Assembly: GCA_016208765.1 (NCBI GenBank)
Contig: JACQXK010000065.1
Location: 64,962-128,961 of the forward strand
DNA: 64,000 nt
Origin: Candidatus Omnitrophota bacterium
Lineage (GTDB): Bacteria > Omnitrophota > Gorgyraeia > Gygaellales > Profunditerraquicolaceae
Reading direction: 5' to 3'
In this document: in pieces, positions 1 through 64,000 of the stretch
Position numbering within the stretch: position 1 is the first letter of the stretch
How the letters are laid out: each line of letters starts with the position of its first letter
Translations under genes and position numbers: made by a program
Notes under the pieces: model-generated
The model's input: only the letters and a program-made list of their open reading frames with translations
Told to the model about the DNA's origin: nothing
Databases searched by the model: none

Positions 1-1
1 T

Positions 2-1078
2 TTTTCATTCTTGGTTGTTACTGTTTTAAGCATCCTTGGTTCTGCCGTTGTTATGCGCAGCGCTTCTGAAAAAAAGATTTCCCAGGGTTATGCCGATTCC
101 GCACAGGCTTTTTGGATTGCTGAAGCAGGGCTTGCGCAGGCATATTATAATTGGTCAAATGGTATTTCTCAACCGCAAGGCGCGGTAAGCTATGGCGGTG
201 GAACTTATAGCATTGATGCTTCCAGTCTTGTCCAGACCAGAGTAACCGGTGTTTTTGGAGCAAGTTCCCGAATATTACAGGGTTCATTTGTATTTATTCC
301 ACGCCCATTTGATAATACGCTTTCTGCCGGAGGAAATTTAAGATTGTCCGGTTTACTTGCGCGCGTTGAGATTTATGATAAAACCAGGATTTCCGGGACA
401 TACTCAAGAAGTTTCGGGGCTTCAGGATGGTTTGAAGACAAACAGGAAAATGTTGATCAAAATCTTACTACCATTAAGATCCCGGATTACAGCGGTAATG
501 GCGTTTCTGACGAATTCTCAGATTTTGTTTTATTTGGAAGAAATGCGGCCCAGAGTTATCCTGAGGATCAGGTTGTATACATTCAGACTGATAATACTGT
601 AAATATTTTTCCTAATCAGGATTTGGTTGGAAAAAAGATCATTTACGTTGAAGGTACGCAAGCAGGTGCCGGAGATGTGAATATATTTTTTGATACTACC
701 TGGCACGCAGGAGAAGATCTGACGGTTATCTCAACCGGAGATATTACTTATGTGGAGCCGTTACAGTTCCAGGCGGATGCGCGCCTGAGCACAATTTCAT
801 GGGTGGACTATAATGAAGCCTCGGTTTTTAGGAGCGAACATGAAAGCATTATTTATACTCACGATGACGCTAATTTTGTGGATATTCTTGATTGGGGTTC
901 AACAACCGGAAGTGTGATCGCTAATGACGAAGTTTCTCTGAACGAGGTGCTTACTTATGAAAAGTACTATTATTCTGACAGGATTGCAAACGGGGATTTG
1001 TCTCCGGGTTTTAAATGGCTGTCTACAACTAATAACGGGACAAGAAAAATGATGGATTGGCAGGAGATCAGGGATTAA
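2..1078 (+). CDS. PilX-N-like pseudopilin / pilus-associated protein, 5' partial (frame open to the window start)
   Basis: Hydrophobic N-terminal segment followed by the AEAGLAQAYYNW motif typical of the PilX N-terminal domain. Lies upstream of pilMNOPQ. The ORF-track start at 11 is a TTG and the frame is open to base 2. Confidence 0.4.
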   Translation, partial: FSFLVVTVLSILGSAVVMRSASEKKISQGYADSAQAFWIAEAGLAQAYYNWSNGISQPQGAVSYGGGTYSIDASSLVQTRVTGVFGASSRILQGSFVFIPRPFDNTLSAGGNLRLSGLLARVEIYDKTRISGTYSRSFGASGWFEDKQENVDQNLTTIKIPDYSGNGVSDEFSDFVLFGRNAAQSYPEDQVVYIQTDNTVNIFPNQDLVGKKIIYVEGTQAGAGDVNIFFDTTWHAGEDLTVISTGDITYVEPLQFQADARLSTISWVDYNEASVFRSEHESIIYTHDDANFVDILDWGSTTGSVIANDEVSLNEVLTYEKYYYSDRIANGDLSPGFKWLSTTNNGTRKMMDWQEIRD

Positions 1079-1082
1079 CCTT

Positions 1083-1559
1083 ATGAAAAATAAGATTATT
1101 TTATTTAGCTTTGTCTTTTCAGTTTTGATTGTGATGGTATCAATTTTCATTATGAATAAAATTTATAAAAGCTCTACTTCGTTGTATCCGGAGAAATTGC
1201 CTTATGATAAAACTCCGGAGCAAGGCCTTCGCCGCCAATTGGTCCCTTCGCGGCCGGAGGATTATGGAATGGTGGAGTCCGGGAAGGATATGGCGCAGGA
1301 AGAATGGGATAGCCTAATATCCAAAAAGATCAAGAAGATTAAGCCGCAGATCAATGCTGTTGATTTGGATAAAATTAACGAGAAGATAAAAGAGTCCCCC
1401 CAGGTTACTAAAGACAAGATCAGGCAAATTGATGAAAGTATTGAAAAATGCAAATTAATTTTGAAAAATGACCCCGGGAACAAAGATGTCCGTGGTAAAT
1501 TAACAAGGTTAATGATGTTAAGAAGCATCGCAGAGAACCTGCCTGAGGCTGGAAAATGA
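1083..1559 (+). CDS. hypothetical membrane-anchored, Lys/Glu-rich coiled-coil protein
   Basis: Single N-terminal TM helix (ILFSFVFSVLIVMVSIFIM) followed by a low-complexity charged region. Its stop overlaps the pilM start. Confidence 0.5.
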   Translation: MKNKIILFSFVFSVLIVMVSIFIMNKIYKSSTSLYPEKLPYDKTPEQGLRRQLVPSRPEDYGMVESGKDMAQEEWDSLISKKIKKIKPQINAVDLDKINEKIKESPQVTKDKIRQIDESIEKCKLILKNDPGNKDVRGKLTRLMMLRSIAENLPEAGK

Positions 1560-2581
1560 TCGGTATCATCTCAAAATATACGAAAAGGTTTTCTCGGGAT
1601 CATTTTGTTGCCGGGCTTGATGTCGGAAGCGCCTCGGTAAAGGTTGTTAAATTAAAAGTTACCGGGCAGGGATCGGAGCTTTGCGGTTTTTTCATTGATA
1701 AATTTGAATCCAGCGCAGTTGATGCAATCAACAAGATTAAAGAGCGTTTAGGGCAGGTTGATAGGATAAATTTTTCTGTTGAAGGGCCTTCAACTATAAT
1801 CAGGTATGTTAATTTTCCGCTGATGAGCGCGGAAGAATTAAAGAAGGCATTGAAATTTGAGGCGCAAAAACACATTCCTTTTTCTTTGCAGGAAATTAAT
1901 TTGGACGGCTGCATTCTAAGCCAGGACCTGCCCGACAATAAAATGCTTGTGTTGCTTGCTGCCGCAAAAAAGGAACTTATTGAGCAGCGCCTGAAGTTCA
2001 TAAATGACGCTGGCCTTAAGCCGGGAGCTATTGATTTGGATTCTTTAGCGTTAGTTAATGCGTTTTGTTACAATTATCCGGTCAATGATGATGCCCAGCG
2101 TAAGACAACCGTGCTTCTTAACATAGGTTCTTCGTTTTCTAATCTCAATATTCTTGAGGGTGATTTGCCGCGATTTAGCAGGGACATCCACATTGCCAGC
2201 AATAACTTCAATCATCGCATCATGGAGATGTTCGGCGTAGATTTTAAGTCTGCTGAAAGCCTAAAAGTGGATATGCCGCAGGAAAAATCAGAACAGATCG
2301 TAGCAGCGTTTGATTCCGTGATGGCGAATCTGGCCACTGAGCTAAGGATATCATTTGATTATTATGAAAGCCAGACAAGTTCGGCGGTAGGCAGGATTTT
2401 TATCAGCGGAGGGGGAAGCATTTTCCCCGGCTTAAAAGAGTCTTTGGCAAATCTTCTTGGTATTGAGGTTGAATATTGGGATCCTTTTAACAAGATCGGC
2501 ATTGCCGCAAGTGTTGATGTGGAAAATTTAAAGAAGCATAAAAGCGAGTTAGCTGTTGCCGCAGGATTAGCGCTGCGTTAA
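1556..2581 (+). CDS. pilM: type IV pilus assembly ATPase-like protein PilM
   Basis: Actin-like fold signature GLDVGSASVKVVKL at the N-terminus, about 340 aa, followed by pilN and pilO. Confidence 0.85.
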   Translation: MIGIISKYTKRFSRDHFVAGLDVGSASVKVVKLKVTGQGSELCGFFIDKFESSAVDAINKIKERLGQVDRINFSVEGPSTIIRYVNFPLMSAEELKKALKFEAQKHIPFSLQEINLDGCILSQDLPDNKMLVLLAAAKKELIEQRLKFINDAGLKPGAIDLDSLALVNAFCYNYPVNDDAQRKTTVLLNIGSSFSNLNILEGDLPRFSRDIHIASNNFNHRIMEMFGVDFKSAESLKVDMPQEKSEQIVAAFDSVMANLATELRISFDYYESQTSSAVGRIFISGGGSIFPGLKESLANLLGIEVEYWDPFNKIGIAASVDVENLKKHKSELAVAAGLALR

Positions 2582-2585
2582 AAAA

Positions 2586-3161
2586 ATGATTGAGATAAAT
2601 TTATTACCGGAAGGCTTAAAAGTTAAAAAGGCCGGCCTTAAATCTGTATTTAGAAAAGAACACGCTGTATACATTGTTTTCTTGATTATCGGTTTATTGT
2701 TGTTGACGCACGTTTATCTGGCTTTTTTAGGCATAGCCAAGAGCATCCAATTAAGTGTACTTACCGGGAAATGGCAGAGCCTTGAGCCGCAAAGAAAAGA
2801 GTTTGAGAAATTTAACGAGCAGTTTGTTTTAAGCTCGCAGTCAAATGTTGTTATCGGGCAGCTTGTTCAGAAGCGCCTTTCCTGGGCAGCCAAATTAAAC
2901 AAACTTAGCCTTGATTTGCCAAAGGGCGTCTGGTTCAATGAAATTGTTCTTTCTCCTAAAGAATTGATCATTAACGGTTCGGTAATTTCCCTTGAGAAAG
3001 AAGAGATGAATTTAGTTAATAAATTTATTGAGAATTTAAAGAATGATCCGGGTTTTATCAATGATTTTACCGGCGTTGAGTTAGGCAATGTCGTAAGAAA
3101 ATCACTCGGAGGGTATGATATTTTTGATTTTACCATTACCGCAGGCCTTAAGGAAAAATGA
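2586..3161 (+). CDS. pilN: type IV pilus assembly protein PilN
   Basis: Starts MIEINLLPE, the canonical PilN start, with a single TM. Position between pilM and pilO. Confidence 0.7.
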   Translation: MIEINLLPEGLKVKKAGLKSVFRKEHAVYIVFLIIGLLLLTHVYLAFLGIAKSIQLSVLTGKWQSLEPQRKEFEKFNEQFVLSSQSNVVIGQLVQKRLSWAAKLNKLSLDLPKGVWFNEIVLSPKELIINGSVISLEKEEMNLVNKFIENLKNDPGFINDFTGVELGNVVRKSLGGYDIFDFTITAGLKEK

Positions 3162-3754
3162 AGGATCTATTGCAAAAAATTATAAATTTTAAGATTCCGC
3201 AGGATTTTGAGTTTGATAATAAGAAAAAGATCTTAGCGGTGATTATTTGTGTTGTTGTGTTATATCTTGATTTTGGCGTGGTTATGAAGGCGCAATTAAC
3301 CGGTTTAAGGAAAATCGGGCCTAAAATAACCAAATTAAAGTCAGAATTGGATCTTTTGAATAAGAATTTATTGAGGATGCAAGACATAAAAGCTTCTGAT
3401 CCTGAAGCTATTAAAAAAAGAGCCCAAAAAGCGATGCGCATGATCCCGGAAGGCCAGATTTCGCTCTTATTGCAAACTCTTTCTGAAAACGCCAACAAGA
3501 ATTTTCTTACTATTACTCATATTAAGCCGGCAAAAGAACCTCCTGTAAAAGGCGTGGTTGTCCCGCAGAACCTAACCTCATATTTAATCAATATTGATTT
3601 AAACGGTGATTATCACCATTTAGGGAAGTTTATCAACGCGTTGGAAAATGGAGATGTCTTTTTGATGGTGCAGAATTTACGAATTCAGCCTGATAGGAAA
3701 GATTTTCTCAAGCAAAAAATTAATCTGGTATTAAAGACTTATGTTACGAAATAA
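3158..3754 (+). CDS. pilO: type IV pilus assembly protein PilO
   Basis: N-terminal TM plus coiled coil, about 200 aa. ATGA overlap with pilN and synteny. Confidence 0.6.
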   Translation: MKDLLQKIINFKIPQDFEFDNKKKILAVIICVVVLYLDFGVVMKAQLTGLRKIGPKITKLKSELDLLNKNLLRMQDIKASDPEAIKKRAQKAMRMIPEGQISLLLQTLSENANKNFLTITHIKPAKEPPVKGVVVPQNLTSYLINIDLNGDYHHLGKFINALENGDVFLMVQNLRIQPDRKDFLKQKINLVLKTYVTK

Positions 3755-4139
3755 AATTTCATTTTACTTTTGTTTAAAAAGTTCTGTTATTTTTGTGATT
3801 ATATTCTTGCCGTTATTTTTGTTTGCGCAGCAGTTTGTTTATGATGCAAAAGAAAAACGAAATCCGTTTATACCTTTGGTTACTCCCGAGGGCAGGCTGC
3901 TGCAGTTGGATAAGGAAGAGAAGAAAGCGGATTTAGCGGTTGAAGGGATTATTTATGATAAAAACGGCCGTTCATTTGCTTTAGCCGGCGGAGCGGTGCT
4001 TGCCGTAGGGGATACTTTTGGGGATTATCAGGTTTTAAAAATTCTTGAAGATAAGGTTATTTTTATTAAAGAGGGGCAACCTTATGAAGTTTATATAAAT
4101 AAGGAGGAAACAAAAATTGAAGAAAACAAAAAGCCTTAA
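3741..4139 (+). CDS. PilP-like pilus assembly lipoprotein
   Basis: Signal/TM peptide followed by an RNPF motif (PilP has RDPF/RNPF), about 130 aa, immediately upstream of the secretin gene. Confidence 0.5.
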   Translation: MLRNKISFYFCLKSSVIFVIIFLPLFLFAQQFVYDAKEKRNPFIPLVTPEGRLLQLDKEEKKADLAVEGIIYDKNGRSFALAGGAVLAVGDTFGDYQVLKILEDKVIFIKEGQPYEVYINKEETKIEENKKP

Positions 4140-5796
4140 AGCATGTCTAATTTTGGTGTTTTATCTTGTTCAGGCATTCGGTATTTCAGATTTAGCTTTT
4201 ACACAGACCCAGCAGGATGCCCAGGCATTAAGCGCTCCTGAAAACGTAACCCTGGATTTTAAGGATGCGGATATCCAGAATGTTTTGAAAATTATTTCCT
4301 ATAAGTCGGGAATTAATATTGTTTCTACTCCTGACGTTATCGGAAATGTCACCATCAGGCTTATGGATGTGCCGTGGGAGACAGCGCTGGATGTTATCTT
4401 AAAGACCTATGGGTTTGGTTATCAAAGGCAGGAAAATGTTATTTTGGTTACAAAAATGGAGAATATTTCAAAGTTGCAATCAGAGGAAACTTTGCGCACT
4501 GAGATTGTTACGCTTAAGTTCCTGGACGCACAGGATGCGCAGAAGATATTGATTCCACTACTTTCACCACGAGGTAAAATTTCTGTTTTGTACGCTCGCG
4601 GCCAAAAAGGCTGGCAGTTTGGAACGTTTCAAATCGGCAAGGAAAAAGTAGGGGGTGAAGGGCAGCGCAAGGAATCAGGGGTAAAGACAGAGACTATTTC
4701 TATTGAAAAGAATGCTGCTGGTGGGTTTGTCTCCCAGAAAGCTGAGTTTGAACCGGATGTTAAATCAAAGGTTTTGGTTATTACTGATACTCCTGTGTAT
4801 TTAGATAGAATCAAAAATATTATCTTGCCTCAAGTTGATAAAAGGCCAAAGCAGGTGTTAATTGAGGCAAGGATTATGGAGGTAAGTAAGGATAAATTGA
4901 AAGATTTGGGTTTTGACTGGGGGTCAGGTACTTCAGGAGCTTCAGGTTATACAACTGCGCCAAGTGATATGGGGTTAAATGGAAAAAATAGTATGACTTT
5001 GGCCGGCCGTAATTTAGCATCAGAATTTACGCCGGGTAAATTTTCTCCGCTTGAGGGCACAACAGCGTTTCCAGGAACCTATCCTTATAAGGCAGGCCTT
5101 GAAATTTTATTTAAAAAGTTAACCGGAACCCAGTTTGAAGTTATTTTGCATGCGCTTGAAGAAGATGCGCGCACAAACACTTTGTCTGCTCCGCGGGTTT
5201 TAACCTTAGATAATCAAGAAGCTTCTATATTGGTGGGTTATCATACGCCTATTCTTAGTTCGCAAGTTACCGCCGGAACAACTACCGAAGGGCCTTCCCA
5301 GACCCAAACTCTTGATTATTATCAGGAGATCGGCATCAGGCTTAATGTTGTTCCGCAGATTAATGAAGACGGTTACATTAATATGATTATCCATCCAAGC
5401 ATTACTTCGTCTTCTTCGTCTATTACTGCGACTAACGTTGCTGGAACAGGCGCAACCGCGATTAAAACTACCATTGACTATCCGATTATTGATGTTCGCG
5501 AGGCCCAAACTCAGCTATTGATGAAAGATACCGACACAATTGTGCTGGGCGGATTGCTAAAGGATGTGAAGAGTACTGAAACAATCGGAATCCCTTTTTT
5601 AAGTAAAATCCCTTTTTTAGGTAAATTCTTTGATAGAGAAATTGTGGATAACGGTAAGGTTGACCTTTTGATATTTATTACCGCCCGCATATTAAAAGAT
5701 GAAGGGTTAAGTGATGCAGAAATTGCTTCTTTGAAGGATAATCTTGGTAAAGATCCGGAACCAGATGCAAAGAAAGAAGTAGCAAAGAATAAATAA
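4117..5796 (+). CDS. pilQ: type IV pilus secretin PilQ
   Basis: Secretin N-domain (VPWETALDVILKTYGFGY) and C-terminal secretin motif (GGLLKD...IPFLSKIPFLGKFF). TTG start preceded by a strong AAGGAGG SD. Confidence 0.85.
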   Translation: MKKTKSLKACLILVFYLVQAFGISDLAFTQTQQDAQALSAPENVTLDFKDADIQNVLKIISYKSGINIVSTPDVIGNVTIRLMDVPWETALDVILKTYGFGYQRQENVILVTKMENISKLQSEETLRTEIVTLKFLDAQDAQKILIPLLSPRGKISVLYARGQKGWQFGTFQIGKEKVGGEGQRKESGVKTETISIEKNAAGGFVSQKAEFEPDVKSKVLVITDTPVYLDRIKNIILPQVDKRPKQVLIEARIMEVSKDKLKDLGFDWGSGTSGASGYTTAPSDMGLNGKNSMTLAGRNLASEFTPGKFSPLEGTTAFPGTYPYKAGLEILFKKLTGTQFEVILHALEEDARTNTLSAPRVLTLDNQEASILVGYHTPILSSQVTAGTTTEGPSQTQTLDYYQEIGIRLNVVPQINEDGYINMIIHPSITSSSSSITATNVAGTGATAIKTTIDYPIIDVREAQTQLLMKDTDTIVLGGLLKDVKSTETIGIPFLSKIPFLGKFFDREIVDNGKVDLLIFITARILKDEGLSDAEIASLKDNLGKDPEPDAKKEVAKNK

Positions 5797-5798
5797 TC

Positions 5799-6104
5799 AT
5801 GCTTAAGATAAGTTTTATTTTCACGAAGAAAGGTAAGATGAAGTTTATTTCTCATCTTGACCTGATGCGTTTATTAACTCGTGCTATGCGTCGGGCGGAT
5901 TTACCGCTTAAAATGACTGAAGGGTTTAGCCCGCACCCTAAGTTAAGCTTGGCTCGCGCATTAAAATTAGGCCTTGAGAGCGAAAACGAAGAGGCAAGTA
6001 TTGTGTTAAATGGTTTTATAACTTTGGAAGATTTTAAAGAAAAATTACAAAGGCAATTGCCAGAAGGGATTGAAATTAAAGATGTCAAAAGAAATTTTAA
6101 TTAA
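5799..6104 (+). CDS. short DUF2344 (TIGR03936-like) protein
   Basis: About 100 aa with an HLDLMRLL...GFSPHPK pattern. Sits immediately upstream of the RNase G gene, as in the clostridial rSAM-DUF2344-rng-rplU-obg arrangement. Confidence 0.4.
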   Translation: MLKISFIFTKKGKMKFISHLDLMRLLTRAMRRADLPLKMTEGFSPHPKLSLARALKLGLESENEEASIVLNGFITLEDFKEKLQRQLPEGIEIKDVKRNFN

Positions 6105-7527
6105 TATTGAACCGCAGGAGAAAAGAGTAGCCATAGTCAACGATGGAAGGCTTGATGAGTTTCATATTGAGCGGCCGCAGGACAGGACCATTGTGGGAAA
6201 TATCTATAAAGGCAGGATTGATGCAGTATTGCCTTCAATTGGGGCTGCATTTGTAGATATTGGATTACCCAAAAAGGGTTTTCTTTATTTATCGGAAATT
6301 GAATCTGTTTTTGAACAGGCTGATACTGCACAACCAGGTAAAGGAAAGAAAGAAGTTAAAAAGGGACAGGAAGTTTTGGTGCAGGTAGTAAAAGAATCCT
6401 TTGGAACCAAAGGGCCAAGGCTTTCTACTGAAATCGGCATTGCAGGAAGATGCCTTGTTTTGATGCCGGAGGAAAAACAAGTCGGAGTGTCGCGCAGGAT
6501 TGAAGATGATGTTGAAAGGCGCAGGCTCAGGCAGATTTTGCATGAGGCAAAACTTCCTAAAGAGGTGGGTTTTATTGTGCGCACTGCTGCTGCCGGAAAA
6601 ACCAAGCAGGAGCTTGAGCGTGACGCGCAGTTTTTGTTTAAGTTATGGAAAAGGCTTGAGAAGGTTATTCAGCAAAAGAAGGCGCCTTCTTTAATTTATG
6701 AAGAATATGATTTGACTTTTCGGGCCATTCGTGATTCATTTACCGACGATGTTTCAAAATTGATCGTGGATTCAAAACCTGAATTTTACCGTATTCAGAG
6801 TTTTATGAAAACGTTTCTTAATTATTTAAGGAACAAAGTTGATTTTTATAAGGGAGACGATTTATTTGCTGAAAAAGACATTGAAAAGCAGATTAACCGG
6901 ATTTATGAAAGCACGGTTTACTTAAAGTCAAAAGCCTACCTTGTGATTGAACAGACCGAGGGATTGGTGGTAATTGATGTTAATAGCGGAGGATTTAAGA
7001 AAAAGCTCGGACAGGAAGAGACTGCTTTTAAGGTTAATTGCGAAGCTGCTGTTGAGGCGGCGCGCCAGCTGATCTTGCGTGACTTAGGAGGCATTATAGT
7101 TATTGATTTTATTGATATGGAAAGAGAAGGCCACCGCAGGGAAGTGTTGAATGTGTTAAAAAAGGCTTTAAGCACTGACCGTGCAAAATATGATATTTTG
7201 GGAATTTCCAAGTTTGGGGTCGTGGAAATGACCCGTGAGAGAATTCATAAGACCGTGCAGATGCTTTCTTACCAGCCTTGTCCTTATTGCCAGGGAAGAG
7301 GCAAGGTGAAATCTCCGGTTACAACAGCGATTTATGCTTTAAAAGAGTTAAAAAGATTTTTAAGGGGTAAATCGTTAAAACAGGTCAATCTTACGGTTGC
7401 CCCTGGTGTGGTTGAAGAGATATTGAAGAATAAAGAAAATCTCCGGCAGCTTGAACATCGGTTTAAGGTAGAAATTAATCTTATTTCCAGCCCTGCTAAC
7501 CATATAGAAGAGGTAAAAGTCTCCTAA
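6082..7527 (+). CDS. rng: ribonuclease G/E family endoribonuclease (RNase G-like, no long scaffold domain)
   Basis: S1 domain near the N-terminus (VGNIYKGRIDAVLPSIGAAFVDIG), DNase-I-like catalytic region, and CPYCQGRGKV Zn-link motif. The ORF-track start at 6070 is TTG. The ATG at 6082 gives MSKEILINIEP. Confidence 0.85.
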   Translation: MSKEILINIEPQEKRVAIVNDGRLDEFHIERPQDRTIVGNIYKGRIDAVLPSIGAAFVDIGLPKKGFLYLSEIESVFEQADTAQPGKGKKEVKKGQEVLVQVVKESFGTKGPRLSTEIGIAGRCLVLMPEEKQVGVSRRIEDDVERRRLRQILHEAKLPKEVGFIVRTAAAGKTKQELERDAQFLFKLWKRLEKVIQQKKAPSLIYEEYDLTFRAIRDSFTDDVSKLIVDSKPEFYRIQSFMKTFLNYLRNKVDFYKGDDLFAEKDIEKQINRIYESTVYLKSKAYLVIEQTEGLVVIDVNSGGFKKKLGQEETAFKVNCEAAVEAARQLILRDLGGIIVIDFIDMEREGHRREVLNVLKKALSTDRAKYDILGISKFGVVEMTRERIHKTVQMLSYQPCPYCQGRGKVKSPVTTAIYALKELKRFLRGKSLKQVNLTVAPGVVEEILKNKENLRQLEHRFKVEINLISSPANHIEEVKVS

Positions 7528-7557
7528 ATTTTAGTGGATTTTAGGGGATTTTTACGC

Positions 7558-7586
7558 TTGACCGATTAAACTAATCAATATATAAT
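7558..7586 (+). promoter_or_regulatory. sigma70-type promoter, TTGACC-17 bp-TATAAT, upstream of rplU
   Basis: Near-consensus -35 (7558-7563) and consensus -10 (7581-7586) with a 17-bp spacer. An AGGAGG SD at 7622-7627 precedes the rplU ATG. Confidence 0.6.
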
Positions 7587-7634
7587 ATTTCTTTACTTAA
7601 AACCGCCATTTAAGGCAATCAAGGAGGAAGTCAA

Positions 7635-7949
7635 ATGTATGCAGTTGTTGAAGTTGGAACTAAGCAGTATTTGGTAAATAAGGGTGATGTTGTTGAAGTG
7701 GAAAGGCAGATTATTGCGGCTGGTGAAGAAATGCTTTTAGATAAAGTGCTTCTGGCTGTTAGTGACGACAAGGTTGAGGTTGGGCAGCCGTATCTTAAAG
7801 GAGCAGTGGTTAAAGCTGAGGTTGTAGATGAAATTAAAGCTAAAAAGGTGATTTCTTTCAAATACCGCCGTCGTAAATCTTCACATTGGAAAAAAGGGCA
7901 CCGTCAAAAGCTGACCAGGATCAAGATAAAAGAAATTAAGCTTAGTTAA
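7635..7949 (+). CDS. rplU: 50S ribosomal protein L21
   Basis: MYAVVEVGTKQYLVNKGD... is a classic L21 N-terminus. 104 aa. Confidence 0.95.
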   Translation: MYAVVEVGTKQYLVNKGDVVEVERQIIAAGEEMLLDKVLLAVSDDKVEVGQPYLKGAVVKAEVVDEIKAKKVISFKYRRRKSSHWKKGHRQKLTRIKIKEIKLS

Positions 7950-7988
7950 TTGGTAAGTGGTTAATTAACCAATTGACTAATTAACGAA

Positions 7989-8942
7989 ATGTTCATTGAT
8001 CACGCTAAAATATATGTTAAAAGCGGGGATGGCGGTAGAGGTTGTCAGTGTTTTTACCGTGATAAATACACCCGTAAAGGAATTCCTGATGGTGGCGATG
8101 GCGGCAGGGGAGCTGACATTGTCGTCAGGGCGGACAGGAATTTATATACGCTTTTAGATTTTCAGTTTAACCGGCATTTTCGCGGAAAACACGGCGAGCA
8201 TGGTTCTGGAAAGAACAAAAGAGGCAAAGACGCAGAAACTGTTGTGATCAGGGTCCCTGTTGGCACAGTGATTATAGATGTTAAGAATTCCTGTGTGCTG
8301 CGGGATTTGTCCGAGGATGAGCAAGAGGTCATTGTCGCTTTTGGCGGCAAGGGCGGTTTAGGTAATCAGCACAAGAGAGATGCGGTCCCGGGAGATCCGG
8401 GCGAAGAAAAAGAGATCTTTCTTGACTTAAAGATGATTGCCGAAGTTGGGGTAGTGGGTTTTCCTAATGTCGGTAAATCTACTTTAATTTCTGTTATTTC
8501 CAATGCCCATCCAAAGATTGCCGCGTATCCGTTTACAACCAAGGCTCCGGTTTTAGGTTTGGTGCGCACAGATACAAAGAAATTTGTGATCGCGGATATT
8601 CCGGGCCTAATTGAAGGTTCCTCGTCAGGAAAAGGGCTTGGAGACCAGTTTTTAAGGCACGTTGAACGCACAAAGATATTAGTGCATTTAATTGACATGT
8701 CCGGTTTTGAAGGCAGAAATCCGATAGAGGACTATAAGGTTATAAATCAGGAATTAAAAAGTTACAGTAAAGAAGTTTTTAAAAAGTCGCAGATCCTTGT
8801 TGCCAATAAGATGGACTTAGAAGGAGCGCGGGAAAATCTTGCAAAATTTAAGAAGCAGATAAAGAAGAAAATTTATCCGATTTCAGCTTTAAATAAAGAT
8901 GGCCTGGAGGAATTAATTGAAGCAATTGCCAAAAGTTTATAA
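7989..8942 (+). CDS. obg: GTPase Obg (short form without long C-terminal domain)
   Basis: Obg-fold glycine-rich N-domain (GDGGRGCQCFYRDKY...GGDGGRGADIV) and G-domain motifs (GFPNVGKST, DIPGLIEG, NKMD). Confidence 0.95.
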   Translation: MFIDHAKIYVKSGDGGRGCQCFYRDKYTRKGIPDGGDGGRGADIVVRADRNLYTLLDFQFNRHFRGKHGEHGSGKNKRGKDAETVVIRVPVGTVIIDVKNSCVLRDLSEDEQEVIVAFGGKGGLGNQHKRDAVPGDPGEEKEIFLDLKMIAEVGVVGFPNVGKSTLISVISNAHPKIAAYPFTTKAPVLGLVRTDTKKFVIADIPGLIEGSSSGKGLGDQFLRHVERTKILVHLIDMSGFEGRNPIEDYKVINQELKSYSKEVFKKSQILVANKMDLEGARENLAKFKKQIKKKIYPISALNKDGLEELIEAIAKSL

Positions 8943-9987
8943 GAGGATAGTTATAAAGATAGGCTCCAGCTTGTTTTATTCAGACAAGAATAAGCTTGAT
9001 TGCAGCCTTTTGAGCTCTATTGCTGAGCAAATTTCTGAGCTGGTGAATAATGGCAGGGAAATTGTTATTGTTTCCTCGGGAGCAATTGCTTTGGGTATGT
9101 CGGTATTGCATCTGGACTCGCGCCCAAAAGACTTATCTATTTTGCAGGCAGCTGCTGCTATTGGCCAGCATGAATTGATGGATATCTATCGCAGGTTTCT
9201 TAAAGAAAATAATTTGAACTGTGCGCAGATCTTATTGACATGGGATGATTTTGATGACCGCCTGCGTTATTTAAATGCGAAGAATACTATTTTGTCACTT
9301 TTGAAGTTTAAAGCTATTCCGGTAATTAATGAGAATGATACAGTTTCAACTGACGAGATTAAGTTTGGAGATAATGATCGCCTTTCTGCAATGGTTGCGG
9401 CACTTGTGGGGGCGGATCTTTTAATTATTTTATCTGATGTGGACGGGCTCTTGGATAAAGATAGGAAATCCGTAATAAGTTTAGTTGAAAAGATCACTCC
9501 TCAGATCAAATCTCTTGCTTCACCTACGCAGAGAAAAACCAGCGTCGGAGGAATGATCGCAAAAATTGATGCCTGTCGCATTGGGGTTGACTCAGGGATC
9601 CCCTGCGTGATTGCAAACGGCAGAGAAAATAATATTATCAGCCTCTCGGTAAATAACCCTGGGGCCTGCGGCACCTTGTTTTTGCCAAAAAAAGATTATT
9701 TAGCCCAGAGATTGCGCTGGATCGCTTTTAGCGCCAAGCCAAAAGGCAGGATCATTGTTGACGATGGAGCAAAGAATGCCCTTCTAAATAAAAAAAGCCT
9801 TTTGTCTGTGGGCGTTGTTTCATTGCTGGGCGATTTTGAAACAGGGGATATTGTCAGCCTTGTTGATAAGCAGAATTTAGAATTTGCCCGCGGGCAATCC
9901 CGGATCTCAAGCATAGAATTGGAGCGGGTCAAGGGAAGCCGTTTTGACAAAGAAATTGTGCACAGGGATAATATCGTTATATTATGA
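8917..9987 (+). CDS. proB: glutamate 5-kinase with C-terminal PUA domain
   Basis: Amino-acid kinase motifs (IVIKIGSS, DRLSAMVAALVGADLLIILSDVDGL) and a C-terminal PUA-like region. TTG start. Confidence 0.9.
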   Translation: MKQLPKVYKRIVIKIGSSLFYSDKNKLDCSLLSSIAEQISELVNNGREIVIVSSGAIALGMSVLHLDSRPKDLSILQAAAAIGQHELMDIYRRFLKENNLNCAQILLTWDDFDDRLRYLNAKNTILSLLKFKAIPVINENDTVSTDEIKFGDNDRLSAMVAALVGADLLIILSDVDGLLDKDRKSVISLVEKITPQIKSLASPTQRKTSVGGMIAKIDACRIGVDSGIPCVIANGRENNIISLSVNNPGACGTLFLPKKDYLAQRLRWIAFSAKPKGRIIVDDGAKNALLNKKSLLSVGVVSLLGDFETGDIVSLVDKQNLEFARGQSRISSIELERVKGSRFDKEIVHRDNIVIL

Positions 9988-11246
9988 AAAATAACTTAAA
10001 ACAAAAGCTCATAAATATTGCCAAGCAGGCGCAGAAGGCAGCCCGGGCATTATCCGGTGTTTCTGAATCGGTTAAGAACGCCTGTTTATTGGATATGGCT
10101 TCAAGCCTGATGGAAAGAAGTGATTTTATTTTAGAGGCTAACAAGAAAGACGTGCGTAAAGCAAAAGCCGAAAAGCAAAAGAAAGCTTTTATTGACCGGC
10201 TCATTCTTGACGAGAAGCGTATCAAAGACATGTCTGATTCTCTGTCTGAGGTTGCAAAATTAAGCGACCCGGTAGGCGAGGTAATAAAAGCTTGGCGCAG
10301 GCCCAATGGCCTTTGGATACATAAAGTGCGGGTCCCGATAGGAGTAATTGCGATTATTTATGAGTCGCGTCCTAACGTAACCTCAGATTGCGTCGGGCTT
10401 ACTTTTAAATCGGGTAACAGCGTGATTCTGCGCGGAGGCAGTGAGTCTTTAAATTCAAATTTAGCTATTTTTGAAGTGCTTGAAGCAGTGTTGAAAAAGC
10501 ACGGCTTTGGCGAAGGGGTTATAAATATCGTTGATACAACTGACAGGCGCGCGATAGATGAGTTATTGAAGCTGCATGAATATATTGATGTAGTTATTCC
10601 GCGCGGGGGAGAAGGATTGATTAAGCGGGTAGTGGAATCGTCGCTTATTCCGGTGATCAAACACTATAAAGGTATTTGCCATGTTTATGTGGATGAATGG
10701 GCTGATTTAAATATGGCGCAGAATATCTGCTTTAATGCCAAGGTTCAGCGCCCCGGAGTATGTAATGCCATGGAGAGCATGCTTGTGAATCATGACGTGG
10801 CGGCAAGGTTTTTACCGGGGATGTTGAAGAAATTCAAGCAGGCAGGCGTTGAAATCCGCGGCTGCGAAATGACCCGCAAACTTGCAAAAGGCGTAAAAAA
10901 GGCAAGCAGCAAGGATTATGCAACTGAATATCTTGATTTGATCCTTTCTGTCAAAGTGGTTAAAGACATTCAGGAAGCCATTGATCATATTAATTGTTAT
11001 GGTTCGCGACATTCGGACAGCATTGTTACAGAGAACTATGAAAATGCGATGTTCTTTTTAAAGCAGGTTGATTCTGCCTGTGTTTATGTGAATGCTTCAA
11101 CGCGGTTTACCGACGGATATCAATTTGGATTAGGCGCTGAAATCGGGATCTCCACAGATAAACTGCATGCTCGTGGCCCGATGGCTCTTGAAGAACTGAC
11201 TACTTACAAATATATGGTGTTTGGTAACGGGCAAATAAGGGTATAA
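9984..11246 (+). CDS. proA: gamma-glutamyl phosphate reductase
   Basis: Aldehyde-dehydrogenase-family fold with ProA-specific motifs. 420 aa, follows proB with an ATGA overlap. Confidence 0.95.
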   Translation: MKNNLKQKLINIAKQAQKAARALSGVSESVKNACLLDMASSLMERSDFILEANKKDVRKAKAEKQKKAFIDRLILDEKRIKDMSDSLSEVAKLSDPVGEVIKAWRRPNGLWIHKVRVPIGVIAIIYESRPNVTSDCVGLTFKSGNSVILRGGSESLNSNLAIFEVLEAVLKKHGFGEGVINIVDTTDRRAIDELLKLHEYIDVVIPRGGEGLIKRVVESSLIPVIKHYKGICHVYVDEWADLNMAQNICFNAKVQRPGVCNAMESMLVNHDVAARFLPGMLKKFKQAGVEIRGCEMTRKLAKGVKKASSKDYATEYLDLILSVKVVKDIQEAIDHINCYGSRHSDSIVTENYENAMFFLKQVDSACVYVNASTRFTDGYQFGLGAEIGISTDKLHARGPMALEELTTYKYMVFGNGQIRV

Positions 11247-11247
11247 A

Positions 11248-11814
11248 ATGAAAATTGGTATTTTAGGCGGGACATTTAATCCGGTTCATATAGGGCATTT
11301 GATTTTAGCTGAAGAAGCCCGTGAGAAATTAGGGTTGGATAAAATTATTTTTGTTCCTGCGTTCCTGCCGCCGCATAAGGATGGCTCTGATGTGGCCCTT
11401 GCTAAACACAGGTTTAGTATGGTTAAGCTTGCGATTAAGGGCAATAAGTATTTTGTTGCCTCTGATATAGAAATAAAACGGGACGGGCGTTCATATACGA
11501 TTGATACAATTAAAGGATTTAAAAATAAATTTCCGCATGACGAGCTTTATTTTATTATTGGCTCAGATCTTTTAAAATATCTTGATGAGTGGAAAGACTT
11601 AAACGAAATCATAAAACTGGTTCGTTTCGTCGCAGCTACCCGCCCGGGATATCCTTTGGATAAGATCCCTTCTTACATTACCACTTTGCCGATAAGAGCA
11701 GTGGATGTATCGGCATTTGAGGTGCGTGAGTGTATCAGGGGGGATAAGTCGTTTCGTTATCTTGTGCCGGAAGCAGTGTTTGATTATATTAACAAACAAG
11801 GGCTTTACCAATGA
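11248..11814 (+). CDS. nadD: nicotinate-nucleotide adenylyltransferase
   Basis: GGTFNPVHIGHL (H/TxGH nucleotidyltransferase motif). 188 aa. Confidence 0.9.
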   Translation: MKIGILGGTFNPVHIGHLILAEEAREKLGLDKIIFVPAFLPPHKDGSDVALAKHRFSMVKLAIKGNKYFVASDIEIKRDGRSYTIDTIKGFKNKFPHDELYFIIGSDLLKYLDEWKDLNEIIKLVRFVAATRPGYPLDKIPSYITTLPIRAVDVSAFEVRECIRGDKSFRYLVPEAVFDYINKQGLYQ

Positions 11815-12455
11815 AAATAAAAGTTGCGCCTTCAATTTTGTCTGCTGATTTTAGCTGCCTGGCAGAAGAAGTTAAGAGGGTAGAGAATGCCGGTGCGGAT
11901 TTGATCCACGTGGATGTGATGGACGGTCATTTTGTTCCAAATATTACCATCGGCCCGCTTGTAGTCAGGGCGCTGCGTAAAATTACCGCGCTTCCTTTGG
12001 ATGTGCATCTTATGATTGAAAATCCTCAGAAGTACGTTGATAGGTTTATTGAAGCGGGAAGCAATATGATTACTATGCACATTGAGACCATTGATGTTGG
12101 GTCTTTTAAAAAACTGGCCGGGGATTTAAGAAATAGAAAAGTTTTAACAGGTGTTTCATTAAATCCTGATACCGGCCTTGAGAAAATTAAACCTGTGCTT
12201 GGTGATGTGGATTTTGTTCTGGTGATGTCTGTTTTTCCTGGGTTTGGAGGACAGGAATTTATCCAGGCCTCAGTTGAAAAGATTAAACAGCTTCGCGCGA
12301 TTTTTAAGGGAGATATATCTGTTGACGGAGGTATCAACGATAATACAGCAAAACAAGCAATTGCAGCAGGAGCAAATATTCTTGCCGCAGGTTCCTATAT
12401 TTTCGCAGCAAAAGACGTTAAACAAGCGATAGAAAGGATAAGGCATGGCAACTAA
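11811..12455 (+). CDS. rpe: ribulose-phosphate 3-epimerase
   Basis: PSILSADF...HVDVMDGHFVPN motif. 214 aa. Confidence 0.95.
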   Translation: MKIKVAPSILSADFSCLAEEVKRVENAGADLIHVDVMDGHFVPNITIGPLVVRALRKITALPLDVHLMIENPQKYVDRFIEAGSNMITMHIETIDVGSFKKLAGDLRNRKVLTGVSLNPDTGLEKIKPVLGDVDFVLVMSVFPGFGGQEFIQASVEKIKQLRAIFKGDISVDGGINDNTAKQAIAAGANILAAGSYIFAAKDVKQAIERIRHGN

Positions 12456-13827
12456 TAAAGAAATTTCATTCGGGACTGACGGCTGGAGAGGCATTATTGC
12501 CGATAACTATACTTTTAAAAACCTGAAAATTGTTTCTCAGGCAGTAGCTGACTATATGGGTAGCGGTAAGAAAATCGTAGTCGGATTTGATACTCGCTTT
12601 ATGTCGGGAATATTCGCCCAGATTGCGGCAAATGTGTTTAGTGCCAATGGAATGGAGGTTGTTCTTTCTGACCGCCCTACTCCGACGCCTACTTTAAGTT
12701 TTGCCGTAAAAACCAAGAAATTTGATTTAGGTATTATGATTACCGCATCGCATAATCCTGCTGAATATAATGGTTTTAAAATTAAAAATGCATCCGGAGG
12801 CGCTGCTGCAAAGGAAGTAACCAATGCGGTTGAGACCTTATTGGGAAAGAGCCCTGTAAAAGATGGGCCTTCTGAGCAAACACCAGTGAAAAAAGAAGAT
12901 TTAACCAAGGCATATGTGAAATTTATCCGTTCATACATTGACCTAAAGAAGATCAAGTCAAAAAAGTTTAAGGTGTTGGTGGATTCTATGTATGGTTCAG
13001 GAGACAGCTTTATTGCCGAAGTGCTCAAGGGGACGAATATAAAACTTGAGTTTATGCGTAACACTATTAACCCTTCATTTGACGGGAAGCGCCCGGAGCC
13101 GGTGGAGGATAATTTGAGTGTATTAAAAGAAAGAGTAAAAAAGGAGAAATTTGATTTAGGAATTGCCCTTGATGGAGATGCAGACAGGATTGCGGCAGTT
13201 GCTCCCGGAGGAGTTTTTATCCATCCGCAAAAAATACTGGGTTTACTCGCTTTGCATTTAAATCAGGACAGGGGTTGGAGCGGCGGGATCGTAAAGACGA
13301 TCTGCGGCACGACCATGATTGATAATATTGCAAGTTTCTTGAATGTAAAATTATATGAGACTCCTGTTGGTTTTAAATATATTTCCAATCTTATGGAAAC
13401 ACAAGATGTAGTCGCCGGTGGAGAGGAAGCAGGCGGCATGGGCGTAAAAGGGTATATTCCCGAGAGAGATGGCACAGTAGCGGGTTTATTGCTTTTAGAA
13501 ATGATGGTTTATCGCAACAAAGATATTTTAAAGATTTTAAATGAGACTGAAAAGAAATTTGGCAAATATTATTATGTGCGCGATGATCTGCATTTATCGC
13601 ACAGGGTTGAGCCAAAGAAAGAAAATTTACCTACTGAATTACTGGGGAAAAAAGTTATTGAAATTAAAGATTATGATGGAATTAAGCTGATTTGCGAAGA
13701 CCAGAGCTGGCTTATGTTCCGTGGTTCAGGGACAGAGCCGATCATGCGCTTGTATGCTGAAGCAAAAAGTTTAATTCAGGCAAAGAAACTTTTAGCGCTT
13801 GGCAGGGAAATTATCCTTAAGGAATGA
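12445..13827 (+). CDS. phosphomannomutase/phosphoglucomutase family protein
   Basis: Active-site TASHNPAEYNGFK phosphoserine loop with a four-domain length of 460 aa. TASHNP favours PMM/PGM over GlmM. Confidence 0.85.
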   Translation: MATNKEISFGTDGWRGIIADNYTFKNLKIVSQAVADYMGSGKKIVVGFDTRFMSGIFAQIAANVFSANGMEVVLSDRPTPTPTLSFAVKTKKFDLGIMITASHNPAEYNGFKIKNASGGAAAKEVTNAVETLLGKSPVKDGPSEQTPVKKEDLTKAYVKFIRSYIDLKKIKSKKFKVLVDSMYGSGDSFIAEVLKGTNIKLEFMRNTINPSFDGKRPEPVEDNLSVLKERVKKEKFDLGIALDGDADRIAAVAPGGVFIHPQKILGLLALHLNQDRGWSGGIVKTICGTTMIDNIASFLNVKLYETPVGFKYISNLMETQDVVAGGEEAGGMGVKGYIPERDGTVAGLLLLEMMVYRNKDILKILNETEKKFGKYYYVRDDLHLSHRVEPKKENLPTELLGKKVIEIKDYDGIKLICEDQSWLMFRGSGTEPIMRLYAEAKSLIQAKKLLALGREIILKE

Positions 13828-14432
13828 TTTATAGTATTTCAAAATTTATTTTTTTTGTTCTTTGTAAATTATTTTTTGGGGTGACGGCAGAAGGCGTAGA
13901 GCATATCCCCAAGAAAAGCGGTTTTATTTTGGCAAGTAACCATGTCAGTTATCTTGACCCGGCGTTAGTTGGTATATTTTGTTCAAAACGCCTGAGTTTC
14001 ATGGCACGGGAAAGCCTTTTTGAAAATCCGGTTTTAGGATGGTGGTGTTCTGCTGTCGGGGTCATCCCAATAAAAAGAAATACTGCGGACTTAAGCGCTT
14101 TAAAAGAGGCAATGCGCCGCCTTAAAAACGGTGAAGGCATAGTTTTGTTTCCTGAGGGGACACGTCAGCATAATGGGGGATCTTTTGGCAAGCCTCTTGC
14201 AGGAGTAGGATTTTTGGCAGAGAAGCTTGGTTCTCCGGTTGTTCCGGTTTATGTTCAGGGATCTGAAAATGCCGCGCCGAAAGGGACAAAATTATTCCGG
14301 ATTACTAAAATTAGTGTTTATTATGGCAAGCCTTTTTATGTTAAAGAAGGTATGGAACATCAACAAGCGGCAGATTTGATTATGGGTGAAATTAAACAAC
14401 TTGCTGCTTTGCATCAACAGAAGGTACAATAA
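13824..14432 (+). CDS. plsC: 1-acyl-sn-glycerol-3-phosphate acyltransferase
   Basis: NHVSYLDP (HX4D) and FPEGTR motifs. Confidence 0.85.
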   Translation: MIYSISKFIFFVLCKLFFGVTAEGVEHIPKKSGFILASNHVSYLDPALVGIFCSKRLSFMARESLFENPVLGWWCSAVGVIPIKRNTADLSALKEAMRRLKNGEGIVLFPEGTRQHNGGSFGKPLAGVGFLAEKLGSPVVPVYVQGSENAAPKGTKLFRITKISVYYGKPFYVKEGMEHQQAADLIMGEIKQLAALHQQKVQ

Positions 14433-14474
14433 AATTCCTAATGAAGGGGGGTTTTAAACAAGTTCAGTGTTGGG

Positions 14475-14524
14475 AAAAATAAAAATTAAAAATAAAATAA
14501 AATAAAATAAAAATAAAGGAGAGT
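14475..14524 (+). promoter_or_regulatory. A-rich (AAAAT)n leader and SD of rpsA
   Basis: Tract aaaataaaaattaaaaataaaataaaataaaataaaaataaaggagag directly before the rpsA ATG. S1 is known to autoregulate through A/U-rich leaders. Confidence 0.35.
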
Positions 14525-14531
14525 TATTAAA

Positions 14532-16073
14532 ATGGCAACTGTAAAGAGTGAATTAGAGGAGTTGTATAATCAAAGTATTAAGCTAATAAAAGAGGGCCAG
14601 GTGGTAACTGGCAAGATCGTTTCTATAAGGCCAAAAGAGGTTTTGGTTGATGTCGGGTTTAAATCAGAAGGCGTTGTCCCGATCACCGAGTTTACACAAG
14701 GCGATTTGGAAGTCGGTAAGGAAGTAGAATTCTTGATTGATTCTATTGAAAACGATGCCGGGATGATCGTGTTATCCCGTGAAAAGGCTGTGCGTATGCA
14801 GGGTTGGGACAAGATTGTAAAATTGTCTCAAGAAGGCGAACTGGTTGAGGGAAGGCCTGTAAAGAAGGTAAAGGGCGGGTTCCTTGTAGAGGTAATGGGA
14901 ATTGAAGGATTCTTACCGTCTTCACTTTCTGCATTTAAGGGAGTGTCTGAAAGAGACATTCTTTTTAAATATTTTAAGTTTAAGATCGTAAAGATCAATA
15001 ACTTAAGAAGAAGCCTTATTGTCAGCCGTCGCGAAGCAGTGCAAAAAGAAAAAGAAGTAGCTAAGGACAAGATTTGGCAGGATCTAAAGATTGGCCAGAA
15101 TTATCCCGGCACTGTTAAAGCAATTACTGATTTCGGAGCTTTTATTGATTTGGGCGGAGTGGACGGGCTATTGCATATTACTGATATGTCGTGGTCAAAG
15201 ATTGCTCATCCATCTGAGATTGTGGCAATTGGAGATAAGATTGAAGTAATGGTGTTGAACTTGGATAAAGAATCAGGAAAGGTTTCTCTGGGGCTCAAGC
15301 AAAGGCTTCCTGATCCCTGGCAGGATATTGCAAACAAGTTTAATGTGGGATTGAAGATCAAGGGTAAGGTTGTAAATATTTTGCCTTACGGAGTTTTTGT
15401 GGAATTGGAAAAGGGGATTGAAGGCTTGATCCATGTTTCTGAGATTTCCTGGACCAAGAGAGTGAATAATCCGGGCGAAATGTTTGCTATCGGAGACATG
15501 GTAGAAACGCAGGTTTTAAGTATTGATAAAGATGGCCGCAGGATTTCACTTAGCTTAAAGCAGCTTGAATCAAATCCGTGGATTGATGCGGAATCAAAGT
15601 ATCCGGTGGGCACAAAAATAAGCGGTAAGGTCAGAGGTTTTACTGAATATGGCGCTTTTGTGGAATTAGACAGCAACCTTGAAGGGATGATCCACGTTTC
15701 CGATCTTTCATGGACAAAGCGTGTGCCGCATCCTCAGAATGTTTTGAAAAAAGGGCAAAAGGTTGATGTGGTTGTGCTTTCTGTTGATTCTCAGAATCGC
15801 AGGATTGCTCTTGGCCTTAAACAGCTGCAGCCTAATCCATGGGTTGAAATCGCTGCAAAATACCCGCTGGATACAGTTTTAGAGGCTGAGGTTGTAAGTG
15901 TTACTGAGTTTGGTGTGTTTGTCAAGATTGAAGACGAACTTGAAGGCTTGATTTATGCCAGCGAGATTGACAAAGATGCCGCGGCAAAGTTGAATGCCGG
16001 GGAGACAATTAAGGTCAAGGTAATTAAGGTTGATGTGGAACAGGCAAAAATCGGCCTGACCTCAAAAATATAA
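14532..16073 (+). CDS. rpsA: 30S ribosomal protein S1
   Basis: Multiple tandem S1 domains (repeated G..V.G.V..I..FGAFV..). 513 aa. Confidence 0.95.
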   Translation: MATVKSELEELYNQSIKLIKEGQVVTGKIVSIRPKEVLVDVGFKSEGVVPITEFTQGDLEVGKEVEFLIDSIENDAGMIVLSREKAVRMQGWDKIVKLSQEGELVEGRPVKKVKGGFLVEVMGIEGFLPSSLSAFKGVSERDILFKYFKFKIVKINNLRRSLIVSRREAVQKEKEVAKDKIWQDLKIGQNYPGTVKAITDFGAFIDLGGVDGLLHITDMSWSKIAHPSEIVAIGDKIEVMVLNLDKESGKVSLGLKQRLPDPWQDIANKFNVGLKIKGKVVNILPYGVFVELEKGIEGLIHVSEISWTKRVNNPGEMFAIGDMVETQVLSIDKDGRRISLSLKQLESNPWIDAESKYPVGTKISGKVRGFTEYGAFVELDSNLEGMIHVSDLSWTKRVPHPQNVLKKGQKVDVVVLSVDSQNRRIALGLKQLQPNPWVEIAAKYPLDTVLEAEVVSVTEFGVFVKIEDELEGLIYASEIDKDAAAKLNAGETIKVKVIKVDVEQAKIGLTSKI

Positions 16074-16089
16074 AAGGTAATTGAGTTAT

Positions 16090-17256
16090 ATGGATATTGA
16101 AAAACAATTAGAGATAATTAAGCGCGGGGCTGCGGGAATAATTTCTGAAGCTGAATTAAGAAAGAAGTTAGAGCTAAGCCTAAAATCAAATAAGCCGCTT
16201 GTGATTAAGGCTGGATTTGATCCGACAGCCCCGGATATCCATTTGGGGCATACCGTGCTTCTGAGGAAGCTGCGGCAGTTCCAGGATTTAGGCCATCAGG
16301 TAGTTTTTTTAATTGGTGATTTTACAGCCCGGATAGGGGATCCTACCGGAAGAAACGAGAAAAGAAAACAGTTGAATAAAGAGGATGTTCTAAAAAACTC
16401 CGAGACTTATAAAAAGCAGGTTTCTAAAATCCTTGATTTGTCAAAACTTAAAATAGTATTTAACAGCGAATGGTTTGAACAGATGTCGGTTTTGGATATT
16501 CTTCACTTAACGACCCACGCCACTGTTTCTCAGATTCTTGCAAGAGAAGATTTCAGGAATCGCATGGCAAAGAATGAGGATATTTCGGTAACTGAATTTA
16601 TGTACCCTTTATTGCAGGGTTATGATTCGGTCAAACTTTCAGCTGATATTGAGCTTGGAGGCACTGACCAGATTTTTAATCTTCTAATGGGTCGCGACAT
16701 CCAGAAAGACCTAATGCTTGAGCAGCAGGTAGTCATTACTATGCCGCTATTAGAGGGCACAGACGGCGTGCAGAAGATGAGCAAATCCTTTGGTAATTAT
16801 ATCGGCATCAATGAGGCGCCTGGTGAGATGTTTGGTAAGATCATGTCCATTTCCGACGAGTTGATGCATAAATATTATACGCTTCTTACTGATGAAGACT
16901 TGGCAGATATTAAAGCCATGCACCCTAAAGAGGCAAAGTTAAAACTTGCTCAAATGATCGTTGCTCAGTATCATGGTGTGGATGCCGGAGTAAAGGCAAA
17001 GGAGGGATTTGAGCAGGTCTTTAGCCAAAAAGAACTGCCTCAGGATATGCCTGCGTATCAACTTAAAGAAAAGCAAAATGTATTGGATGTTATCATTGAA
17101 AATCATTTGGTTTCTTCTAAGAATGAAGCAAGGCGCCTGATTGCGCAGGGAGGGGTTTATTTAGACGGAGAGCGCATTGATAAAGAAGATGTTGTTTTAG
17201 ATAAGCCGGGAGTGCTTAAGGTAGGGAAAAGGCGGTTTCTGAAACTGGAAATTTAA
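16090..17256 (+). CDS. tyrS: tyrosine--tRNA ligase
   Basis: HLGH and KMSKS class I motifs with a C-terminal S4 domain. The ATG at 16090 aligns with TyrS N-termini. The track start at 16081 is TTG. Confidence 0.95.
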   Translation: MDIEKQLEIIKRGAAGIISEAELRKKLELSLKSNKPLVIKAGFDPTAPDIHLGHTVLLRKLRQFQDLGHQVVFLIGDFTARIGDPTGRNEKRKQLNKEDVLKNSETYKKQVSKILDLSKLKIVFNSEWFEQMSVLDILHLTTHATVSQILAREDFRNRMAKNEDISVTEFMYPLLQGYDSVKLSADIELGGTDQIFNLLMGRDIQKDLMLEQQVVITMPLLEGTDGVQKMSKSFGNYIGINEAPGEMFGKIMSISDELMHKYYTLLTDEDLADIKAMHPKEAKLKLAQMIVAQYHGVDAGVKAKEGFEQVFSQKELPQDMPAYQLKEKQNVLDVIIENHLVSSKNEARRLIAQGGVYLDGERIDKEDVVLDKPGVLKVGKRRFLKLEI

Positions 17257-17262
17257 TTGCGC

Positions 17263-18270
17263 ATGAGAACAAATACTGGTTACTCAGTGGATGAGTTTAA
17301 CCGCCTGATTATTAGGCGCAAAAATAAAAAGTTAGTTGCCGACGGAAGGTTTTCCTTGGATAAAAATAACCGGCTTTCTTACTGGCTTAATGAACCTGAA
17401 TCGTGGATTAAAGAAAACAGCCTTTCAAGAAAGGTTTCCTTTAAAGGCTTCTGGCAGCTTGATTCAAATCACGATTTGGTTTTAAACTTATCAAAGTCTG
17501 CGCAGACAAAAGCTGGTTATCTTGTTCTTAAGGGTAATATTATCTCTGCGCAAAATAATATCTTAGCTTTTGAAATAGCAAGTTTGGATAAACGCGGCAA
17601 TTCACATATACAGATTTTACAGTTAGGCGGTTATTGGCAGCAGGATGCTTTTAACCGCCTTTGTTTTGTGCTTTCTAAGAAACTTTCTCCTGATATATTG
17701 GTTTTTGAAGGTGCCTGGGAATTGGATAAAAACCAACAGATAGTTTACTCATACCAAAAAACTCAGCTTAAGAGAAAAACAAAAGTAGTACACACGCTTT
17801 CTTTCTCGGGATACTGGCAAATTACTCAAAAAAATAGGCTCGTTTATATTTTATCCAGAAATTCCAATTCACAGTTTACTTTTTGCGTTCAACTGGATTC
17901 TCCTAATATTTATCCGCAGGACGGTTTGATCAAATACCGTTTAGGCATAGGTATAAAAGGCAGCAAGCTTTATAAAGATAGAAGTATTATTCTTTACGGC
18001 AGTTGGAAATTTAGCCGAGCGCTGGGTTTGATTTTTGAGATAGATTATGGCCCCGGTAAAAACAGGGCAATTGATTTTGGAATTGAAGCTACTTTAACCA
18101 AAAAAGATAAAGTTGTTTGCATGTTAAAGAATAAAAAAGGGGAGCGTTTGGGGATTAGCATAACTCTTACGCATAAACTTCTTAGAAGTAATGATGCTCA
18201 GGCGTTTATAAGGTTAAAGTGTTTAGAAGAGGAGTCAGGGATAGAGGCAGGAGTTGAGGTGCCTTTTTAA
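17263..18270 (+). CDS. hypothetical protein with about six internal approx 48-aa repeats (G-aromatic-W...N.L.F.L)
   Basis: Repeated segments FKGFWQLDSNHDLVLNL, GGYWQQDAFNRLCFVL, EGAWELDKNQQIVYSY, SGYWQITQKNRLVYIL and YGSWKFSRALGLIFEI. No recognisable enzyme motif. Confidence 0.5.
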   Translation: MRTNTGYSVDEFNRLIIRRKNKKLVADGRFSLDKNNRLSYWLNEPESWIKENSLSRKVSFKGFWQLDSNHDLVLNLSKSAQTKAGYLVLKGNIISAQNNILAFEIASLDKRGNSHIQILQLGGYWQQDAFNRLCFVLSKKLSPDILVFEGAWELDKNQQIVYSYQKTQLKRKTKVVHTLSFSGYWQITQKNRLVYILSRNSNSQFTFCVQLDSPNIYPQDGLIKYRLGIGIKGSKLYKDRSIILYGSWKFSRALGLIFEIDYGPGKNRAIDFGIEATLTKKDKVVCMLKNKKGERLGISITLTHKLLRSNDAQAFIRLKCLEEESGIEAGVEVPF

Positions 18271-18282
18271 AGGAGACATGAA

Positions 18283-19152
18283 ATGAAAGGGATAATTTTA
18301 GCAGGTGGAAAAGCTACGCGGTTATATCCGATCACCAAGGGTGTTTGTAAACAATTGCTGCCGGTGTATGATAAGCCGATGATTTATTATCCGCTTTCTG
18401 TGTTGATGTTAGCCGGGATAACAGAGATATTAGTGATTTCAACTCCAAAAGATTTGCCGCGTTTTCAGGATCTGTTAGGCGACGGAAGCGAATTGGGCCT
18501 TAAAATATCTTATGCCGGACAGCCAAAACCTGCAGGAATAGCCCAAAGTTTTATTATTGCAGAAGAATTTATCGGCAAGGACAAGGTTTGTTTAATTTTA
18601 GGGGATAATATCTTTTTCGGGCATAACCTGACTCAATTACTTAGCGAAGCTGCAGCGCTAAAGGATGGTGCCTGTATTTTTGGTTACTATGTTAAAGACC
18701 CTCAGCGTTACGGGGTGGTTGAGTTTGACAAAAAGTGCAGGGTAATTTCTATTGAAGAAAAGCCAAAGAAACCCAAATCCAAGTGGGCAGTATCCGGGCT
18801 TTATTTTTACGATAACAAAGTTGTTGATATAGCAAAGAAGGTTAAGCCTTCAGCAAGAGGAGAATTGGAAATTACTTCGGTAAATAACGCCTATATTAAA
18901 ATGGGTAAATTAAAGGCAAAGTTTCTCGGCCGAGGGCATGCCTGGCTTGATACGGGAACATATGATTCTTTGATTGATGCCTCAACATTTATCAAAACTA
19001 TTGAGGAGAGGCAGGGGCTAAAGGTGGGCTGTGTTGAAGAGATCGCATATCGTTCTGGATACATTAATAAAAATAAATTACTCAAGCTTGCACAGAAGAT
19101 CCCTACATCTTACGGTGAATATCTAAAAAGGCTGATACAAGATGAAATCTAA
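18283..19152 (+). CDS. rfbA: glucose-1-phosphate thymidylyltransferase
   Basis: [18 protein letters not shown]...[16 protein letters not shown] is the RmlA signature. Confidence 0.9.
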
Positions 19153-19960
19153 TATTTTGATTTTAGGTAAAGGTTATATCGGAGATAAACTGCGCTCAGT
19201 TTTAAATTGTAATATTTCAGGAGCAAAGATTGGCTCATTTAAAGAAGCTGAAAAAGAAATCTTGAAATATAAGCCAAAGGTAATTATTAATTGTATCGGC
19301 CACATCGGAAAAAATGTTGACTACTGCGAGCTGGATAAGGATAAGACTTTGTTTTCTAATGCTTTTTTGCCGGTTATCTTAGCCGAGGTTGCTTTAAGAA
19401 ACCGTATGAAGCTTGTGCACATTTCAAGCGGATGCATTTATAATTATGAATATGGGGTTACAAAGCCAATTACAGAGAATAAAGTTCCTGATTTTTTTAA
19501 TTTATTTTATTCAAGGAGCAAGATTTATTCTGAAAGAGCTTTGCTGCCGCTTGCGGATCGGTATAATATTCTAATTGCTAGAATCCGTATCCCCCTTGAT
19601 AATGTGAGCCATCCTAAAAATATTCTTAATAAGCTTATAAATTACAAAACGGTTATTGATATACCCAATTCTGTAACTTATATTCCTGATTTCGTAAAAG
19701 CTGTCCGGTATTTAATTAAGATTGATGCGAGAGGAGTGTATAATATTGTCAATAAGGGTACTTTGAGGTATCCTAAACTACTTGATGAATATCGCAAATA
19801 CTGCCCTGATTTTAAATATAAATTAATTAGTTACAAGAAAATGGGTTTAGTGCGCACAAACCTGATTTTATCTTCAGCGAAATTAGAGAACACAGGTTTT
19901 AAAGTAAGAAACATAGATGAGGTAATTCCAGAATGCGTAGAAAATTTCGTAAAATTTTAG
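19142..19960 (+). CDS. rfbD: dTDP-4-dehydrorhamnose reductase-like (RmlD family) protein
   Basis: RmlD substrate-binding-domain pattern ([11 protein letters not shown]...NVDYCE...HISSGCIY...YSRSK). Lies between rmlA and rmlB. Confidence 0.6.
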
Positions 19961-20922
19961 TTACCGGCGGTGCTGGGTTTATTGGCAGCGCTTTTGTGCG
20001 GCTTGCGGTTAAGAAGGGCATTCTGCCTGTAATTGTTGATAAGCTTACTTATGCGGGGGATTTAGCGCGTTTAAAAGAAGTTGAATGTAAATACAAATTT
20101 TACAAGGTTGATATTTGTGATAAGCCTCGCCTTGAAGCAGTGTTTGCTAAAGAAAAACCGGATGCTGTTATTCATTTTGCTGCAGAGAGCCATGTTGATA
20201 GAAGCATAAAGGATGCCTCTCCTTTTATTGAGGCAAATATTCGCGGCACACAAATTCTTCTGGATACTGCACTTAAAAATAAAATAAAGAAATTTGTGCA
20301 TATTTCCACAGACGAGGTTTATGGAGACATAGAAAAGGGGAAATTTTCAGAGGAATCTCCGTTAAAACCAAATAGCCCTTATGCGGCCTCAAAGGCTGCT
20401 GCGGATTTGTTGGTAAAGTCGTATGTGAGGACATTTAAATTTCCGGCGCTAATTATCAGGGCAAGCAATAATTATGGGCCATGGCAATATCCGGAGAAGT
20501 TTATCCCGCGGGCAATCTTGACTGTCCTAAAGAACAAGAAGATTCCTGTTTATGGAAAAGGGTTAAACGTTAGGGAGTGGCTTTATGTAGAAGATTGCGC
20601 GCTTGGTATCTGGCAGGTTTTAAAAAGAGGAAAAATCGGAGAGGTTTATAATTTGGGGAGTGGCTACGAAGAAAAGAATATTCAAATAGCAAAAAAGGTT
20701 TTAAGTATTATGCAAAAGTGTTGGGTTGGAATTGAATTTGTTAAGGATAGGCCAGGACATGATATTAGGTATAGCTTGAGTGTTCAGAAAATCTTAAAGC
20801 AGGCCGGATGGCGTGCGCAGACTAATTTAGATGCCGGTTTAAATAAAACTGTTAATTGGTGCATTAAAAACAAGCAGTGGTTGTTTGGTAAATGGGAAGA
20901 GATTAATAAGCTCTACAAATAA
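19933..20922 (+). CDS. rfbB: dTDP-glucose 4,6-dehydratase
   Basis: Extended SDR with TGGAGFIGS and YAASKAAADLLV (YxxxK). 329 aa. Confidence 0.85.
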   Translation: MRRKFRKILVTGGAGFIGSAFVRLAVKKGILPVIVDKLTYAGDLARLKEVECKYKFYKVDICDKPRLEAVFAKEKPDAVIHFAAESHVDRSIKDASPFIEANIRGTQILLDTALKNKIKKFVHISTDEVYGDIEKGKFSEESPLKPNSPYAASKAAADLLVKSYVRTFKFPALIIRASNNYGPWQYPEKFIPRAILTVLKNKKIPVYGKGLNVREWLYVEDCALGIWQVLKRGKIGEVYNLGSGYEEKNIQIAKKVLSIMQKCWVGIEFVKDRPGHDIRYSLSVQKILKQAGWRAQTNLDAGLNKTVNWCIKNKQWLFGKWEEINKLYK

Positions 20923-21981
20923 ATGTCTGTAGTTATTGTTACTGGTTCCTGTGGTTTAGTTGGCTCTGAAGCGGTGAGCTTTTTTTGTGAAAAGAAATTT
21001 GATGTTGTGGGCATTGATAATAACATGCGCCGTAGTTTTTTTGGCCCTGATGGTGATGTGAGTTGGAACAAAAAACGTTTAAATAAACTTTACAAAAATT
21101 ATAAGCACAATGCACTTGACATTCGTAATGCCGAAGGCGTAAATAAATTATTTAAGAAATATTCAGGCGAAGCTGTATTAATTATTCATGCTGCGGCACA
21201 ACCTTCGCATGACTGGGCAGCAAAGTCTCCACAGGTTGATTTTGGGGTTAATGCCAATGGCACGCTTAATTTGCTGGAGGCATTTAGAAAGCATTGCCCG
21301 CAGGCGGTTTTTATTTTTACCTCAACCAACAAAGTTTATGGTGACCGCCCAAATTCACTGCCGCTGGTTGAGTTAAAGACAAGGTTTGAATTACCTCCTA
21401 AGCATGAATATTATGAAGGTATAAATGAATCAATGAGTATTGATAATTGCCTGCATAGTTTATTTGGGGCATCAAAAGTAGCTGCGGATGTTTTAACTCA
21501 GGAATACGGAAGGTATTTTGGTTTTAAGACAGGAGTTTTCCGGGGAGGCTGCCTGACAGGGCCTGCGCATTCAGGTACTATGCTGCACGGATTTTTATCA
21601 TATCTGGTGCGTTGCTGCATTACCGGAAAGAATTATTCAGTTTACGGCTATAAAGGAAAGCAGGTCAGGGATAATATCCATTCGCAGGATTTGATCAATG
21701 CTTTTTATCAATTTTTTAAGGCACCTCGTTCAGGAGAAGTGTACAATATCGGAGGAAGCCGTTTTGCAAATGTTTCCGTCTTGGAAGCAATTGAAATTTC
21801 TGAAAGAATCTGCAAAAAGAAAATGAATTACGAATATGTTGATAAAAATAGAATTGGTGACCATATCTGGTGGATAAGCGATGTCTTTAAATTTAAGTCG
21901 CATTACCCTGATTGGGATTATAAATATAATGTTGAGGATACAATAAGAGAAATTTTTGAGATGCAGAAGGGGGTAGTGTGA
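20923..21981 (+). CDS. NAD-dependent sugar-nucleotide epimerase, CDP-paratose/tyvelose 2-epimerase-like
   Basis: TGSCGLVGS Rossmann motif. [29 protein letters not shown] closely resembles the tyvelose-epimerase core. YGASKVAAD (YxxxK). Confidence 0.65.
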
Positions 21982-23048
21982 AATATAAATTTATTTTAAT
22001 TACCGGCGGAGCTGGTTTTATCGGCAGTAACCTTGCAATTTCCTTTAAGCGTAAATACCCAAAAGTAAAAGTCCTTGTTTTAGATAATCTAAAACGTAGA
22101 GGCAGCGAACTTAATATTATCCGCTTGAAAGAAAGCGGAGTTTCTTTTTTGCATGCAGATATCAGGAATCCTGAGGATTTGGTTTTTGAGTGCCCTCCGG
22201 GATTACTGATTGAATGTTCAGCAGAGCCATCAGTAATGGCTGGAGTAGGAGATAACCCGCTGTATGTGGTTAATACAAATCTCACAGGAACAGTTAATTG
22301 TCTGGAGTTAGCCAGAAAAAGAAAGCTGGATGTGATATTTCTTTCAACAAGCAGAGTTTATCCTTATGGAGCTATTAATGAGATTAAGGCCCGTGAATCG
22401 GCGATAAGATTTGAATGGAGCTCCGGGCAGAAGATAAATGGCTGGTCAGTTGATGGGATTAATGAATCATTTACACTTGGAGGAGCAAAAACCTTGTATG
22501 GAGCAACAAAGCTTTGCTCAGAAATTTTATTACAGGAATATATTCAGAATTATGGTATTAAGGGCGTGGTTAATCGTTGCGGAGTTGTTGCAGGGCCATG
22601 GCAGTTTGGAAAAGTAGATCAGGGAATTTTCACTTTTTTAATGCTTGCGCACTTTTATAAAAAGCAAATAAAATATATTGGTTTTGGCGGGAAAGGCAAA
22701 CAGGTAAGGGATATTTTGCATGTTGATGACCTTCTTAGATTAATAGACCTGGAAGCTGGTAACATGAGCAAGGTTAACGCAGAGGTTTATAATATTGGCG
22801 GAGGTAACAACAGCAATCTCTCTTTAATTGAAACAGTAAGATTATGCGAAAAGATTACTGGAAGCAAAATGGAAATTAAGGGTGATTCTAATACTCGTCC
22901 AGGAGACATAAAGATTTATATTTCAGATAGCAAGAAAGTAGCCCATGATTTGGGATGGCAGCCGCAAGAAAGCCCCGGGGAGATTCTAGAAGATATTTTT
23001 AGTTGGATCAAGGAGAATGATTCTTTAGTTAAGGAGAGTTTGATATGA
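21978..23048 (+). CDS. second CDP-paratose 2-epimerase-like SDR (tandem paralog)
   Basis: [11 protein letters not shown] and [14 protein letters not shown]...YNIGGG, the same family as the preceding gene. GTG start overlapping the upstream stop. Confidence 0.6.
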
Positions 23049-23311
23049 CCTCGGTCTGGCCATTAATCGGTGGGACTGCTGCTACCTTAACTATGTTTGG
23101 TTTTGTGCCCCAGATTCTCAAAGTGCTTAAACATAAATCAGCAAAAGATGTCAGCGTGATTACAATCTTACAGTTTCTTGTGGGCGTTTCTTTTTGGATG
23201 GTTTATGGCCTGTATTTGCAGGATTATATTATTATTGTGGCAAACGCAGTTACTTTATTAACTTTGGTTGTTTTGTTATTTTTGTATTTTTCCTATGGGA
23301 GGGAGCAATGA
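23045..23311 (+). CDS. SemiSWEET (PQ-loop, 3-TM) sugar transporter
   Basis: 88 aa with three TM helices and a PQ motif in TM1 (FVPQILKVLKHKSAKDVS). Strong resemblance to characterised bacterial SemiSWEETs. Confidence 0.65.
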   Translation: MTSVWPLIGGTAATLTMFGFVPQILKVLKHKSAKDVSVITILQFLVGVSFWMVYGLYLQDYIIIVANAVTLLTLVVLLFLYFSYGREQ

Positions 23312-24294
23312 AGAAAAGGAAGGCATTAATTACCGGTATTGACGGGCAAGACGGGTCATATTTATCTGAGCTATTGTTAGAAAAAGGTTACGGAGTTTAT
23401 GGGATCGTAAGGAGGGTTGCCCTTGAGGATCCTGAACATCATTTGTGGAGAATCAGGCATTTATTAAATAAAATTAATATTTATTCCGGTTCACTTGAAA
23501 GTTATCCGAGCATTTTTAAGGTCGTAGAGAAAGTAAAACCGGATGAGTGTTATCATCTGGCAGCGCAAAGTTTTGTCAGTTATTCTTTTGAGGATGAGTT
23601 CTCAACCATTAATACAAATATAAACGGTACACATTTTGTACTCTCGGCAATAAAAGAACGGGCGCCTAAATGTAAGTTTTATTTTGCAGCTTCAAGTGAA
23701 ATGTTCGGCCATGCCAAAGAAGTGCCGCAGAATGAATTTACACCGTTTCATCCGCGCTCGCCTTATGGGATTTCAAAGGTAGCTGGTTTTGATTTAACCC
23801 GTAACTACCGCGAAGCGTATAATTTATTCGCCTGTAATGGTATTTTGTTTAATCATGAATCTCCTCGCCGTGGTTTTGAGTTTGTTACTAGAAAGATTAC
23901 AAATACAGTCGCCGAGATAAAACTTGGGCTTTCCAAGGAATTGAAACTTGGTAACCTTGAGGCAAAACGCGACTGGGGATTTTCAGGGGATTATGTTTTG
24001 GCAATGTGGCTGATGCTACAGCAGGATAAACCGGATGATTATGTAATTGGCACCGGAGAGACTCATACTGTAAAAAAATTTGTGGAGCTGGCATTTGGCT
24101 ACGCTGGGCTTGATTGGAAGAAGTACGTGAAGAAGGATGAATTATTGTTCCGCCCGGCTGAGGTCAATGTGTTGCAAGGCGACTATAGCAAAGCAAAGAA
24201 AATCCTCGGCTGGAAACCCACGGTGAAATTTGAAGATTTGGTAAAGATGATGGTGGATGCTGATTTGGAGAGGCTGAAGAATAGGGTTTGTTAA
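23308..24294 (+). CDS. gmd: GDP-mannose 4,6-dehydratase
   Basis: MKKRKALITGIDGQDGSYLSELLLEKGY is the canonical Gmd N-terminus. The ATG at 23308 overlaps the SemiSWEET stop (ATGA). The ORF-track start at 23194 is rejected. Confidence 0.9.
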   Translation: MKKRKALITGIDGQDGSYLSELLLEKGYGVYGIVRRVALEDPEHHLWRIRHLLNKINIYSGSLESYPSIFKVVEKVKPDECYHLAAQSFVSYSFEDEFSTINTNINGTHFVLSAIKERAPKCKFYFAASSEMFGHAKEVPQNEFTPFHPRSPYGISKVAGFDLTRNYREAYNLFACNGILFNHESPRRGFEFVTRKITNTVAEIKLGLSKELKLGNLEAKRDWGFSGDYVLAMWLMLQQDKPDDYVIGTGETHTVKKFVELAFGYAGLDWKKYVKKDELLFRPAEVNVLQGDYSKAKKILGWKPTVKFEDLVKMMVDADLERLKNRVC

Positions 24295-24327
24295 AAATAT
24301 TAGTTGTGAGTTTAATGGCGTTAATCT

Positions 24328-24948
24328 ATGGAATATGTTAAAAGAATAAATTTTGAGGAAGAAAAAGATTTCCTAAACAGGATAGGCGATCCTAAGGGGA
24401 AAGTCATATTATCTATTGGAAATGGCAATATGGCGCCTTTCTTTGAAAATGTAATTATCTCTGATATTACTTTTGACAAAATGCTTAAGACATCCGGAAA
24501 CAAAAAAATTATAGACGCTCATAATATTGACTTCCCGGATAGTTCAATAGATGTGATTTATGGCTGGCAGGTTATTCATCATCTAAATATTGATTTATTT
24601 TTCCCTGAGCTTAAGAGAGTGCTTAAATCTGGCGGCAAGGCCGTATTTATTGACAACGCCTATTCTCCCAACTGGAGAATCATAAGAAAAATATTTCCAA
24701 AACACCCGGATGACCCCAGGGAAGATTTAAAGGAAGAATTTTTAGCATCTAAGGCAGAGCAATACGGATTATCTAATTTTTATTCTAGACGATATAACCT
24801 TTTTGCATACTTATTTCATAAATTCATGCGAAATATTCTGGGTATTAGTTTTACATTCTCATTTCTGGTTAAACTAGACAAGTTCCTAAGCAGGTATTCA
24901 ATTATAAGAAATAACCTGAGAAATATGGTTTGGAGCGTTGAAAAGTAA
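24328..24948 (+). CDS. class I SAM-dependent methyltransferase
   Basis: Methyltransf_11-like core (DVIYGWQVIHHL...LKRVLKSGGKAVF). Confidence 0.55.
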   Translation: MEYVKRINFEEEKDFLNRIGDPKGKVILSIGNGNMAPFFENVIISDITFDKMLKTSGNKKIIDAHNIDFPDSSIDVIYGWQVIHHLNIDLFFPELKRVLKSGGKAVFIDNAYSPNWRIIRKIFPKHPDDPREDLKEEFLASKAEQYGLSNFYSRRYNLFAYLFHKFMRNILGISFTFSFLVKLDKFLSRYSIIRNNLRNMVWSVEK

Positions 24949-26295
24949 ATGGTTATTACTCCCCTGGTTATCATCTATATAATTCTTGCTTTAATTGTTA
25001 TTGCTCGTCCACTTGCAATAATTTATTTGTTAGCTGTCGTATCGCCATTTTATGAATACTTCACTGAACTTTTTTATAAAATCCATATTTATAGTTTTTC
25101 TTTTACATTAAAACCCTTTCTTTTTCTAACATTATTGTTGATTTTATGTTCAATGAAAAGAATATTTTCCGGACAAAGGAAGGTTTTTGATGATCTTGCT
25201 CTTACGCATAAGTTTATTTTTTTAAGTTTTTCTGTTTTTTGTTTGTTTTCTGCTTTTTTTGCTTTTATTCAAAAAAGCCAGTATTTAACGGAAATAAATT
25301 TGTTTTTAAATATAAGTTTAATCTTCTTCCTGCCGATTTTTTACTGGAAAAAAACAATAAGATTGAATTATATTCTTAATATTCTAACTGTAATTGTTTT
25401 TTGCATTGCAGCTTATAGTCTTTTTTATTTTCTTCTACCGAATCCAGTGTATTTTAAGATGAGTAAACATCCTGGGTTTTGTACCTTTTTACTGTTAACG
25501 ATCCCCTTTGTTATATTAAATTATTTCTTTGCCAAGAATAGAATGATGGGATATTTTGCTTTGGCAGCAAGTTTATGTTCTTTTGTAGCCATTATTTTCT
25601 CGCTTACAAGAAGCGGTTATGTGGCACTATTGATTACATTGCCTTTTTTTATTTATTATTTATTTAGTTTCTCAAAAGCAAGCAGGGATATATCTAGAAA
25701 AATATTTATTTTTACTTCAAGTTTGTTTTTATGTGCTGTTATTGCTGTTTCTTTTTCTTCGCGAGTGAGGGGCGCTATGTTGTTGTCAAGATCTGTTTTG
25801 GTGGCCTCAGATAATAATATCTATAAAGATCCCCAAACAGCCCAAATAAAAAATTATTTTTTAAGGAATATGTATCTGGTATTGGCCCATGAGCGCACTA
25901 TTGTTTGGAGAAAATCACTTGAGTTGGTTAGGGCTTCGCCATTTAAAGGGCACGGATTAAATTACCACGTGGTCCCGGGTTTGATGGGCGCGCATAACAA
26001 CTTTATAGCCGTTCTAGTCGCATCAGGGATAGCTGGGTTTGTTTTTTTTATTTTTGGTTCTATGCTTCTTCTTGTTTTGCTATTAAAAAAGATAAAATCC
26101 AATTTAAATTGGGTCAAAAAGTCTTTCTTTTTGGCAGTTTTGATTAGTCTCGTTTCGCTTTTTGTTCAAGGGCTGGTCCAAACTATAATAAACGAATATA
26201 TAATTTGGTTTGTAATTTCGTTGTCCTTTTTAAATCAGCAATATTTGGTTCTGGATAACAAAGAAAACTTAATTTTAGAGAAGGAAGGCGCTTAG
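24949..26295 (+). CDS. O-antigen ligase/polymerase-like membrane protein (Wzy_C domain)
   Basis: About 12 TM helices. The SLTRSGYVALLIT loop and HNNF motif are characteristic of the O-antigen ligase family. Confidence 0.6.
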   Translation: MVITPLVIIYIILALIVIARPLAIIYLLAVVSPFYEYFTELFYKIHIYSFSFTLKPFLFLTLLLILCSMKRIFSGQRKVFDDLALTHKFIFLSFSVFCLFSAFFAFIQKSQYLTEINLFLNISLIFFLPIFYWKKTIRLNYILNILTVIVFCIAAYSLFYFLLPNPVYFKMSKHPGFCTFLLLTIPFVILNYFFAKNRMMGYFALAASLCSFVAIIFSLTRSGYVALLITLPFFIYYLFSFSKASRDISRKIFIFTSSLFLCAVIAVSFSSRVRGAMLLSRSVLVASDNNIYKDPQTAQIKNYFLRNMYLVLAHERTIVWRKSLELVRASPFKGHGLNYHVVPGLMGAHNNFIAVLVASGIAGFVFFIFGSMLLLVLLLKKIKSNLNWVKKSFFLAVLISLVSLFVQGLVQTIINEYIIWFVISLSFLNQQYLVLDNKENLILEKEGA

Positions 26296-26298
26296 AAG

Positions 26299-26991
26299 AT
26301 GGTTTCAGTAATTCTGCCAACTTATAATGAATCGGAAATTATCTTAGATTTAATTAATTCATTATTAAAGATTATAAAAGAGCCATTAGAAGTTTTAGTC
26401 ATAGATGATAATTCTCCTGATTTAACTTGGGGGATTGTAGAAAAATCGCATATTTCTAATGTGAGAGTTATAAGAAGAATGAATGAAAGAGGTTTGGCTA
26501 CGGCTATTGACAGAGGAATTAAGGAGTCAAAGGGTGATATTGTCGGCTGGATGGACGCAGATATGAGCATGCCTCCAAGCGTGATACCTGGGATGCTTTC
26601 TGCGTTAAGGGATGCAGATATTGCAATTGGGTCGCGTTATGTTCCTGGTGGTAAAGATGCGCGTGGGTTTTTCAGGGCGCTAACTAGCAAGATTATCAAT
26701 TGGTTTGCCGGGTTATTGCTGGGTTTTGACATAAGGGATTATGACAGTGGGTTTATTGTTCTTAAGAAATCAGTGTTTAGCAAGGTTAATTTTCCAAGCC
26801 ATGGATATGGAGATTATTTTATTGAGTTTATTTATAAATGCAAGAAAGCAGGTTTTAAGGTTAAAGAAATTCCTTATATTTTTACAGACAGAAAGCTGGG
26901 TAAGTCTAAGACACAGGCTTCTTTGTTGGGCTTCTTCAAACTTGGCTCTGGCTATATAAAAAGGATTATTGCAATAAGGTTTTCTAAGTAA
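26299..26991 (+). CDS. GT2 polyprenyl-phosphate sugar synthase (dolichol-phosphate mannosyltransferase-like)
   Basis: VSVILPTYNE...VIDDNSPD GT-A motifs. 230 aa soluble form. Confidence 0.75.
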   Translation: MVSVILPTYNESEIILDLINSLLKIIKEPLEVLVIDDNSPDLTWGIVEKSHISNVRVIRRMNERGLATAIDRGIKESKGDIVGWMDADMSMPPSVIPGMLSALRDADIAIGSRYVPGGKDARGFFRALTSKIINWFAGLLLGFDIRDYDSGFIVLKKSVFSKVNFPSHGYGDYFIEFIYKCKKAGFKVKEIPYIFTDRKLGKSKTQASLLGFFKLGSGYIKRIIAIRFSK

Positions 26992-27012
26992 TTTCTCAGA
27001 AAGGAATTTGTT

Positions 27013-27432
27013 ATGGCAGAATTTATTAAATCAAAGAAGGGAACGTTGATTGCTGTTATTTTGCCTCGTAAACTGGAAACCAAAGGAGTTACCTTTTTTA
27101 CTCCTCCTGATTTCTCTCAACAGGTTGGTTTATTGTGCCATAAAAAAGGAGCCGAGGTAAAACCGCACGTGCATAAAATAGTGCACCGTAAAGTTGCAAT
27201 TACTCAGGAAGTTCTGCACGTTAAAAAAGGAAAAATTGCCGTATACTTGTACGATGAAAACAGAACACTTGTTGCGACTAGGATACTAAAGAGCGGAGAC
27301 ACAATATTATTGGCAAATGCCGGGCATGGGATCAGGGTTTTGGAGGATAGCCTGATGCTTGAGGTTAAGCAGGGCCCGTATGCCGGGGTTGACGATAAGG
27401 AATATATTGAAAAAAGAAAGAAGCATAAATGA
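27013..27432 (+). CDS. small cupin-fold protein (WbuC- or FdtA/WxcM-like), possible sugar ketoisomerase
   Basis: 139 aa, beta-rich with a His cluster (HVHKIVHRK...H). Sits next to a DegT-family aminotransferase. Confidence 0.35.
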   Translation: MAEFIKSKKGTLIAVILPRKLETKGVTFFTPPDFSQQVGLLCHKKGAEVKPHVHKIVHRKVAITQEVLHVKKGKIAVYLYDENRTLVATRILKSGDTILLANAGHGIRVLEDSLMLEVKQGPYAGVDDKEYIEKRKKHK

Positions 27433-28544
27433 TACCTGTTAATCAGCCGTATCTTGGTAAAGAAGAATTAAAGAATGTTATTCAGTGTGTAAAAAGCGGA
27501 TGGATTTCCTCAAAAGGTCAATTCATTAAGCGTTTTGAAGAAGAGTTTGCTGAATATTGTGGAATGAAATACGGGATTTCTGTAACTAGCGGTACAACCG
27601 CGCTTCATCTTGCACTTTTATCTTTGGGGATTAAAGAAGGCGATGAGGTAATTTTGCCAACATTTACTATGGTTGCCTCGGCTTATGCGGTGTTATATAC
27701 AGGAGCGAGGCCTGTTTTTGTTGATAGTGAAGAGCGAACCTGGAATATGGATTGCGCGAAGATTGAAGAAGCAATCACTAAGCGTACAAAAGCAATTATG
27801 CCGGTACATATTTATGGGCATCCGGTTGATATGGATTCGGTGATGAGGCTGGCAAAGAAATATAAGCTTTATGTTGTTGAGGATGCTGCTGAGGCACATG
27901 GCTCGGAATATAAGGGCAGAAAATGCGGAAGCTTTGGTGATTTTGGTTGTTTTAGTTTTTATGCCAATAAGATTATTACAACTGGTGAAGGTGGGATGGT
28001 GGTCACCAATAATAAAAAACTTGCCGAGAGGGCAGAATTGCTAAAAGATCTTTCACATTCACCGGGAAAGCGTTTTTTGCATACTGATCTTGGGTATAAT
28101 TATAGAATGACAAATATGCAAGCAGCAGTTGGGTTGGGCCAATTGCACAAGATTAAATCTTTTATTAGCAAAAAGCGCCAAATGGCAAGCCAGTATTCTG
28201 AAGAATTAAAAGTAGTACCTGGATTGCGCTTTCCGTTTGAGGAGGATTGGGCAAAAAGCGTTTATTGGATGTATTCAATCTTAATAGAAGATAGTTTTGG
28301 CTTAACAAGAGATGAGTCCCGGGATAAATTGCATTCTCAAGGTATTGAAACGCGAACTTTTTTTGTTCCTATGCACCAGCAGCCGGTAATTCGTAAACTT
28401 TGCCCGGAAGCTAATAGAAAGAAATACCCTGTTGCTGATTATATTGCACAAAAAGGGCTTTATTTACCGTCGGGTTTGGCTATAACAAAAGGCGAGATTC
28501 ATAGAGTTTGTAATGTTATCAAAAAGATAAAGAAGAGCATTTAA
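27429..28544 (+). CDS. DegT/DnrJ/EryC1/StrS family PLP-dependent sugar aminotransferase
   Basis: AEAHGSEY...FSFYANKIITTGEGGMVVTN, with the PLP lysine in NK. Confidence 0.85.
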   Translation: MIPVNQPYLGKEELKNVIQCVKSGWISSKGQFIKRFEEEFAEYCGMKYGISVTSGTTALHLALLSLGIKEGDEVILPTFTMVASAYAVLYTGARPVFVDSEERTWNMDCAKIEEAITKRTKAIMPVHIYGHPVDMDSVMRLAKKYKLYVVEDAAEAHGSEYKGRKCGSFGDFGCFSFYANKIITTGEGGMVVTNNKKLAERAELLKDLSHSPGKRFLHTDLGYNYRMTNMQAAVGLGQLHKIKSFISKKRQMASQYSEELKVVPGLRFPFEEDWAKSVYWMYSILIEDSFGLTRDESRDKLHSQGIETRTFFVPMHQQPVIRKLCPEANRKKYPVADYIAQKGLYLPSGLAITKGEIHRVCNVIKKIKKSI

Positions 28545-28548
28545 AATT

Positions 28549-29967
28549 ATGTTATTTAATGATTATAAAAAAAGTTTTATTGTAGCGCACCTTTGTTTTT
28601 TATTGTCCTTGTGCGCGGTATATTTTATTCCTACCATTGCTTCATTGATTGGCGATAGTGTTCTGCCTCCGATGAATAAGCACCTGCGTTTTTATATTAT
28701 ATTTATTTTTAGCCTTGTGTTTATTTTTTATCTTTTAGATTTGTATTATTGTAACAAGATTAGGTTATTTGAATCAGGTAAAAGTATTTTGTCAGGTTAT
28801 TTCTGGGTTAGCACTGTTTCTGTAATGGTTTTTTTGTGTTCTTCTTATGCGTTACTATCTAGCGATTTATTTGAATATTCTTTACGCGCAAGAATGCTTA
28901 GTTTGTATAATTTAAATCCCTACTTGAGTGTTCCGGTAAAGATAAAACACGATTTTTTCTATCCTATGTTATTCTGGAAGAATACTCCAGAATGTTACGG
29001 CCCATTATGGGTTAATATCGGACAATTGCATTCAATTTTCTTTAAAAACAACATGTTCTTAACTTCTTTTATGCATAAATCCATACTTTTAATTTTCCTT
29101 GGGTTAAGCTCGTTCTCTTTTTATAAACTTGCTTCTCAGTTAAGAATCAAGAATTGCATATTATTGACTGTTGCTTTTTTCATGAATCCTTTGGTAATTA
29201 TTGCTACTATTATTGATGGGCACAATGAGATCGCTATGACGTTTTTTATTTTATTGGCGAGCCTGGCACTTCTACGTTCACGTTATGTTTTGGCTCTATT
29301 TTTATTAACACTGGCAATACAGGTTAAGTTTGTTTATGTTTTAATTGTGCCGTTGTTTATATTATATATTTTCAGAGATACATCTAAAAAGATGCTGTTG
29401 CGTTTTCTTGATATTATTACTGGGGCAGTGTTTTCACTAATTGTCGTTGTTCTTTTATGGTTGCCATTTGGCAAACAAAGCCTCCTTGCTATTATTGAGT
29501 ATTATAAGAACCTGAGTTTAAATTTTTGGTTTGATTCCATTCCTTTTGCTGTTTATTTTCTTTTAGATAAAATGGGGGTTGTTATTGATAAATATAACAT
29601 TGCGACATTGTTTTCTATTGTTTTTGTTTTAATTTATGTTTATCTGTTGGCAAACTTTGTAAGAAGAATTAAGCAGGACCAAAAGATATTTTTTACTACA
29701 GTCAGCCTCATTTTGCTCGCTTTGTTTATTACTAACTCAACTCCTTTTCAGGCGTGGTATTTGCTTTGGGTAATTCCTTTTATTTTGCTTAGCGGCACAA
29801 AAACAAGGTTTTTGCTGGTTTTTCTTTTGTCGTATTTCTTTATTCTTACCTTCTGGAAGAGGATGTCTGTTTTGTTTTTGCCTATGGTTATTTCTTACAT
29901 ATTAGTACAAATTTATTCAACTAAATTTGTAAAAATCAAAGGTTTTTTATATTCACTTGAGGAATAA
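28549..29967 (+). CDS. polytopic membrane protein, putative GT-C-fold (DUF2029-like) glycosyltransferase
   Basis: More than 10 TM helices, no soluble domain. Lies between an aminotransferase and a GT2. Confidence 0.35.
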   Translation: MLFNDYKKSFIVAHLCFLLSLCAVYFIPTIASLIGDSVLPPMNKHLRFYIIFIFSLVFIFYLLDLYYCNKIRLFESGKSILSGYFWVSTVSVMVFLCSSYALLSSDLFEYSLRARMLSLYNLNPYLSVPVKIKHDFFYPMLFWKNTPECYGPLWVNIGQLHSIFFKNNMFLTSFMHKSILLIFLGLSSFSFYKLASQLRIKNCILLTVAFFMNPLVIIATIIDGHNEIAMTFFILLASLALLRSRYVLALFLLTLAIQVKFVYVLIVPLFILYIFRDTSKKMLLRFLDIITGAVFSLIVVVLLWLPFGKQSLLAIIEYYKNLSLNFWFDSIPFAVYFLLDKMGVVIDKYNIATLFSIVFVLIYVYLLANFVRRIKQDQKIFFTTVSLILLALFITNSTPFQAWYLLWVIPFILLSGTKTRFLLVFLLSYFFILTFWKRMSVLFLPMVISYILVQIYSTKFVKIKGFLYSLEE

Positions 29968-29970
29968 GAT

Positions 29971-30687
29971 ATGTATTTGTCCATAATTATACCGGCTTAT
30001 AACGAAGAAAAAAGATTAGCTGTAACCCTTGATAAAATACGCGGATATTTAGAAAATAAGAATTTTGATTTTGAAGTTATTGTAGTTGATGATGGCAGTA
30101 AAGATAGAACAGTTGCGGTTTCAGTAAAAAGTCTTTTGTTTAAGGAAGGAAATCTGAAAGTTTTAAGAAATGCAGAAAATAGAGGAAAAGGTTTTTCTGT
30201 GAGGCAGGGAATTTTAAATAGTAAGGGTGAATTTGTTTTATTTAGCGATGCTGACCTTTCTACCCCTATTCAAGAGCTGGATAAGCTATATGAATATATA
30301 AAAAGCGGCTTTGATTTTGTTATTGGTTCGCGCAGCTTAGGAGATTCAGATGTTCAGGTGCGTCAGCCGTGGGTTAGAGAGCGGATGGGAAAGGTTTTTA
30401 ATTATTTTGTAAAACTGTTGCTTGTTTCAGGTTTTAGTGATACCCAGTGTGGCTTTAAGCTCTTAAGACGAGAAGTTGCTTATAAAATTGCGTCTTTGTC
30501 AAAGATCGATGGATTTTGTTTTGATGTTGAAATGCTTTATTTGGCGAGAAAACTTAATTATAAAGTAAAAGAGGTTGGGGTGATCTGGTTAAATTCTGTT
30601 CAGAGCAAGGTTAGGGTTTTGGGGAGTTCCTTTGATATGTTCAAGGATCTTTTACGCATTAAGGCTATGCATAAATGCATTTCATAA
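29971..30687 (+). CDS. GT2 polyprenyl-phosphate glycosyltransferase (DPM/DPG synthase-like)
   Basis: LSIIIPAYNEE...VIVVDDGSKD, DADLSTP (DxD). Confidence 0.75.
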   Translation: MYLSIIIPAYNEEKRLAVTLDKIRGYLENKNFDFEVIVVDDGSKDRTVAVSVKSLLFKEGNLKVLRNAENRGKGFSVRQGILNSKGEFVLFSDADLSTPIQELDKLYEYIKSGFDFVIGSRSLGDSDVQVRQPWVRERMGKVFNYFVKLLLVSGFSDTQCGFKLLRREVAYKIASLSKIDGFCFDVEMLYLARKLNYKVKEVGVIWLNSVQSKVRVLGSSFDMFKDLLRIKAMHKCIS

Positions 30688-32366
30688 AGAAATACCTTTC
30701 TTTTATTTTGGTTGTCTTTGTTGGTTTAATTCTAAGAGCTTGGGGGATCAATTTTGGCCTGCCTTTTCAGTTTCATCAGGATGAGCCGATAGTTGTTAAT
30801 CATGCGCTTGGTTATGGAACTGGAGACTTAAATCCGCATTTCTTTATTATTCCGCCATTTTCGTCTTACCTGGTTTTTCTGGGTTATGTAATTTACTTTT
30901 TAATTGGGAAATTATTCGGAACTTTTGGTTCAGCTCAGGACTTTGCAATGCAGTTTTTCGCTGATCCTACCTGGTTTTACTTAATCGCAAGAATAATCTT
31001 AGGATTAATCCCCGGAGTTGTAAATATAGCTTTAGTTTATCTTTTATACAGAAAGCTATTTGGAGAAAGAGGTTCTTTATATTCAGCTTGTGTGGCCAGC
31101 TTTTCATTTTTAATGGTAACTAACAGCCATTATGCTTATGCTGATAATTTGCTGGTTAGTTTTATTTTATTATCATATATTTACCTTGTAAGAATAACTG
31201 TAAGGCCGGACATAATAAATTATATTTTTGCCGGGTTATTTATCGGGTTGGGCATAGGTACAAAATATAATGCTGGAATTTTGTTAGTGAGCCTTTTTGT
31301 TGCGCACTGGATAGGATTTCAGTCTCAGGAGAATAAAAATTGGTTTAATTATCGTATTTTTACAGCTTTAGGTATTATTGCAGCGACCTTTATTGTTATT
31401 AATCCATTCTCAGCCTTAGACTGGCAGCTTTTCTTGTTTACACTTACAAATAAGATGCGCAGCGGATATGTCGGCTGGGCGCATCATATTTTCTATTCGC
31501 TTAAAGAGGGGATTGGCCTATTATTGGTTTTAGCAGGTTTTATTGGTTTTATCTCTATGTTTTTTAAAGAAAGAAGAAAGGCGGTTTTATTTCTTTCTTT
31601 TCCTTTGATTTTTTATGTTCACCTGGCGATAAAAAGCCAGCCTTATTCAAGATACGCATTGGCACTTGTACCTTTTTTTGCTATTTCTTGTGGATTTTTA
31701 TTTTTTAATGTTATTCTACCGAATACAAAAAACAGGTTTTTAAAATTTATTTTTATGGCAATAGCCTTAAGCGCTCTTTTTCTTACCTTAGTAAAAACAA
31801 TTAAATCCGATTTACTTTTTGCAGGTAAGGACACAAGAGAGATTGCAGCCAATTGGATTGAAGATAATATTCCTGTGTCTTCAAAGATTGCCATGGATCA
31901 TACTTCATTTTCTCCCCCGATTAAACAAAGCCTGGGGCAGATAAAAGAAAAATATGCTTATATAAAGAAGAACCAAATGGCAGAATTAAAAGGAAAAAGG
32001 CTTAATTTATTAATTCAGGCTTTAGTAAATAAGAAAACTTATAATATTTATTTCTTAGCTCAAAAAGACACTGAATTGGAATTTCTTTCTATGTATCCAG
32101 CTGTAGAATTTGATTTGGGGAAGTTACAAAATGAAAATATTGAGTATGTGGTGGTGCATTATAATGTTTTTTATCCTGAGAAGGATGATTTTATTAAGCG
32201 CTTAAAGGAAAATTCAACCTTGGTTGCCCAATTTAGCCCGTATTTTGATAATAAAATCAGGTATGCCTATGATCAAATTGATATTACATGTTTACCAGTT
32301 GAGAGCAAAGAGGTTTATTCAAGAAGGTTTAGCGGGCCAAGTTTAGAGATTTACAGACTTAAATAA
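30675..32366 (+). CDS. GT-C glycosyltransferase, GT39/GT83 (PMT/ArnT)-like
   Basis: N-terminal polytopic domain with a loop-1 DE motif (HQDEPIVV) and a C-terminal soluble domain. Confidence 0.55.
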   Translation: MHFIKKYLSFILVVFVGLILRAWGINFGLPFQFHQDEPIVVNHALGYGTGDLNPHFFIIPPFSSYLVFLGYVIYFLIGKLFGTFGSAQDFAMQFFADPTWFYLIARIILGLIPGVVNIALVYLLYRKLFGERGSLYSACVASFSFLMVTNSHYAYADNLLVSFILLSYIYLVRITVRPDIINYIFAGLFIGLGIGTKYNAGILLVSLFVAHWIGFQSQENKNWFNYRIFTALGIIAATFIVINPFSALDWQLFLFTLTNKMRSGYVGWAHHIFYSLKEGIGLLLVLAGFIGFISMFFKERRKAVLFLSFPLIFYVHLAIKSQPYSRYALALVPFFAISCGFLFFNVILPNTKNRFLKFIFMAIALSALFLTLVKTIKSDLLFAGKDTREIAANWIEDNIPVSSKIAMDHTSFSPPIKQSLGQIKEKYAYIKKNQMAELKGKRLNLLIQALVNKKTYNIYFLAQKDTELEFLSMYPAVEFDLGKLQNENIEYVVVHYNVFYPEKDDFIKRLKENSTLVAQFSPYFDNKIRYAYDQIDITCLPVESKEVYSRRFSGPSLEIYRLK

Positions 32367-32367
32367 T

Positions 32368-34602
32368 ATGGATAAGAGAAAAGACCTTGGTTATATCGGA
32401 TTGTTTGTAGTAATTGTTATTTTTGTTTTTTGGGATGTAGTTATTTTAAAATCCGCTTTTCTTAAAGGTGATTATGCCCAGCAATTTTTCCCCTGGTATA
32501 AGATTTACTCAGATAGTATAAAATCGTTCCATCTTCCTTTGTGGACAAATTATGTCCAGTGTGGGTTTCCTTTATTTGCCGAAGGGCAAATCGGCTCATT
32601 ATATCCTTTTAATTTGCTTTTTTTCTTTTTTCTTCCTTTTAAGGCTGCTTACAATTATTCATTTCTATTTCATTTTGTCCTTGCCGGAGTATTCACGTAT
32701 TTATTTTCAAGAAAATTAAAGGCGGCACCTTCGGGAGCTTTTTTGGCAGCCATACTATTTTGTTTTGGCAGTGTTTATGCCGGTTGTTTTGTAAATACAT
32801 CCAGCTTAAAATCTTTGGCGTATTTTCCGTTAGTCCTGCTTTTGTTTGAAACCTATTTAGAAAAAAGAAAAATCGGCTTTCTATTTTTAATTGGCGTAAT
32901 CGTTGGTTTGCAATTTCTATGCGGGGCAATGCAAATGACTGTTTACGCCCTGTTTTTTTACACAGTTTACTTTATGTATCGCAGCATTATAGAGAAAAGG
33001 CGCCTTATTGTTTGTTTTAAAGAGATAGCATTAATATCAGCTATTTCGTTTATGATTTCTTTGCCGCAATTATATTTTACCTCTGAATTGGCCAGTTATT
33101 CAAACCGTCAGGTTGCAAATCTTGGTTTTAGCCTTTGGAATTCGTTTAACCCATTATCTATGATCGGTGTTTTTCTGCCTTATTTAGGAGGCGTATTTAC
33201 AAAAGGTAATCTTATCTATGTTGGAGTTATTGGTTTTTTCTTTGTTTTTCTTGGAGGTTGGGTTTTTAAAAAAGAAAAAACAACCAGGGCTCTAATTTTG
33301 ATGTTTGTTTTTGCTCTGTTTTTGTCTTTAGGAAAGTTCAATCCAGTTTATGTTTTGTTAATAAAGATTTTTAAGTTTTATTATTTTCGCGCTCCGTCCA
33401 GGTTTGTGTATTTTGTAGTTTTTTCGTTAAGCATTTTAAGCGGGTTAGGTTTTTCTTATTTTAGCCGTGCCAGGCAAGCAATTCCAAAGATCATTTACAA
33501 GATATTTTTTGTCCTTGTGGCGCTATCGCTTGGTTTGGTTCTTACAGTAAAGGCTGTTTTTTATTTCTGGGGCAAGGAAATGCTTTTCTTCCTGAAAGGG
33601 TATGTAAGTAAGCATGTTTTTGGCCAAGTTTATCACCGCTATGATTTAGAAACTTACTTAAACAAAACGGAGTCTTTTTATAATGAAATGCTGGCAAGAT
33701 TTTCTTTTAGTAATCCCGTTGTTATTTTTTCAATAGTTATTTTAGTTTTATCAGCAGCCTTAATCTATTTTCTTAATTCAAAAAGAACGAAGCTGGTAAG
33801 ATCGTTATGTTTTCTTTTAATTTTTATTGAATTGTTTTTCTTTAGCTATATTTCAAGCGCAATCCGGGGAAATCTGGCAAACTTTAAAGATATCTCTCCC
33901 AAGGAAGTTAGTGTGATTTCTTTATTAAGAGATGATAAAGAAATCTCTAGAATTTTACCTTTTGGTGAGTTTAGTTCTTTACCTTCTTGGGCAATGCCAA
34001 GCTTAAACGCATATTACAAAATTGAGAGCGTGGGTTTTTATTCGCCACTTTTAAACCGCGATTATTATCTGGTTGCACAGGATCTTGGGATTGTTGATGA
34101 TTCACTTGGTATTGTCCCTGTTAAAAAAGAGAAGCTATTTGAGAAAATTGACTTAGTAAGAGATTTAAATGTTAAGTATATTATTTCTGACATGGGGTTA
34201 GAAAATTCTAACTTAGAGTTTTTAACGAAAGAAAATGGGAGCTTTCTTTATCGTTTAACTGGTTATAAAAAGCGTTTTGAGTTTATTCCTTCTTGCGGCG
34301 GCTCTAAGGCAGAAATTGAGGTTAAGATGTATGTCCCTGGGGAGTTAAGCCTCATGGTTAGAAGTGAAAGCAGTGGTATTTTTATATTTAGAGAGAAATA
34401 TTATCCGGGGTGGCAAGCTACGATTGATGGAAAAGTTGTTGAAATTAAGAGGTTCAATGATATTTTTCAGTCAATAAAGGTGCCAGCGGGAGAGCAAAAA
34501 ATTGATTTTAGATTTCAGCCCGTTAATCTTAACTTGTTTATGCTGGTATCAGGGCTGGTTTTTATATTTTGTCTCTGGTTTGGTTTAAGGCGGTGTAAAT
34601 AA
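32368..34602 (+). CDS. YfhO-family GT-C membrane glycosyltransferase
   Basis: 744 aa with YfhO N-terminal signature (GDYAQQFFPWYKIY...PLWTNYVQCGFPL) and a large C-terminal extracytoplasmic domain. Confidence 0.7.
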   Translation: MDKRKDLGYIGLFVVIVIFVFWDVVILKSAFLKGDYAQQFFPWYKIYSDSIKSFHLPLWTNYVQCGFPLFAEGQIGSLYPFNLLFFFFLPFKAAYNYSFLFHFVLAGVFTYLFSRKLKAAPSGAFLAAILFCFGSVYAGCFVNTSSLKSLAYFPLVLLLFETYLEKRKIGFLFLIGVIVGLQFLCGAMQMTVYALFFYTVYFMYRSIIEKRRLIVCFKEIALISAISFMISLPQLYFTSELASYSNRQVANLGFSLWNSFNPLSMIGVFLPYLGGVFTKGNLIYVGVIGFFFVFLGGWVFKKEKTTRALILMFVFALFLSLGKFNPVYVLLIKIFKFYYFRAPSRFVYFVVFSLSILSGLGFSYFSRARQAIPKIIYKIFFVLVALSLGLVLTVKAVFYFWGKEMLFFLKGYVSKHVFGQVYHRYDLETYLNKTESFYNEMLARFSFSNPVVIFSIVILVLSAALIYFLNSKRTKLVRSLCFLLIFIELFFFSYISSAIRGNLANFKDISPKEVSVISLLRDDKEISRILPFGEFSSLPSWAMPSLNAYYKIESVGFYSPLLNRDYYLVAQDLGIVDDSLGIVPVKKEKLFEKIDLVRDLNVKYIISDMGLENSNLEFLTKENGSFLYRLTGYKKRFEFIPSCGGSKAEIEVKMYVPGELSLMVRSESSGIFIFREKYYPGWQATIDGKVVEIKRFNDIFQSIKVPAGEQKIDFRFQPVNLNLFMLVSGLVFIFCLWFGLRRCK

Positions 34603-36255
34603 ATGAAGAAAACTTCTGTTAATCTATTGGCTTTTTTTCTTTTGGTGATTTTTGCGCTTTTGGCGTTTACAAGTATTTGGCCGGATAGAAAGTCACCGAC
34701 TTGCGATGAATTGGCGCACCATATCCCTACGGGATATATTTTGTTAACCAAGCATGATTACAAAATGGATACTTCGCATCCTCCTTTATCGCGTTACATC
34801 GTGGCTTTACCTTTGAAAGTTTTTATGCATTTAAGCGTTCCTAACGATTCTAAAGAATGGAGAAGGGCAGATCGTTCGGAGTTTGGGAAGGATTTCTTCT
34901 ACAAATACAATAACCAGCCTCAAAGAATTATATTTTATAGCAGGCTTGCAATAATTCTTGTCGGGCTGTTTTGCGGTTTGATTTTATTTTACTGGACAAA
35001 GAGGGCTTATTCTCCAGAAACGGCTTTATTTGCTTTATTTTTCTATTCTTTTTGCCCGAATATCTTGGCGAATACTGCGCTTGCAACCACCGATATGGTG
35101 GCTACCTGTTTTATTTTACTTTCAGCAGCTTGTTTCTGGTTTTATTTAAGAAATAACTCGCTGCGTAATATTATATTTGCCGGAATTTCTTTAGGCTTGG
35201 CTCAGCTTTCCAAGTATACGTCGGTTTTACTTTATCCAATTTTTATTTTAGTTTTTCTATTCGGATTTAAAGAGTTTGATAAAAACAAGAGAAAGGTGAT
35301 TTTCTGGCAAATTTTGTCAATTTTTGCTATTTCTATAATTGTGCTTTGGGCAGGATATGGTTTTGATTTTGAGCCTATACTTAAGAATGCAATGAGACAA
35401 AATGAGAAATTAGCAATTATACAGAATATTGTTTTAAAATTGTTTCCAACTGCCAGTACAGGGTTACTTCAAAGATTTGATTACTTTTTGTTAAATGTGC
35501 CAGTCCCCTTAGGGACGCATATCTTGGGGGTTTTAGGAATATTGCGCCATGGCTATGAAGGACATGGGACATTTTTCTTAGGTAAGTGGTCAGCACAAGG
35601 GAATCCTTTGTATTTTTTTGTAGCGTTTTTAATAAAAACACCTATACCGGCAATAGTTTTTCTTTTTGCGGGAATCATTGTTTGTTTTAAGGAAAAGATA
35701 AAGTTGGCTGAGAAAATTATTTTAACTACCATCTTAGTGTTGTTTACTGCTGCTTCTATGAATAAGCTGCAATTGGGGCTTAGGTATATTCTGCCAATTT
35801 ACCCTTTTTGTTTTATTTTAGCAGCAAGAAGCATTATTCTGTGGAAGAAGGTGTTTTTTAGATTATTTATGGTTATTTTGATGTTTTGGTATATTTTAGC
35901 TAATTTTTTTAGCTGGCCGAATTATTTGAGTTATTTTAACGAGTTTATCGATGGGCCAAAGAATGGGTATAAATATCTCAGAGATTCTAATATTGACTGG
36001 GGGCAGGATTTGCCCGAATTAGCAAAGTATATCAAAGATCATAAGATTAAAGAAATCAAGCTTATCTATTTCGGTACAGCAGATCCATCTTCTTATGGGA
36101 TAAGATATGCAAATTTTGAACCTCAGGATTATTTGTTTCCCAGGAAAGCAGTCTATGCTATTAGCGTGCACAAGCTGGAATCTGCTACATGGGCCTCTTC
36201 ATTAACCCCTACCGCAAGAATCGGTTATTCAATTTACGTCTACGACTTACGTTAA
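34603..36255 (+). CDS. GT-C glycosyltransferase, ArnT/PMT (GT39/83)-like
   Basis: PTCDELAHHIP loop motif (DE...H) after TM1. About 13 TM helices. Confidence 0.6.
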   Translation: MKKTSVNLLAFFLLVIFALLAFTSIWPDRKSPTCDELAHHIPTGYILLTKHDYKMDTSHPPLSRYIVALPLKVFMHLSVPNDSKEWRRADRSEFGKDFFYKYNNQPQRIIFYSRLAIILVGLFCGLILFYWTKRAYSPETALFALFFYSFCPNILANTALATTDMVATCFILLSAACFWFYLRNNSLRNIIFAGISLGLAQLSKYTSVLLYPIFILVFLFGFKEFDKNKRKVIFWQILSIFAISIIVLWAGYGFDFEPILKNAMRQNEKLAIIQNIVLKLFPTASTGLLQRFDYFLLNVPVPLGTHILGVLGILRHGYEGHGTFFLGKWSAQGNPLYFFVAFLIKTPIPAIVFLFAGIIVCFKEKIKLAEKIILTTILVLFTAASMNKLQLGLRYILPIYPFCFILAARSIILWKKVFFRLFMVILMFWYILANFFSWPNYLSYFNEFIDGPKNGYKYLRDSNIDWGQDLPELAKYIKDHKIKEIKLIYFGTADPSSYGIRYANFEPQDYLFPRKAVYAISVHKLESATWASSLTPTARIGYSIYVYDLR

Positions 36256-36270
36256 TTTAAACAGGTTAGT

Positions 36271-36300
36271 TAGTGACTATTAGTGACTATTAGTGACTAT
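36271..36300 (+). repeat. 3 x 10-bp perfect tandem repeat (TAGTGACTAT)
   Basis: Directly visible: tagtgactat repeated three times head to tail, preceded by a partial tagt. Located just upstream of the -35 element. Confidence 0.85.
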
Positions 36301-36312
36301 TAAGAATAGTTG

Positions 36313-36340
36313 TTGACTTCATAGGTAAATGTGTTATACT
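36313..36340 (+). promoter_or_regulatory. sigma70-type promoter with extended -10 (TTGACT-16 bp-TGnTATACT)
   Basis: TTGACT at 36313-36318, TG at 36332-36333, TATACT at 36335-36340. 45 bp upstream of the first radical SAM gene. Confidence 0.55.
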
Positions 36341-36384
36341 TTACCTAAATTGAATAAATTGCTTACCTTAGAGTTCATCAAAAA

Positions 36385-37692
36385 ATGAAAATAAAGCTTA
36401 TAAACCTACCTCAGCCAAATTCACTTGATGACAAACTTGACCCGCCTTTGGGCCTGATGTATATCAAGTCTTTTCTAAAAAAACACAATATTGATTCTGA
36501 TATTGTAGATTTGCCTTTTGTAGACAGAGATGATTGGAAGGATAAAATAGGGGATGCTGATTTATATGGCATGACTGTTTATTCTGCCTCATTATATTTG
36601 GCAAAAGAAGTAGCTAAAATAGCCAAAGAAAATAATCCAAAAGCTAAAATTATCGTTGGTGGGCCGCACCCTACAACATTGCAGGAGCAAACTCTTGAAG
36701 ATGAACCTAATTTTGACATTGTTGTCATGCAAGAGGGTGAAAAAACAATGCTTGAAATTGCCGAGGGAAGAAGCCTCAGCGCGATTGATGGTATTGTTTA
36801 CCGGCATTCACGGCAAATCTATAAGAATACCAATAGAGGCTTGATCTCAGATTTAGATATTATTCCTTTTCCCGATAGAGAATTGCTTGCTCAAAATAAA
36901 TATACCAGAAAAGTTTTAGGTAATTTTGCAACATCTTTGATTACCAGCCGCGGGTGCGTTTTTAATTGTAGTTTTTGCTGTAAAGATGTGTTTGGCTCTA
37001 AGGTGCGGTTTAGGTCCATAAATAGCGTAATTGAAGAAGTAAAACAGGTTATAGAGCGTTTCGGAATCAGGCATTTCTTATTTTATGACGATACCTTTGT
37101 TTTAAAGCGAGATAGATTATATTCTCTTTGCGAAAAGCTTTCTAAGTTGGATATTATTTTTCGCTGTAATGGCAATGCGAGGCATAATACTTTTGAAGAT
37201 TATCAGATGTTGTATGAGGCTGGATGCAGAGAAATTGCATTTGGGATTGAAACAGGTTCGCAGAGAATCCTGAATATAATTAATAAAGGGGTTACTGTTG
37301 AGCAGAACAGAAAGGCAATTATTGATGCAAGAAGGGCAGGATTATTGGTAAAAGCATATTTAATGATTGGAAATCCCGGTGAGACAAAAGAAAGCGTGCA
37401 GGAAACGATTAAATTTGTTAAAGAAACCGATCCTGATCAGTTTACGCTTTTTACATTTGTGCCTCTTCCTGGTTCTGATATCTGGAAGAATCCTGAAAAA
37501 TACAAAATCAAGATTATTAACAGGGATTTCAAGGAATATTTTAATATTGCCGGAGATAATGAGGGCGGGGCGGTTATTGAAACTGAGGAATTAGGCTCTG
37601 ATGATATTAGAAAATTAAGGGAAGAACTTTTGGGTTTTCTTAAATTAAAGGGCCAGCGTGGCCGCTTACAGGATTATTACACTAAACTATGA
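36385..37692 (+). CDS. B12-binding domain radical SAM enzyme (class B rSAM, likely methyltransferase)
   Basis: N-terminal B12-binding Rossmann (GGPHPT) and CxxxCxxC (CVFNCSFCC). Confidence 0.85.
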   Translation: MKIKLINLPQPNSLDDKLDPPLGLMYIKSFLKKHNIDSDIVDLPFVDRDDWKDKIGDADLYGMTVYSASLYLAKEVAKIAKENNPKAKIIVGGPHPTTLQEQTLEDEPNFDIVVMQEGEKTMLEIAEGRSLSAIDGIVYRHSRQIYKNTNRGLISDLDIIPFPDRELLAQNKYTRKVLGNFATSLITSRGCVFNCSFCCKDVFGSKVRFRSINSVIEEVKQVIERFGIRHFLFYDDTFVLKRDRLYSLCEKLSKLDIIFRCNGNARHNTFEDYQMLYEAGCREIAFGIETGSQRILNIINKGVTVEQNRKAIIDARRAGLLVKAYLMIGNPGETKESVQETIKFVKETDPDQFTLFTFVPLPGSDIWKNPEKYKIKIINRDFKEYFNIAGDNEGGAVIETEELGSDDIRKLREELLGFLKLKGQRGRLQDYYTKL

Positions 37693-37952
37693 GTAAAAAA
37701 GAGGAGCAGGATATGGAGATTAAAGCTAATGAGGTTTATACCACCCAGGAAGCACAGAGATTGTTAAAAGTCAGCCCAAGCACAACCATGCGTTTGATTA
37801 AAAAAGGTATTATCCGGACGGCAAAAGTCGGCAAGCAATATCGGATTATGGGAAAAGAACTTCTGCGGATACTTTCTCCAGAATTAGAAGACAAAGTAGG
37901 CAAGATTTACAATAAGGGTAGATCATGGCTACATGAGAGTGCAGATGAATAA
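37689..37952 (+). CDS. excisionase-family helix-turn-helix DNA-binding protein
   Basis: YTTQEAQRLLKVSPSTTMRLIKKGIIRTAKVGKQYRI matches the HTH_17/excisionase DNA-binding domain. 87 aa, overlapping both neighbours. Confidence 0.7.
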   Translation: MSKKEEQDMEIKANEVYTTQEAQRLLKVSPSTTMRLIKKGIIRTAKVGKQYRIMGKELLRILSPELEDKVGKIYNKGRSWLHESADE

Positions 37953-39006
37953 TAATCTTAATCCTGCAATGGCGCAAGAAATTAAAATAGGGAACAGAAA
38001 GATAGGCAATGCCCATAGGCCTTTAGTAATTGCAGAAATAGGCATTAATCATGAAGGCCGGATAGAAAAAGCTTATGAAATGATTGATGATGCTCATCGG
38101 GTGGGTTGTGAGTGTGTCAAATTTCAATGCCATGTAGTTGAAGATGAAATGATCCCTAATGAAGTAATTCCTGGAAATGCTACGGAGAGCATATGGGCGA
38201 TGATGAAAAGATGCCAGCTTGCTGAGCAGCAAGAAGCCTTGCTGAAGCAGTATACAGAATCAAAAGGCATGCTGTTTCTTTCTACTCCGTTTTCCAGGGC
38301 AGCAGCTGATAGACTTGAAAATATGGGTGTTTTAGCCTATAAAATAGGGTCAGGTGAATGTAATAACTATCCTCTTATTGAGCATATTGCTGGATTTAGA
38401 AAACCGGTTATTTTGAGTACTGGGATGAATGACATTGTTTCTATTAAAAAAGCCGTTTCTATTATTGAAAGCTACGGGATACCATATGCGCTTCTTCATT
38501 GTACTTCTATTTACCCAACACCTTATGAAAAAGTAAGGCTCGGTGCTTTAGGTGAAATCAAAAATAAATTTCCAAATGCAGTGGTAGGCTTAAGCGATCA
38601 TTCCATAGGAAACTATACAAGTTTTGCTGCAGTTGCATTAGGGGCAAGTATAATTGAAAAACATTTCACGTCTAATAAAGCTTGGCCCGGTTCAGACATA
38701 TCTTTATCAATTGATCCTGAAGAGTTGAAGGAATTAATTGTTGGCTCAGAAGCTATTTATCAGGCAGGAGGTGCATCTAAGACTATTCTCAGCGAGGAGC
38801 AAAAAACCATAGATTTTGCTTATGCTTGTGTTGTTTCTATAAAAGATATTAAGGCTGGTGATTTCTTATCGGCAGAAAATATTTGGGTTAAAAGGCCGGG
38901 GACAGGGGAAATAAAAGCAGAAAATTTTAAAAGTATATTAGGAAAAAAGGTTAAAACTGAAATTAAAGCTAATTCTCAGATAAAATGGAGTGATATTGGT
39001 GGATAA
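37933..39006 (+). CDS. neuB: N-acylneuraminate (nonulosonic acid) synthase, NeuB family
   Basis: IGNRKIGNAHRPLVIAEIGINHEG...CECVKFQ and a C-terminal SAF/antifreeze-like domain. Confidence 0.9.
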   Translation: MRVQMNNNLNPAMAQEIKIGNRKIGNAHRPLVIAEIGINHEGRIEKAYEMIDDAHRVGCECVKFQCHVVEDEMIPNEVIPGNATESIWAMMKRCQLAEQQEALLKQYTESKGMLFLSTPFSRAAADRLENMGVLAYKIGSGECNNYPLIEHIAGFRKPVILSTGMNDIVSIKKAVSIIESYGIPYALLHCTSIYPTPYEKVRLGALGEIKNKFPNAVVGLSDHSIGNYTSFAAVALGASIIEKHFTSNKAWPGSDISLSIDPEELKELIVGSEAIYQAGGASKTILSEEQKTIDFAYACVVSIKDIKAGDFLSAENIWVKRPGTGEIKAENFKSILGKKVKTEIKANSQIKWSDIGG

Positions 39007-40123
39007 AAAGAAAATAGTATTTTTAACTGGTACGCGTGCTGATTTTGGAAAACAAAAATCCCTGATTGAGATTACATCTAAATCAAAGAATTTTGAAACC
39101 CATATTTTTATAACAGGTATGCATATGTTAACTAAATATGGGGCGACGTCTTTTGAGGTTGAGAGCTGCGGTTTTAAGAATACTTACCAATTTATTAATC
39201 AAACTCATCATGACAGCATGGATTGTATCCTTGCTAAGACCATTGAGGGGTTCTCCCATTATGTGCAAGAAATTAAGCCTGATTTGATTGTTGTCCATGG
39301 AGATAGGGTTGAGGCTTTAGCTGGAGCAATAGTCGGTTCGCTTAATAATATCTTAGTGGCACATTTAGAAGGAGGCGAGCTTTCCGGGACAGTGGATGAG
39401 CTAATCAGGCATGCAGTAAGCAAGCTTTCTCATGTCCATTTAGTGGCCAATCATCAGGCTGAAAAAAGGCTTATTCAGATGGGAGAACACAAAGATTCAA
39501 TATTTATTATTGGTTCTCCTGATATTGATATAATGGAGTCGGATAAATTAAAATCATTGAGTTTTGTAAAAAAACGTTATGGTATTAAATTTAACAAGTA
39601 TGCGATTTTAATATTTCATCCGGTCACTACCGAGATTGCTAGTGTTTCTTGCCAGGCAAATAATATAACTGATGCAGTAATTGATTCAGGGTCTAATTTT
39701 GTTGTTATTTACCCTAATAATGATTTTGGGTCTGATTTAATCCTCAATGTTTATAAAAAGCTTGATGGTAATGCGAGGATAAAAGTTTTTTCTTCAATAC
39801 GTTTTGAATATTTTATTATTTTACTAAAAAACGCACAATTTATCTTAGGAAATTCAAGCTCAGGTATTAGAGAGGCGCCATATTTTGGTATTCCAACTAT
39901 CAACATAGGAAGCAGGCAGAATTCGCGGGCTTTAAGCAAAGAGATTATTCATTGCGGTTATTCTAAAAGTGAAATAATAACAGCTATTGATTTAGCTAAA
40001 AATATTAAAGTTAATAAAACTATGCATTTTGGCTCAGGCAAGAGCGATAAGTTTTTTATTAAGTTATTAAATTCTGGCAAGCTTTGGAGAATAGCCAAGC
40101 AGAAGCTGTTCTGTGATTTATAG
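38990..40123 (+). CDS. neuC: UDP-N-acetylglucosamine 2-epimerase (hydrolysing), NeuC/LegG family
   Basis: VFLTGTRADFGK...HGDRVEALAGAIVGSL...AHLEGGE Epimerase_2 motifs. GTG/TTG start. Confidence 0.85.
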   Translation: MILVDKKKIVFLTGTRADFGKQKSLIEITSKSKNFETHIFITGMHMLTKYGATSFEVESCGFKNTYQFINQTHHDSMDCILAKTIEGFSHYVQEIKPDLIVVHGDRVEALAGAIVGSLNNILVAHLEGGELSGTVDELIRHAVSKLSHVHLVANHQAEKRLIQMGEHKDSIFIIGSPDIDIMESDKLKSLSFVKKRYGIKFNKYAILIFHPVTTEIASVSCQANNITDAVIDSGSNFVVIYPNNDFGSDLILNVYKKLDGNARIKVFSSIRFEYFIILLKNAQFILGNSSSGIREAPYFGIPTINIGSRQNSRALSKEIIHCGYSKSEIITAIDLAKNIKVNKTMHFGSGKSDKFFIKLLNSGKLWRIAKQKLFCDL

Positions 40124-40144
40124 AAATTCGGAACAATTTTTATT

Positions 40145-41584
40145 ATGACAAACAAAATACGGATAATACCAAGATTAGATATTAAGGGCCCGAATGTAGT
40201 TAAAGGAATTCAGCTGGAAGGATTAAGGGTCGTTGGGAATCCTTCTGAGTTAGCCCGTAAATATTATAATGAGGGCGCGGATGAGTTGATATACATAGAT
40301 ATTGTAGCCAGCCTTTATGACCGAAATAACTTGGCACATATTGTAGAAGAGACTACGAAAAACGGTGTTTTTATTCCAATTACTGTTGGTGGTGGGTTAA
40401 GAAGCTTGAGCGATATAGGAAAGATGCTCAGGTCTGGGGCAGATAAAGTAGCTATTAATACGGCGGCGGTGAAAAATCCAAATTTAATCAAGGAAGCGGC
40501 TATGGCCTTTGGTTCATCTACGATTGTGCTTTCGGTTGAAGCGAAAAAAATTAGTGAAGGTAACTGGGAAGTTTATATTGAAAATGGAAGGCAAAAAACT
40601 CAATTAGACGTTATAGAATGGATAAAGCAAGGAATTGAATTGGGCGCAGGGGAAATTTTAATTACTTCTGTAGATAAAGATGGGACAAAGAGTGGCTATG
40701 ATATGGATTTAATTAATGCAGTTGCTTTAATTTCCAAGGTTCCTGTGGTAGTTTCAGGCGGCGCGGGTTCTTTGGAGGACGTGAGCCAATGTATGCTAAA
40801 TAAGAATATTAATGGAATTTCTTTGGCTACCTTGCTTCACTACGGGGAGTTGAATATTAATGATATTAAGTCTGTACTTAAGCAAAGGTTTAACAATAGG
40901 GTTCGTCACGAAATTAAAAAAGAGAATTATGTTTTGGATAAAAGAATTGATGTTGAGGTTTCAATAATTGATTATAACTTAAGTAATTTGCATAGCGTGA
41001 GGAATGCATTTAGGCAAATAGGCGCGGAAGCAAAATTTATTAATAATCCAGAAGATGTTTTGAATGCTAAGTGTTTAGTTTTACCGGGTGTTGGAACTTT
41101 TGAAGAAGGAATGAAGAATTTAACAACTAAAGGACTGGATGATGCTATAAGAAAATACGTTAGAATGGGAAAACCTTTATTGGGAATTTGTCTGGGAATG
41201 GAGCTGTTGTTGACGAAAAGTTATGAATTCGGCGAACATGATGGGTTGGGCATAATTGAGGGAGAAGTCCTTCCTTTTAGAAAAGAAGATTTTTCCTGCG
41301 AAGATTACAAGATTCCTCATGTTGGGTGGAATACAATTTCTATGGATACAAATTGCAAGGGGTCAATTTTTGATTTAGGTTTAAACAATATTGATGCATA
41401 TTTTGTGCACTCTCTCTATGTAAAGCCGGATAATTTGAGCGATGTTTACGGGTCAACGGATTATTTTGGCAAGAAATTTGCTTCTGTGATACAAAGAGGG
41501 AATATTTTTGGTTGTCAGTTTCATCCGGAGAAAAGCGGGAATATCGGTTTAAAAATTCTAGGAAACTTTTGTAAAAAAGGATAG
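40145..41584 (+). CDS. HisF-like cyclase fused to HisH-like glutamine amidotransferase (order F then H)
   Basis: N-terminal (beta/alpha)8 HisF motifs (IIPRLDIKG, ITVGGGLRS, SVDKDGTKSGYD). C-terminal class I GATase with catalytic Cys (GICLGMELL) and His (CQFHPEKSG). Confidence 0.8.
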   Translation: MTNKIRIIPRLDIKGPNVVKGIQLEGLRVVGNPSELARKYYNEGADELIYIDIVASLYDRNNLAHIVEETTKNGVFIPITVGGGLRSLSDIGKMLRSGADKVAINTAAVKNPNLIKEAAMAFGSSTIVLSVEAKKISEGNWEVYIENGRQKTQLDVIEWIKQGIELGAGEILITSVDKDGTKSGYDMDLINAVALISKVPVVVSGGAGSLEDVSQCMLNKNINGISLATLLHYGELNINDIKSVLKQRFNNRVRHEIKKENYVLDKRIDVEVSIIDYNLSNLHSVRNAFRQIGAEAKFINNPEDVLNAKCLVLPGVGTFEEGMKNLTTKGLDDAIRKYVRMGKPLLGICLGMELLLTKSYEFGEHDGLGIIEGEVLPFRKEDFSCEDYKIPHVGWNTISMDTNCKGSIFDLGLNNIDAYFVHSLYVKPDNLSDVYGSTDYFGKKFASVIQRGNIFGCQFHPEKSGNIGLKILGNFCKKG

Positions 41585-41598
41585 AAACGGAGAAAACA

Positions 41599-42822
41599 AT
41601 GGATGTAAAGATTAAAAAAGTAGACCTTGGTTTACCTGAAAAAGTTTTATTTTGCAAGAAATGCGTAATTTCTAATCAAAGGCCAAGTTCAACAATTGAG
41701 TTTAAAAATCGCCCTGGGGATGTAAAAAAAACAATCAATTTTGGCACGGACCAAGTCTGTGATGCTTGCAGATTTGCAGAATATAAAAATACAAAGATTG
41801 ATTGGATGGCCCGGGAGAATGAATTAAAGAAGTTGTGTGATAAATTTCGTAGAAATGATGGATATTGGGATTGTATTGTACCAAGTAGTGGAGGCAAGGA
41901 TAGCGCATTTACGGCGCATAAGTTGAAATACAAGTATGGCATGAATCCTTTGACTGTTACCTGGGCTCCGCATGAATATACGGATATAGGCAGAAGAAAC
42001 CTTCAGAGTTTTATTAATTCTGGTTTTGACAATATTTTAGTGACGCCTAATGGTAAAGTTCATAAATATTTAACAAAATTAGCTTTTTTGAATCTTTGCC
42101 ATCCGTTCCAGCCTTTTATTCTCGGGCAGAGATTTATAGGGCCTAAAGTTGCAATTGAAAAGAATATTCCTCTTATTTTCTACGGAGAAAACCAGGCGGA
42201 GTATGGCAATGACATAAAAGAAAATGAAGACCCGAGAATGAGTATGAATTTTTTCTTTTCTGAGAGGGATTATGACAAGATATTTCTGGGAGGTGTGTCT
42301 GCAAGCGAGCTTATAATGAAACATGGTTTAACTAAGAATGATATAGAAATGTATTTACCTCCAGCCAAGGATGAGATTTTATCAAAGAAAGTTTCAGTAT
42401 ATTACTTAGGGTATTACATTAAATGGGATCCTCAGGAGTGTTTTTATTATGCAGCGCAAAATACCGGTTTCCAAACTAATACAGAGAGAACCGAGGGTAC
42501 TTATTCAAAATACAGCAGCATTGATGATAAAATTGATTATATTCATTATTTTACAACTTTGATAAAATTCGGTATCGGCAGGGCTACCTATGATGCTGCT
42601 CAAGAGATAAGAAACGGGAAAATTTCGCGGGAAGAAGGCGTTGCGCTGGTGAAGAAGTATGATACAGAGTTTCCTAAAAAGTTTTTTCAGGACTGTTTAA
42701 GGTATATGGATATTACTGAAGAGCAATTTTGGGATACTGTTAATAAGTTCCGGTCGCAGCATTTATGGGAAGAAGTTGACGGAAAGTTTATTTTAAAACA
42801 GCAGGTTTCTAATAACATTTAA
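41599..42822 (+). CDS. N-acetyl sugar amidotransferase (WbuX/PseA family, PP-loop ATPase)
   Basis: PP-loop SGGKDS, N-terminal Cys pairs (CKKCVIS, CDAC), 407 aa. Adjacent to the HisFH-like protein, as in WbuXYZ systems. Confidence 0.75.
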   Translation: MDVKIKKVDLGLPEKVLFCKKCVISNQRPSSTIEFKNRPGDVKKTINFGTDQVCDACRFAEYKNTKIDWMARENELKKLCDKFRRNDGYWDCIVPSSGGKDSAFTAHKLKYKYGMNPLTVTWAPHEYTDIGRRNLQSFINSGFDNILVTPNGKVHKYLTKLAFLNLCHPFQPFILGQRFIGPKVAIEKNIPLIFYGENQAEYGNDIKENEDPRMSMNFFFSERDYDKIFLGGVSASELIMKHGLTKNDIEMYLPPAKDEILSKKVSVYYLGYYIKWDPQECFYYAAQNTGFQTNTERTEGTYSKYSSIDDKIDYIHYFTTLIKFGIGRATYDAAQEIRNGKISREEGVALVKKYDTEFPKKFFQDCLRYMDITEEQFWDTVNKFRSQHLWEEVDGKFILKQQVSNNI

Positions 42823-42833
42823 GTTTATTAATA

Positions 42834-43547
42834 ATGTATAAAAATAAAAAAATTCTAGCAGTTATTACGGCCCGGGGCGGGAGCAAGGGTATTCTTGGTA
42901 AGAATATAAAACCTTTATCAGGGAAGCCGCTTATTTACTGGACCCTGAGTGAAGCAAGAAAGAGTAAATATATTGATAAGATTATTGTTAGCACTGATGA
43001 TCCTGGTATCGCTGATATTTCAAGAAAACATGGAGCGGAAGTGCCTTTTTTGAGGCCCAAAAAACTTGCTCAGGATAAATCCAGCTCTATGGATGTTTTA
43101 TTTCATGCAATTGACTGGTTAAAGCAGAGAGGGTTGGTTTTTGATATTGTAGTGCTTTTGCAACCAACGTCTCCATTAAGGACCAAAACAGATATTGATG
43201 AGGCCTTAATGGCATTATTTAAAAGAAATGCTATGGCAATTGTATCTGTGGCAGAGGCATTTTATCCTCCGTTGTGGACAAACACTTTGCCTTCGGATGG
43301 AAATATGAAAAATTTCTTGCCAAAAGGGTTTGTTAATAAGAACCGTCAAAGCCTTCCAAAATATTACCAATTTAACGGAGCAATATATTTAGGGCTTATT
43401 GAATACATTAAGAAAAAGAGGTCTTTTTTAGGAGAAAGTACATATGCATATCTTATGCCAAAGGAGAGGTCAGTTGATATTGATGATACTATTGATTTTT
43501 TAATGGCAGAGATATTGTTAAAGAAGCAGAAAGATATTAGAAAATGA
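42834..43547 (+). CDS. neuA: acylneuraminate (nonulosonate) cytidylyltransferase, NeuA-like
   Basis: ILAVITARGGSKGILGKNI...GKPLIYWT...IVSTDD is the CMP-NeuAc synthetase signature. Confidence 0.8.
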   Translation: MYKNKKILAVITARGGSKGILGKNIKPLSGKPLIYWTLSEARKSKYIDKIIVSTDDPGIADISRKHGAEVPFLRPKKLAQDKSSSMDVLFHAIDWLKQRGLVFDIVVLLQPTSPLRTKTDIDEALMALFKRNAMAIVSVAEAFYPPLWTNTLPSDGNMKNFLPKGFVNKNRQSLPKYYQFNGAIYLGLIEYIKKKRSFLGESTYAYLMPKERSVDIDDTIDFLMAEILLKKQKDIRK

Positions 43548-45427
43548 GTAAAAAATTAATTTTTGTTGATAATATTGAGTTCATTAAAGACAATTCTTGC
43601 AGAATAGCTGAGATAATAAGAAATGAAAAAGCCTTAGTGTTGCCTTTATCGGATTTAGTCTTTTTGTATATGAAAAACAAGGGATTCAATTGTATTGATT
43701 TCCATGATTTTGAATATAAGGGCCTGTATGAAAATGTTTATTCTGTGGCAAGGGAATGGGGGACAGGTTGGTATAAACCAAGAAATAAAGACTTTTCTGA
43801 GGTAGATTCAGTTTCCCTGGGGACAATGATAGATTGGTTTATGATATATTTCTTTACTCATTTCTTGAGGATGCATCTTTTTTTAGGTGAGGTTATTAAG
43901 AACCTTAAGCCTAACGAAATAATATTCATTACAGCAAAAGAAGTGGATTATATGGAAGCGCCGTTAAAATTACGAAATGTTGACTGTAATTTATTGCAGC
44001 ATATGGTTAAAAGTATTGCAGGAACATTAAATCTTCACCTGTCTACCAAATTAATAAAGCTTACATCTCAAGAAAAATCTCAAAAACGCAAATTTAATTT
44101 TATCCGTCCAGTTTTTTACTATTTTAATGTTGTTTTATCAAGGTTGTTTAGTCTCTGCAACTTTATCTTACGTAAAAACAGAAAAATTATCTTTTACGAA
44201 GGTTTCCGGCACTTTTTTCCAGTAATGGCATCTAGTTTATTAAGAAATTTGGAGATAATCCATTTAGAAAAGGTAATTGGCTTATCTTTAATGCAGAAGT
44301 TGTATTCAAGAGGAATTAGAATAGATGTTTTAAATAAGAAAAATAGTCTCAATAAAATAAAAAAGCCTTGTTTTGATTTAATTAAAATTAAGGCAGAGCT
44401 TTCCGGTTATTTTATTTACAAGGGACAGGATTTTTTGGATTCTGTCTGGCCGAGGATTGAATATTTATTTAGATTTTTCCTGCCTGATTATGTTTATCCG
44501 GATTTGATAAACATAACGAAGTATATGCGGGCAAGCAATGCTAGTTGCTTAATCGTAGAAAATGATTCTACTTATGATGAGAAAATGCTTGTTATTGTTG
44601 CGAAAAAGTTTGGAGTTTATACGGTTGTAATACAAAATGGTGCGACTTGGATAGGTGAAGCTTTTAAAAGTAGAGAAATCTCTATTCATGATTTTTACCC
44701 TTTGATTGCAGATAAGTTTTTGGCTTATGGAGAATTGAATAAGAGTTGGTATAAAAATATGAATGTTGACCCAGAAAAAATTGTTGTTACTGGGGCTGCA
44801 AGGTTTGACGAGTATTATAAAACAAGAAATTCGTTTAAAATCTTAAAAAGAAAGAGCAATGCTGTCCTTGTCCTGTTAAATGATGTGACAGACCAGGACG
44901 TGGTAGTTTCAGAATATGATGTTACGGCCAAAATGTTTTATAAACATATAAATGAATTTATAAAAATAGCAAAAAATAGCCCAGACGTTAAATTTATTAT
45001 AAGGCCGCATCATAATGAGGGGTTCTGGAGAAGTATTTTTGAAGAAGAGATGCAAGGCTTGAATAATTTAGAAATTTCTCGTAAGGATACTTTGGTTCGG
45101 ATATTGCCTTTGGTGAATATAGTGGTTGGATATTATTCTACTGCTTTACTTGAAGCTTTAATCTTCAGGAAAATCGTTGTTAGTTTAGATACAGGAGAGT
45201 TTCTTAATCCATTTAAGCTATGGGATTATGATTTGTCAAAAAGGGTGGAGAACTTTACAGAATTAGAGGCGCAGATAAAGATTTATCTTTTTGATGAGCC
45301 GGAGCAAAGATTATTTATCAAGAAAATTGATGATAACTTGCGTTTGTTTAATTTTAATGATGACGGGAAAGCAGCAGAACGAATTGCGGGTTATTTAGGC
45401 AAAACTTTAATTAATAATTATGCATAG
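43544..45427 (+). CDS. hypothetical large protein, possible GT-B glycosyltransferase (TagF/KpsS/sialyltransferase-like)
   Basis: 627 aa. C-terminal region carries RPHHNEGFW followed about 40 aa later by a VVGYYSTALLEAL block, the layout of HP-motif GT-B enzymes. Confidence 0.3.
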   Translation: MSKKLIFVDNIEFIKDNSCRIAEIIRNEKALVLPLSDLVFLYMKNKGFNCIDFHDFEYKGLYENVYSVAREWGTGWYKPRNKDFSEVDSVSLGTMIDWFMIYFFTHFLRMHLFLGEVIKNLKPNEIIFITAKEVDYMEAPLKLRNVDCNLLQHMVKSIAGTLNLHLSTKLIKLTSQEKSQKRKFNFIRPVFYYFNVVLSRLFSLCNFILRKNRKIIFYEGFRHFFPVMASSLLRNLEIIHLEKVIGLSLMQKLYSRGIRIDVLNKKNSLNKIKKPCFDLIKIKAELSGYFIYKGQDFLDSVWPRIEYLFRFFLPDYVYPDLINITKYMRASNASCLIVENDSTYDEKMLVIVAKKFGVYTVVIQNGATWIGEAFKSREISIHDFYPLIADKFLAYGELNKSWYKNMNVDPEKIVVTGAARFDEYYKTRNSFKILKRKSNAVLVLLNDVTDQDVVVSEYDVTAKMFYKHINEFIKIAKNSPDVKFIIRPHHNEGFWRSIFEEEMQGLNNLEISRKDTLVRILPLVNIVVGYYSTALLEALIFRKIVVSLDTGEFLNPFKLWDYDLSKRVENFTELEAQIKIYLFDEPEQRLFIKKIDDNLRLFNFNDDGKAAERIAGYLGKTLINNYA

Positions 45428-46898
45428 AAAAAAACAAATTATAAAAGATACCTTTAAGTTGACTTTTGCGCGTTATTGCTCTCAGGGCATAGGGTTTTTT
45501 ACTTCTATTGCCATGCGCCGCTTTTTGGGGCCATTTTATATCGGCATCTGGAGCCTTTTAAAAATTACTATGGATTATAGCACGTATTTGTTGTTAGGGG
45601 TGAATGAGGGTTTAGGTTATAAGATTCCTGCATTGATGGGGCAGAATAAATCGGAAGAGGAAGAACGCATAAAAGACGCAGGATTTAGTTTTGTGTTTAT
45701 TATTTCCCTGGTTACTTCAATAATATTGCTTATTTCTGCATTTGTTCTGAGGAAAAATTACCCAATTGAGGTAATTATTGGGATTATTGTTTTATCTTTA
45801 TATATTTTGCTTGATAGAATATGCGGTTTTTATATGCTTCTTTTAAGGGCTAGGAAAAATTTTTCCATGTTGAGTAAGGCAATTATTTTTGATGCAGCTA
45901 CAAATCTAATTTTAATATTTCTTTTTGTGAGAAATTTTAAGATCTATGGCCTCTACATTGCAGTTATGGTTTTGTCGGTTTTAAATACCGTTTTTATCCA
46001 TGTTCAGGCAAAATACAAGGTTAATTTTGTATTAAATTTTAAAGGATTGGGCAATATTTTGAAGGTCGGATTTCCAATTACTGCCATGGGTTTTTTGGAT
46101 TGGATATTAGCTAGTGCCGACAGGATCATGATCGCTAAGATGATAGGCGTCACTTATGTTGGTTTTTATAGCGTTTCAATAATGACTAAGAGCTACATAA
46201 GCCAACTATCTAGTTTTGGGACTGTCATATACCCGCATCTTATTGAAGATTTTAGTAAAAAAGAAAACATCAATGATATTAAGAAGTATGCCATTGTCCC
46301 TCCTAAAGTTAATGCTTATACGTTACCTTTACTTTTAGGAATAATCTTTTTTTCTGCCCCTGTATTAATAAAATTAGTTTTACCTAAATTTTCTCCAGGT
46401 ATCCTGGCTATACAGATTTTATTGATTGATATGTTTTTCCGGGCTTGTTATCCGCAGGCAATTCATTTTATCGTGGCTTTAAAGAAGCAGGCTAGGATTC
46501 TTCCGATCATGGGGGTAGCAATAATTCTTAGCGTGGTTGGCAACTATTTAATGATTAAGAAAGGTTATGGGATTTATGGTGTTGCTGCTACAACTTCAAC
46601 GGTTTCATTCTTTAGCTTTGTAGCAATTCAGACGTATGCTCTAAAGCATTTTGCGCGGCCAAAGGAGATTGTGTTATTTTTTGTGGAAATCCTGGCTCCT
46701 TTTGTTTACACAATGATTTTTGTGCTGTTATTAAATAAAATAATCCAAATCCAAAATCTTTACGTTGGCACTTTAATTAAGATTTCAATATTATTTATTA
46801 TTTCACTGCCATTGTTATTTTATATAAACAAAAAGACCCAGGTATTAAACCTTGTGGTTGGAATAATTAAGGATAAGATTAAGCTTAAGTCAAAATGA
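45420..46898 (+). CDS. polysaccharide/oligosaccharide flippase (Wzx/MOP superfamily)-like
   Basis: 492 aa with about 12-14 TM helices and no soluble domains. Located in a glycan cluster. Confidence 0.55.
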   Translation: MHRKKQIIKDTFKLTFARYCSQGIGFFTSIAMRRFLGPFYIGIWSLLKITMDYSTYLLLGVNEGLGYKIPALMGQNKSEEEERIKDAGFSFVFIISLVTSIILLISAFVLRKNYPIEVIIGIIVLSLYILLDRICGFYMLLLRARKNFSMLSKAIIFDAATNLILIFLFVRNFKIYGLYIAVMVLSVLNTVFIHVQAKYKVNFVLNFKGLGNILKVGFPITAMGFLDWILASADRIMIAKMIGVTYVGFYSVSIMTKSYISQLSSFGTVIYPHLIEDFSKKENINDIKKYAIVPPKVNAYTLPLLLGIIFFSAPVLIKLVLPKFSPGILAIQILLIDMFFRACYPQAIHFIVALKKQARILPIMGVAIILSVVGNYLMIKKGYGIYGVAATTSTVSFFSFVAIQTYALKHFARPKEIVLFFVEILAPFVYTMIFVLLLNKIIQIQNLYVGTLIKISILFIISLPLLFYINKKTQVLNLVVGIIKDKIKLKSK

Positions 46899-48202
46899 AT
46901 CTAAATAAAGAAGAAATTATAAATAATAGCTTTGAGATTGTTTTTTGGTCCCATGGCCACAACGATGCGGAGCGATTCCTGCCGTTAATGGTCAATTTGA
47001 ATAAAAAGGGAGTGAGAACTTTGCTTTTTTTTCAGAATTTTGATTTTAGGGACGGGTTATCATTTACGAATCAGAAGATAGTTGATAGGTTTGGGTTAAA
47101 TGTTCTGGATTATTCTTATTTTCTAAAGACTAAATTGTATTTGTTGTTAGTGACTGTTTTTGTCCGGTTATTTAAGAAAATAATTAAAATAAAGTTTTTT
47201 TATAATAAATGCAATGGGCTTCGTTCAAAATTGCTAAAACTCAGTATTACAGAGGATTTTATCAGAAATGTAATTATGAAGTTCCACCCGAAAATAAGTT
47301 TTTTTGATAACATATCTTTACTTAAAAATACTGGTTATCCTTACGGCAGTTATTTTATTAAGAAGAATTCTGTTGAATTTGGGATCAAATGTTTTTCTAT
47401 TTGTCACGGAGGTACTGTCCATGTGCCTAAAATGTTGGAAAGCGAGCCAGTTTTTATTGATTTTGATAAAATGTATGAACCAAATTCTTACGAAGAACAG
47501 TGGGATAATTCCTTGCTGGTTTCTAAAGAAAAAAAAGCGGTGGCATTTGGCGACCCAAGATTTGATCAGAATTGGAAGGGCGTGTTGAAAGAAACATGTC
47601 AAAATTCACTCAGTTTTGAGATTGAAAAGGAAAATAATAACTATAAACTAAAGCTTTTATATTTATCTCCGAACCTCGAGCAATTTAATGAAGAAGACTT
47701 GAAATATAAAAATCTTTCTGATGTTGTTAGAATAGCTAAGGATACTGGAAATTCACTGTTGTTGATAAAACCTCACCCTCGTTATAGACAAGAAGAAAAA
47801 ATAAAAAAGTTGATGAAAAGAATTAATTTTAAAGATTACCATATTCTTGAAGACGAACCTTTGGTTTGTTATTTGGATTTCATTGACTTTATAATTACTA
47901 CTGGGACCTCTGCCCTACATGATGCTTTGCCAGAGAATTATGGTAAAATAATAATTTATGATACCTTTGGAGAAGGCATGGGCCTGAGAAATATTTTCAA
48001 AGAAAGTTTCATTAATTTTGATTCTTTTGAGAAAATGCGAGATTTTTTTAAAAAAAGAAACTATCTCATTGAATCCAATGTTGAAAACGCTCAGAAGGCA
48101 GAAGAATTTAGCAGAAGATGGGTTGCTGCAGGAGGAGAATTAAATACTGTAATAGAGCGAATTTCTGATGATTTATGTAAAGAGTTGGGGAAAATAAGCT
48201 AA
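46895..48202 (+). CDS. hypothetical protein, possible HP-motif GT-B glycosyltransferase (KpsS/TagF/polysialyltransferase-like)
   Basis: IKPHPRYRQEE followed by ITTGTSALHDAL, resembling the HP motif and acceptor-side block of CMP-ulosonic-acid transferases. Confidence 0.3.
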   Translation: MNLNKEEIINNSFEIVFWSHGHNDAERFLPLMVNLNKKGVRTLLFFQNFDFRDGLSFTNQKIVDRFGLNVLDYSYFLKTKLYLLLVTVFVRLFKKIIKIKFFYNKCNGLRSKLLKLSITEDFIRNVIMKFHPKISFFDNISLLKNTGYPYGSYFIKKNSVEFGIKCFSICHGGTVHVPKMLESEPVFIDFDKMYEPNSYEEQWDNSLLVSKEKKAVAFGDPRFDQNWKGVLKETCQNSLSFEIEKENNNYKLKLLYLSPNLEQFNEEDLKYKNLSDVVRIAKDTGNSLLLIKPHPRYRQEEKIKKLMKRINFKDYHILEDEPLVCYLDFIDFIITTGTSALHDALPENYGKIIIYDTFGEGMGLRNIFKESFINFDSFEKMRDFFKKRNYLIESNVENAQKAEEFSRRWVAAGGELNTVIERISDDLCKELGKIS

Positions 48203-48213
48203 AAGGAGAACTG

Positions 48214-48972
48214 ATGAATTTGAAAGAAAAGCTAAAGAATGGGCAAGTAAGTATTGGTTCTTGGTTAACTATTGGAGATGCTTCAGTAGCAGAAATAATG
48301 TCAAAATCTGGTTTTGACTGGTTGGCAGTGGATATGGAGCATTCAGCGATTACGCTTAAAGAGGCGCAAGATTTAATACGGATAATTGAATTGTGTGGAG
48401 TGGTTCCATTAGTGCGAGTTGGAGAAAATAACCCTAATTTGATAAAAAGAGTTATGGATGCCGGTGCGCATGGCGTAATTGTCCCAATGGTGAATAGCAA
48501 AGATGATGCTATCAAGGCGTTCAATTCTACAAAATACCCGCCTTTAGGAAAAAGGGGTGTAGGTCTGGCAAGAGCACAAAATTACGGTTTGGGTTTTGAG
48601 CGTTATAAGAAATGGGTAAATAAAGGCAGTATTGTAATTGTTCAAATTGAGCATATAGAAGCAGTAGAAAATCTGGAAGAGATATTTTCCGTTGATGGAC
48701 TTGATGGTTTTATAATCGGGCCATATGATCTTTCAGCTTCTTTGGGCACTCCGGGAGATTTTAAGAACAGTAAATTTGTCAGGGCAATTAATAGAATAAA
48801 AGAAGTTGCTAAAAAATATGAAATACCTGCTGGCTTGCACGTAATTGATCCAAGCGCTGTAAAATTAAATCATTCCATAAAGGAAGGTTATAAATTCATT
48901 GGGTTTAGTTTGGATGCGTTATTGTTAGGAACAAAATGTAAGCAGGAAATGGAAGCAATTAATTATAAATGA
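48214..48972 (+). CDS. HpcH/HpaI family class II (pyruvate) aldolase
   Basis: Strong family pattern GSWLTIG...GFDWLAVDMEHS...VRV...GVIVPMV...YPPLGKRGVG...VQIEH...DGFIIGPYDLSAS. Confidence 0.85.
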   Translation: MNLKEKLKNGQVSIGSWLTIGDASVAEIMSKSGFDWLAVDMEHSAITLKEAQDLIRIIELCGVVPLVRVGENNPNLIKRVMDAGAHGVIVPMVNSKDDAIKAFNSTKYPPLGKRGVGLARAQNYGLGFERYKKWVNKGSIVIVQIEHIEAVENLEEIFSVDGLDGFIIGPYDLSASLGTPGDFKNSKFVRAINRIKEVAKKYEIPAGLHVIDPSAVKLNHSIKEGYKFIGFSLDALLLGTKCKQEMEAINYK

Positions 48973-49460
48973 AATTATTAAAAGCAGTAACAAAATCATT
49001 TCTTAATTCACTAAGGCCGCTTGTTGAGCAAGCAGCAAGATTTTATGGGATTGAGGTTAGGAGGAGTTTTGTTGTGTATGGGCAAAATAATCTAGTTTTC
49101 GAAGAGGAGCAATCTTGTCTGGAAAGATTTGTACCGAAATCAACGTATTTCAACGTCAGGTCAGGAAATATTCATGTAGGCAAGAATACCATGTTTGGGG
49201 AGAATGTTATGGTTATTACTGGAAAACACATGGATGTTGCCGAGTCAGGAGAGAAAGGGTTGCCTCTTTACAGTGTTCCTACAGAAGGAAGGGACATTTC
49301 TATTGGAGAGAGTTGCTTTATAGGTAGTGGAGCAATTATTTTAGGTAAGGTTAATATTGGAGATTTTTCTGTTATTGGCGCAGGGGCAGTTGTTACAAAA
49401 GATGTGCCTGAACGCGTTTTTGTTGCCGGTACTCCGGCTAAGATCATAAAAAAATTATAG
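48969..49460 (+). CDS. hexapeptide-repeat (LbH) acetyltransferase
   Basis: C-terminal left-handed beta-helix repeats (IGESCFIGSGAIILGKVNIGDFSVIGAGAVV). Confidence 0.75.
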   Translation: MKLLKAVTKSFLNSLRPLVEQAARFYGIEVRRSFVVYGQNNLVFEEEQSCLERFVPKSTYFNVRSGNIHVGKNTMFGENVMVITGKHMDVAESGEKGLPLYSVPTEGRDISIGESCFIGSGAIILGKVNIGDFSVIGAGAVVTKDVPERVFVAGTPAKIIKKL

Positions 49461-49465
49461 AAAAT

Positions 49466-50986
49466 ATGGAAAACAAAGAATTTAAGGTTTTGTTGATTTA
49501 TCCTGCGCTTTTTATGCAAACTGGGTTGCCTTTAGGGGTATCCTCTTTGGTGGCGACGTTAAAGAAGAGGGGTATTGACTGTAAAGTATTTGATACAGTC
49601 TTCTATCAGGATTCCGGAGAGGTTGATGAAAACATTGAAAGGGCGGTAACATTGCATTCGGTAAAAGCGGTAGATTATAATTCAGTAGGAATGCTGCCCA
49701 ATAGCAGTTCTATGGAGGAAGATCTATCCCGAATTATGGCTGAATATAAACCGGATTTAGTCGGTTTAAGCGCCATAGAATGTATTTTTGAACGAGGGAT
49801 CAAATTAACTCGTTTGGCAAAGAAAATTAGCAACGTTCCAGTGATTGCCGGAGGAGTTTTTGCGACGCTTGCTCCAGATATTGTTATCCAGGAAAATTCA
49901 ATTGATTTTGTTTGCGTTGGAGAGGGGGAAGAGGTATTGGCGGACCTGTGCGAGCGTATAAAAAATAAGGAGAGTTATTTAGATGTAAGGGGTTTGTGGA
50001 TTAAAGATAGCGGGAAGATTCTTAAGAATAAGGCAATGCCATTGCAAACGCTTGATTCGGTTATTGAACCGGATTTCTTTGAATTTAACCCCAAGCTTTT
50101 TTACCGGCCTATGCAGGGGAATCTTTTTAAGACAATCCCAGTAGAATTTGCCCGTGGTTGCCCTTATCAGTGCACATATTGCGCAGAACCATCTTTGAGC
50201 AGGTTCTACAAAGCTTCTGGAGAGACGGGTTATTTTAGGACCAAGTCAATGAAAAGAGTTATTTCTGAAATTAAGAAAGGAATGGAGCTATATAAGCCAG
50301 AATTTTTCTATTTTGCTACCGAGACTTTTCTAGCGATGAGCGATGAAGCATTTGACGAATTTTATAATGGATATAAAAAAATTAAGCTTCCATTCTGGAT
50401 TCAAACCCGCATAGAGACTATTACTGATGAGCGGATTCAAAAGCTTAAAGAAGTGGGGCTCTTTTGGTTGACCATAGGAATAGAGCACGGTAATGAGGAT
50501 TTCCGGAAAAAATACCTGAAGCGGAATATGAAGAATGAAAGGATCTTTGAAGTAATGAAGATTCTTGATAGATGTGGCCAAGGAGTATCGTTAAATAGCA
50601 TTATTGGGTTTCCTTTTGAGACACGCGAGCTTATATTTGATACAATAATGCTTAATCGTAAACTATCCCAGATTAATAATCGTGTCAGATGTAATATTTC
50701 AATATTTACTCCTTTTAGAGGGTGTGAATTATATGATCTCTGTGTGTCTAACGGTCTTTTTGAGCCTGTCAAATACACGAACCATACAAATGTGAGTAAA
50801 GGAAGCCTGCTTAAATCAAAATTGCTCACGAATCAAGAGCTTAATGGGCTATTCAGGACATTTAATCTTTATGTGTATTTACCGGAAGAATATTTTGAGA
50901 GAATTAGATTAGCTCAGCAACCAACCGATGAAGGCAATAAAGAGTTTTTGTTTTTAAGTAGCAAGCTTAAAGAGTATATGTATTAA
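49466..50986 (+). CDS. B12-binding domain radical SAM enzyme
   Basis: B12-binding N-domain (KVLLIYPALF...) and CPYQCTYC (CxxxCxxC). Confidence 0.85.
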   Translation: MENKEFKVLLIYPALFMQTGLPLGVSSLVATLKKRGIDCKVFDTVFYQDSGEVDENIERAVTLHSVKAVDYNSVGMLPNSSSMEEDLSRIMAEYKPDLVGLSAIECIFERGIKLTRLAKKISNVPVIAGGVFATLAPDIVIQENSIDFVCVGEGEEVLADLCERIKNKESYLDVRGLWIKDSGKILKNKAMPLQTLDSVIEPDFFEFNPKLFYRPMQGNLFKTIPVEFARGCPYQCTYCAEPSLSRFYKASGETGYFRTKSMKRVISEIKKGMELYKPEFFYFATETFLAMSDEAFDEFYNGYKKIKLPFWIQTRIETITDERIQKLKEVGLFWLTIGIEHGNEDFRKKYLKRNMKNERIFEVMKILDRCGQGVSLNSIIGFPFETRELIFDTIMLNRKLSQINNRVRCNISIFTPFRGCELYDLCVSNGLFEPVKYTNHTNVSKGSLLKSKLLTNQELNGLFRTFNLYVYLPEEYFERIRLAQQPTDEGNKEFLFLSSKLKEYMY

Positions 50987-50998
50987 AGGATTCTGCAA

Positions 50999-52648
50999 AT
51001 GAAAATAAAACAAAAAAATGAGCTTAGAATTTTAATGGTTTATCCTAATTTAGCTATGATGTTAGTTCCCTCAATAGCTATCGGATTATTCACAAAAATT
51101 CTAAAAAGAGAAGGATATGCGTTGGATTTATTTGACACCACGCATTATGTTTCTGATGAGAATTCAAGCCCGCAAAATCGCGTCAAATATCTTCAGGCGC
51201 GCAATTTTAAGGAGAAAGAAGACTTAGGAGTAAAAATTAAGACCGATTTACTCGGTGACTTTAGAAAAAAAGTTTTAGAATTTCAGCCGGACTTACTGCT
51301 TATGTCTGTTGTAGAAGATGCTTTTTTGCAAGCAGTTAAAATGTTGGAGGTTATTCAAGATTTACAGATACCACATTTAATGGGTGGCGTATTTCCTACG
51401 GCTTCAGCCCAGCGTTGCATGGATTTCTCTGTTATAAGAGCAGTTGGCTTAGGAGAAGGGGAAAATACGGTTGTGGAATTTGCAGAGGCAATCCGGCTTA
51501 ACAAAAGCCTTGAGGATGTTTCTGGAATATGGTTTAAGGATAGCCAGGGCAATATTCACAAAAATCATCAAGCGCCACTTGTGAATTTAGATATGTGTCG
51601 TCCTGATTTTAGCCTTTTTGAAGAGGCCAGATTTTTCCGTCCGATGGGAGGAAGAATATTTAAAACTATCCCTGTTGAAACATATAGAGGTTGTCCTTAC
51701 GCATGTTCTTATTGTAATTCTCCTATGCAGAAGAATTTCGCTTCAAAATACGGATTGGGAAATTTTTTGCGGCGTAAAAGTATGCAAGCGCTTCATTCAG
51801 AAATTTCCGAGCTTAAAGAAATATTTAGCCCGGAATTTTTCTATTTTATTGATGATAGTTTTCTTGCGCGCCCCCAGGAAGAGATAAACGAATTCTGTGA
51901 AATGTACAGTAAATTTAAATTGCCGTTTTGGTTTAATACACGTCCGGAGAATTGTACTCTTGAAAACATGCAGCAAGTTAAGGATGCTGGGTGCTATAGG
52001 ATTTCATTCGGGATAGAGTGTGGAAATGAAGAATTTCGTAAGAAGATTCTAAACCGTAATGTCAGTAATGCCTACCTGATTGATAAATTCAAACTTATTG
52101 CTGAAAGCGGTATTTCTTTTAGCATTAATCTTATTATCGGTTTTCCTGGGGAGACCCGCGCTTTAGTTATGGACACAGTTGAATTTGTTCGTTCTATTTA
52201 TGGATATGACACATTGACTGTTAGCATGTTTACTCCTTATCATGGTACTGTGTTAAGGGATGTAGCTATAAAAAATGGTTGGCTTGATAATGGTTCTATT
52301 ACTAAACACACAACAGCGCAATCTATGCTTAATATGTCTGCGCCATATTTAAGTGTTGATGAATTAGACGGTTTAATGCGCGTGCTTCCTTTATACTGTT
52401 ATTTTCCAAAAGATGAGTGGAAAAATATCTTTCCTGCTGAAAAAAATGATGAAGAGGGTAACAGAGTTCTTGGATATTATGGAGACATTTATAAAGAAAA
52501 ATTCTTAAAGTTTACCCAAGAAGAAATGAAAGATTTCGTTGTGGATGGTGCAGCTGGATGCAGGGTTAACCCAAAGGATGCTTTTCGGATTAGTCCTTCT
52601 AGGCTGAGTTTAAATGAAATAGAGATGCTAACTTTGAAAGGAATATAA
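50999..52648 (+). CDS. B12-binding domain radical SAM enzyme (paralog of the preceding gene)
   Basis: Same architecture, CPYACSYC. Clear paralogy to 49466-50986. Confidence 0.85.
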   Translation: MKIKQKNELRILMVYPNLAMMLVPSIAIGLFTKILKREGYALDLFDTTHYVSDENSSPQNRVKYLQARNFKEKEDLGVKIKTDLLGDFRKKVLEFQPDLLLMSVVEDAFLQAVKMLEVIQDLQIPHLMGGVFPTASAQRCMDFSVIRAVGLGEGENTVVEFAEAIRLNKSLEDVSGIWFKDSQGNIHKNHQAPLVNLDMCRPDFSLFEEARFFRPMGGRIFKTIPVETYRGCPYACSYCNSPMQKNFASKYGLGNFLRRKSMQALHSEISELKEIFSPEFFYFIDDSFLARPQEEINEFCEMYSKFKLPFWFNTRPENCTLENMQQVKDAGCYRISFGIECGNEEFRKKILNRNVSNAYLIDKFKLIAESGISFSINLIIGFPGETRALVMDTVEFVRSIYGYDTLTVSMFTPYHGTVLRDVAIKNGWLDNGSITKHTTAQSMLNMSAPYLSVDELDGLMRVLPLYCYFPKDEWKNIFPAEKNDEEGNRVLGYYGDIYKEKFLKFTQEEMKDFVVDGAAGCRVNPKDAFRISPSRLSLNEIEMLTLKGI

Positions 52649-52649
52649 A

Positions 52650-53423
52650 ATGATTATTGGGATTATACCTGCGCGTATGTCCTCCAGCCGCTTCCCTGGA
52701 AAACCTTTGGCAAAAATACTCGGGATTCCCATGGTAGGACATGTGTATTTTAGAAGTAAAATGTGTAAAGCTCTTGACGAAGTTTATGTGGCTACTTGTG
52801 ATAAAGAAATATACGATTATATTTCTTCGGTAGGAGGCAAGGCAGTTATGACCTCGGATAAGCATCAAAGAGCTTCAGATAGAGCCGCTGAAGCAATGTT
52901 AAAAATTGAATTAGATACAGGAAAAAAGACTCAAATTGCAGTAATGATCCAGGGAGATGAGCCAATGCTTGTTCCTGAAATGATAACGAACGCGCTTAAG
53001 CCATTTTCAGAAAATAGCACGATTCAGGTTGTTAATCTCATGGCCGCCCTTTCTTCAAAAGAAGAGTGGAATGATCCTCACGAAATAAAAGTTGTTTGTG
53101 ATTTATCCGGTTTTGCTCTTTATTTTTCAAGAGAGCCGATACCGTCTTGTAAAAAGGACGGAATTAAAATAACGGCGTATAAACAGGTATGCATCATACC
53201 TTTTAAAAGAGATTTCTTGATTAAATTTAATGAACTCAAATCTACTCCTCTTGAACAGGTTGAGTCAGTTGATATGCTTAGGTTGCTGGAACATGGATAT
53301 AAAGTTAAGATGGTTTTCTCCGGGTTAAATACTTATAGTGTTGATACCTCTGATGATTTGAAGAAAGTAGAAAAACTAATTGAAAATGACGAGTTACTCA
53401 AGGCATATTTAAAATACAGATAA
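52650..53423 (+). CDS. CMP-ulosonic acid synthetase, KdsB-like cytidylyltransferase
   Basis: IIGIIPARMSSSRFPGKPL...GIPMVGHV is the KdsB/CMP-Kdo-synthetase N-terminal signature. 257 aa. Confidence 0.75.
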   Translation: MIIGIIPARMSSSRFPGKPLAKILGIPMVGHVYFRSKMCKALDEVYVATCDKEIYDYISSVGGKAVMTSDKHQRASDRAAEAMLKIELDTGKKTQIAVMIQGDEPMLVPEMITNALKPFSENSTIQVVNLMAALSSKEEWNDPHEIKVVCDLSGFALYFSREPIPSCKKDGIKITAYKQVCIIPFKRDFLIKFNELKSTPLEQVESVDMLRLLEHGYKVKMVFSGLNTYSVDTSDDLKKVEKLIENDELLKAYLKYR

Positions 53424-53436
53424 AGAGATAAAATTT

Positions 53437-54441
53437 ATGAAAGAAGAAGATATCAGAAAAAGGAAAGTTTTTAACAAGTATTTAAGTTTAGTGGCCGAGG
53501 ATGTAAAAAGCTATTTTATTCCTCAGGATTTTGCCAGGATTAATTGTCCGGCCTGCGGTAGTAGAAAATATGATTTTGAATTTAAGAAAATAGAGTTTGC
53601 GTATACATCTTGCAGGAATTGCGCTACGCTTTTTCTTAACCCGCGCCCGCCATTTGATATTTTGAAGAAGTTTTATTCACTTTCTCCGTCCACAAGTTTT
53701 TGGGTAAAAAAGTTTTTTGAGCCTGTTGCCCAGATAAGAAGAGAAAAGATCTTTAGGCCTCGAGCTGTGGCTATAAGCAAATTAATCAAAAAGAAGAAAT
53801 TATTAATTGCGGACATAGGAGCTGGTTTTGGTTTGTTTCTTGATGAACTTAAGAAAATAATGCCAGAAAATGAATATATTGCTATTGAGCCATCAACGGA
53901 AATGGCAGGCATTTGCGCCAGTAAAGGATTGGGGACAGAATGCTGTTGTCTTGAAGAGATGCAGGGCAGGGATGGTAGTTTTGATTTGTTGACTTCTTTT
54001 GAATTAGCGGAGCATTTATATGACCCGCAAGTATTCTTTGAGAAAGTTTATAGTTTGCTTAAGCCCGGAGGAATATTTTTGCTGACAACCTTGAATGGCA
54101 AAGGGTTTGATATACAATTGCTTTGGGAATCTTCAAAAAGTATTTCGCCTCCGCATCACTTAAACTTTTTTAACTTAGTTTCTATCCAGCTTTTGTTGCG
54201 TAAATTAGGATTTGAAATTATCAATATCTCTACTCCTGGAAAGTTAGATTGGGATATTGTAGAAGGAATGATTAAAAATGAAGGTGCTGAGGTTGGTAGG
54301 TTTTGGCATGATTTGGCCTATAATTCTAATGAGAAGATGAAACAGGAGTTTCAGGCATGGATTTCAGGGAATCAACTTAGTTCCCATATGCAAATAATTG
54401 TAAGAAGGCCTTTAATTAAAACCCGGAGACATAAGATATGA
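53437..54441 (+). CDS. class I SAM-dependent methyltransferase with N-terminal Cys4 zinc ribbon
   Basis: CPACGS...CRNCAT zinc ribbon, then DIGAGFGLFL (motif I) and LKPGGIFLLTT. Confidence 0.7.
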   Translation: MKEEDIRKRKVFNKYLSLVAEDVKSYFIPQDFARINCPACGSRKYDFEFKKIEFAYTSCRNCATLFLNPRPPFDILKKFYSLSPSTSFWVKKFFEPVAQIRREKIFRPRAVAISKLIKKKKLLIADIGAGFGLFLDELKKIMPENEYIAIEPSTEMAGICASKGLGTECCCLEEMQGRDGSFDLLTSFELAEHLYDPQVFFEKVYSLLKPGGIFLLTTLNGKGFDIQLLWESSKSISPPHHLNFFNLVSIQLLLRKLGFEIINISTPGKLDWDIVEGMIKNEGAEVGRFWHDLAYNSNEKMKQEFQAWISGNQLSSHMQIIVRRPLIKTRRHKI

Positions 54442-55367
54442 AAGTATTGATTACCACAGGCTCGTTCGCAGGATTTGATAAAAGACCCTTGGATATGTTA
54501 ACTGATAATGGGTATGAGGTGATAATGAATCCTTTTAAGCGCAAAATTACTAAAGACGAAGCATTGAAATTATATCAAGGTATTGATGGAGTTATAGCCG
54601 GTACAGAATTTATTGATAGCAAGGTTATGGGTTCTGCAGTAAATCTTAAGGTAATTTCCCGTTGTGGCGCAGGGTTAGATAATGTAGATTTAAGTTACGC
54701 AAAAGATAAAGGGATTAAGGTATTTAATACTCCGGATGCTGCAACTGATCCTGTAGCTGAATTAACACTTGGTTTAATTTTGTCTCTTTTGCGGCAGATA
54801 CCTTTTTCTGATCGCAGCCTACGTTTAGGGGTATGGGAAAAACAAATGGGCCGTTTGCTTGCTAAAAAGATAGTCGGTATTATTGGTTTTGGGCGCATTG
54901 GAAGAAGATTAGCAGAATTACTTAAGGGTTTTGGAGTAAAAATTGTTTATAACGACCCTTTTATGCAAAGTTTAGATAAAGAATATGCTACTTTTGAAGC
55001 CTTAAGCCTGACTGAGCTTTTAAAAAACTCTGACATTGTAACTTTACATTTGTCTTATTCAAAGGCTAATTCAAGTTTAATCGGTGAAAAAGAACTCGCG
55101 TTAATGAAAGAGACAGCTTTTTTGCTAAACATTTCTCGCGGAGGAATAATTGACGAAGAAGCTCTTTATGCTGCTTTGAAAACTAAGAAAATTTCTGGCG
55201 CTGCTTTGGATGTTTTTGAAAATGAACCTTATAACGGAAAGCTCAAAGAATTGGACAATGTTATTTTAACTCCACATGTCGGTTCATATGCTTTAGAGGC
55301 ACGTATTGAAATGGAGATAGCAGCAGCAAAGAATCTTATCTTAGGTTTAGAGGGAAAAGCGCTTTAA
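54438..55367 (+). CDS. D-isomer-specific 2-hydroxyacid dehydrogenase (phosphoglycerate dehydrogenase-like)
   Basis: GIIGFGRIGRRLAELL NAD-binding motif and catalytic-domain layout. Confidence 0.85.
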   Translation: MKVLITTGSFAGFDKRPLDMLTDNGYEVIMNPFKRKITKDEALKLYQGIDGVIAGTEFIDSKVMGSAVNLKVISRCGAGLDNVDLSYAKDKGIKVFNTPDAATDPVAELTLGLILSLLRQIPFSDRSLRLGVWEKQMGRLLAKKIVGIIGFGRIGRRLAELLKGFGVKIVYNDPFMQSLDKEYATFEALSLTELLKNSDIVTLHLSYSKANSSLIGEKELALMKETAFLLNISRGGIIDEEALYAALKTKKISGAALDVFENEPYNGKLKELDNVILTPHVGSYALEARIEMEIAAAKNLILGLEGKAL

Positions 55368-55368
55368 T

Positions 55369-56037
55369 ATGAAAGTAAAATATTTGTCTTATATCTTTGA
55401 TAAAAGTAACCCAATTTATAGAAATACTTGCGCTAGCCTTTTGATTAGGGCAAAAAAGTCAATTTCAAAAGGAGATTCTTGCAACGTGTTTAGATTCTCA
55501 ATGGAGAGCCATTGGGGCACTCACGTTGATGCTCCGGCGCATTTCTTTAATAAAGCAAAGAAAATTGCTGATTATAAGCCTGATTTTTGGTTATTTAAAA
55601 AACCTTGTGTGATTAATTTGCCGGTTTCAAGTGAAGAAGTGATAGAATTAAAGGATATTAAATCAAAGGTGAATAATGAACATGATTTGGTATTAATTCA
55701 GACTGGTTTTAGTAAATTTAGAGGCAGTAGAACTTATAGTTTTAATAACCCGGTAGTTGATCCTGAGGTTGGGCTTTGGCTGAGAACAAATAGGCCAAAG
55801 GTAAGGGCGGTTGGTTTTGATTTTATCTCAATTGGTTCTCGGCAAAAAAAAGAGATGGCCAAAATTGCCCACCGCGCGTTTTTAAATCCTAAGTCAAAAG
55901 GCAAGCCAATTTTAATAATAGAGGATATGGATCTTAGAGGAAACCTTTTGGGTTTAAAAGAAGTTTGGTTGGCGCCATTATTAGTTAAGGGAATTGATAG
56001 CGCCCCTTGTGTGGCGCTTGGAATATTAAGAGGATAA
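55369..56037 (+). CDS. cyclase-family (kynurenine formamidase-like) metal hydrolase
   Basis: HWGTHVDAPAHFF, the HxGTHxDxPxH motif of the putative cyclase family. Confidence 0.6.
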   Translation: MKVKYLSYIFDKSNPIYRNTCASLLIRAKKSISKGDSCNVFRFSMESHWGTHVDAPAHFFNKAKKIADYKPDFWLFKKPCVINLPVSSEEVIELKDIKSKVNNEHDLVLIQTGFSKFRGSRTYSFNNPVVDPEVGLWLRTNRPKVRAVGFDFISIGSRQKKEMAKIAHRAFLNPKSKGKPILIIEDMDLRGNLLGLKEVWLAPLLVKGIDSAPCVALGILRG

Positions 56038-56053
56038 TTACAAGGAGCTGGAA

Positions 56054-56962
56054 ATGGAAAAAGCTGTAGTTTTTGGAGGTTCAGGTTTTATCGGTAGTCA
56101 CGTTGCTGATAATCTTGCTGATAGGGGCTATAAGGTTAGTGTTTTTGATAAGCAAAAAAGCCCGTATTTATCCGGAGCTAAAGAGTTTGTTCAGGGGGAT
56201 ATTTTAAATAAGAAAGAAGTGGAGAAAACAGTAAAGGGCAGTGACATAATATACAACTTTGCAGGTGAGGCAGATATTGATAATGCATTAGTCAGCCCGT
56301 TAGATACAATCACTACAAATATAATCGGTAATACAAATATATTGGAAGCTTGCCGTAAACACTCGGTTAAGCGATTTGTTTTTGCCAGCACAGTATACGT
56401 GTACAGCAATTCCGGGTCATTTTACCGTTCAAGTAAGCAAGCTTGTGAATTAATAATTGAGGATTATCATAAACATTATGGATTTGATTTTACAATTTTA
56501 AGATACGGCACGCTTTATGGGCCGCGTGCAGACAGGCGCAACTGGCTGTATTCTGCGTTAAAAGACGCGATAGAAAAGAAATGTATCACAAGAAAGGGTG
56601 ATGGCGAGGAGATCCGCGAGTATGTTCATGTATATGATGCCGCTAATCTTAGCGTAGAAATATTAAAAGAAAAATATAAGAATCAATATGTGATGATTAC
56701 AGGTAACCAGCAGATACGAATAAAAGATTTGATGAAGATGGTCCAGGAAATTTTAGGCAAATCAGTCAAATTAAAGTTTATGAAATCAGATCAAGAGCAG
56801 CATTATGAGATAACGCCTTATAATTTTAGCCCTAAACTGGCAAAGAAGATAGTCGGAGACCATTATATAGACTTGGGGCAGGGAGTCCTTGATCTGATTA
56901 ATTTATTGTATGTAAATTTAAATCATAAAGGAGAGCGTGATATTAAAAAAAGTAATCTATGA
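56054..56962 (+). CDS. NAD-dependent epimerase/dehydratase (extended SDR)
   Basis: FGGSGFIGSHV Rossmann motif and YRSSK (YxxxK). Confidence 0.75.
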   Translation: MEKAVVFGGSGFIGSHVADNLADRGYKVSVFDKQKSPYLSGAKEFVQGDILNKKEVEKTVKGSDIIYNFAGEADIDNALVSPLDTITTNIIGNTNILEACRKHSVKRFVFASTVYVYSNSGSFYRSSKQACELIIEDYHKHYGFDFTILRYGTLYGPRADRRNWLYSALKDAIEKKCITRKGDGEEIREYVHVYDAANLSVEILKEKYKNQYVMITGNQQIRIKDLMKMVQEILGKSVKLKFMKSDQEQHYEITPYNFSPKLAKKIVGDHYIDLGQGVLDLINLLYVNLNHKGERDIKKSNL

Positions 56963-57597
56963 GAGACCTAAGCTTTTTAAAAGTAATTATTTTTGATTTT
57001 GACGGAGTTATTGCCGAGTCTTTGGATGTAAAGACTAAAGCTTTCAGGCAGCTTTTTAAAGATTATCCGGAAAAAGTTGATGCTATCGCAGAATTTCATC
57101 TTGAAAATGGAGGAATGTCAAGATTTGACAAATTCAGGTATATCTATAAGATTATTTTAAAAGAGGAGTTAGATAACGAAACTTTTTTAAGGCTCTGCCA
57201 GGATTTTAAAATGCTGGTAGTTGATGAAGTGGTTAATTCTGTGCTGGTTAAGGGGGTAAAGGAGTTTTTGGAGTTCTATAAAAAAGAGCTACCTATGTTC
57301 GTTGTCTCTGCAACACCGCAAGATGAAATAATTGAAATAGTAAAAAGAAAGAATCTTTTGGATTATTTTCATGGCATATATGGTTCTCCGGAAAAAAAGG
57401 AAAATTTAATCAGGCGCATTCTTAGCAATGGGTATCTTGCAAAACAAACACTTTTTATAGGCGATTCCAAGAACGATTATCAAGCAGCAGAGGAAACCGG
57501 AGTTTTGTTTGCGGCAAGGATTAGTAACGATAAATCTGAATGGTTAAGAAACGCAAACGCTATTTTTACTTTTAAAGGATTTGATGAGCTTAGTTAA
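56959..57597 (+). CDS. HAD-superfamily phosphatase
   Basis: IIFDFDGVIAES (DxDG motif I) and GDSKNDYQAA (motif IV). Confidence 0.8.
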   Translation: MRDLSFLKVIIFDFDGVIAESLDVKTKAFRQLFKDYPEKVDAIAEFHLENGGMSRFDKFRYIYKIILKEELDNETFLRLCQDFKMLVVDEVVNSVLVKGVKEFLEFYKKELPMFVVSATPQDEIIEIVKRKNLLDYFHGIYGSPEKKENLIRRILSNGYLAKQTLFIGDSKNDYQAAEETGVLFAARISNDKSEWLRNANAIFTFKGFDELS

Positions 57598-58384
57598 GAA
57601 CGATTCTTTAGAAACTATCAACCAGACGACCAAAGAAGCTTGGGTTGAGAATTGGCGAAGCATAGAAATTGAAAAAATATTAGAGATTTTTAATTATCCC
57701 AGAGTTAAAAAGATTATGGATATCATTATGCCATATCTTTTTAAAGAGGGCATTTGCCTTGAGGCGGGATGCGGGCTTGGCCCGTATCTTATTAAAATAA
57801 GCTCTCTGGGCTACAATATGGTTGGAATAGATTACCAAGTAGAATGTTTAAGAAAAATTAAGGAATTCCAGGATAAGCAAAAGGTGTTAACTGCGGATGT
57901 CCGTAGGACTCCCTTTCAGGACAATATTTTTAATACTTATCTATCTTTTGGAGTAATTGAACATTTTCCAGAAGGCCCTGTCGAGGCGTTAAAAGAGGCT
58001 TATAGAGTACTTAGGCCTAATGGCAAATTGCTTGTTTTTGTACCGTATTATAATATCCTAAAGCGATTAAAAGCGCCTTGGGAATTTTTAAAGTCAAATA
58101 AACTCTTGCGGGGCTTATTTGGTAAAAAGGAGAAAATGATTTATTATCAGCGGTATTTTAAAGCCAAAGAACTTGAGGATGAAATGAAAAAGGCTAATTT
58201 TGTTATTGATAAAACTATTCCCGTTGATCACATTTTTAGTTTAGTGGAATTCAGCAGTATTTTCCGTGATAGACACACCTACGACGGAGAGAATAAACTG
58301 GCTGTTTATTTAGGAAACTTTCTGGAGAAATTTTTTCCTTGGATGAGTGCTGGTTCGCTTCTTTTTGTCTGTCATAAAAGTTAA
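57584..58384 (+). CDS. class I SAM-dependent methyltransferase
   Basis: LEAGCGLGPYL (motif I) and LRPNGKLLVFVP. The ATG at 57584 is preferred over the TTG at 57581. Confidence 0.7.
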   Translation: MSLVKNDSLETINQTTKEAWVENWRSIEIEKILEIFNYPRVKKIMDIIMPYLFKEGICLEAGCGLGPYLIKISSLGYNMVGIDYQVECLRKIKEFQDKQKVLTADVRRTPFQDNIFNTYLSFGVIEHFPEGPVEALKEAYRVLRPNGKLLVFVPYYNILKRLKAPWEFLKSNKLLRGLFGKKEKMIYYQRYFKAKELEDEMKKANFVIDKTIPVDHIFSLVEFSSIFRDRHTYDGENKLAVYLGNFLEKFFPWMSAGSLLFVCHKS

Positions 58385-58405
58385 CCCAAAAATGAAGGAG
58401 GGTTC

Positions 58406-59356
58406 ATGAAATTAATTATACAAATTCCTTGTTACAATGAAGAAGGCTCGTTGCCGGTGGTAATTAGGGCTTTGCCCCGGAAGATAGAAGGTGTTGACAA
58501 GATTGAGATTTTAGTAATAAATGATGGCAGTGCCGATAATACTTCTAATGTGGCCAAAGGCCTTGGCGTTGAACATATCTTGGAGCTTCCTTATCATCGC
58601 GGTTTAGCTGAAACTTTTCGCGCAGGCCTTGAAGAGTCTTTGCGGTTAGGGGCTGATATTATTGTAAATACAGACGGAGATAATCAGTATCAGGCAGAAG
58701 ATATCTCTAAATTGGTTGAGCCGATTTTAAAGAAAAGGGCGGAAATTGTGATTGGGTGCAGGGATATATTTACAATTAAACATTTTTCGATTACAAAGAA
58801 AATCCTTCAGAATTTCGGAAGTTATATTGTTAGAAAATTCTCAAATACAAGCATTCCGGATACGACATCTGGCTTTCGCGCTTATTCAAGGGATGCTGCT
58901 TTAAGGATGAATGTGTTTTCTCGTTATACTTACACGCTTGAAACGATCATTCAGGCAGGCAGGAAAGAAATTCCTATTGCGTGCGTTAGTGTCAGGACAA
59001 ATGAAAAAATACGCGAATCAAGGCTGATTAAAAGCATTCCCTCATATATCAAAAGATCAATAGCAACAATTTTAAGGATTTATCTTATGTATGAGCCGAT
59101 GAGTTTTTTCGTCCGTCTCGGGTCTTTGTTTTTACTCGGAGCTTCTATGCTGGGAGTACGTTATTTATATTTCTTTGCTTTTGGGTCAAAACACGGCGGA
59201 CATATCCAGTCTCTCATTTTAGCTATAATTTTTTCTGTTTTAGGGATACAGCTTATTTTTATCGGTTTTTTAGCAGATATAATTGCTGCAAACAGAAAAC
59301 TTTCAGAAGAAATCTTATATAGGCAGAGAAAAGAGCACCTAAAACCTGTAAAATAG
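58406..59356 (+). CDS. membrane-anchored GT2 polyprenyl-phosphate glycosyltransferase (GtrB/ArnC-like)
   Basis: QIPCYNEE...VINDGSADNT GT-A core plus two C-terminal TM helices, the GtrB/ArnC architecture. Strong AAGGAGG SD. Confidence 0.8.
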   Translation: MKLIIQIPCYNEEGSLPVVIRALPRKIEGVDKIEILVINDGSADNTSNVAKGLGVEHILELPYHRGLAETFRAGLEESLRLGADIIVNTDGDNQYQAEDISKLVEPILKKRAEIVIGCRDIFTIKHFSITKKILQNFGSYIVRKFSNTSIPDTTSGFRAYSRDAALRMNVFSRYTYTLETIIQAGRKEIPIACVSVRTNEKIRESRLIKSIPSYIKRSIATILRIYLMYEPMSFFVRLGSLFLLGASMLGVRYLYFFAFGSKHGGHIQSLILAIIFSVLGIQLIFIGFLADIIAANRKLSEEILYRQRKEHLKPVK

Positions 59357-59380
59357 CAGATTTTGTTTTATATTATTCTT

Positions 59381-60481
59381 ATGAAAATACTCTATATAAC
59401 AAGGAAATTTTTTCCCTCAACAGGGGGAATGCAAACTCAAAGCGTAGAATTTTATCGATGTATTAAATCTCAAAATCAAGTAATGCTTATTGCTTGGGGC
59501 CATTCTCAGGTTTTTCTGCCTTTTTTTATTGTTTTTGCTTTTTTAAAGGCCTGCTTTTTATTAATTCAGAAAAAGGCTGACGTGATACAATTGGGCGATT
59601 TGGTGCTTTCTCCCGTAGGGGTATTGTTGAATAGGATATTTCATATTCCTGTTTTAAGTATTTCACATGGCAGGGATTCTGCCTTTGGAAATAAGCTATA
59701 TGATAAATTCGTGCTTAGTTCGGCTAAGAAACTGGATAGGATTATTTGCGTTAGTTCTAACATGAAAACAAGGCTAAAAGCAAGGGGAATAAATGAAGAG
59801 AAATTAACAGTTATTCCTAATGGGATTAACGCTGATAGCTTTAAGGATAAAATTGTTGATAGGCAGGAAGCACTGAATATCCTGCAAAATGAATTTGCTC
59901 TGCAACTAGAAGGTAAGAAAATAATATTTTCAATCTGCCGTCTGGTTCCTAAAAAGGGAATTAAAGAATTTATTGATAAGGTTTTTGTTGAAATAATCAC
60001 CAAGTGCCAGAATTCTGTTTTTCTTATTGCCGGTTGCGGCCCGGAAATGCCTTTGATTGCTGAATCCATTAAGAAAAATCATTGGGAGAACAAAATATTC
60101 TTATTAGGACAGATTGCATACAACTCTTTGGCATTCCATGCTTTATTTATGGCCGGAGATGTCTTTGTTATGCCTAATAGGCAAGTTAGCGGTGATGCAG
60201 AAGGATTTGGTATTGCTATCCTGGAAGCTTCTATGCATGGTAGGCCGGTGGTAGCTTTTGATGTGGATGGGATCTCTGAGGCAGTGATTGATGGCAAAAA
60301 CGGTATTTTGATAAAGGCTAATGACAATAGCTCTTTTGCAGAGAGCGTTTTTTTATTTTTATCGGATGAAAAGAAGAATAGGGATTTCGGGCAGATGGCA
60401 AGAAAATACACAGAAGAACATTTTAACTGGAATAGCATTGTTAAGCGTTATATGGAGCAGTATAAGATCTCAGTATCTTAG
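59381..60481 (+). CDS. GT4 family (group 1) glycosyltransferase
   Basis: EX7E region GDAEGFGIAILEASMHGRPVVAFDVDGISE. ATG at 59381 (MKILYITRKFFPSTGG). The track start at 59363 is TTG. Confidence 0.8.
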   Translation: MKILYITRKFFPSTGGMQTQSVEFYRCIKSQNQVMLIAWGHSQVFLPFFIVFAFLKACFLLIQKKADVIQLGDLVLSPVGVLLNRIFHIPVLSISHGRDSAFGNKLYDKFVLSSAKKLDRIICVSSNMKTRLKARGINEEKLTVIPNGINADSFKDKIVDRQEALNILQNEFALQLEGKKIIFSICRLVPKKGIKEFIDKVFVEIITKCQNSVFLIAGCGPEMPLIAESIKKNHWENKIFLLGQIAYNSLAFHALFMAGDVFVMPNRQVSGDAEGFGIAILEASMHGRPVVAFDVDGISEAVIDGKNGILIKANDNSSFAESVFLFLSDEKKNRDFGQMARKYTEEHFNWNSIVKRYMEQYKISVS

Positions 60482-60499
60482 GGCTGTAGTTGTGAAAAG

Positions 60500-61639
60500 A
60501 TGAATATTTTTTCAATAACCATGACTTTAGTAAGCCCTCCTTATGATGATGGGCCAAAGAATTTGGTTTTTGGGATTGCTAAAAGATTAAAGAAGCATAA
60601 TTTTTTCTTTGTTTCCTTTTTGTTTAAAAAGTTTAAAGTTGAAGATAACATTAAGTTTATAGGTAGCCCTTTTCAAAATAGCCCTAGCCTGAGAATGTCT
60701 GTTATGCAGCAGGTTTACATATTTTTTGTTATCCTCTTAAACCTGAGAAGAATTGAAGTTTTTCAATTTTTCTTTACTCCTAAAGAGTATTTTGCGCGTT
60801 TCTTTAAAATTATGCTTGAAAAAGCAAATAAACGTTCTGTTCAGGTAATTTCTTCAACACATTCTCTTTACGCAGGAACGAATAAAACAAATATTAAAGA
60901 TTTGTTTTTCTCTGATTCTGTAATTGCGCTTTCAGATTTCTCAAAACAAAGGTTAGAGAGCGATGGAGTTGGCAATGTCGTTAGGATTTATCCAGGGGTA
61001 GATTTGGATAGATTTGATAAAAGAAGAATAAAGAATGATTTTTTTGTGAAAGATAGGATTCCTGGTGTAAAATACATAATTTACCCTGGTGCTTATAGGG
61101 TTTTAAATTTATCGTATTCTTTTAAGGATTTGGTTAGTATTATTCTTGAAGTTAAGAAGGTTTTCGGAAATGTAAAGTTTGTGCTTGCCTGTAAGGTCAG
61201 GGAAAAGAAAGATTCTTTCCTTGAAAAAGAGTTTAAAGAGACCGCAAGGCAGTTTGGGGTAGATAAGGAAATTCATTATTTAAACATTGTTGATGATATG
61301 CCGGCTTTATTAAATAGTTGTGATATGGTAATTTTGCCTTCTTACAAGCATTTGTTTGGGATATTGGAGCTCCCTTTGGTTTTATTAGAGGCTTCGGCAC
61401 TTGAAAAGCCTGTTATTTATACAGCAGCTTCTCCTTTAGATGAGCTGAGGGATGCAGGGATCGGTGTTGGGCTTAAAGACAGCTCCTGCCAGTCATACGC
61501 AAATACTATAATTGATTTATTAAAAGATAAAAACAAAAGTGATAACATTGGATTTACTTCAAAATCTGCGATAATTAAGAATTTTAACCTTGAAAAAATG
61601 TCAGCAGAATTTGATGCTGTTTATAATTCTTTGCGATAA
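60500..61639 (+). CDS. GT-B (GT4-like) glycosyltransferase
   Basis: C-terminal ILPSY...LELPLVLLEASALEKPVIY block typical of GT4-like donor-binding domains. N-terminal domain is divergent. Confidence 0.6.
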   Translation: MNIFSITMTLVSPPYDDGPKNLVFGIAKRLKKHNFFFVSFLFKKFKVEDNIKFIGSPFQNSPSLRMSVMQQVYIFFVILLNLRRIEVFQFFFTPKEYFARFFKIMLEKANKRSVQVISSTHSLYAGTNKTNIKDLFFSDSVIALSDFSKQRLESDGVGNVVRIYPGVDLDRFDKRRIKNDFFVKDRIPGVKYIIYPGAYRVLNLSYSFKDLVSIILEVKKVFGNVKFVLACKVREKKDSFLEKEFKETARQFGVDKEIHYLNIVDDMPALLNSCDMVILPSYKHLFGILELPLVLLEASALEKPVIYTAASPLDELRDAGIGVGLKDSSCQSYANTIIDLLKDKNKSDNIGFTSKSAIIKNFNLEKMSAEFDAVYNSLR

Positions 61640-63136
61640 ATGAATAATTTAGTTAGAACTGTGGTTCATAAAAACAATAAAATACCCGAAGGCATAATGT
61701 CTGCCTTAAGCCGGATGGCACAGGTTTCTGGCGTAAAAAATCCTATAGTCGCACTTCCTGACCTTCATTTTAAGGGCTCATATCATACTCCCACTGGAGT
61801 AGTGGTTTTGACAAAGAATACAATTGTGCCGAAGTTTGTTAATCCAAACTGTGGAATGACTTTTATTGTAACCCCATTTTTTGAAAAAGACTTCAATAAT
61901 GAAAAAATAGATTTAATTTTTTCTTATTTAAGAAAACATATTTCTGTTTCCGCCTGGAGTGATCCTGTAATCTGTGTTGAAGATTTAAAAGATATTGTTA
62001 AAAACGGTGCTTCCTGGGCTATCTCGCGGCAGGGCCTTGATAAAAATGATCTTAATAATTTTGAAAATAAAGGATCGTTATTTTTAGATGAAGAAATTTC
62101 CTCAGAAGAGATATTATCTTTTATTCCTGATCCTTGTCAAAAAGCCGGTCTTCGTTCCATGGGGGTTCTGGGGTTTGGGAACCATTTTATAGAGATGCAG
62201 AAAGCAGAAGAAATTCTTCATAATGATATCGCAGAGAAGTTTGGAATCAAAAAAGGGCAGATTTGTTTTATGATGCACGGTGATTCCAGGGAATTTGGCC
62301 GTTCAATCTTTGATTTTTATTCAAAAAAAGCTAAAAAGTTTTTTGGTTTGCAGCAGGTTTATAAGAAAATTCATTTTTCACTTCTTGCTTCTAAATATAT
62401 CCCTGTTTGGTCAAAGAAGGCTTTGCGTGGTATTAATTATCACGGCAATCGTTTGAAATCTTTGCTATACTGGAAATTTCCGTTTTTAAACAAAATTGAA
62501 GCTGCAGAGTTTTCTTTTATCCTAGCTGATTCTTTGGAAGGCCGGGCCTATAGAATAAGCACTTATGCAGCATTGAATTATGCCTATGCAAACCGGACAT
62601 ATATGGCAGGCATAATCAGAGACGCTTTAAGAAATGCTTTTGATAGAAGTGATGCCCAAATTAAAATATTGTTTGACGGAAGCCACGATAGCCTGCAGCA
62701 GGAATTGGTTGATGGGGTTAAATATTGGGTGCATAGGAATGGGGCCAGCCGTGCTTACCCGCCTAAATCTTATCCGGATCATGGTATTTTTAGCAAAACC
62801 GGTCAGCCAGTTTTGCTCCCCAGTTGCTTAGGTAATTTTTCATTTTTATGTGCAGCGAATATCGGTTGTGCGCAAACTTATTATTCTTCAAGTCATGGCA
62901 CAGGCAGGTTGGTTGACAGGGGAGAAGCGCGTTATACATTTAAAGATGAAGACGTGTTAAGGGAAGTTGCTTCCAGTGGCATGAAAGTTTACGATTATGG
63001 CAAAGGCTGTGTTTCTGAGGAATCGCCGCGGGCATTCAAGAATGTTAATGATGTTCTTGAGGCGATAGAGGAAAACAATATTGCAGCCAGCGTTGTAAAG
63101 TTAAAGCCCGTAGCGGTTTTGAAAGGGTGGATATGA
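61640..63136 (+). CDS. RtcB-family (RNA 3'-phosphate ligase-like) protein, divergent
   Basis: RtcB motifs: ALPDLHFKG, VNPNCGM (Cys ligand), GFGNHFIEMQ (NHF), SSSHGTGR (HGxGR). 498 aa. Confidence 0.7.
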   Translation: MNNLVRTVVHKNNKIPEGIMSALSRMAQVSGVKNPIVALPDLHFKGSYHTPTGVVVLTKNTIVPKFVNPNCGMTFIVTPFFEKDFNNEKIDLIFSYLRKHISVSAWSDPVICVEDLKDIVKNGASWAISRQGLDKNDLNNFENKGSLFLDEEISSEEILSFIPDPCQKAGLRSMGVLGFGNHFIEMQKAEEILHNDIAEKFGIKKGQICFMMHGDSREFGRSIFDFYSKKAKKFFGLQQVYKKIHFSLLASKYIPVWSKKALRGINYHGNRLKSLLYWKFPFLNKIEAAEFSFILADSLEGRAYRISTYAALNYAYANRTYMAGIIRDALRNAFDRSDAQIKILFDGSHDSLQQELVDGVKYWVHRNGASRAYPPKSYPDHGIFSKTGQPVLLPSCLGNFSFLCAANIGCAQTYYSSSHGTGRLVDRGEARYTFKDEDVLREVASSGMKVYDYGKGCVSEESPRAFKNVNDVLEAIEENNIAASVVKLKPVAVLKGWI

Positions 63137-63756
63137 TTATTGTTTTTTCTGGTATTGACGGCTCGGGAAAAACAACTTACGCTGACAGGGTATTAAGCTA
63201 TCTGAAAAGCCAAAAAATAAATTTTAAATATCACCATATTGTAAAGGACTCGTTTTATAATTTTATTCTACATAATGTAATAGGAAGAATATCAAGTTCT
63301 AGCCAACGTTCTATTGAACAGGGTTTAAGAAAACCTGAAAAAAAACTAAAGCATCTTATTTTAAGAAGTATAAAGAAAATATTATTATTAACTAACCTTT
63401 TGTGTTTTAATATAATGTTTTGGAGGTGCCGTAGTTCAATAAAAAGAAATATAATCTGTGACCGTTATTTTTTTGACGATATCGTACAGCTTGAATATTT
63501 AAATCTGGCATCAAGAAGCTTCATTTCTTTTTACAAAAACTTGATTATTGAGCCAGATATAATTTTTTATTTTAAAATAGACCCAACAGTCGCTTTCAAA
63601 AGAAAGATGGAATACGAAATAGGTTATTATTTAGAAAAATGCAAAATTTATGATGATTGGGCCAAGCGTCTTCCAAATGTAACTGAAATTAGTGAAAACG
63701 CTATTGAAGAAAATACAAAAATAATTCAAGAAAGATTAAGGCGGTTAATTAAATGA
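63133..63756 (+). CDS. thymidylate-kinase-like P-loop nucleoside/nucleotide kinase
   Basis: MIIVFSGIDGSGKTTYA matches the Tmk-type GxDGxGKTT Walker A. ATGA overlap with the RtcB-like gene. Confidence 0.55.
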   Translation: MIIVFSGIDGSGKTTYADRVLSYLKSQKINFKYHHIVKDSFYNFILHNVIGRISSSSQRSIEQGLRKPEKKLKHLILRSIKKILLLTNLLCFNIMFWRCRSSIKRNIICDRYFFDDIVQLEYLNLASRSFISFYKNLIIEPDIIFYFKIDPTVAFKRKMEYEIGYYLEKCKIYDDWAKRLPNVTEISENAIEENTKIIQERLRRLIK

Positions 63757-64000
63757 AGAATATCCCTAAGGTATTGTTGGTACAACCATCATCTCGGTCA
63801 AAGACTCCTCGGCCTCCGTTAGGCTTAATGTATTTATCTTCTTTTCTGACAAAAAACGAGATAGACAATGAAATTATTGATATTAAAGGAAAAGAGGATA
63901 TTTCTGTTATTCAAGAGAGAATCTTAAATAAAATTAAGTCTATCAGTTCTGATATTATCGGAATTACTTGCCTCGTAACAGAGATTGAAGTAGTTGAGGA
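63753..64000 (+). CDS. B12-binding domain radical SAM enzyme, 3' partial (runs off the window)
   Basis: N-terminus KVLLVQPSS...PPLGLMYLSSFL parallels the N-termini of the rSAM genes at 36385 and 49466. CxxxCxxC motif not yet reached. Confidence 0.6.
   Translation, partial: MKNIPKVLLVQPSSRSKTPRPPLGLMYLSSFLTKNEIDNEIIDIKGKEDISVIQERILNKIKSISSDIIGITCLVTEIEVVE

Follow-up and report, generated by a model that had tools for sequence, protein, structure and literature searches.

Why does a gene of a small sugar-transporter family stand inside a run of genes for nucleotide-sugar synthesis? The ORF that raises this question occupies 23045..23311 of the window (the whole 64-kb stretch of Omnitrophota DNA that was analyzed) and encodes 88 aa from ATG to TGA, exactly as the original prediction had described it; like every annotated feature given below, it is on the forward strand (+). 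The reading that we favor, to which we give about an even chance, is that its product is a canonical SemiSWEET that works as a homodimer in hexose uniport, is expressed together with the glycan locus, and supplies the adjacent pathway.

Family membership and predicted fold

The protein is a member of the SemiSWEET family. It matches the Pfam models MtN3_slv (PF03083; 42.9 bits, cut-off 23.7) and PQ-loop (PF04193; 37.2 bits, cut-off 22) and the NCBIfam model NF037968 SemiSWEET_2 (81.6 bits, cut-off 80), and the Pfam scan of this ORF gave no match to GtrA (PF04138) at E <= 0.01, which settles the choice between PF04193 and PF04138 that the original prediction had posed. A phmmer search against the PDB recovered four solved SemiSWEETs, namely BjSemiSWEET1 (9kax; E 2.7e-14), LbSemiSWEET (4qnc; 1.5e-13), TySemiSWEET (4rng; 1.6e-13), and EcSemiSWEET (4x5m; 3e-12), so that the close resemblance to characterized bacterial SemiSWEETs holds at E values of 1e-12 to 1e-14. 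All four alignments are ungapped, and these proteins are of the same length class with identities of 34–41% (41% to Bj, 41% to Lb, and 34% to Ty).

The residues that define the family are conserved as well. The PQ motif is P22-Q23 in TM1, aligned with P19-Q20 of LbSemiSWEET, and the pocket residues T16, W51, and N67 correspond to T13, W48, and N64 of that protein; all of these are invariant across 35 homologues. Loss of the PQ motif or of the pocket Trp and Asn, which had been named as evidence against the assignment, is therefore ruled out. The gate residues F20, D35, S37, Y54, and G55 correspond to F17, D32, S34, Y51, and G52 of LbSemiSWEET, and among the 35 homologues S37 is nearly invariant and the others are invariant. 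The roles of the pocket, PQ, and gate residues in LbSemiSWEET have been described (PMC5972207).

The AF2 model of the monomer (pLDDT 86.8) has the predicted three-TM topology, a single triple-helix bundle as in the SemiSWEET class of ~80–100 aa, in which helices 5-17 and 21-30 together make up TM1, kinked at P22-Q23, followed by TM2 (38-58) and TM3 (61-85). Foldseek superposed the model on TySemiSWEET 4rng with TM-scores of 0.86/0.91 and an rmsd of 0.9 Å and on LbSemiSWEET 4qnc with TM-scores of 0.83/0.90. The PQ kink, the Thr/Trp/Asn pocket, and the gate residues are thus common to this protein and to the Bj, Lb, Ty, and Ec proteins, with the predicted fold within 0.9–2.1 Å of theirs. Taken together, the profile matches, the conserved residues, and the AlphaFold model identify a canonical SemiSWEET. 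Identity as a GtrA-like or other small flippase has next to no chance: where GtrA has four TM in ~120–140 aa, this protein has 88 aa and a three-helix model that matches the SemiSWEET fold to an rmsd of 0.9 Å, and the cut-offs of MtN3_slv, PQ-loop, and SemiSWEET_2 are all exceeded while PF04138 gives no match at E <= 0.01. Size and location in a glycan cluster are the only points for such an identity.

Gene neighborhood and junctions

The genes that precede the SemiSWEET gene are rmlA (glucose-1-phosphate thymidylyltransferase, 18283..19152; TIGR01207 at 479 bits, cut-off 361), a divergent RmlD-like SDR reductase (19142..19960; TIGR01214 at only 39.5 bits), rmlB (dTDP-glucose 4,6-dehydratase, 19933..20922; TIGR01181 at 413 bits, cut-off 365), and two CDP-tyvelose/paratose 2-epimerase-like genes, SDR1 (20923..21981) and SDR2 (21978..23048, overlapping the SemiSWEET start). 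The best PDB match of both of these last two is CDP-tyvelose 2-epimerase (1orr, 9rl0; E 1e-39 to 1e-44). Immediately downstream is a gene of the GDP-mannose 4,6-dehydratase family, gmd (23308..24294), with 397 bits to Pfam GDP_Man_Dehyd and 393.6 bits to TIGR01472, slightly below the cut-off of 415. The arrangement of two epimerase-like genes upstream and gmd downstream is therefore as originally predicted. A gene of the phosphogluco-/phosphomanno-/phosphoglucosamine mutase family (12445..13827) belongs to the same conserved upstream block.

Further downstream, the window encodes a short GT2 resembling polyprenyl-phosphate glycosyltransferases of the AglJ, ArnC, PpgS, and Dpm1 type (26299..26991), a DegT-family sugar aminotransferase (27429..28544), a GT-C-type membrane glycosyltransferase that is MptB-like, that is, polyprenol-phosphate-sugar dependent (28549..29967), a second short GT2 of the polyprenyl-phosphate type (29971..30687), and three more GT-C-type genes (30675..36255), classed as PMT_2 (30675..32366), YfhO (32368..34602), and PMT_2 (34603..36255). 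The GT2 and GT-C genes are ~3–13 kb from the SemiSWEET gene and not adjacent to it.

The SemiSWEET gene overlaps both of its neighbors. A Shine-Dalgarno-like AAGGAGAG (23031..23038), read from the sequence, has its GGAG core ~6–8 nt from the SemiSWEET ATG, and this start shares an ATGA (23045..23048) with the stop codon of SDR2 (23046-23048), an overlap also present in L003. At the other end a second ATGA (23308..23311) joins the gmd ATG (23308-23310) to the SemiSWEET TGA (23309-23311), and another Shine-Dalgarno-like element, GGGAGGGAG (23297..23305), lies within the SemiSWEET 3' end and probably serves as the gmd ribosome-binding site. The overlap with gmd that had been predicted is thus present, and it is one of two. 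A scan for promoters and terminators over 14–31 kb of the window returned counts equal to the shuffle expectation. That the ORF is not a chance reading frame follows from two observations: a genome scan with an alignment of 13 SemiSWEET sequences found 393 relatives, and comparison with the 92%-identical L003 orthologue revealed 23 synonymous and 7 non-synonymous codon changes. No homologue was found in a phage collection.

The original prediction took the ATGA as a sign of translational coupling. The entire 64-kb window is coded on one strand, with gaps of 20 nt or less at 53 of its 61 co-directional junctions, those of unrelated housekeeping genes included, and with −4 overlaps at 16 of the 61. 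Because the same overlap recurs at so many junctions, it is a weak sign of special coupling here.

Linkage across Omnitrophota

Co-occurrence with gmd or rml genes in related genomes is pronounced. Among 54 Omnitrophota loci the SemiSWEET orthologue directly abuts a nucleotide-sugar gene in 44 and has one within three genes in 47. Such a gene is immediately downstream in 38 of 52 loci (rmlA in 26, gmd in 7, SDR1 in 3, and rmlB in 2), and 20 of these 38 junctions are −4 overlaps. In L007, L008, and L022 SemiSWEET-gmd is again followed by DegT and GT2 genes within three genes. The SemiSWEET gene is therefore a conserved part of the nucleotide-sugar genes in this phylum, and it differs from the characterized SemiSWEETs in being embedded in, and overlapping, such genes phylum-wide. 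The linkage predicted from this window is real; it is not new, as Jia et al. (2018) reported a SemiSWEET beside rmlA/rmlB in an Omnitrophica genome (PMC5972207). That example, A0A0S8IN18 from Omnitrophica WOR_2, precedes rmlA, whereas the gene described here lies between SDR2 and gmd, and it was a single case without survey or mechanism, whereas the linkage is now counted over 54 loci. Literature searches on SemiSWEETs in Omnitrophota and on MtN3 proteins in O-antigen loci found nothing relevant beyond that paper.

Adjacency must be read against the surrounding gene order. The rpe-pgm-plsC-rpsA-tyrS-...-rml region is a syntenic block throughout the phylum, and since rpsA and tyrS adjoin each other in 38 of 39 cases, adjacency alone is no proof of a functional link. 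It is possible, and to us rather unlikely, that the SemiSWEET gene sits among nucleotide-sugar genes only because it is caught in a frozen, tightly packed, co-directional block, its product being a general small sugar uniporter or serving some other housekeeping transport with no pathway-specific role. Consistent with inherited synteny, tyrS is upstream of SemiSWEET in 43 of 58 loci, tyrS-SemiSWEET-rmlA is the order found most often and has SemiSWEET also overlapping tyrS, and the close packing and ATGA-type overlaps described above pervade the window; sugar-fermenting Omnitrophota, as they are predicted to be, would moreover need a sugar importer. SemiSWEET is 0 to 7 genes from tyrS, yet it keeps to the sugar genes: where it has moved (after rmlB, between SDR2 and gmd, after an rSAM gene, or before a GT2) it remains contiguous with sugar-nucleotide or glycan genes and not with the housekeeping side, which argues against synteny as the whole explanation. 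An NJ tree built on a protein of only 85 aa is too weak to give the order of these rearrangements or to address HGT. The −4 overlap with the downstream sugar gene is also about twice as frequent as in the window at large.

Outside the phylum, relatives in Methanothrix, Auribacterota, Desantisbacteria, and Aquificota and on plasmids are without glycan context; such unrelated neighbors are in keeping with synteny as the cause, and the plasmid-borne SemiSWEETs in particular stand in unrelated gene contexts, unlike those of Omnitrophota. In a second lineage, however, a non-Omnitrophota genome, a related SemiSWEET gene ends a GDP-heptose-like operon, and one Auribacterota SemiSWEET gene adjoins two PMT_2 genes.

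Hexose uniport or movement of lipid-linked sugars

In the mechanism that we infer, with regard to dimerization, transport, substrate, direction, and the linkage as a supply to the adjacent pathway, the 88-aa three-helix protomer would form a parallel homodimer, which would carry a mono- or disaccharide by uniport without energy input, through alternating access with the usual motion hinged at the PQ kink. The gene would be transcribed with the nucleotide-sugar head rmlA, rmlD-like, rmlB, SDR, SDR, gmd of a variable O-antigen-like glycan locus. A free hexose of the glucose or mannose type may then pass inward through the inner membrane, or reach equilibrium across it, be phosphorylated, and pass through a mutase, for example the PGM/PMM product of the same block, which could link imported hexose to RmlA; the hexose phosphate would feed RmlA and Gmd, and glycolysis too. 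Transport of nucleotide sugars was set aside by inference, since the pocket seen in solved SemiSWEET structures accommodates a mono- or disaccharide. Both roles suggested in the original prediction, uptake of a free hexose for this pathway and some other translocation within glycan assembly, are plausible.

The presence of the mutase gene within the same conserved block, the frequent adjacency and −4 overlaps, and the SemiSWEET after the heptose operon count for hexose supply. For Omnitrophota, fermentation of sugars has been predicted, together with sugar transport and EMP glycolysis (PMC10066038). Counting against hexose supply, a Pfam scan of 56 of the window's 64 called ORFs found no sugar kinase. 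The usual gene partners of importers are also catabolic rather than those of nucleotide-sugar synthesis, which tells against it too. The α-glucosidase contexts of SemiSWEETs noted by Jia et al. are catabolic, and the substrates of characterized SemiSWEETs are themselves uncertain (PMC5972207). Two further observations weigh on the same side: the adjacency could be inherited synteny, rpsA-tyrS being equally conserved and short overlaps the norm, and close relatives outside the phylum lack a glycan context.

A further explanation, which we regard as improbable, is that a polyprenyl-phosphate monosaccharide, the product of a Dpm1/ArnC-like GT2, is bound by the dimer at its sugar head group and that the dimer helps to move this lipid-linked sugar to the periplasmic face for GT-C transferases, filling the role of GtrA or ArnE/ArnF and paralleling eukaryotic MPDU1 and CLPTM1L. 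GtrA and ArnE/ArnF are small inner-membrane proteins that cluster with polyprenyl-phosphate GT2 and GT-C enzymes, both of which this window encodes. Because it encodes two such GT2s and four GT-C enzymes, and no GtrA or ArnE/F-type flippase family was matched by Pfam in 56 of its 64 called ORFs, SemiSWEET could be the missing translocator, toward which the evidence points weakly. Outside that scan were the ORFs at 5852-6088(-), 7635-7949, 7989-8942, 1083-1559, and, partial, 63753-64000, and Pfam returned no match for the proteins at 17257-18270, 41599-42822, and 46895-48202. In the 44-kb glycan island, a crude hydropathy count picks out SemiSWEET alone as a small polytopic membrane protein. 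The ~0.99 Mb of flanking DNA gave 34 small hydrophobic ORFs, none of them GtrA/SMR-like, and with a crude TM predictor no GtrA, SMR, or EamA protein was found among the small hydrophobic ORFs of all bacterial loci. L085 and L012 carry Arn-like modules and SemiSWEET without ArnE/F, and the DegT and GT2 genes that recur after SemiSWEET-gmd, like the PMT_2 neighbors in Auribacterota, fit a translocator.

The constant partners of SemiSWEET, however, are cytoplasmic nucleotide-sugar enzymes and not GT2 or GT-C: unlike GtrA and ArnE/ArnF, it is not adjacent to such genes here, and its relatives usually have none detected within 10 kb (Dpm1-like GT2 in 11 of 54 loci and GT-C in 1 of 54, by insensitive single-sequence searches). 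GtrA, with four TM, and ArnE/ArnF, with SMR/DMT-like folds, have no sequence or fold relationship to the three-TM PQ-loop SemiSWEET. Its free-sugar pocket and both gates are conserved as in SemiSWEETs that transport glucose and sucrose, and the subfamily has no charged residue of its own that would suit a phosphate; literature searches found no link of SemiSWEETs to flipping, and the genome could encode a flippase at another site. The eukaryotic parallel rests on the fold superfamily (MtN3/PQ-loop clan) shared with MPDU1 and CLPTM1L, which are implicated in the use or scrambling of lipid-linked sugars: CLPTM1L, placed in the PQ-loop family by its authors, scrambles GlcN-PI, and MPDU1 of the same family is required for Dol-P-Man/Glc use (PMC9169118). 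Both are single chains of 7–8 TM with very low sequence similarity to SemiSWEET. More doubtful still is an extension by which, in Omnitrophota and a few other lineages, the dimer would have been recruited as translocator or escort for polyprenyl-phosphate monosaccharides in place of GtrA or ArnE/F, with a cargo such as a perosamine-like amino-deoxyhexose made by Gmd and the DegT aminotransferase and loaded by the ArnC/Dpm1-like GT2, as a minimal prokaryotic counterpart of MPDU1 and CLPTM1L.

The protein thus conforms well to a known family, and its gene context had been noted in print before. What bacterial SemiSWEETs do for the cell is poorly defined, few having been assayed and their substrates being doubtful, and a subfamily fixed within the nucleotide-sugar genes that head surface-glycan loci throughout a largely uncultured phylum provides a concrete context. 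One outcome would be a minimal hexose supply line for the envelope glycans of ultra-small, sugar-fermenting cells. A less likely one is a protein of the PQ-loop fold that handles lipid-linked sugars, which, if true, would bear on how MPDU1 works and on the flippases that many GT2 and GT-C systems seem to lack.

The SemiSWEET gene and its product

The SemiSWEET open reading frame (23045..23311, + strand; ATG to TGA, 88 aa) starts within an ATGA that holds the stop codon of the upstream gene SDR2 (21978..23048, +) and ends within a second ATGA that holds the start of the downstream gene gmd (23308..24294, +). The four-base overlaps at its 5' and 3' ends are alike, and purine-rich Shine-Dalgarno-like motifs precede both its own start and that of gmd. 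Scanning one genome per GTDB species with a degenerate pattern revealed 393 encoded relatives. In L003, an Omnitrophota MAG locus whose genes are ordered as in the window, the orthologue is 92% identical, differs by 23 synonymous versus only 7 non-synonymous codons, and preserves both ATGA junctions. The relatives, together with the codon pattern and junctions in L003, establish the open reading frame as a real gene.

Its original assignment as a SemiSWEET is secure. The protein scores 42.9 bits with the Pfam model MtN3_slv (PF03083; cut-off 23.7), 37.2 bits with PQ-loop (cut-off 22), and 81.6 bits with NCBIfam SemiSWEET_2 (curated cut-off 80), and phmmer matched it without gaps to the PDB sequences of the Bj (9kax), Lb (4qnc), Ty (4rng), and Ec (4x5m) SemiSWEETs with E values of 1e-12 to 1e-14. 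Identity is 41% to BjSemiSWEET, 41% to LbSemiSWEET, and 34% to TySemiSWEET. The two findings named in advance as speaking against the assignment, a better fit to GtrA and loss of the PQ motif or of the pocket Trp and Asn, were not obtained: the Pfam scan gave no GtrA match at E<=0.01, and the residues are present. Using an ungapped alignment to LbSemiSWEET (offset 3), the pocket residues T16, W51, and N67 correspond to Lb T13, W48, and N64, the PQ motif is P22-Q23, and the gate residues F20, D35, S37, Y54, and G55 correspond to Lb F17, D32, S34, Y51, and G52; each is invariant or nearly invariant in an alignment of 35 subfamily sequences (roles summarized in PMC5972207). The AlphaFold2 model (pLDDT 86.8) has three helices, as the topology proposed earlier requires, with a kink in TM1 at the PQ motif; it superposes on TySemiSWEET with an rmsd of 0.9 A (TM-score 0.86/0.91) and also on the Lb and Ec SemiSWEETs.

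Gene content and junctions of the window

Every called gene of the window except one small ORF lies on the + strand. Type IV pilus assembly genes are followed by RNase G, proB/proA, nadD, and rpe, and then by a PGM/PMM-family mutase gene (12445, +), plsC, rpsA, and tyrS. Between tyrS and rmlA is a gene for a 337-aa repeat-rich protein (17257-18270, +) that has no Pfam or NCBIfam match and has phmmer relatives in 23 of 58 loci; it occupies the slot where SemiSWEET sits in most Omnitrophota. Both rmlA and rmlB exceed the equivalog cut-offs. The rmlD-like reductase (19142-19960, +) is highly divergent (39.5 bits; cut-off 224), and rmlC was not seen beside the rmlA-rmlD-rmlB trio; therefore, the dTDP branch probably makes a 6-deoxyhexose other than L-rhamnose. 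The best PDB relatives of SDR1 (20923..21981, +) and SDR2 are CDP-tyvelose 2-epimerases.

SemiSWEET and gmd are followed by genes for a methyltransferase, a Wzy_C protein, a short polyprenyl-phosphate-type GT2, a WbuC cupin, a DegT aminotransferase, an MptB-like GT-C, a second short GT2, and three further GT-C proteins (PMT_2, YfhO, and PMT_2), and then by B12-radical SAM enzymes, NeuB and CMP-sugar genes, a Wzx-like flippase, and further glycosyltransferases to ~61.6 kb. The run at 26299-36255 (+), which includes both short GT2s and all four GT-Cs together with the aminotransferase and the cupin, resembles stacked Arn/Gtr-like periplasmic glycosylation modules. NeuB, UDP-GlcNAc 2-epimerase-like genes, a HisF/HisH fusion (imidazole-glycerol-phosphate-synthase-like), and two CMP-sugar cytidylyltransferases (37933-45427 and 52650-53423, +) indicate a nonulosonic-acid pathway of the legionaminic or pseudaminic type in the same island. 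The island also encodes three B12-binding radical-SAM enzymes (36385-37692, 49466-50986, and 50999-52648, +) that may be sugar C-methylases or similar; their homologues lie directly upstream of SemiSWEET in the Omnitrophota loci L004, L019, L029, L045, L065, L074, and L075.

The window mixes pilus, housekeeping, and glycan genes in a compact co-directional array of unusual length. Overlaps occur at 28 of its 61 co-directional junctions and measure exactly four bases at 16, and the gap is 20 nt or less at 53; promoter and terminator scans covering 14-31 kb of the window gave counts at background. The ATGA overlap with gmd, originally taken as a sign of coupling, is present and recurs at the junction with SDR2, but with 16 of 61 junctions alike it is ordinary for this genome, and such overlaps per se say little about functional coupling.

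SemiSWEET neighbourhoods in Omnitrophota and other lineages

We surveyed the neighbourhoods of the best 80 of the 393 relatives, mostly from Candidatus Omnitrophota MAGs, by calling ORFs in all loci and labelling them with phmmer, using window proteins as the panel. The prevalence of Omnitrophota among these loci assigns the window to that phylum. A nucleotide-sugar gene is directly adjacent to SemiSWEET on the same strand in 44 of 54 Omnitrophota loci and within three genes in 47; the exceptions mostly come from contigs that are cut short or show a radical-SAM or GT2 neighbour. In the 52 loci with a right neighbour, the gene directly downstream is rmlA (26), gmd (7), SDR1 (3), or rmlB (2), and 20 of 38 SemiSWEET-to-nucleotide-sugar junctions have a -4 overlap, about twice the window background. 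The commonest order is rpsA, tyrS, SemiSWEET, rmlA, rmlD, rmlB, SDR1, SDR2; alternatively, SemiSWEET follows rmlB or a radical-SAM gene, stands between SDR2 and gmd (the order of the window), or immediately precedes a GT2 gene. Beyond this conserved head are variable O-antigen-like clusters with Wzx, Wzy_C, glycosyltransferases, methyltransferases, and carbamoyltransferases. 

In loci L085 (920-10235) and L012 (490-10738), the genes after SemiSWEET encode an epimerase, GT2, carbamoyltransferase, SxtJ, DUF5989, fused SDR/DegT, PMT_2, and GT2; they form an Arn-like amino-sugar lipid-carrier module that includes carbamoylation genes but lacks ArnE/F.

Close relatives from other lineages lack a glycan context in the neighbourhoods inspected. 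The neighbour is DUF2284 in Methanothrix, an M48 peptidase and acetyl-CoA synthetase in Desantisbacteria, and saccharopine dehydrogenase or transaldolase in Deltaproteobacteria-labelled MAGs; contexts are likewise unrelated in Aquificota and Auribacterota and for the plasmid-borne SemiSWEETs of Ilyobacter, Trichlorobacter, and Bacillus. One exception is the pair of non-Omnitrophota loci L083 (5298-10261, GCA_900174565.1) and L051 (8497-10261), where SemiSWEET follows genes for a GHMP kinase, nucleotidyltransferase, epimerase, HAD phosphatase, and transaldolase/FSA; this set looks like a GDP-heptose-type operon and provides a second, independent nucleotide-sugar context.

Methanothrix/Methanotrichaceae archaea contribute 15 of the 80 best relatives (L035, L043, L044, L046, L048, L058, L060, L063, L071-L073, L076, L077, L079, and L081; SemiSWEET at ~10001-10255 in most); their identity of 49-58% matches that of many Omnitrophota orthologues. 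The archaeal gene usually follows that of the DUF2284 metal-binding protein, with no glycan context. In a crude NJ tree the archaeal sequences nest among bacterial ones, which suggests inter-domain transfer. 'Ca. Velamenicoccus archaeovorus', a member of Omnitrophota, lives as an epibiont on Methanosaeta or preys on it (PMC10066038).

As originally proposed, SemiSWEET is truly linked to nucleotide-sugar genes, and the linkage is much more general than a single sequence could reveal, although the ATGA overlap does not signal it. Nor is it new: the window gene is a further member of a known family, and Jia et al. 2018 (PMC5972207), analysing SemiSWEET gene contexts, gave a single nucleotide-sugar example, a SemiSWEET (A0A0S8IN18) beside rmlA/rmlB in an Omnitrophica WOR_2 genome, without survey or mechanism.

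Meaning of the linkage

The main alternative to a functional link is that SemiSWEET is the cell's general sugar uniporter and was merely inherited within a frozen compact block. The housekeeping side is equally syntenic (rpsA-tyrS adjacency in 38 of 39; tyrS upstream of SemiSWEET, 0 to 7 genes off, in 43 of 58 loci), so conserved adjacency alone is weak evidence of function. However, the position of SemiSWEET floats yet remains within sugar genes, which argues for a functional link, and we consider simple inheritance rather unlikely.

It is improbable that SemiSWEET translocates polyprenyl-phosphate monosaccharides, although the window, with its four GT-C transferases and two GT2s of the ArnC/Dpm1/PpgS kind, would need such a protein, and no known flippase family (GtrA or ArnE/F type) was matched in the 56 scanned of its 64 called ORFs. 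By a crude hydropathy count, the 44-kb glycan island encodes no small polytopic membrane protein other than SemiSWEET, and the 34 small hydrophobic ORFs in ~0.99 Mb of flanking DNA include no GtrA- or SMR-like protein. SemiSWEET-gmd with DegT and GT2 within three genes recurs in L007, L008, and L022, the Arn-like modules of L085 and L012 (SDR/DegT, GT2, PMT_2) have SemiSWEET and no ArnE/F, and an Auribacterota SemiSWEET adjoins two PMT_2 genes. CLPTM1L, placed among the PQ-loop proteins by Wang et al. 2022 (PMC9169118), was shown by them to scramble GlcN-PI, and the PQ-loop protein MPDU1 is required for use of dolichol-phosphate-mannose and -glucose by an unknown mechanism (PMC9169118). Our literature search found no paper tying SemiSWEETs to the flipping of lipid-linked sugars or to the physiology of Omnitrophota. 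Against translocation, the genes constantly found with SemiSWEET encode cytoplasmic enzymes, and insensitive single-sequence searches detected a Dpm1-like GT2 within 10 kb in only 11 of 54 loci and a GT-C in 1 of 54. Moreover, the pocket has no subfamily-specific change or added basic residue, and another part of the genome may encode a flippase.

The fully conserved free-sugar pocket and gates, ~40% identity to three assayed sugar transporters, and a near-identical predicted fold point instead to an ordinary SemiSWEET, and since it is embedded at the head of this locus across the phylum, co-expression with rml and gmd is the most economical reading. According to Seymour et al. 2023 (PMC10066038), most Omnitrophota are predicted to live by sugar fermentation and to encode EMP glycolysis as well as sugar transport. 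Identity, fold, residue conservation, and linkage are shown directly; we infer substrate, direction, dimerization, and what the linkage means causally as follows, and give hexose supply an even chance of being correct: a parallel homodimer, co-expressed with rml and gmd, would pass a mono- or disaccharide down its gradient, and the admitted hexose, after phosphorylation and mutase action (the PGM/PMM gene is in the same block), would feed RmlA, Gmd, and glycolysis.

Follow-up and report, generated by a model that had tools for sequence, protein, structure and literature searches.

A single-chain HisF-HisH fusion with the cyclase domain first, encoded beside a WbuX-type amidotransferase in a nonulosonic acid operon of a Candidatus Omnitrophota bacterium

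The closest described systems are WbuX/WbuY/WbuZ of E. coli O145, WbpG/HisH2/HisF2 of P. aeruginosa O5 and the M. maripaludis genes behind the NCBIfam model AglZ/HisF2, where the same three functions are found together as at the locus described here, namely a PP-loop N-acetyl sugar amidotransferase (NASAT), a HisH-type glutaminase and a HisF-type barrel. For the WbuXYZ and HisF2 systems, the literature has proposed delivery of ammonia to the amidotransferase (PMC11445079), and this role is considered here as well. In P. aeruginosa, the interaction between HisF2 and WbpG was predicted and confirmed by pull-down, which its authors regard as support for ammonia delivery by HisF2/HisH2 (PMC11445079); no biochemical assay of the HisF2/HisH2/NASAT trio was found in the literature searched. 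The structure of the L. pneumophila NASAT has a PP-loop ATP site, a Zn-Cys4 motif and a wide substrate pocket (PMC10607449). In the HisF cyclase of histidine synthesis, D130 acts as the general base and D11 as the acid (PMC11350729). Reviews of his-gene fusions list the H-F order only (PMC1963479; PMC11237513), and no description of a fused F-then-H layout was found in the literature searched.

The 64,000-nucleotide stretch of a Candidatus Omnitrophota metagenome-assembled genome (MAG) analysed here (the window) encodes a HisF2-HisH2 fusion as a single chain of 479 aa, in an ORF with an ATG start (40145..41584; this and all other features given are on the + strand). Both Pfam (His_biosynth at residues 6-236, E 3e-64; GATase at 274-475, E 1e-20) and NCBIfam (hisF/WbuZ models at 4-248; HisH TIGR01855 at 272-477) agree on an N-terminal HisF and a C-terminal HisH. 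The original prediction of a 479-aa fusion, in the order opposite to that of eukaryotic HIS7, was thus confirmed, with the ORF exactly at the predicted place and the cyclase (6-248) preceding the glutaminase (272-477). The HisF-type (beta-alpha)8 barrel includes residues 1-252 (40145..40900), as indicated by alignment to T. maritima HisF and by its matches to HisF-LUCA 4evz (262 bits) and in Foldseek (TM 0.92), and the HisH-type class I glutaminase includes residues 271-479 (40955..41581), supported by NCBIfam, a structure-database match and the residue alignment. These are joined by a variable linker (residues ~253-270; 40901..40954) with a pLDDT of about 70 in blocks 251-270 and no alignment consensus. 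The linker is ~18-25 aa long in the window protein; among 120 fused homologues its length ranges over 14-78 aa, with a median of about 24. The AF2 model of the fusion (pLDDT 91.6, pTM 0.92) implies, from its pTM, that the two domains would be held in a fixed mutual arrangement. Foldseek returned only single-domain HisF matches for the inter-domain arrangement, the two domains being permuted with respect to HIS7. An exact match of the fusion (P0001, from a Candidatus Omnitrophica MAG) is annotated by NCBI as HisF.

The operon has the order NeuB-NeuC-fusion-WbuX-cytidylyltransferase, with gaps of 21, 14 and 11 nt between NeuC and the fusion, the fusion and WbuX, and WbuX and the cytidylyltransferase, respectively. 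These include a probably Neu-type nonulosonic acid synthase, NeuB (37933..39006; Pfam NeuB and SAF domains, match to N. meningitidis NeuB 1XUU), a hydrolysing UDP-GlcNAc 2-epimerase of the NeuC family (38990..40123; TIGR03568, 403.5 bits, cutoff 235.9), a WbuX/NASAT-family PP-loop N-acetyl sugar amidotransferase of 407 aa (41599..42822) and a NeuA/PseF-like CMP-nonulosonate cytidylyltransferase (42834..43547; CTP_transf_3; 163 bits to CMP-Neu5Ac synthetase 6ifd). The amidotransferase had been expected directly after the fusion, and it starts 14 nt downstream, scores 359.9 bits with TIGR03573 (above the cutoff of 203.2), carries SGGKDS at residue 97, CKKC at 19 and CDAC at 54, and matches the L. 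pneumophila NASAT structure 8WEX with 498 bits and about 60% identity. The expected adjacent NeuB, NeuC and NeuA genes are also there, flanking the pair, the last of them as the CTP_transf_3 cytidylyltransferase. At the head of the operon there is a B12-binding radical SAM enzyme (36385..37692; Pfam B12-binding and Radical_SAM), which has an orthologue at the same position in the fused locus L002 (934 bits), and after the cytidylyltransferase gene a putative nonulosonic-acid transferase (43544..45427), a weak assignment from C-terminal matches to a BFO_1060-family glycosyltransferase and TIGR04396, both under cutoff, whose counterpart is also kept in L002 (527 bits). WbuX was present in all 11 fused loci inspected (L001, L002, L081, L082, L084, L161-L166), immediately beside the fusion except in L084 and L165; the same loci have NeuB in 11/11 and a NeuC-type epimerase in 9/11. 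Other genes of the island in the window are rml genes and those for a GDP-mannose dehydratase, an aminotransferase and many glycosyltransferases.

Aligned to T. maritima HisF, the window barrel keeps the gate residues R6/E47/K101/E170 and also D12 (R5/E46/K99/E167 and D11 in T. maritima), and has E132 in place of the cyclase general base D130 and R10 in place of C9. The same substitutions are found across the fused homologues, where position 130 is E in 99/120, Q in 19/120 and D in 1/120, against D in 56/57 operon-type HisF, and position 9 is R in 117/120, against C in 56/57. The gate residues R5/E46/K99/E167 were found in every fused homologue of the 120-homologue set that covers the position, and the interface residue D98 is D in 112/120 and E in 8/120. 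The phosphate-binding motifs are kept in the barrel (G81-G82, N103-T104, G177, G202-G203, A224 and S/T225, together with D11), and the phosphate sites, D11 and K19 are conserved across the 120 fused and 21 WbuX-linked HisF proteins, despite the changed cyclase base. Of the residue pattern that had been predicted, the conserved ammonia gate stood, intact at R5/E46/K99/E167; the loss of PRFAR binding did not, as both phosphate motifs are kept and the changes at the PRFAR site are confined to the general base and to a small number of lining residues. The glutaminase half has C349/H460/E462, PGVG at 314-317, W395, Y419 and K463; these residues (C84/H178/E180, the PGVG oxyanion strand, W123, Y138 and K181) are kept in the window protein and in at least 114/120 fused homologues. 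At the position of TmHisH Q88, which is Gln in 118/120 fused homologues, the window protein has E353, and this might weaken glutamine binding.

By these residues, the fusion is classed here as a HisF paralogue of the WbuX-linked type and not as the housekeeping imidazole glycerol phosphate synthase (IGPS). Its HisF half has a mean identity of 52% to WbuX-linked HisF paralogues versus 45% to operon-type HisF, and it falls in a clade of 142 fused and WbuX-linked HisF proteins without any of the 57 housekeeping HisF, a clade drawn from a neighbour-joining tree only, in which the fused set consists of the query's best matches. The HisF half is under the cutoff of all three NCBIfam models considered, with 275.6 bits for TIGR00735 (hisF; cutoff 294.55), its top NCBIfam score, 261.8 for TIGR03572 (WbuZ; cutoff 299.7) and 190.5 for NF038364 (AglZ/HisF2; cutoff 310). 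Kinship with the WbuZ family holds in the clade and the signature residues but not in the two NCBIfam glycan models, and the fusion belongs to a divergent fused subclade of the glycan HisF paralogues. The glutaminase half passes TIGR01855 (198.4 bits, cutoff 105.4); since this pass and the Cys-His-Glu triad are common to the glycan paralogues, they do not discriminate between housekeeping and glycan copies, and in the tree of the HisH half the two types were not separated either.

The F-then-H order is not unique to the window, since the best 120 database relatives are all fused in this order (120/120), and it occurs in at least 120 protein clusters at 90% identity and at least 39 at 50% identity. 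A survey of fusion order, proposed along with the original prediction, thus shows the fused form to be abundant in metagenomes and common among uncultured microbes. The prokaryotic H-then-F fusions aligned keep D130 in 36/36 and C9 in 31/36, so that they, with the HIS7-type fusions, are housekeeping-type. Two scans of genome collections also found that F-then-H accompanies WbuX and H-then-F does not; as far as these comparisons go, the order of the fusion goes with the type of paralogue. In eight related loci, the glycan HisF and HisH genes are in frame and split by one stop. The F-then-H domain order reflects how the genes of the glycan paralogues are usually arranged, F before H, and the fusion would have derived from such a gene pair when the stop codon between the two was lost. 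In unfused pairs, HisF ends no more than a few residues past its C-terminal motif, while the fused proteins have a real extra linker. A WbuX-HisF-HisH triple fusion, which would be a Rosetta-stone link, was not found, the matches of 707-933 aa being HisH-HisA-HisF housekeeping fusions.

Here it is proposed, as the likely reading, that the fused HisF2-HisH2 both generates and conducts ammonia for a system that modifies sugars with an acetamidino group (sugar-N-C(=NH)CH3). Its observed basis is the domain content, the residue conservation, the clade membership and the conserved neighbourhood. The C-terminal glutaminase would hydrolyse glutamine, and the ammonia would enter the HisF-type barrel by the gate on its N-terminal face, traverse the barrel and pass to the adjacent PP-loop WbuX/NASAT, which we infer to dock on the barrel. 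The NASAT would activate the N-acetyl carbonyl with ATP, releasing AMP and PPi and allowing ammonia to take the place of the oxygen; the group modified is most probably the 5-N-acetyl of a nonulosonic acid made by the products of the flanking NeuC, NeuB and cytidylyltransferase genes. Ammonia channelling of this kind, foreseen in the original prediction, is supported, as an idea already in the literature with the HisF2-WbpG pull-down (PMC11445079), the path itself being a proposal. The retained D11 and phosphate motifs have no obvious need in a passive conduit and count against this reading, as do E353 in the glutaminase half and the missed cutoffs of the three NCBIfam models for the HisF half.

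The window NeuB resembles the Neu type, matching N. meningitidis NeuB 1XUU with 422 bits and 56% identity, and its sugar-binding stretch (70-85) is nearly identical to that enzyme; it is under the cutoff for TIGR03569 (364.1 bits, cutoff 399.65) and has Ser at position 184, not Asn/Tyr. The type of NeuB suggests an acetamidino sialic acid (Neu5Am) as the product. A fuller version of this idea, in which the operon makes CMP-5-acetamidino-neuraminic acid (Neu5Am) and the fusion is a dedicated, self-contained ammonia channel whose phosphate sites sense the CMP-sugar, is put forward tentatively, as less likely than not. As part of it, a Neu-type module with HisF2/HisH2 fused or split would be shared by Omnitrophota, Sideroxydans and SAR86 genomes and several metagenome contigs. 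The other genes did not help in typing the sugar: NeuC is uninformative, with about equal PDB matches to the GNE epimerase domain and LegG, the cytidylyltransferase is ambiguous, and the NASAT scores overlap between Neu-type and Leg-type loci.

Two alternatives concern the identity of the protein itself. That the fusion is the organism's housekeeping IGPS, by chance inside a glycan island, would agree with TIGR00735 giving the highest NCBIfam score and TIGR01855 passing its cutoff, with the retained D11 and phosphate-binding motifs and with the NCBI name HisF; however, the cutoff of TIGR00735 is missed, the general base is changed to Glu and D is kept at that position in only 1/120 fused homologues, the barrel shares a clade with WbuX-linked paralogues, WbuX accompanies the fusion in 11/11 loci, and the domain order is opposite in 36/36 housekeeping-type prokaryotic fusions aligned. 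Also, no hisA/B/IE or other his gene was found among the annotated ORFs of the 64-kb window. This reading, raised with the original prediction as what a better alignment to true HisF and HisH would mean, with hisA/hisB/hisIE adjacent elsewhere and no other hisFH in the genome, is rejected on residues, clade and context, and is given very little probability. Even less is left for an assembly, frameshift or gene-calling artefact joining two genes, which we regard as practically negligible. The source is a MAG contig, and since a single stop separates same-frame genes in the eight related loci, one base error could fuse them; the uninterrupted architecture, however, recurs in at least 120 independent clusters from many assemblies (at least 39 at 50% identity) with linkers of 14-78 aa, an extra segment absent from unfused pairs.

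The remaining alternatives accept a glycan role and concern what the module does. The barrel could bind a phosphate-bearing ligand (a CMP-/NDP-sugar or a nucleotide) at the old PRFAR site and turn on the glutaminase, either as an allosteric switch or as a component of the active site, while ATP activation would come from the NASAT. The conservation of the phosphate sites, D11 and K19 in the 120 fused and 21 WbuX-linked HisF proteins agrees with such a role, as do the activation of HisH by ligand at the PRFAR site in canonical IGPS (PMC8115485) and a 2026 preprint suggesting that the amidotransferase may prefer nucleotide sugars; however, the Gly-rich motifs may persist for barrel stability and the NASAT crystal structure has its own wide substrate pocket (PMC10607449), so we consider ligand binding a minority possibility, on the unlikely side. 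It is rather improbable that the fusion and the NASAT amidate another N-acetyl sugar (FucNAc- or ManNAc3NAcA-type, as in E. coli O145 or P. aeruginosa O5) in place of a nonulosonic acid. The family acts on several sugars (PMC10607449) and the island holds the rml, GDP-mannose dehydratase, aminotransferase and glycosyltransferase genes noted above, but NeuC and the cytidylyltransferase enclose the two genes, with 11-21 nt between neighbours, the fused loci have NeuB in 11/11 and a NeuC-type epimerase in 9/11, and the Legionella enzyme with which the NASAT shares about 60% identity comes from a legionaminic-acid O-antigen cluster.

With ammonia delivery to the NASAT as the preferred reading, the fusion is a natural single-chain version of the HisF2-HisH2 pair, whose biochemical role in acetamidino sugar formation is so far a proposal. 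Its 1:1 covalent linkage, and a NASAT sharing 60% identity with an enzyme of solved structure, make it a handy system for studying ammonia tunnelling from a HisF barrel to a non-histidine acceptor, and suit it to asking what role the retained phosphate sites have and what turns the glutaminase on. The E/Q130 and R9 signature, together with the F-then-H order, gives a simple rule against the misannotation of such proteins as HisF or HisH by pipelines. The link to a synthase resembling the Neu type points to a possible genetically encoded route to acetamidino sialic acid; if true, Neu5Am would be a charge-neutralised sialic acid, one not known from any glycan.

Compared with the known systems, the fusion is an architectural variant of the WbuXYZ/WbpG-HisH2-HisF2 acetamidino system, the pathway itself being known. 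The WbuX-linked HisF and the window barrel share the signature of R at 9 and E/Q at 130; unlike those systems and that of M. maripaludis, the HisF and HisH of the window are one polypeptide, the HisF half is under the cutoffs of the models of WbuZ (TIGR03572) and AglZ/HisF2 (NF038364), the genes come from an Omnitrophota MAG and probably act on a nonulosonic acid, not on a hexosamine or uronic acid. To our knowledge, PseA/PtmG of Campylobacter have been described without dedicated HisH/HisF partners. Like the system proposed here, they give acetamidino nonulosonic acids, Pse5Am7Ac and Leg5Am7Ac (PMC3958885). HIS7 and the prokaryotic HisHF fusions have the same two folds, triad, gate and interface residues as the window protein, but the opposite domain order, and serve histidine synthesis, whereas glycan amidation is proposed for the window. 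The L. pneumophila acetamidino module (LpNASAT 8WEX, with HisF and HisH nearby) is similar in its NASAT (498 bits, about 60% identity) and in its link to NeuB, NeuC and a cytidylyltransferase, and the gene tables of Legionella serogroups and a Legionella MAG (L012) have the HisF-then-HisH order beside an LPS-biosynthesis gene. In Legionella, however, HisF and HisH are separate genes with a Leg-type synthase, whereas those of the window are fused and accompanied by a NeuB that resembles the Neu type and has 34% identity to the NeuB of L012 versus 56% to that of N. meningitidis.

The 479-aa fusion is encoded on the forward strand at 40145..41584. In Pfam, its residues 6-236 match His_biosynth (E 3e-64) and residues 274-475 a class I GATase (E 1e-20), and in NCBIfam the HisF-type models cover residues 4-248, with the HisH model TIGR01855 on residues 272-477 at 198 bits (cutoff 105). 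Similarly, a PDB sequence search aligned residues 6-249 to HisF proteins, with 262 bits to reconstructed HisF-LUCA (4evz), and residues 272-478 to the N-terminal glutaminase of yeast HIS7 (1jvn) and to bacterial HisH. The order is therefore a cyclase-type barrel followed by a glutaminase (F-then-H), opposite to that of HIS7 (H-then-F). An identical protein in public data, from a Candidatus Omnitrophica MAG, carries the name "HisF". The next gene, also on the forward strand (41599..42822), encodes a 407-aa N-acetyl sugar amidotransferase (NASAT) of the WbuX family (described in PMC10607449), which scores 360 bits against the WbuX model TIGR03573 (NCBIfam cutoff 203), has the PP-loop motif SGGKDS and the zinc motif CKKC...CDAC, and aligns at 498 bits and about 60% identity with the L. 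pneumophila NASAT 8WEX, the sole solved member of the family. The original observation of a reverse-order fusion directly followed by a PP-loop amidotransferase was thus borne out in both parts, the former by the Pfam, NCBIfam and PDB placements and the latter by the TIGR03573 score, the motifs and a gap of 14 nt.

The surrounding genes co-directional with the fusion include a B12-radical SAM protein (start 36385), an 87-aa ORF between it and NeuB, NeuB (start 37933), NeuC (start 38990) and a cytidylyltransferase (start 42834), with intergenic gaps of 21, 14 and 11 nt around the fusion. Downstream of the cytidylyltransferase are a possible nonulosonate transferase, a flippase and further sugar-modifying genes. 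A surface-glycan island spans about 18.3 to 61.6 kb of the window, with rml genes, dehydratases, a LegC-like aminotransferase, glycosyltransferases and PMT/YfhO-like membrane proteins, and has housekeeping genes on its flanks. Every ORF with a family assignment in the window (1-64000) lies on the forward strand, and all 2-kb bins show a positive GC skew, a uniform strand bias that is unusual.

The B12-binding radical SAM gene and the 87-aa ORF (36385-37952), directly upstream of NeuB, have the same position in L002, an Omnitrophota fused locus (2306-3894; 934 and 157 bits), and are also present, more weakly conserved, in comparison locus L013; they may modify the nonulosonic acid. Immediately upstream of the operon (30675-36255), three large polytopic membrane proteins are encoded in a row, one of 563 aa with PMT_2/PMT matches, one of 744 aa with a YfhO match and a strongly hydrophobic one of 550 aa; they may be lipid-linked-sugar-dependent glycosyltransferases. 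A second module (48214-58384) encodes an HpcH aldolase and a hexapeptide acyltransferase together with two radical SAM enzymes and two methyltransferases. Its other members are a KdsB-like cytidylyltransferase (above cutoff at 302 bits), a PGDH-like 2-hydroxyacid dehydrogenase, a cyclase-like protein, an SDR and a HAD phosphatase. The core of this module is found again beside WbuX/HisF-HisH genes on unrelated contigs (L165, 12872-17111; L019, 14015-16563), and the product could be a second CMP-activated acid or a substituent of glycerate type.

Both halves of 120 fused database relatives, 21 unfused HisF/HisH pairs beside WbuX and 57 operon-type pairs (hisH-(hisA)-hisF, no WbuX) were aligned to T. 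maritima HisF and HisH. No covering sequence in any group lacks an ammonia-gate residue (R5, E46, K99 or E167), as had been expected of the tunnel, and the interface residue D98, the HisH triad C84/H178/E180, the PGVG oxyanion strand, W123, Y138 and K181 are likewise kept. Where the groups diverge is the cyclase site. The HisF reaction has D130 as its general base (PMC11350729), and this position is D in 56/57 operon-type sequences; the fused proteins have E (99/120), Q (19/120) or D (1/120) at this position, and the WbuX-linked HisF have E (14/21), Q (2/21) or D (4/21). Position 9 is C in 56/57 operon-type sequences and R in 117/120 fused and 19/21 WbuX-linked ones, and A223 is replaced by a bulky hydrophobic residue in both of the latter groups. 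The corresponding residues of the window fusion are R10, D12, E132, L227, C349, H460 and E462. The expected loss of PRFAR-binding residues does not extend to the phosphate-binding motifs of the PRFAR site, both of which are retained (G81-G82, N103-T104, G177, G202-G203, A224, S/T225).

The fused HisF halves have a mean identity of 52% to WbuX-linked HisF and 45% to operon HisF, and in a tree of the HisF half by neighbor joining only, with a fused set made of the best matches to the query and the HisH half giving no resolution, the 142 fused and WbuX-linked sequences form one clade without housekeeping sequences. The HisF half is below the NCBIfam cutoffs for hisF (275.6 vs 294.55), WbuZ (261.8 vs 299.7) and AglZ/HisF2 (190.5 vs 310); it belongs to a divergent subclade of the glycan paralogues. 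A housekeeping IGP synthase was rejected on E132 at the D130 position, on the HisF-half clade and on the absence of histidine-biosynthesis genes, none of which was found within the 64-kb window. The proposed glycan role was essentially right, since residues, HisF-half clade and gene context agree. The window glutaminase has a Glu in its CLGMQ motif (E353, 41199-41201), at a site (T. maritima HisH Q88) that is Gln in 118/120 fused homologs and in all split and housekeeping HisH examined; this change might affect glutamine binding.

An AlphaFold2 model of the fusion from a 60-sequence alignment had a mean pLDDT of 91.6 and a pTM of 0.92, with confidence falling to about 70 only at the linker (residues 251-270), and Foldseek matched it to HisF structures at TM 0.92. 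Because the pTM is high, the model indicates that the two domains are held in a fixed arrangement, and the conserved interface residues suggest a canonical HisF-HisH interface. Unfused glycan-type HisF proteins stop 1-3 residues past a conserved C-terminal "VR" motif, which aligns with T. maritima R249, a residue that contacts HisH in the 1GPW complex. The extension of about 18 residues beyond this motif is plausibly long enough to meet the glutaminase at its first strand.

As is established for the family, HisH generates ammonia, which moves past the R5/E46/K99/E167 gate and through the barrel to its C-terminal face. In P. aeruginosa, a predicted HisF2-WbpG contact was confirmed by pull-down, and the authors took it to support the view that HisF2/HisH2 supply the amidotransferase with ammonia (PMC11445079); for NASAT, ATP-to-AMP+PPi chemistry at the PP-loop has been proposed with the structure (PMC10607449). 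From these observations and family knowledge, a route is proposed in which glutamine would yield NH3 at glutaminase C349, the NH3 would enter and cross the HisF-type barrel, and it would reach an activated acetamido group bound to NASAT to form the acetamidine. A pure conduit leaves the retained D12 and phosphate sites unexplained, which suggests that a phosphate-bearing ligand, perhaps the CMP-sugar, still binds in the barrel and acts as a switch; HisH is known to be activated by ligand binding on HisF (PMC8115485). The switch and the conduit are not exclusive.

Regarding the sugar, the window NeuB (37933-39006) has 56% identity (422 bits) to the N. meningitidis Neu5Ac synthase, with the stretch 70-85, which recognizes the substrate at C4-C6, nearly unchanged, and only 34% to the NeuB of a Legionella MAG. 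The WbuX-linked loci fall cleanly into nine with Neu-type synthases, 53-67% identical to the N. meningitidis enzyme (the window, L001, L002, L008 of Sideroxydans, L024 of SAR86, L083, L107, L125 and L151), and the remainder with Leg-type synthases (29-39%). No LegB/C/H genes were seen in the flanks of several Neu-type loci, and the nine hint at a dedicated acetamidino-sialic-acid (Neu5Am) module. The NeuB similarity, the Neu/Leg split and these flanks point to acetamidino neuraminic acid as a tentative product of the window operon, at somewhat less than an even chance. Against it count a TIGR03569 score just under cutoff and Ser at position 184 in the window NeuB, the LegC-like aminotransferase 10 kb upstream, and a NeuC without discriminating power. 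The evidence for Neu5Am so far is mass-spectrometric only, from a 2026 preprint; fusaminic acid, a 5-acetimidoylamino mono-amino nonulosonic acid, occurs in F. nucleatum.

The best 120 clusters (90% identity) were all full-length F-then-H fusions (437-541 aa, 45-66% identical) with linkers of 14-78 aa (median about 24), and the named sources are Omnitrophica, Woesearchaeota, Nanoarchaeota and Promethearchaeota MAGs. An exhaustive search without profiles, run over 1.84 billion cluster representatives, had among its best 150 fusions of both orders, 39 F-then-H and 39 H-then-F, beside 72 single HisF. Of the 32 F-then-H fusions aligned, 30 carry R or K in place of C9 and 23 carry Q or E in place of D130; the aligned H-then-F fusions have D130 in 36/36 and C9 in 31/36 and are housekeeping-type, HisH-HisA-HisF triple fusions among them. 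Prokaryotic H-then-F proteins (P0135, P0140, P0142 and 36 others) are about as numerous as F-then-H among these 150 representatives, and three of them are such triple fusions, 707-933 aa long.

In two collection scans WbuX accompanies the F-then-H gene order, whether the genes are fused or split, and not the H-then-F order: in genomes, 24/24 WbuX-carrying loci (L001-L024) have the glycan-type arrangement and 0/56 operon-type loci have WbuX, and in metagenomes the association is 24/31 vs 1/44. In the 11 fused loci inspected (L001, L002, L081, L082, L084, L161 with P0047, L162 from Promethearchaeota, L163 and the more distant L164-L166), as in the window, a WbuX homolog is present (11/11; 330-682 bits to the window protein), directly adjoining the fusion except in L084 and L165; a NeuB-family synthase was found in 11/11, and a NeuC-type epimerase and a cytidylyltransferase in 9/11. 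In eight loci (L003, L004, L083, L085, L086, L087, L088 and L102), split F and H genes are in-frame and parted by a single TAA or TAG, one point mutation short of the fused form. On the simplest account, the fusion arose when a glycan-type gene pair in its usual F-H order lost the stop codon in between, and gene order is the historical reason for the domain order. The H-F order is the only one listed in reviews of his-gene fusions (PMC1963479; PMC11237513), and no F-then-H fusion was described in the literature text search. The system is of the known WbuXYZ / WbpG-HisH2-HisF2 type, and its single-chain F-then-H variant, which is real and widespread, has neither a name nor a description in the searchable literature.

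Follow-up and report, generated by a model that had tools for sequence, protein, structure and literature searches.

An aldolase-cytidylyltransferase gene pair with a possible role in making a CMP-activated 2-ulosonic acid in an Omnitrophota glycan locus

Gene content of the operon

Which acid is activated by a KdsB-like cytidylyltransferase that shares its operon with an aldolase and has no KdsA-type synthase at its side? The question was raised by an operon (48214-58384, plus strand) in the window, i.e., the whole stretch of 64,000 nucleotides of Candidatus Omnitrophota DNA analyzed here. Its eleven genes lie on one strand and are tightly packed, with gaps of -4 to +17 bp; all eleven could be assigned to a family and have intact catalytic motifs.

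The operon opens with an HpcH/HpaI-type class II (metal-dependent) 2-oxoacid aldolase (48214..48972; Pfam PF03328, E 2.9e-34), followed by a hexapeptide-repeat acyltransferase (48969..49460; Hexapep, E 5.4e-10) and two B12-binding radical-SAM enzymes of class B (49466..50986; B12-binding, E 3.8e-13, Radical_SAM, E 7.5e-20; and 50999..52648; Radical_SAM, E 1.6e-17, B12-binding, E 1.9e-06). The KdsB-like cytidylyltransferase (CTP_transf_3; 52650..53423; PF02348, E 3.4e-45) precedes a class I SAM methyltransferase with a Cys-rich N-terminal segment (53437..54441; Methyltransf_23, E 4.6e-18), a short PGDH-like D-2-hydroxyacid dehydrogenase (54438..55367; 2-Hacid_dh_C, E 2.6e-56) and a cyclase-family, kynurenine-formamidase-like metal hydrolase (55369..56037; PF04199, E 3.3e-21). 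A GalE-like extended SDR of the nucleotide-sugar epimerase/oxidoreductase type (56054..56962; Epimerase, E 3.2e-47), a HAD-IA phosphatase with a Gph/beta-PGM-like cap (56959..57597; HAD_2, E 4.5e-18) and a second class I SAM methyltransferase (57581..58384; Methyltransf_11, E 8.7e-18) complete it.

A NeuB, NeuC-like and NeuA-like set is encoded separately, 5-10 kb upstream of the operon (37933-43547). The first-pass annotation had regarded the KdsB-type enzyme as additional to NeuA. It had also noted that a second synthase of the KdsA or NeuB type is missing; in agreement, neither a KdsA (DAHP_synth_1) nor a second NeuB was detected among the window ORFs scanned against Pfam, the few unscanned ones being shorter than 200 aa and thus too short. 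All genes that it named (aldolase, KdsB-like enzyme, two methyltransferases, dehydrogenase, cyclase-family hydrolase, HAD) are present with Pfam support. However, the second methyltransferase lies just beyond its range of 48214-57597, and the acyltransferase, both radical-SAM enzymes and the SDR inside this range had been omitted.

Recurrence of the aldolase-cytidylyltransferase pair

Homologues of the cytidylyltransferase at 60-75% identity were found in 293 genome loci. This sharply conserved clade extends over Omnitrophota, Nitrospirota, Planctomycetes, Leptospira, Firmicutes, Chloroflexota, CPR and several archaeal orders. Carriers available in culture include Syntrophomonas wolfei subsp. 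methylbutyratica, Leptospira gomenensis and Hydrosulfovibrio ferrireducens. For comparison of the gene neighborhoods, 81 independent loci were used, of which 66 were informative (at least 2.5 kb of upstream sequence), 42 well flanked and 37 fully flanked. In most of the 81 loci, orthologues of the operon's genes are found again with their order preserved; thus, the gene grouping is not due to chance.

Aldolase orthologues (45-67% identity) occurred in 61 of the 81 loci. In 54 of the 66 informative loci an HpcH orthologue lay at most two genes upstream of the cytidylyltransferase on the same strand, and 33 of the 37 fully flanked loci possessed one. Overlaps were seen in fifteen adjacent pairs, and in ten of these the overlap was the typical 4 bases. 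Five minimal loci (L004, L008, L010, L049, L062) retained only these two genes of the set, and in a CPR genome (L022) the genes for HpcH, cytidylyltransferase, dehydrogenase, SDR, HAD and a 470-aa protein of unknown type form an isolated operon with opposite-strand genes on both sides. Glycan genes (Wzx, Wzy, glycosyltransferases, NeuB, ABC exporters) were found as neighbors.

Dozens of the bacteria and archaea with the pair lack lipopolysaccharide; its probable function is therefore the synthesis and activation of an acidic sugar not yet described. With moderate confidence, the operon is interpreted as one extended version of a cassette that is widespread and horizontally mobile and that would synthesize and CMP-activate, independently of PEP, a 2-ulosonic acid that is neither Kdo nor of the NeuB type. 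The aldolase-based ulosonic-acid route already considered in the first-pass annotation is therefore favored by the comparative data, the pair being conserved and often translationally coupled across distant lineages. If true, this would be a CMP-sugar-acid route without the usual PEP-dependent synthase, yielding an undescribed acidic sugar; a published description of the module was not found in the literature.

Alternatively, functions could be split, with the cytidylyltransferase activating a sugar acid from enzymes encoded elsewhere. About 11 of the 66 informative loci have no HpcH within 10 kb of the cytidylyltransferase, so that the aldolase is encoded elsewhere or is not obligatory, and in some of them a GT2-Zn-ADH fusion adjoins the dehydrogenase and cyclase genes instead. 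Furthermore, a D-2-hydroxyacid dehydrogenase is the enzyme expected for C2 reduction of an aldolase product (PMC7610986). However, gene adjacency and stop/start overlap in most loci, including the minimal two-gene loci, point to consecutive steps, and a split is judged rather unlikely. To our knowledge, the characterized PF02348 members activate 2-ulosonic acids, the chemical class that HpcH aldolases produce.

A second alternative, likewise raised in the first-pass annotation, is that a (di-O-methyl)glyceroyl or similar acyl group derived from 3-phosphoglycerate decorates the nonulosonic acid made via the NeuB of the locus. In favor of this, the operon encodes a PGDH-like dehydrogenase and a HAD phosphatase together with two SAM methyltransferases and an acyltransferase, the NeuB/NeuC/NeuA set is nearby, and CMP-nonulosonic acids carrying 2,3-di-O-methylglyceroyl groups are known from Campylobacter jejuni (bioRxiv 10.64898/2026.04.20.719630). 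However, the aldolase and the cytidylyltransferase, the most tightly linked genes, would be left without a role, and conversion of 3-phosphoglycerate to glycerate requires no dehydrogenase. In addition, NeuB was found within 10 kb in only 12 of the 37 fully flanked loci, and the cassette stands alone in the CPR genome. A glyceroyl decoration is thus not favored and appears improbable.

The cytidylyltransferase pocket and the aldolase active site

Ordinary CMP-Kdo synthesis would assign the gene as kdsB or capsule-type kpsU, with Kdo supplied by a KdsA encoded elsewhere or by HpcH acting as Kdo aldolase on pyruvate and D-arabinose. With 302 bits, the protein exceeds the 255-bit cut-off of NCBIfam NF009905 (3-deoxy-manno-octulosonate cytidylyltransferase) and is thus filed under a CMP-Kdo synthetase subfamily. 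Its sequence identity with E. coli KdsB is 32%, and its best PDB match is KpsU (1gq9). Moreover, a PilQ secretin is encoded in the window of this diderm host, which may make LPS. However, at least 31 of the best 80 of the 293 loci are from archaea (11), CPR (6), Chloroflexota (9), Firmicutes (4) and Actinomycetota (1), which do not make lipid A. KdsA, KdsC and KdsD were absent among the annotated neighbors in the window and in the compared loci, and the KdsB-like gene shares its operon with tailoring genes for methyltransferases and radical-SAM enzymes.

The residues of the enzyme also differ from those of CMP-Kdo synthetases. Of 82 clade sequences, 81-82 retain the catalytic residues R10, K19, Q98, D100 and D235, but six near-invariant changes were observed in this set (H181Q, G183C, Y185I, G186P, E210D, Q211M). 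At four of these positions (H181, Y185, E210, Q211) the six solved KdsB/KpsU sequences in the alignment show no variation, whereas 77-81 of the 82 clade members carry Q, I, D and M, respectively. The C5-OH of Kdo, which is essential, is bound by Y185 and Q98, and 5-deoxy-Kdo is not accepted by E. coli KdsB; H181 is likewise mentioned (PMC12199768). Judged by alignment, the clade has lost Kdo-pocket residues, with the pocket assignment beyond Q98, Y185 and H181 being based on sequence conservation. With the pocket residues lost and the clade present in lineages without lipid A, CMP-Kdo synthesis, which the first-pass annotation had set against its own proposal, is considered very unlikely.

The aldolase did not reach any of the NCBIfam equivalog cut-offs (HpaI 179 vs. 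369, RhmA 161 vs. 441, GarL 156-158 vs. 393-407). Its best PDB match was YfaU (2vws, E 1.6e-42), and the metal and catalytic residues, which the first-pass annotation had marked for inspection, are kept: H43, R68, Q144, E146 and D172 align with YfaU H49, R74, Q151, E153 and D179. The known physiological roles of HpcH, HpaI, GarL and RhmA enzymes are catabolic (PMC7610986), but there is next to no chance that genes for cleavage of a 2-keto-3-deoxy sugar acid or an aromatic meta-cleavage product merely strayed into a glycan locus, this being effectively refuted by the synteny with cytidylyltransferase and glycosyltransferases and disfavored by the sub-cut-off scores and by the lack of hydratase, dehydratase, kinase, transporter and ring-cleavage genes among the neighbor families annotated in the 81 loci. 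The aldolase orthologues are located in glycan loci; their annotated neighbor families are of glycan type and include no aromatic-degradation genes, the neighborhood that the first-pass annotation had thought would speak for catabolism.

Residues H147, Y171 and H209 are invariant specifically in this aldolase subfamily. H209 occupies the position of YfaU L216, a bulky residue of the nucleophile pocket; replacing such residues broadens the nucleophile range, and HpcH-family enzymes use hydroxypyruvate as donor in vitro, with glyceraldehyde, erythrose or ribose as acceptors (PMC7610986). Given the invariant His, we consider hydroxypyruvate or 3-phosphohydroxypyruvate a likelier donor than pyruvate. 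On this single alignment position, the donor may be hydroxypyruvate, and the ulosonic acid may not be 3-deoxy. Thus, of the 2-keto-3-deoxy acid formed from pyruvate in the first-pass annotation, the aldolase route is retained, while the 3-deoxy character may not apply.

Proposed pathway and accessory genes

From gene content, residues, synteny and phyletic spread observed in the genomes, we infer the chemical steps, their order and the identity of the sugar as follows. First, the aldolase, in place of the PEP-dependent KdsA/NeuB synthases, would build the carbon chain by adding the Mg-stabilized enolate of a 2-oxoacid to an aldehyde of central metabolism, presumably an aldose or aldose phosphate. 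Second, the donor could be pyruvate or else (phospho)hydroxypyruvate, which the dehydrogenase and the HAD-IA phosphatase would provide starting from 3-phosphoglycerate; alternatively, the dehydrogenase may serve in redox tailoring. Third, the KdsB-like enzyme would join the cyclic hemiketal to CTP. The aldol step is reversible and would be driven forward by the release of PPi, in keeping with the frequently observed overlap between the aldolase and cytidylyltransferase genes. Fourth, the SDR would epimerize or oxidize a ring position, probably on the CMP-sugar. In this window, C-methylation by the two radical-SAM enzymes, O-methylation by the two SAM methyltransferases and acylation by the hexapeptide transferase could follow, with the cyclase-family hydrolase acting on the sugar or a precursor. 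Finally, the product would enter a Wzx/Wzy-type polysaccharide of the surrounding locus, beside the separate NeuB/NeuA-type nonulosonic acid.

For dehydrogenase, SDR, HAD and cyclase, the roles given here are guesses. The dehydrogenase (53-60 of the 81 loci) matches PGDH (250 bits) and glyoxylate reductase (227 bits) below the NCBIfam thresholds, with P. horikoshii PGDH as best PDB match (1wwk, E 3.3e-62). The SDR, best matched by the UDP-sugar 4-epimerases 6dnt, 4zrm and 6zl6, has orthologues in 57 of the 81 loci; in 44 of these the identity is 45% or more. The HAD (36-40 of the 81 loci; motifs DFDGV and GDSKND) passes HAD-SF-IA-v1, and HAD-IIIA gave a fragment match only; by NCBIfam it is therefore not KdsC-type, contrary to the role first suggested. 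The three genes co-occur downstream of the cytidylyltransferase, with the dehydrogenase in 24 (p = 0.0014) and the SDR in 23 of 25 HAD loci, and some loci lack the trio. A correlation was also seen between the pairwise distances of the trio and those of the cytidylyltransferase (Mantel r 0.34-0.37, p 0.0005).

Methyltransferases, radical-SAM enzymes, cyclase-family hydrolase and acyltransferase are optional in the cassette. The acyltransferase (homologues in 10-14 of the 81 loci) probably performs O-acetylation, its NCBIfam matches being sub-threshold hits to WbbJ/MAT/NeuD-type acetyltransferases. B12 radical-SAM genes occurred in 24 of the 81 loci. Enzyme 1 (CPYQCTYC; NCBIfam matches all sub-threshold) is a probable C-methyltransferase, and enzyme 2 (CPYACSYC) best matched HpnJ and PhpK, far below their cut-offs; both motifs have the form CxxxCxxC. 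The hydrolase carries HWGTHVDAPAH (motif HxGTHxDxPxH) and was present in 24-25 of the 81 loci, and all 14 occurrences in the well-flanked loci accompany the dehydrogenase. Orthologues of the first methyltransferase were found in 32-35 of the 81 loci, commonly at position +1 from the cytidylyltransferase. The second is a locus-specific accessory, with a near-full-length homologue in only one other locus and matches of 30-32% identity in the gene maps of L022 and L066.

No gene of the window could be singled out as the dedicated transferase for the product. Directly downstream of the operon, a GT2 glycosyltransferase (58406..59356, plus strand; Glycos_transf_2, E 2.4e-21) may belong to the module; this is uncertain, but in another Omnitrophota locus the cassette is likewise followed by an orthologue (63% identity). 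A GT-B-like protein of 627 aa is encoded after the NeuA-like gene (43544..45427, plus strand) and weakly matches Epimerase_2 (E 1.8e-4, residues 395-552). Proteins of about 600 aa (family c11) follow the cassette elsewhere; in 16 of 17 c11 loci their genes are at positions +2 to +7 relative to the cytidylyltransferase. They also show an Epimerase_2-type match (residues 398-573). The collinear alignment of the 627-aa protein with this family (21% identity over 304 aa, E 0.022) makes it a candidate distant relative, putatively of the CMP-sugar transferase class.

The operon and its KdsB-like cytidylyltransferase

The HpcH aldolase gene (48214-48972) opens a single operon of 11 genes, all on the + strand and separated by intergenic gaps of -4 to +17 bp. 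It is followed by genes for a hexapeptide acyltransferase (48969-49460), two B12-binding radical-SAM proteins (49466-50986 and 50999-52648), the KdsB-like cytidylyltransferase (52650-53423), a SAM methyltransferase (53437-54441), a PGDH-like D-2-hydroxyacid dehydrogenase (54438-55367), a cyclase-family hydrolase (55369-56037), a GalE-like SDR (56054-56962), a HAD phosphatase (56959-57597) and a second SAM methyltransferase (57581-58384). Catalytic motifs were readable in the translations of all 11 genes. The gene list of the first-pass annotation proved correct, except that the acyltransferase, the two radical-SAM genes and the SDR were missing from it. Its statement that neither a KdsA-type protein nor a second NeuB is present held among the window ORFs scanned, which include all those of 200 aa or longer.

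The HAD phosphatase, to which a KdsC-like role had been given, is of another type than KdsC. The protein satisfied the HAD-SF-IA-v1 model and is thus of the HAD-IA type, not the HAD-IIIA type of KdsC and NeuNAc-9-P phosphatase; the HAD-IIIA model covered only residues 8-44 and scored below its cut-off. The dehydrogenase matched P. horikoshii PGDH best, and the best matches of the SDR were UDP-sugar 4-epimerases. Both B12 radical-SAM proteins combine an N-terminal B12-binding domain with a radical-SAM core containing CxxxCxxC, which is the domain composition of class B methyltransferases and marks them as putative methylating enzymes. A third radical-SAM gene with a B12-binding domain (36385-37692) lies in the same glycan locus directly upstream of NeuB.

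The cytidylyltransferase has the PF02348 fold (Pfam E 3.4e-45), shares 32% identity with E. coli KdsB and has KpsU as its best solved relative. It exceeded the cut-offs of two NCBIfam subfamily models for CMP-Kdo synthetase (NF009905, 302 vs 255 bits; NF003952, 270 vs 193 bits) and remained below two equivalog cut-offs (TIGR00466, 147 vs 155 bits; NF003948, 177 vs 281 bits). With just 37 bits from the PseF model, it is of the KdsB type and not of the NeuA type.

The E. coli KdsB reference sequence was verified against PDB 1vh1/3k8d, and 82 members of the clade formed by the window enzyme and its close relatives were aligned to it. Residues R10, K19, Q98, D100 and D235 (E. coli numbering), which constitute the catalytic and metal-binding set (PMC3149649), were retained in 81-82 of the 82 members. 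Four other residues were replaced almost throughout: H181 by Q (81/82), Y185 by I (77/82), E210 by D (80/82) and Q211 by M (81/82). The window enzyme itself has Q, I, D and M at these positions, and G183 and G186 were replaced in the clade by C and P, respectively. All four residues are invariant in the six solved KdsB/KpsU sequences aligned (E. coli KdsB and the five best PDB matches). E. coli KdsB holds the Kdo C5 hydroxyl by Y185 and Q98 and does not turn over 5-deoxy-Kdo (PMC12199768); among Kdo-contact residues, the text of papers on this enzyme names Q98, Y185, H181, D100 and D235. H181, Y185, E210 and Q211 appear to lie in or near the Kdo site, and this putative Kdo-pocket set is lost in the clade. 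Two more distant paralogues from related loci (33-40% identity) also have Q181, D210 and M211; therefore, the non-Kdo signature marks a wider clade.

Protein matches to the cytidylyltransferase ran into the thousands, the best 120 being listed at 66-75% identity. A locus scan with one genome per species yielded 293 loci, the top 80 of which showed 60-71% identity. Carriers among these 80 include Hadarchaeia, Thermoplasmatales, Methanoregula, Methanoperedens, Syntrophomonas, Desulfotomaculaceae, Peptococcaceae, Actinomycetota, Chloroflexota (n = 9), CPR (n = 6), Omnitrophota, Nitrospirota, Planctomycetes, Bacteroidota and Leptospira; three carriers are cultured, namely Syntrophomonas wolfei subsp. 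methylbutyratica JCM 14075 (L006), Leptospira gomenensis (L021) and Hydrosulfovibrio ferrireducens (L077). Archaea, CPR, Chloroflexota, Firmicutes and Actinomycetota do not make lipid A, and at least 31 of the top 80 loci belong to lineages without it. Neither the window nor the annotated neighbours in related loci yielded a KdsA. Judged by its sequence, the cytidylyltransferase is no ordinary KdsB.

The HpcH aldolase and its partner genes

The aldolase matches PF03328 over its full length (Pfam E 2.9e-34, residues 15-234) and is most similar, among solved structures, to YfaU, HpaI and GarL. Its metal ligands and catalytic Arg/His are retained: H43, R68, Q144, E146 and D172 correspond to YfaU H49, R74, Q151, E153 and D179, and are kept in at least 93% of 62 orthologues. 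These orthologues share invariant residues of their own, namely H147 (YfaU S154), Y171 (A178) and H209 (L216). The pyruvate-specific nucleophile pocket is incomplete, with the Trp kept (W17, YfaU W23) and Leu216 replaced by the invariant His209. W23 and L216 of YfaU are bulky active-site residues, replacement of which broadens the range of nucleophiles accepted, and in other HpcH enzymes hydroxypyruvate can serve as the donor and glyceraldehyde, erythrose or ribose as the acceptor (PMC7610986). The L216 position holds a polar His, and the operon also encodes a PGDH-like dehydrogenase and a HAD-IA phosphatase of the small-molecule kind. This combination suggests a specific donor, and hydroxypyruvate or 3-phosphohydroxypyruvate derived from 3-phosphoglycerate is proposed on the basis of one alignment column and gene co-occurrence.

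The physiological roles known for the HpcH family are catabolic (PMC7610986), and a clustering of the aldolase with catabolic HpaI and HpcH enzymes had been considered at first pass. It was not observed: the aldolase scored 156-179 bits, below all cut-offs of the catabolic equivalog models for HpaI, RhmA/YfaU and GarL (369-441 bits). The annotated neighbours in the 81 loci compared belong to glycan-locus families, and no aromatic-degradation or sugar-acid catabolic genes were found among them. A catabolic HpcH enzyme was therefore rejected.

ORFs were called in 81 non-redundant loci carrying close cytidylyltransferase homologues and matched to the window proteins. An HpcH orthologue with 45-67% identity was present in 61 loci. 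In 54 of the 66 loci with at least 2.5 kb of upstream sequence, it lies on the same strand no more than two genes upstream of the cytidylyltransferase; 15 adjacent pairs overlap, ten by the typical 4 bases. Among the 37 fully flanked loci (at least 8 kb on either side), HpcH was found in 33, the dehydrogenase in 29, the SDR in 25 and the HAD in 22. In Mantel tests, the pairwise divergences of all four partners tracked those of the cytidylyltransferase (r 0.23-0.37, p <= 0.0035). Less frequent in the fully flanked loci were the cyclase (14), the MT23-type methyltransferase (12), B12 radical-SAM (11) and the hexapeptide transferase (7). The common order is HpcH, cytidylyltransferase, (methyltransferase), dehydrogenase, (cyclase), SDR, HAD. 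Dehydrogenase, SDR and HAD tend to occur as a trio: of the 25 HAD loci counted, 23 also have the SDR and 24 the dehydrogenase. Across all 81 loci, methyltransferases occur in 49 and B12 radical-SAM enzymes in 24. Five minimal loci (L004, L008, L010, L049 and L062) have only HpcH and the cytidylyltransferase of the window gene set, and in a Nealsonbacteria genome the cassette, i.e., this pair with its frequent partners, is an isolated operon with opposite-strand genes on either side.

HpcH was absent within 10 kb in 11 of 66 informative loci. A search for a replacement synthase in the HpcH-less loci revealed no KdsA or NeuB analogue; it yielded a GT2-Zn-ADH fusion, sulfotransferase-like proteins and spurious high-GC ORFs. 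The fusion of a GT2 domain with a Zn-alcohol dehydrogenase (about 625-633 aa; L039:8073-9974, L042:1234-3123 and L056:3611-5485) is placed between the dehydrogenase, accompanied by the cyclase in L039 and L056, and the cytidylyltransferase.

In a cassette variant on JGI contig U2_9MmaJ, SDR and HAD are replaced by a GFO/Idh/MocA oxidoreductase, a SIS_2 (GmhA-like) isomerase, a short-chain dehydrogenase and a DHQ-synthase-like protein (Pfam), which hints at a seven-carbon sugar-phosphate precursor in such genomes; L023, L029 and L077 contain ORFs that resemble these genes in size and order alone. A Nitrospirota locus (L002:1-1175) encodes a 673-aa fusion of HAD_2 and radical-SAM upstream of a second CTP_transf_3 gene.

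Proposed pathway and its relation to known systems

To our knowledge, the CMP-activated sugar acids described so far (Kdo, Kdn and the sialic, legionaminic and pseudaminic acids) all owe their carbon chain to a PEP-dependent synthase of the KdsA/NeuB type. As far as sequence comparison reaches, the pattern found here is strong and unexpected. In the proposed mechanism, the aldolase would join a 2-oxoacid donor to an aldose or aldose phosphate, yielding a 4-hydroxy- or 3,4-dihydroxy-2-oxoacid, and the HAD would dephosphorylate either the donor or the product. The cyclic hemiketal would be captured as a CMP-sugar by the KdsB-like enzyme, the release of PPi driving the reversible aldol step. For the GalE-like SDR, epimerisation or oxidation of the nucleotide-linked sugar is the probable role, while the methyltransferases and B12 radical-SAM enzymes would introduce O- and C-methyl groups. 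With two methyltransferases, two radical-SAM enzymes, an acyltransferase and a cyclase-family hydrolase, the window version is proposed to be unusually decorated.

In its specific form, the proposal is that the HpcH aldolase condenses hydroxypyruvate, formed from 3-phosphoglycerate by the PGDH-like and HAD-IA enzymes, with an aldose of central metabolism to a new 3-hydroxy-2-ulosonic acid, which the dedicated KdsB-like clade converts to a CMP-sugar that is then C-/O-methylated, acylated and incorporated into surface glycans. This PEP-independent route would have spread horizontally among Archaea, CPR and monoderm and diderm Bacteria. We regard it as possible rather than probable.

The nonulosonic acid pathways (NeuB/PseI/LegI with NeuA/PseF/LegF) resemble the cassette in that they also supply a CMP-activated acidic keto-sugar for surface glycans, in the type of locus and in the GT-B-like proteins of about 600 aa that follow the genes. 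They differ in using a NeuA-type instead of a KdsB-type cytidylyltransferase and a PEP-dependent synthase instead of an aldolase. In the window, a NeuB/NeuA set runs parallel to the cassette, and the sole NeuB is paired with its own NeuA-like gene. As an alternative to an aldolase-based ulosonic acid, the first-pass annotation had offered a glyceroyl or methyl-glyceroyl substituent, comparable to the di-O-methylglyceroyl groups on the pseudaminic and legionaminic acids of Campylobacter. A strict association with a NeuB-type pathway was not found: NeuB lies within 10 kb in just 12 of the 37 fully flanked loci, and most cassette loci have no nearby NeuB.

Ordinary Kdo synthesis (KdsD, KdsA, KdsC and KdsB/KpsU) follows the same logic, i.e., a 2-keto sugar acid is built, a phosphate is removed and the anomeric hydroxyl is activated with CTP by a PF02348 enzyme. 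However, PEP-dependent KdsA contrasts with the class II HpcH aldolase, the KdsC-type HAD-IIIA contrasts with HAD-IA, H181, Y185, E210 and Q211 are replaced in the cassette enzyme, and carriers without lipid A occur; this reading was considered and rejected. Because a PEP-dependent synthase is lacking, the phosphatase is not HAD-IIIA, the Kdo-pocket residues are lost and lipid A is absent from such carriers, the cassette is placed outside both the Kdo and the nonulosonic acid classes.

YfaU/RhmA, GarL and HpaI/HpcH share the fold, the metal and catalytic residues and the formation of 4-hydroxy-2-oxoacids with the cassette aldolase. They are catabolic (PMC7610986), whereas the cassette subfamily sits in biosynthetic glycan operons. 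PDB 6r62, a hydroxyketoacid aldolase from Sphingomonas wittichii, is a member of the same Pfam family (match E 2.6e-31). Enzymes of this fold convert hydroxypyruvate and glyceraldehyde or erythrose to 3,4-dihydroxy-2-oxoacids, as found by in-vitro screening and with no known physiological role, and the residue contacting the donor C3 in the S. wittichii enzyme is Phe (PMC7610986).

The B12 radical-SAM genes adjoin the cytidylyltransferase gene in the cassette. In the fosfomycin pathway, Fom3-type class B radical-SAM methylation acts on a cytidylylated substrate. By analogy, the arrangement suggests C-methylation on a CMP-linked intermediate. Unlike the fosfomycin pathway, the cassette includes no PEP mutase or other phosphonate gene. 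Phosphonate or phosphinate tailoring, considered since the cytidylyltransferase, the PGDH-like enzyme and the B12 radical-SAM enzymes recall the Fom, Php and Frb pathways, was rejected: PEP mutase is absent from the window and the annotated neighbours, HpcH is clearly an aldolase, and scores against the P-methylase models PhpK and Sden_1168 stayed far below cut-off. Campylobacter O-methyl-phosphoramidate chemistry was likewise rejected, the kinase/amidotransferase of that set being absent.

If the proposal is true, a third, unrecognised family of CMP-activated sugar acids exists beside Kdo and the nonulosonic acids. A module working in this way would represent a second enzymatic solution to chain-building and a biosynthetic role for HpcH-family aldolases. 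Thousands of "CMP-Kdo synthetase" annotations in archaea, CPR, Chloroflexota and Firmicutes would be misnamed, and an undescribed acidic sugar would be predicted on the surfaces of many uncultured lineages. In a full-text literature search of incomplete coverage, which makes an earlier description possible, no description of the HpcH-cytidylyltransferase pairing was found; a preprint on Kdo-modified flagellins concerns promiscuous Maf transferases in E. coli and has no bearing on the pairing. CMP-linked alpha-keto acids without an assignment, some of them with extended chains, were detected in environmental bacteria by untargeted CMP-sugar mass spectrometry (bioRxiv 10.64898/2026.04.20.719630); therefore, such products are detectable. 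The same preprint describes CMP-activated ulosonic acids with an extended (C10+) backbone of unknown genetic origin in Magnetospirillum, for which C-methylation by B12 radical-SAM enzymes is a candidate source.

Candidate transferases and the surrounding glycan locus

A protein of about 600 aa accompanies the cassette in 17 loci and is encoded downstream of the cytidylyltransferase in 16 of them. The window ORF 43544-45427 (627 aa) resembles it distantly, and the proteins of this size scanned (43544-45427 and L013:16486-18315) gave only weak GT-B similarity (Epimerase_2). Behind CMP-sugar genes, proteins of about 470-660 aa are a recurrent feature, also at L022:13209-14621 and L066:2492-4282, the latter two without a Pfam match. 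As such, they are candidate ulosonic-acid transferases of an uncharacterised family.

The host, an uncultured Omnitrophota bacterium, is a diderm, as shown by a type IV pilus secretin set at 1.5-5.8 kb of the window. From about 17 kb to 61.6 kb, all genes are on the + strand and nearly all serve surface-glycan synthesis. They include genes for an RmlA-like protein, several SDRs, a GDP-mannose dehydratase, a DegT aminotransferase, GT2 and GT4 glycosyltransferases, a Wzx flippase and a protein with an O-antigen-ligase/Wzy_C domain. In this glycan region, the G+C content decreases from about 0.40 to about 0.33-0.37. It is about 0.39-0.43 in 1-24000 and about 0.32-0.38 in 24000-64000, and the AT skew becomes negative at 24-36 kb; both changes are consistent with horizontal acquisition of the glycan region.

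The nonulosonic-acid block (36385-43547, + strand) encodes B12 radical-SAM, NeuB, NeuC-like, HisF-HisH fusion and NeuA-like proteins. The HisF-HisH fusion (479 aa) is followed by a 407-aa ORF without a Pfam match (together 40145-42822), homologues of which stand alongside NeuA/NeuB in five other loci (28-58% identity). Together, the fusion and this ORF resemble an amidotransferase set that would place an acetamidino group on the nonulosonic acid. Upstream of the block, large membrane proteins of the PMT_2/YfhO (GT-C) type (563, 744 and 550 aa) are encoded by three genes in a row at 30675-36255. Four ORFs of the glycan locus were Pfam-negative, i.e., 17257-18270 (337 aa), 27013-27432 (139 aa), 28549-29967 (472 aa) and 46895-48202 (435 aa); the last, next after Wzx, may be a polymerase. 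The glycan locus ends with the last glycosyltransferase, immediately after which come an RtcB RNA ligase and a thymidylate-kinase-like gene (61640-63756).
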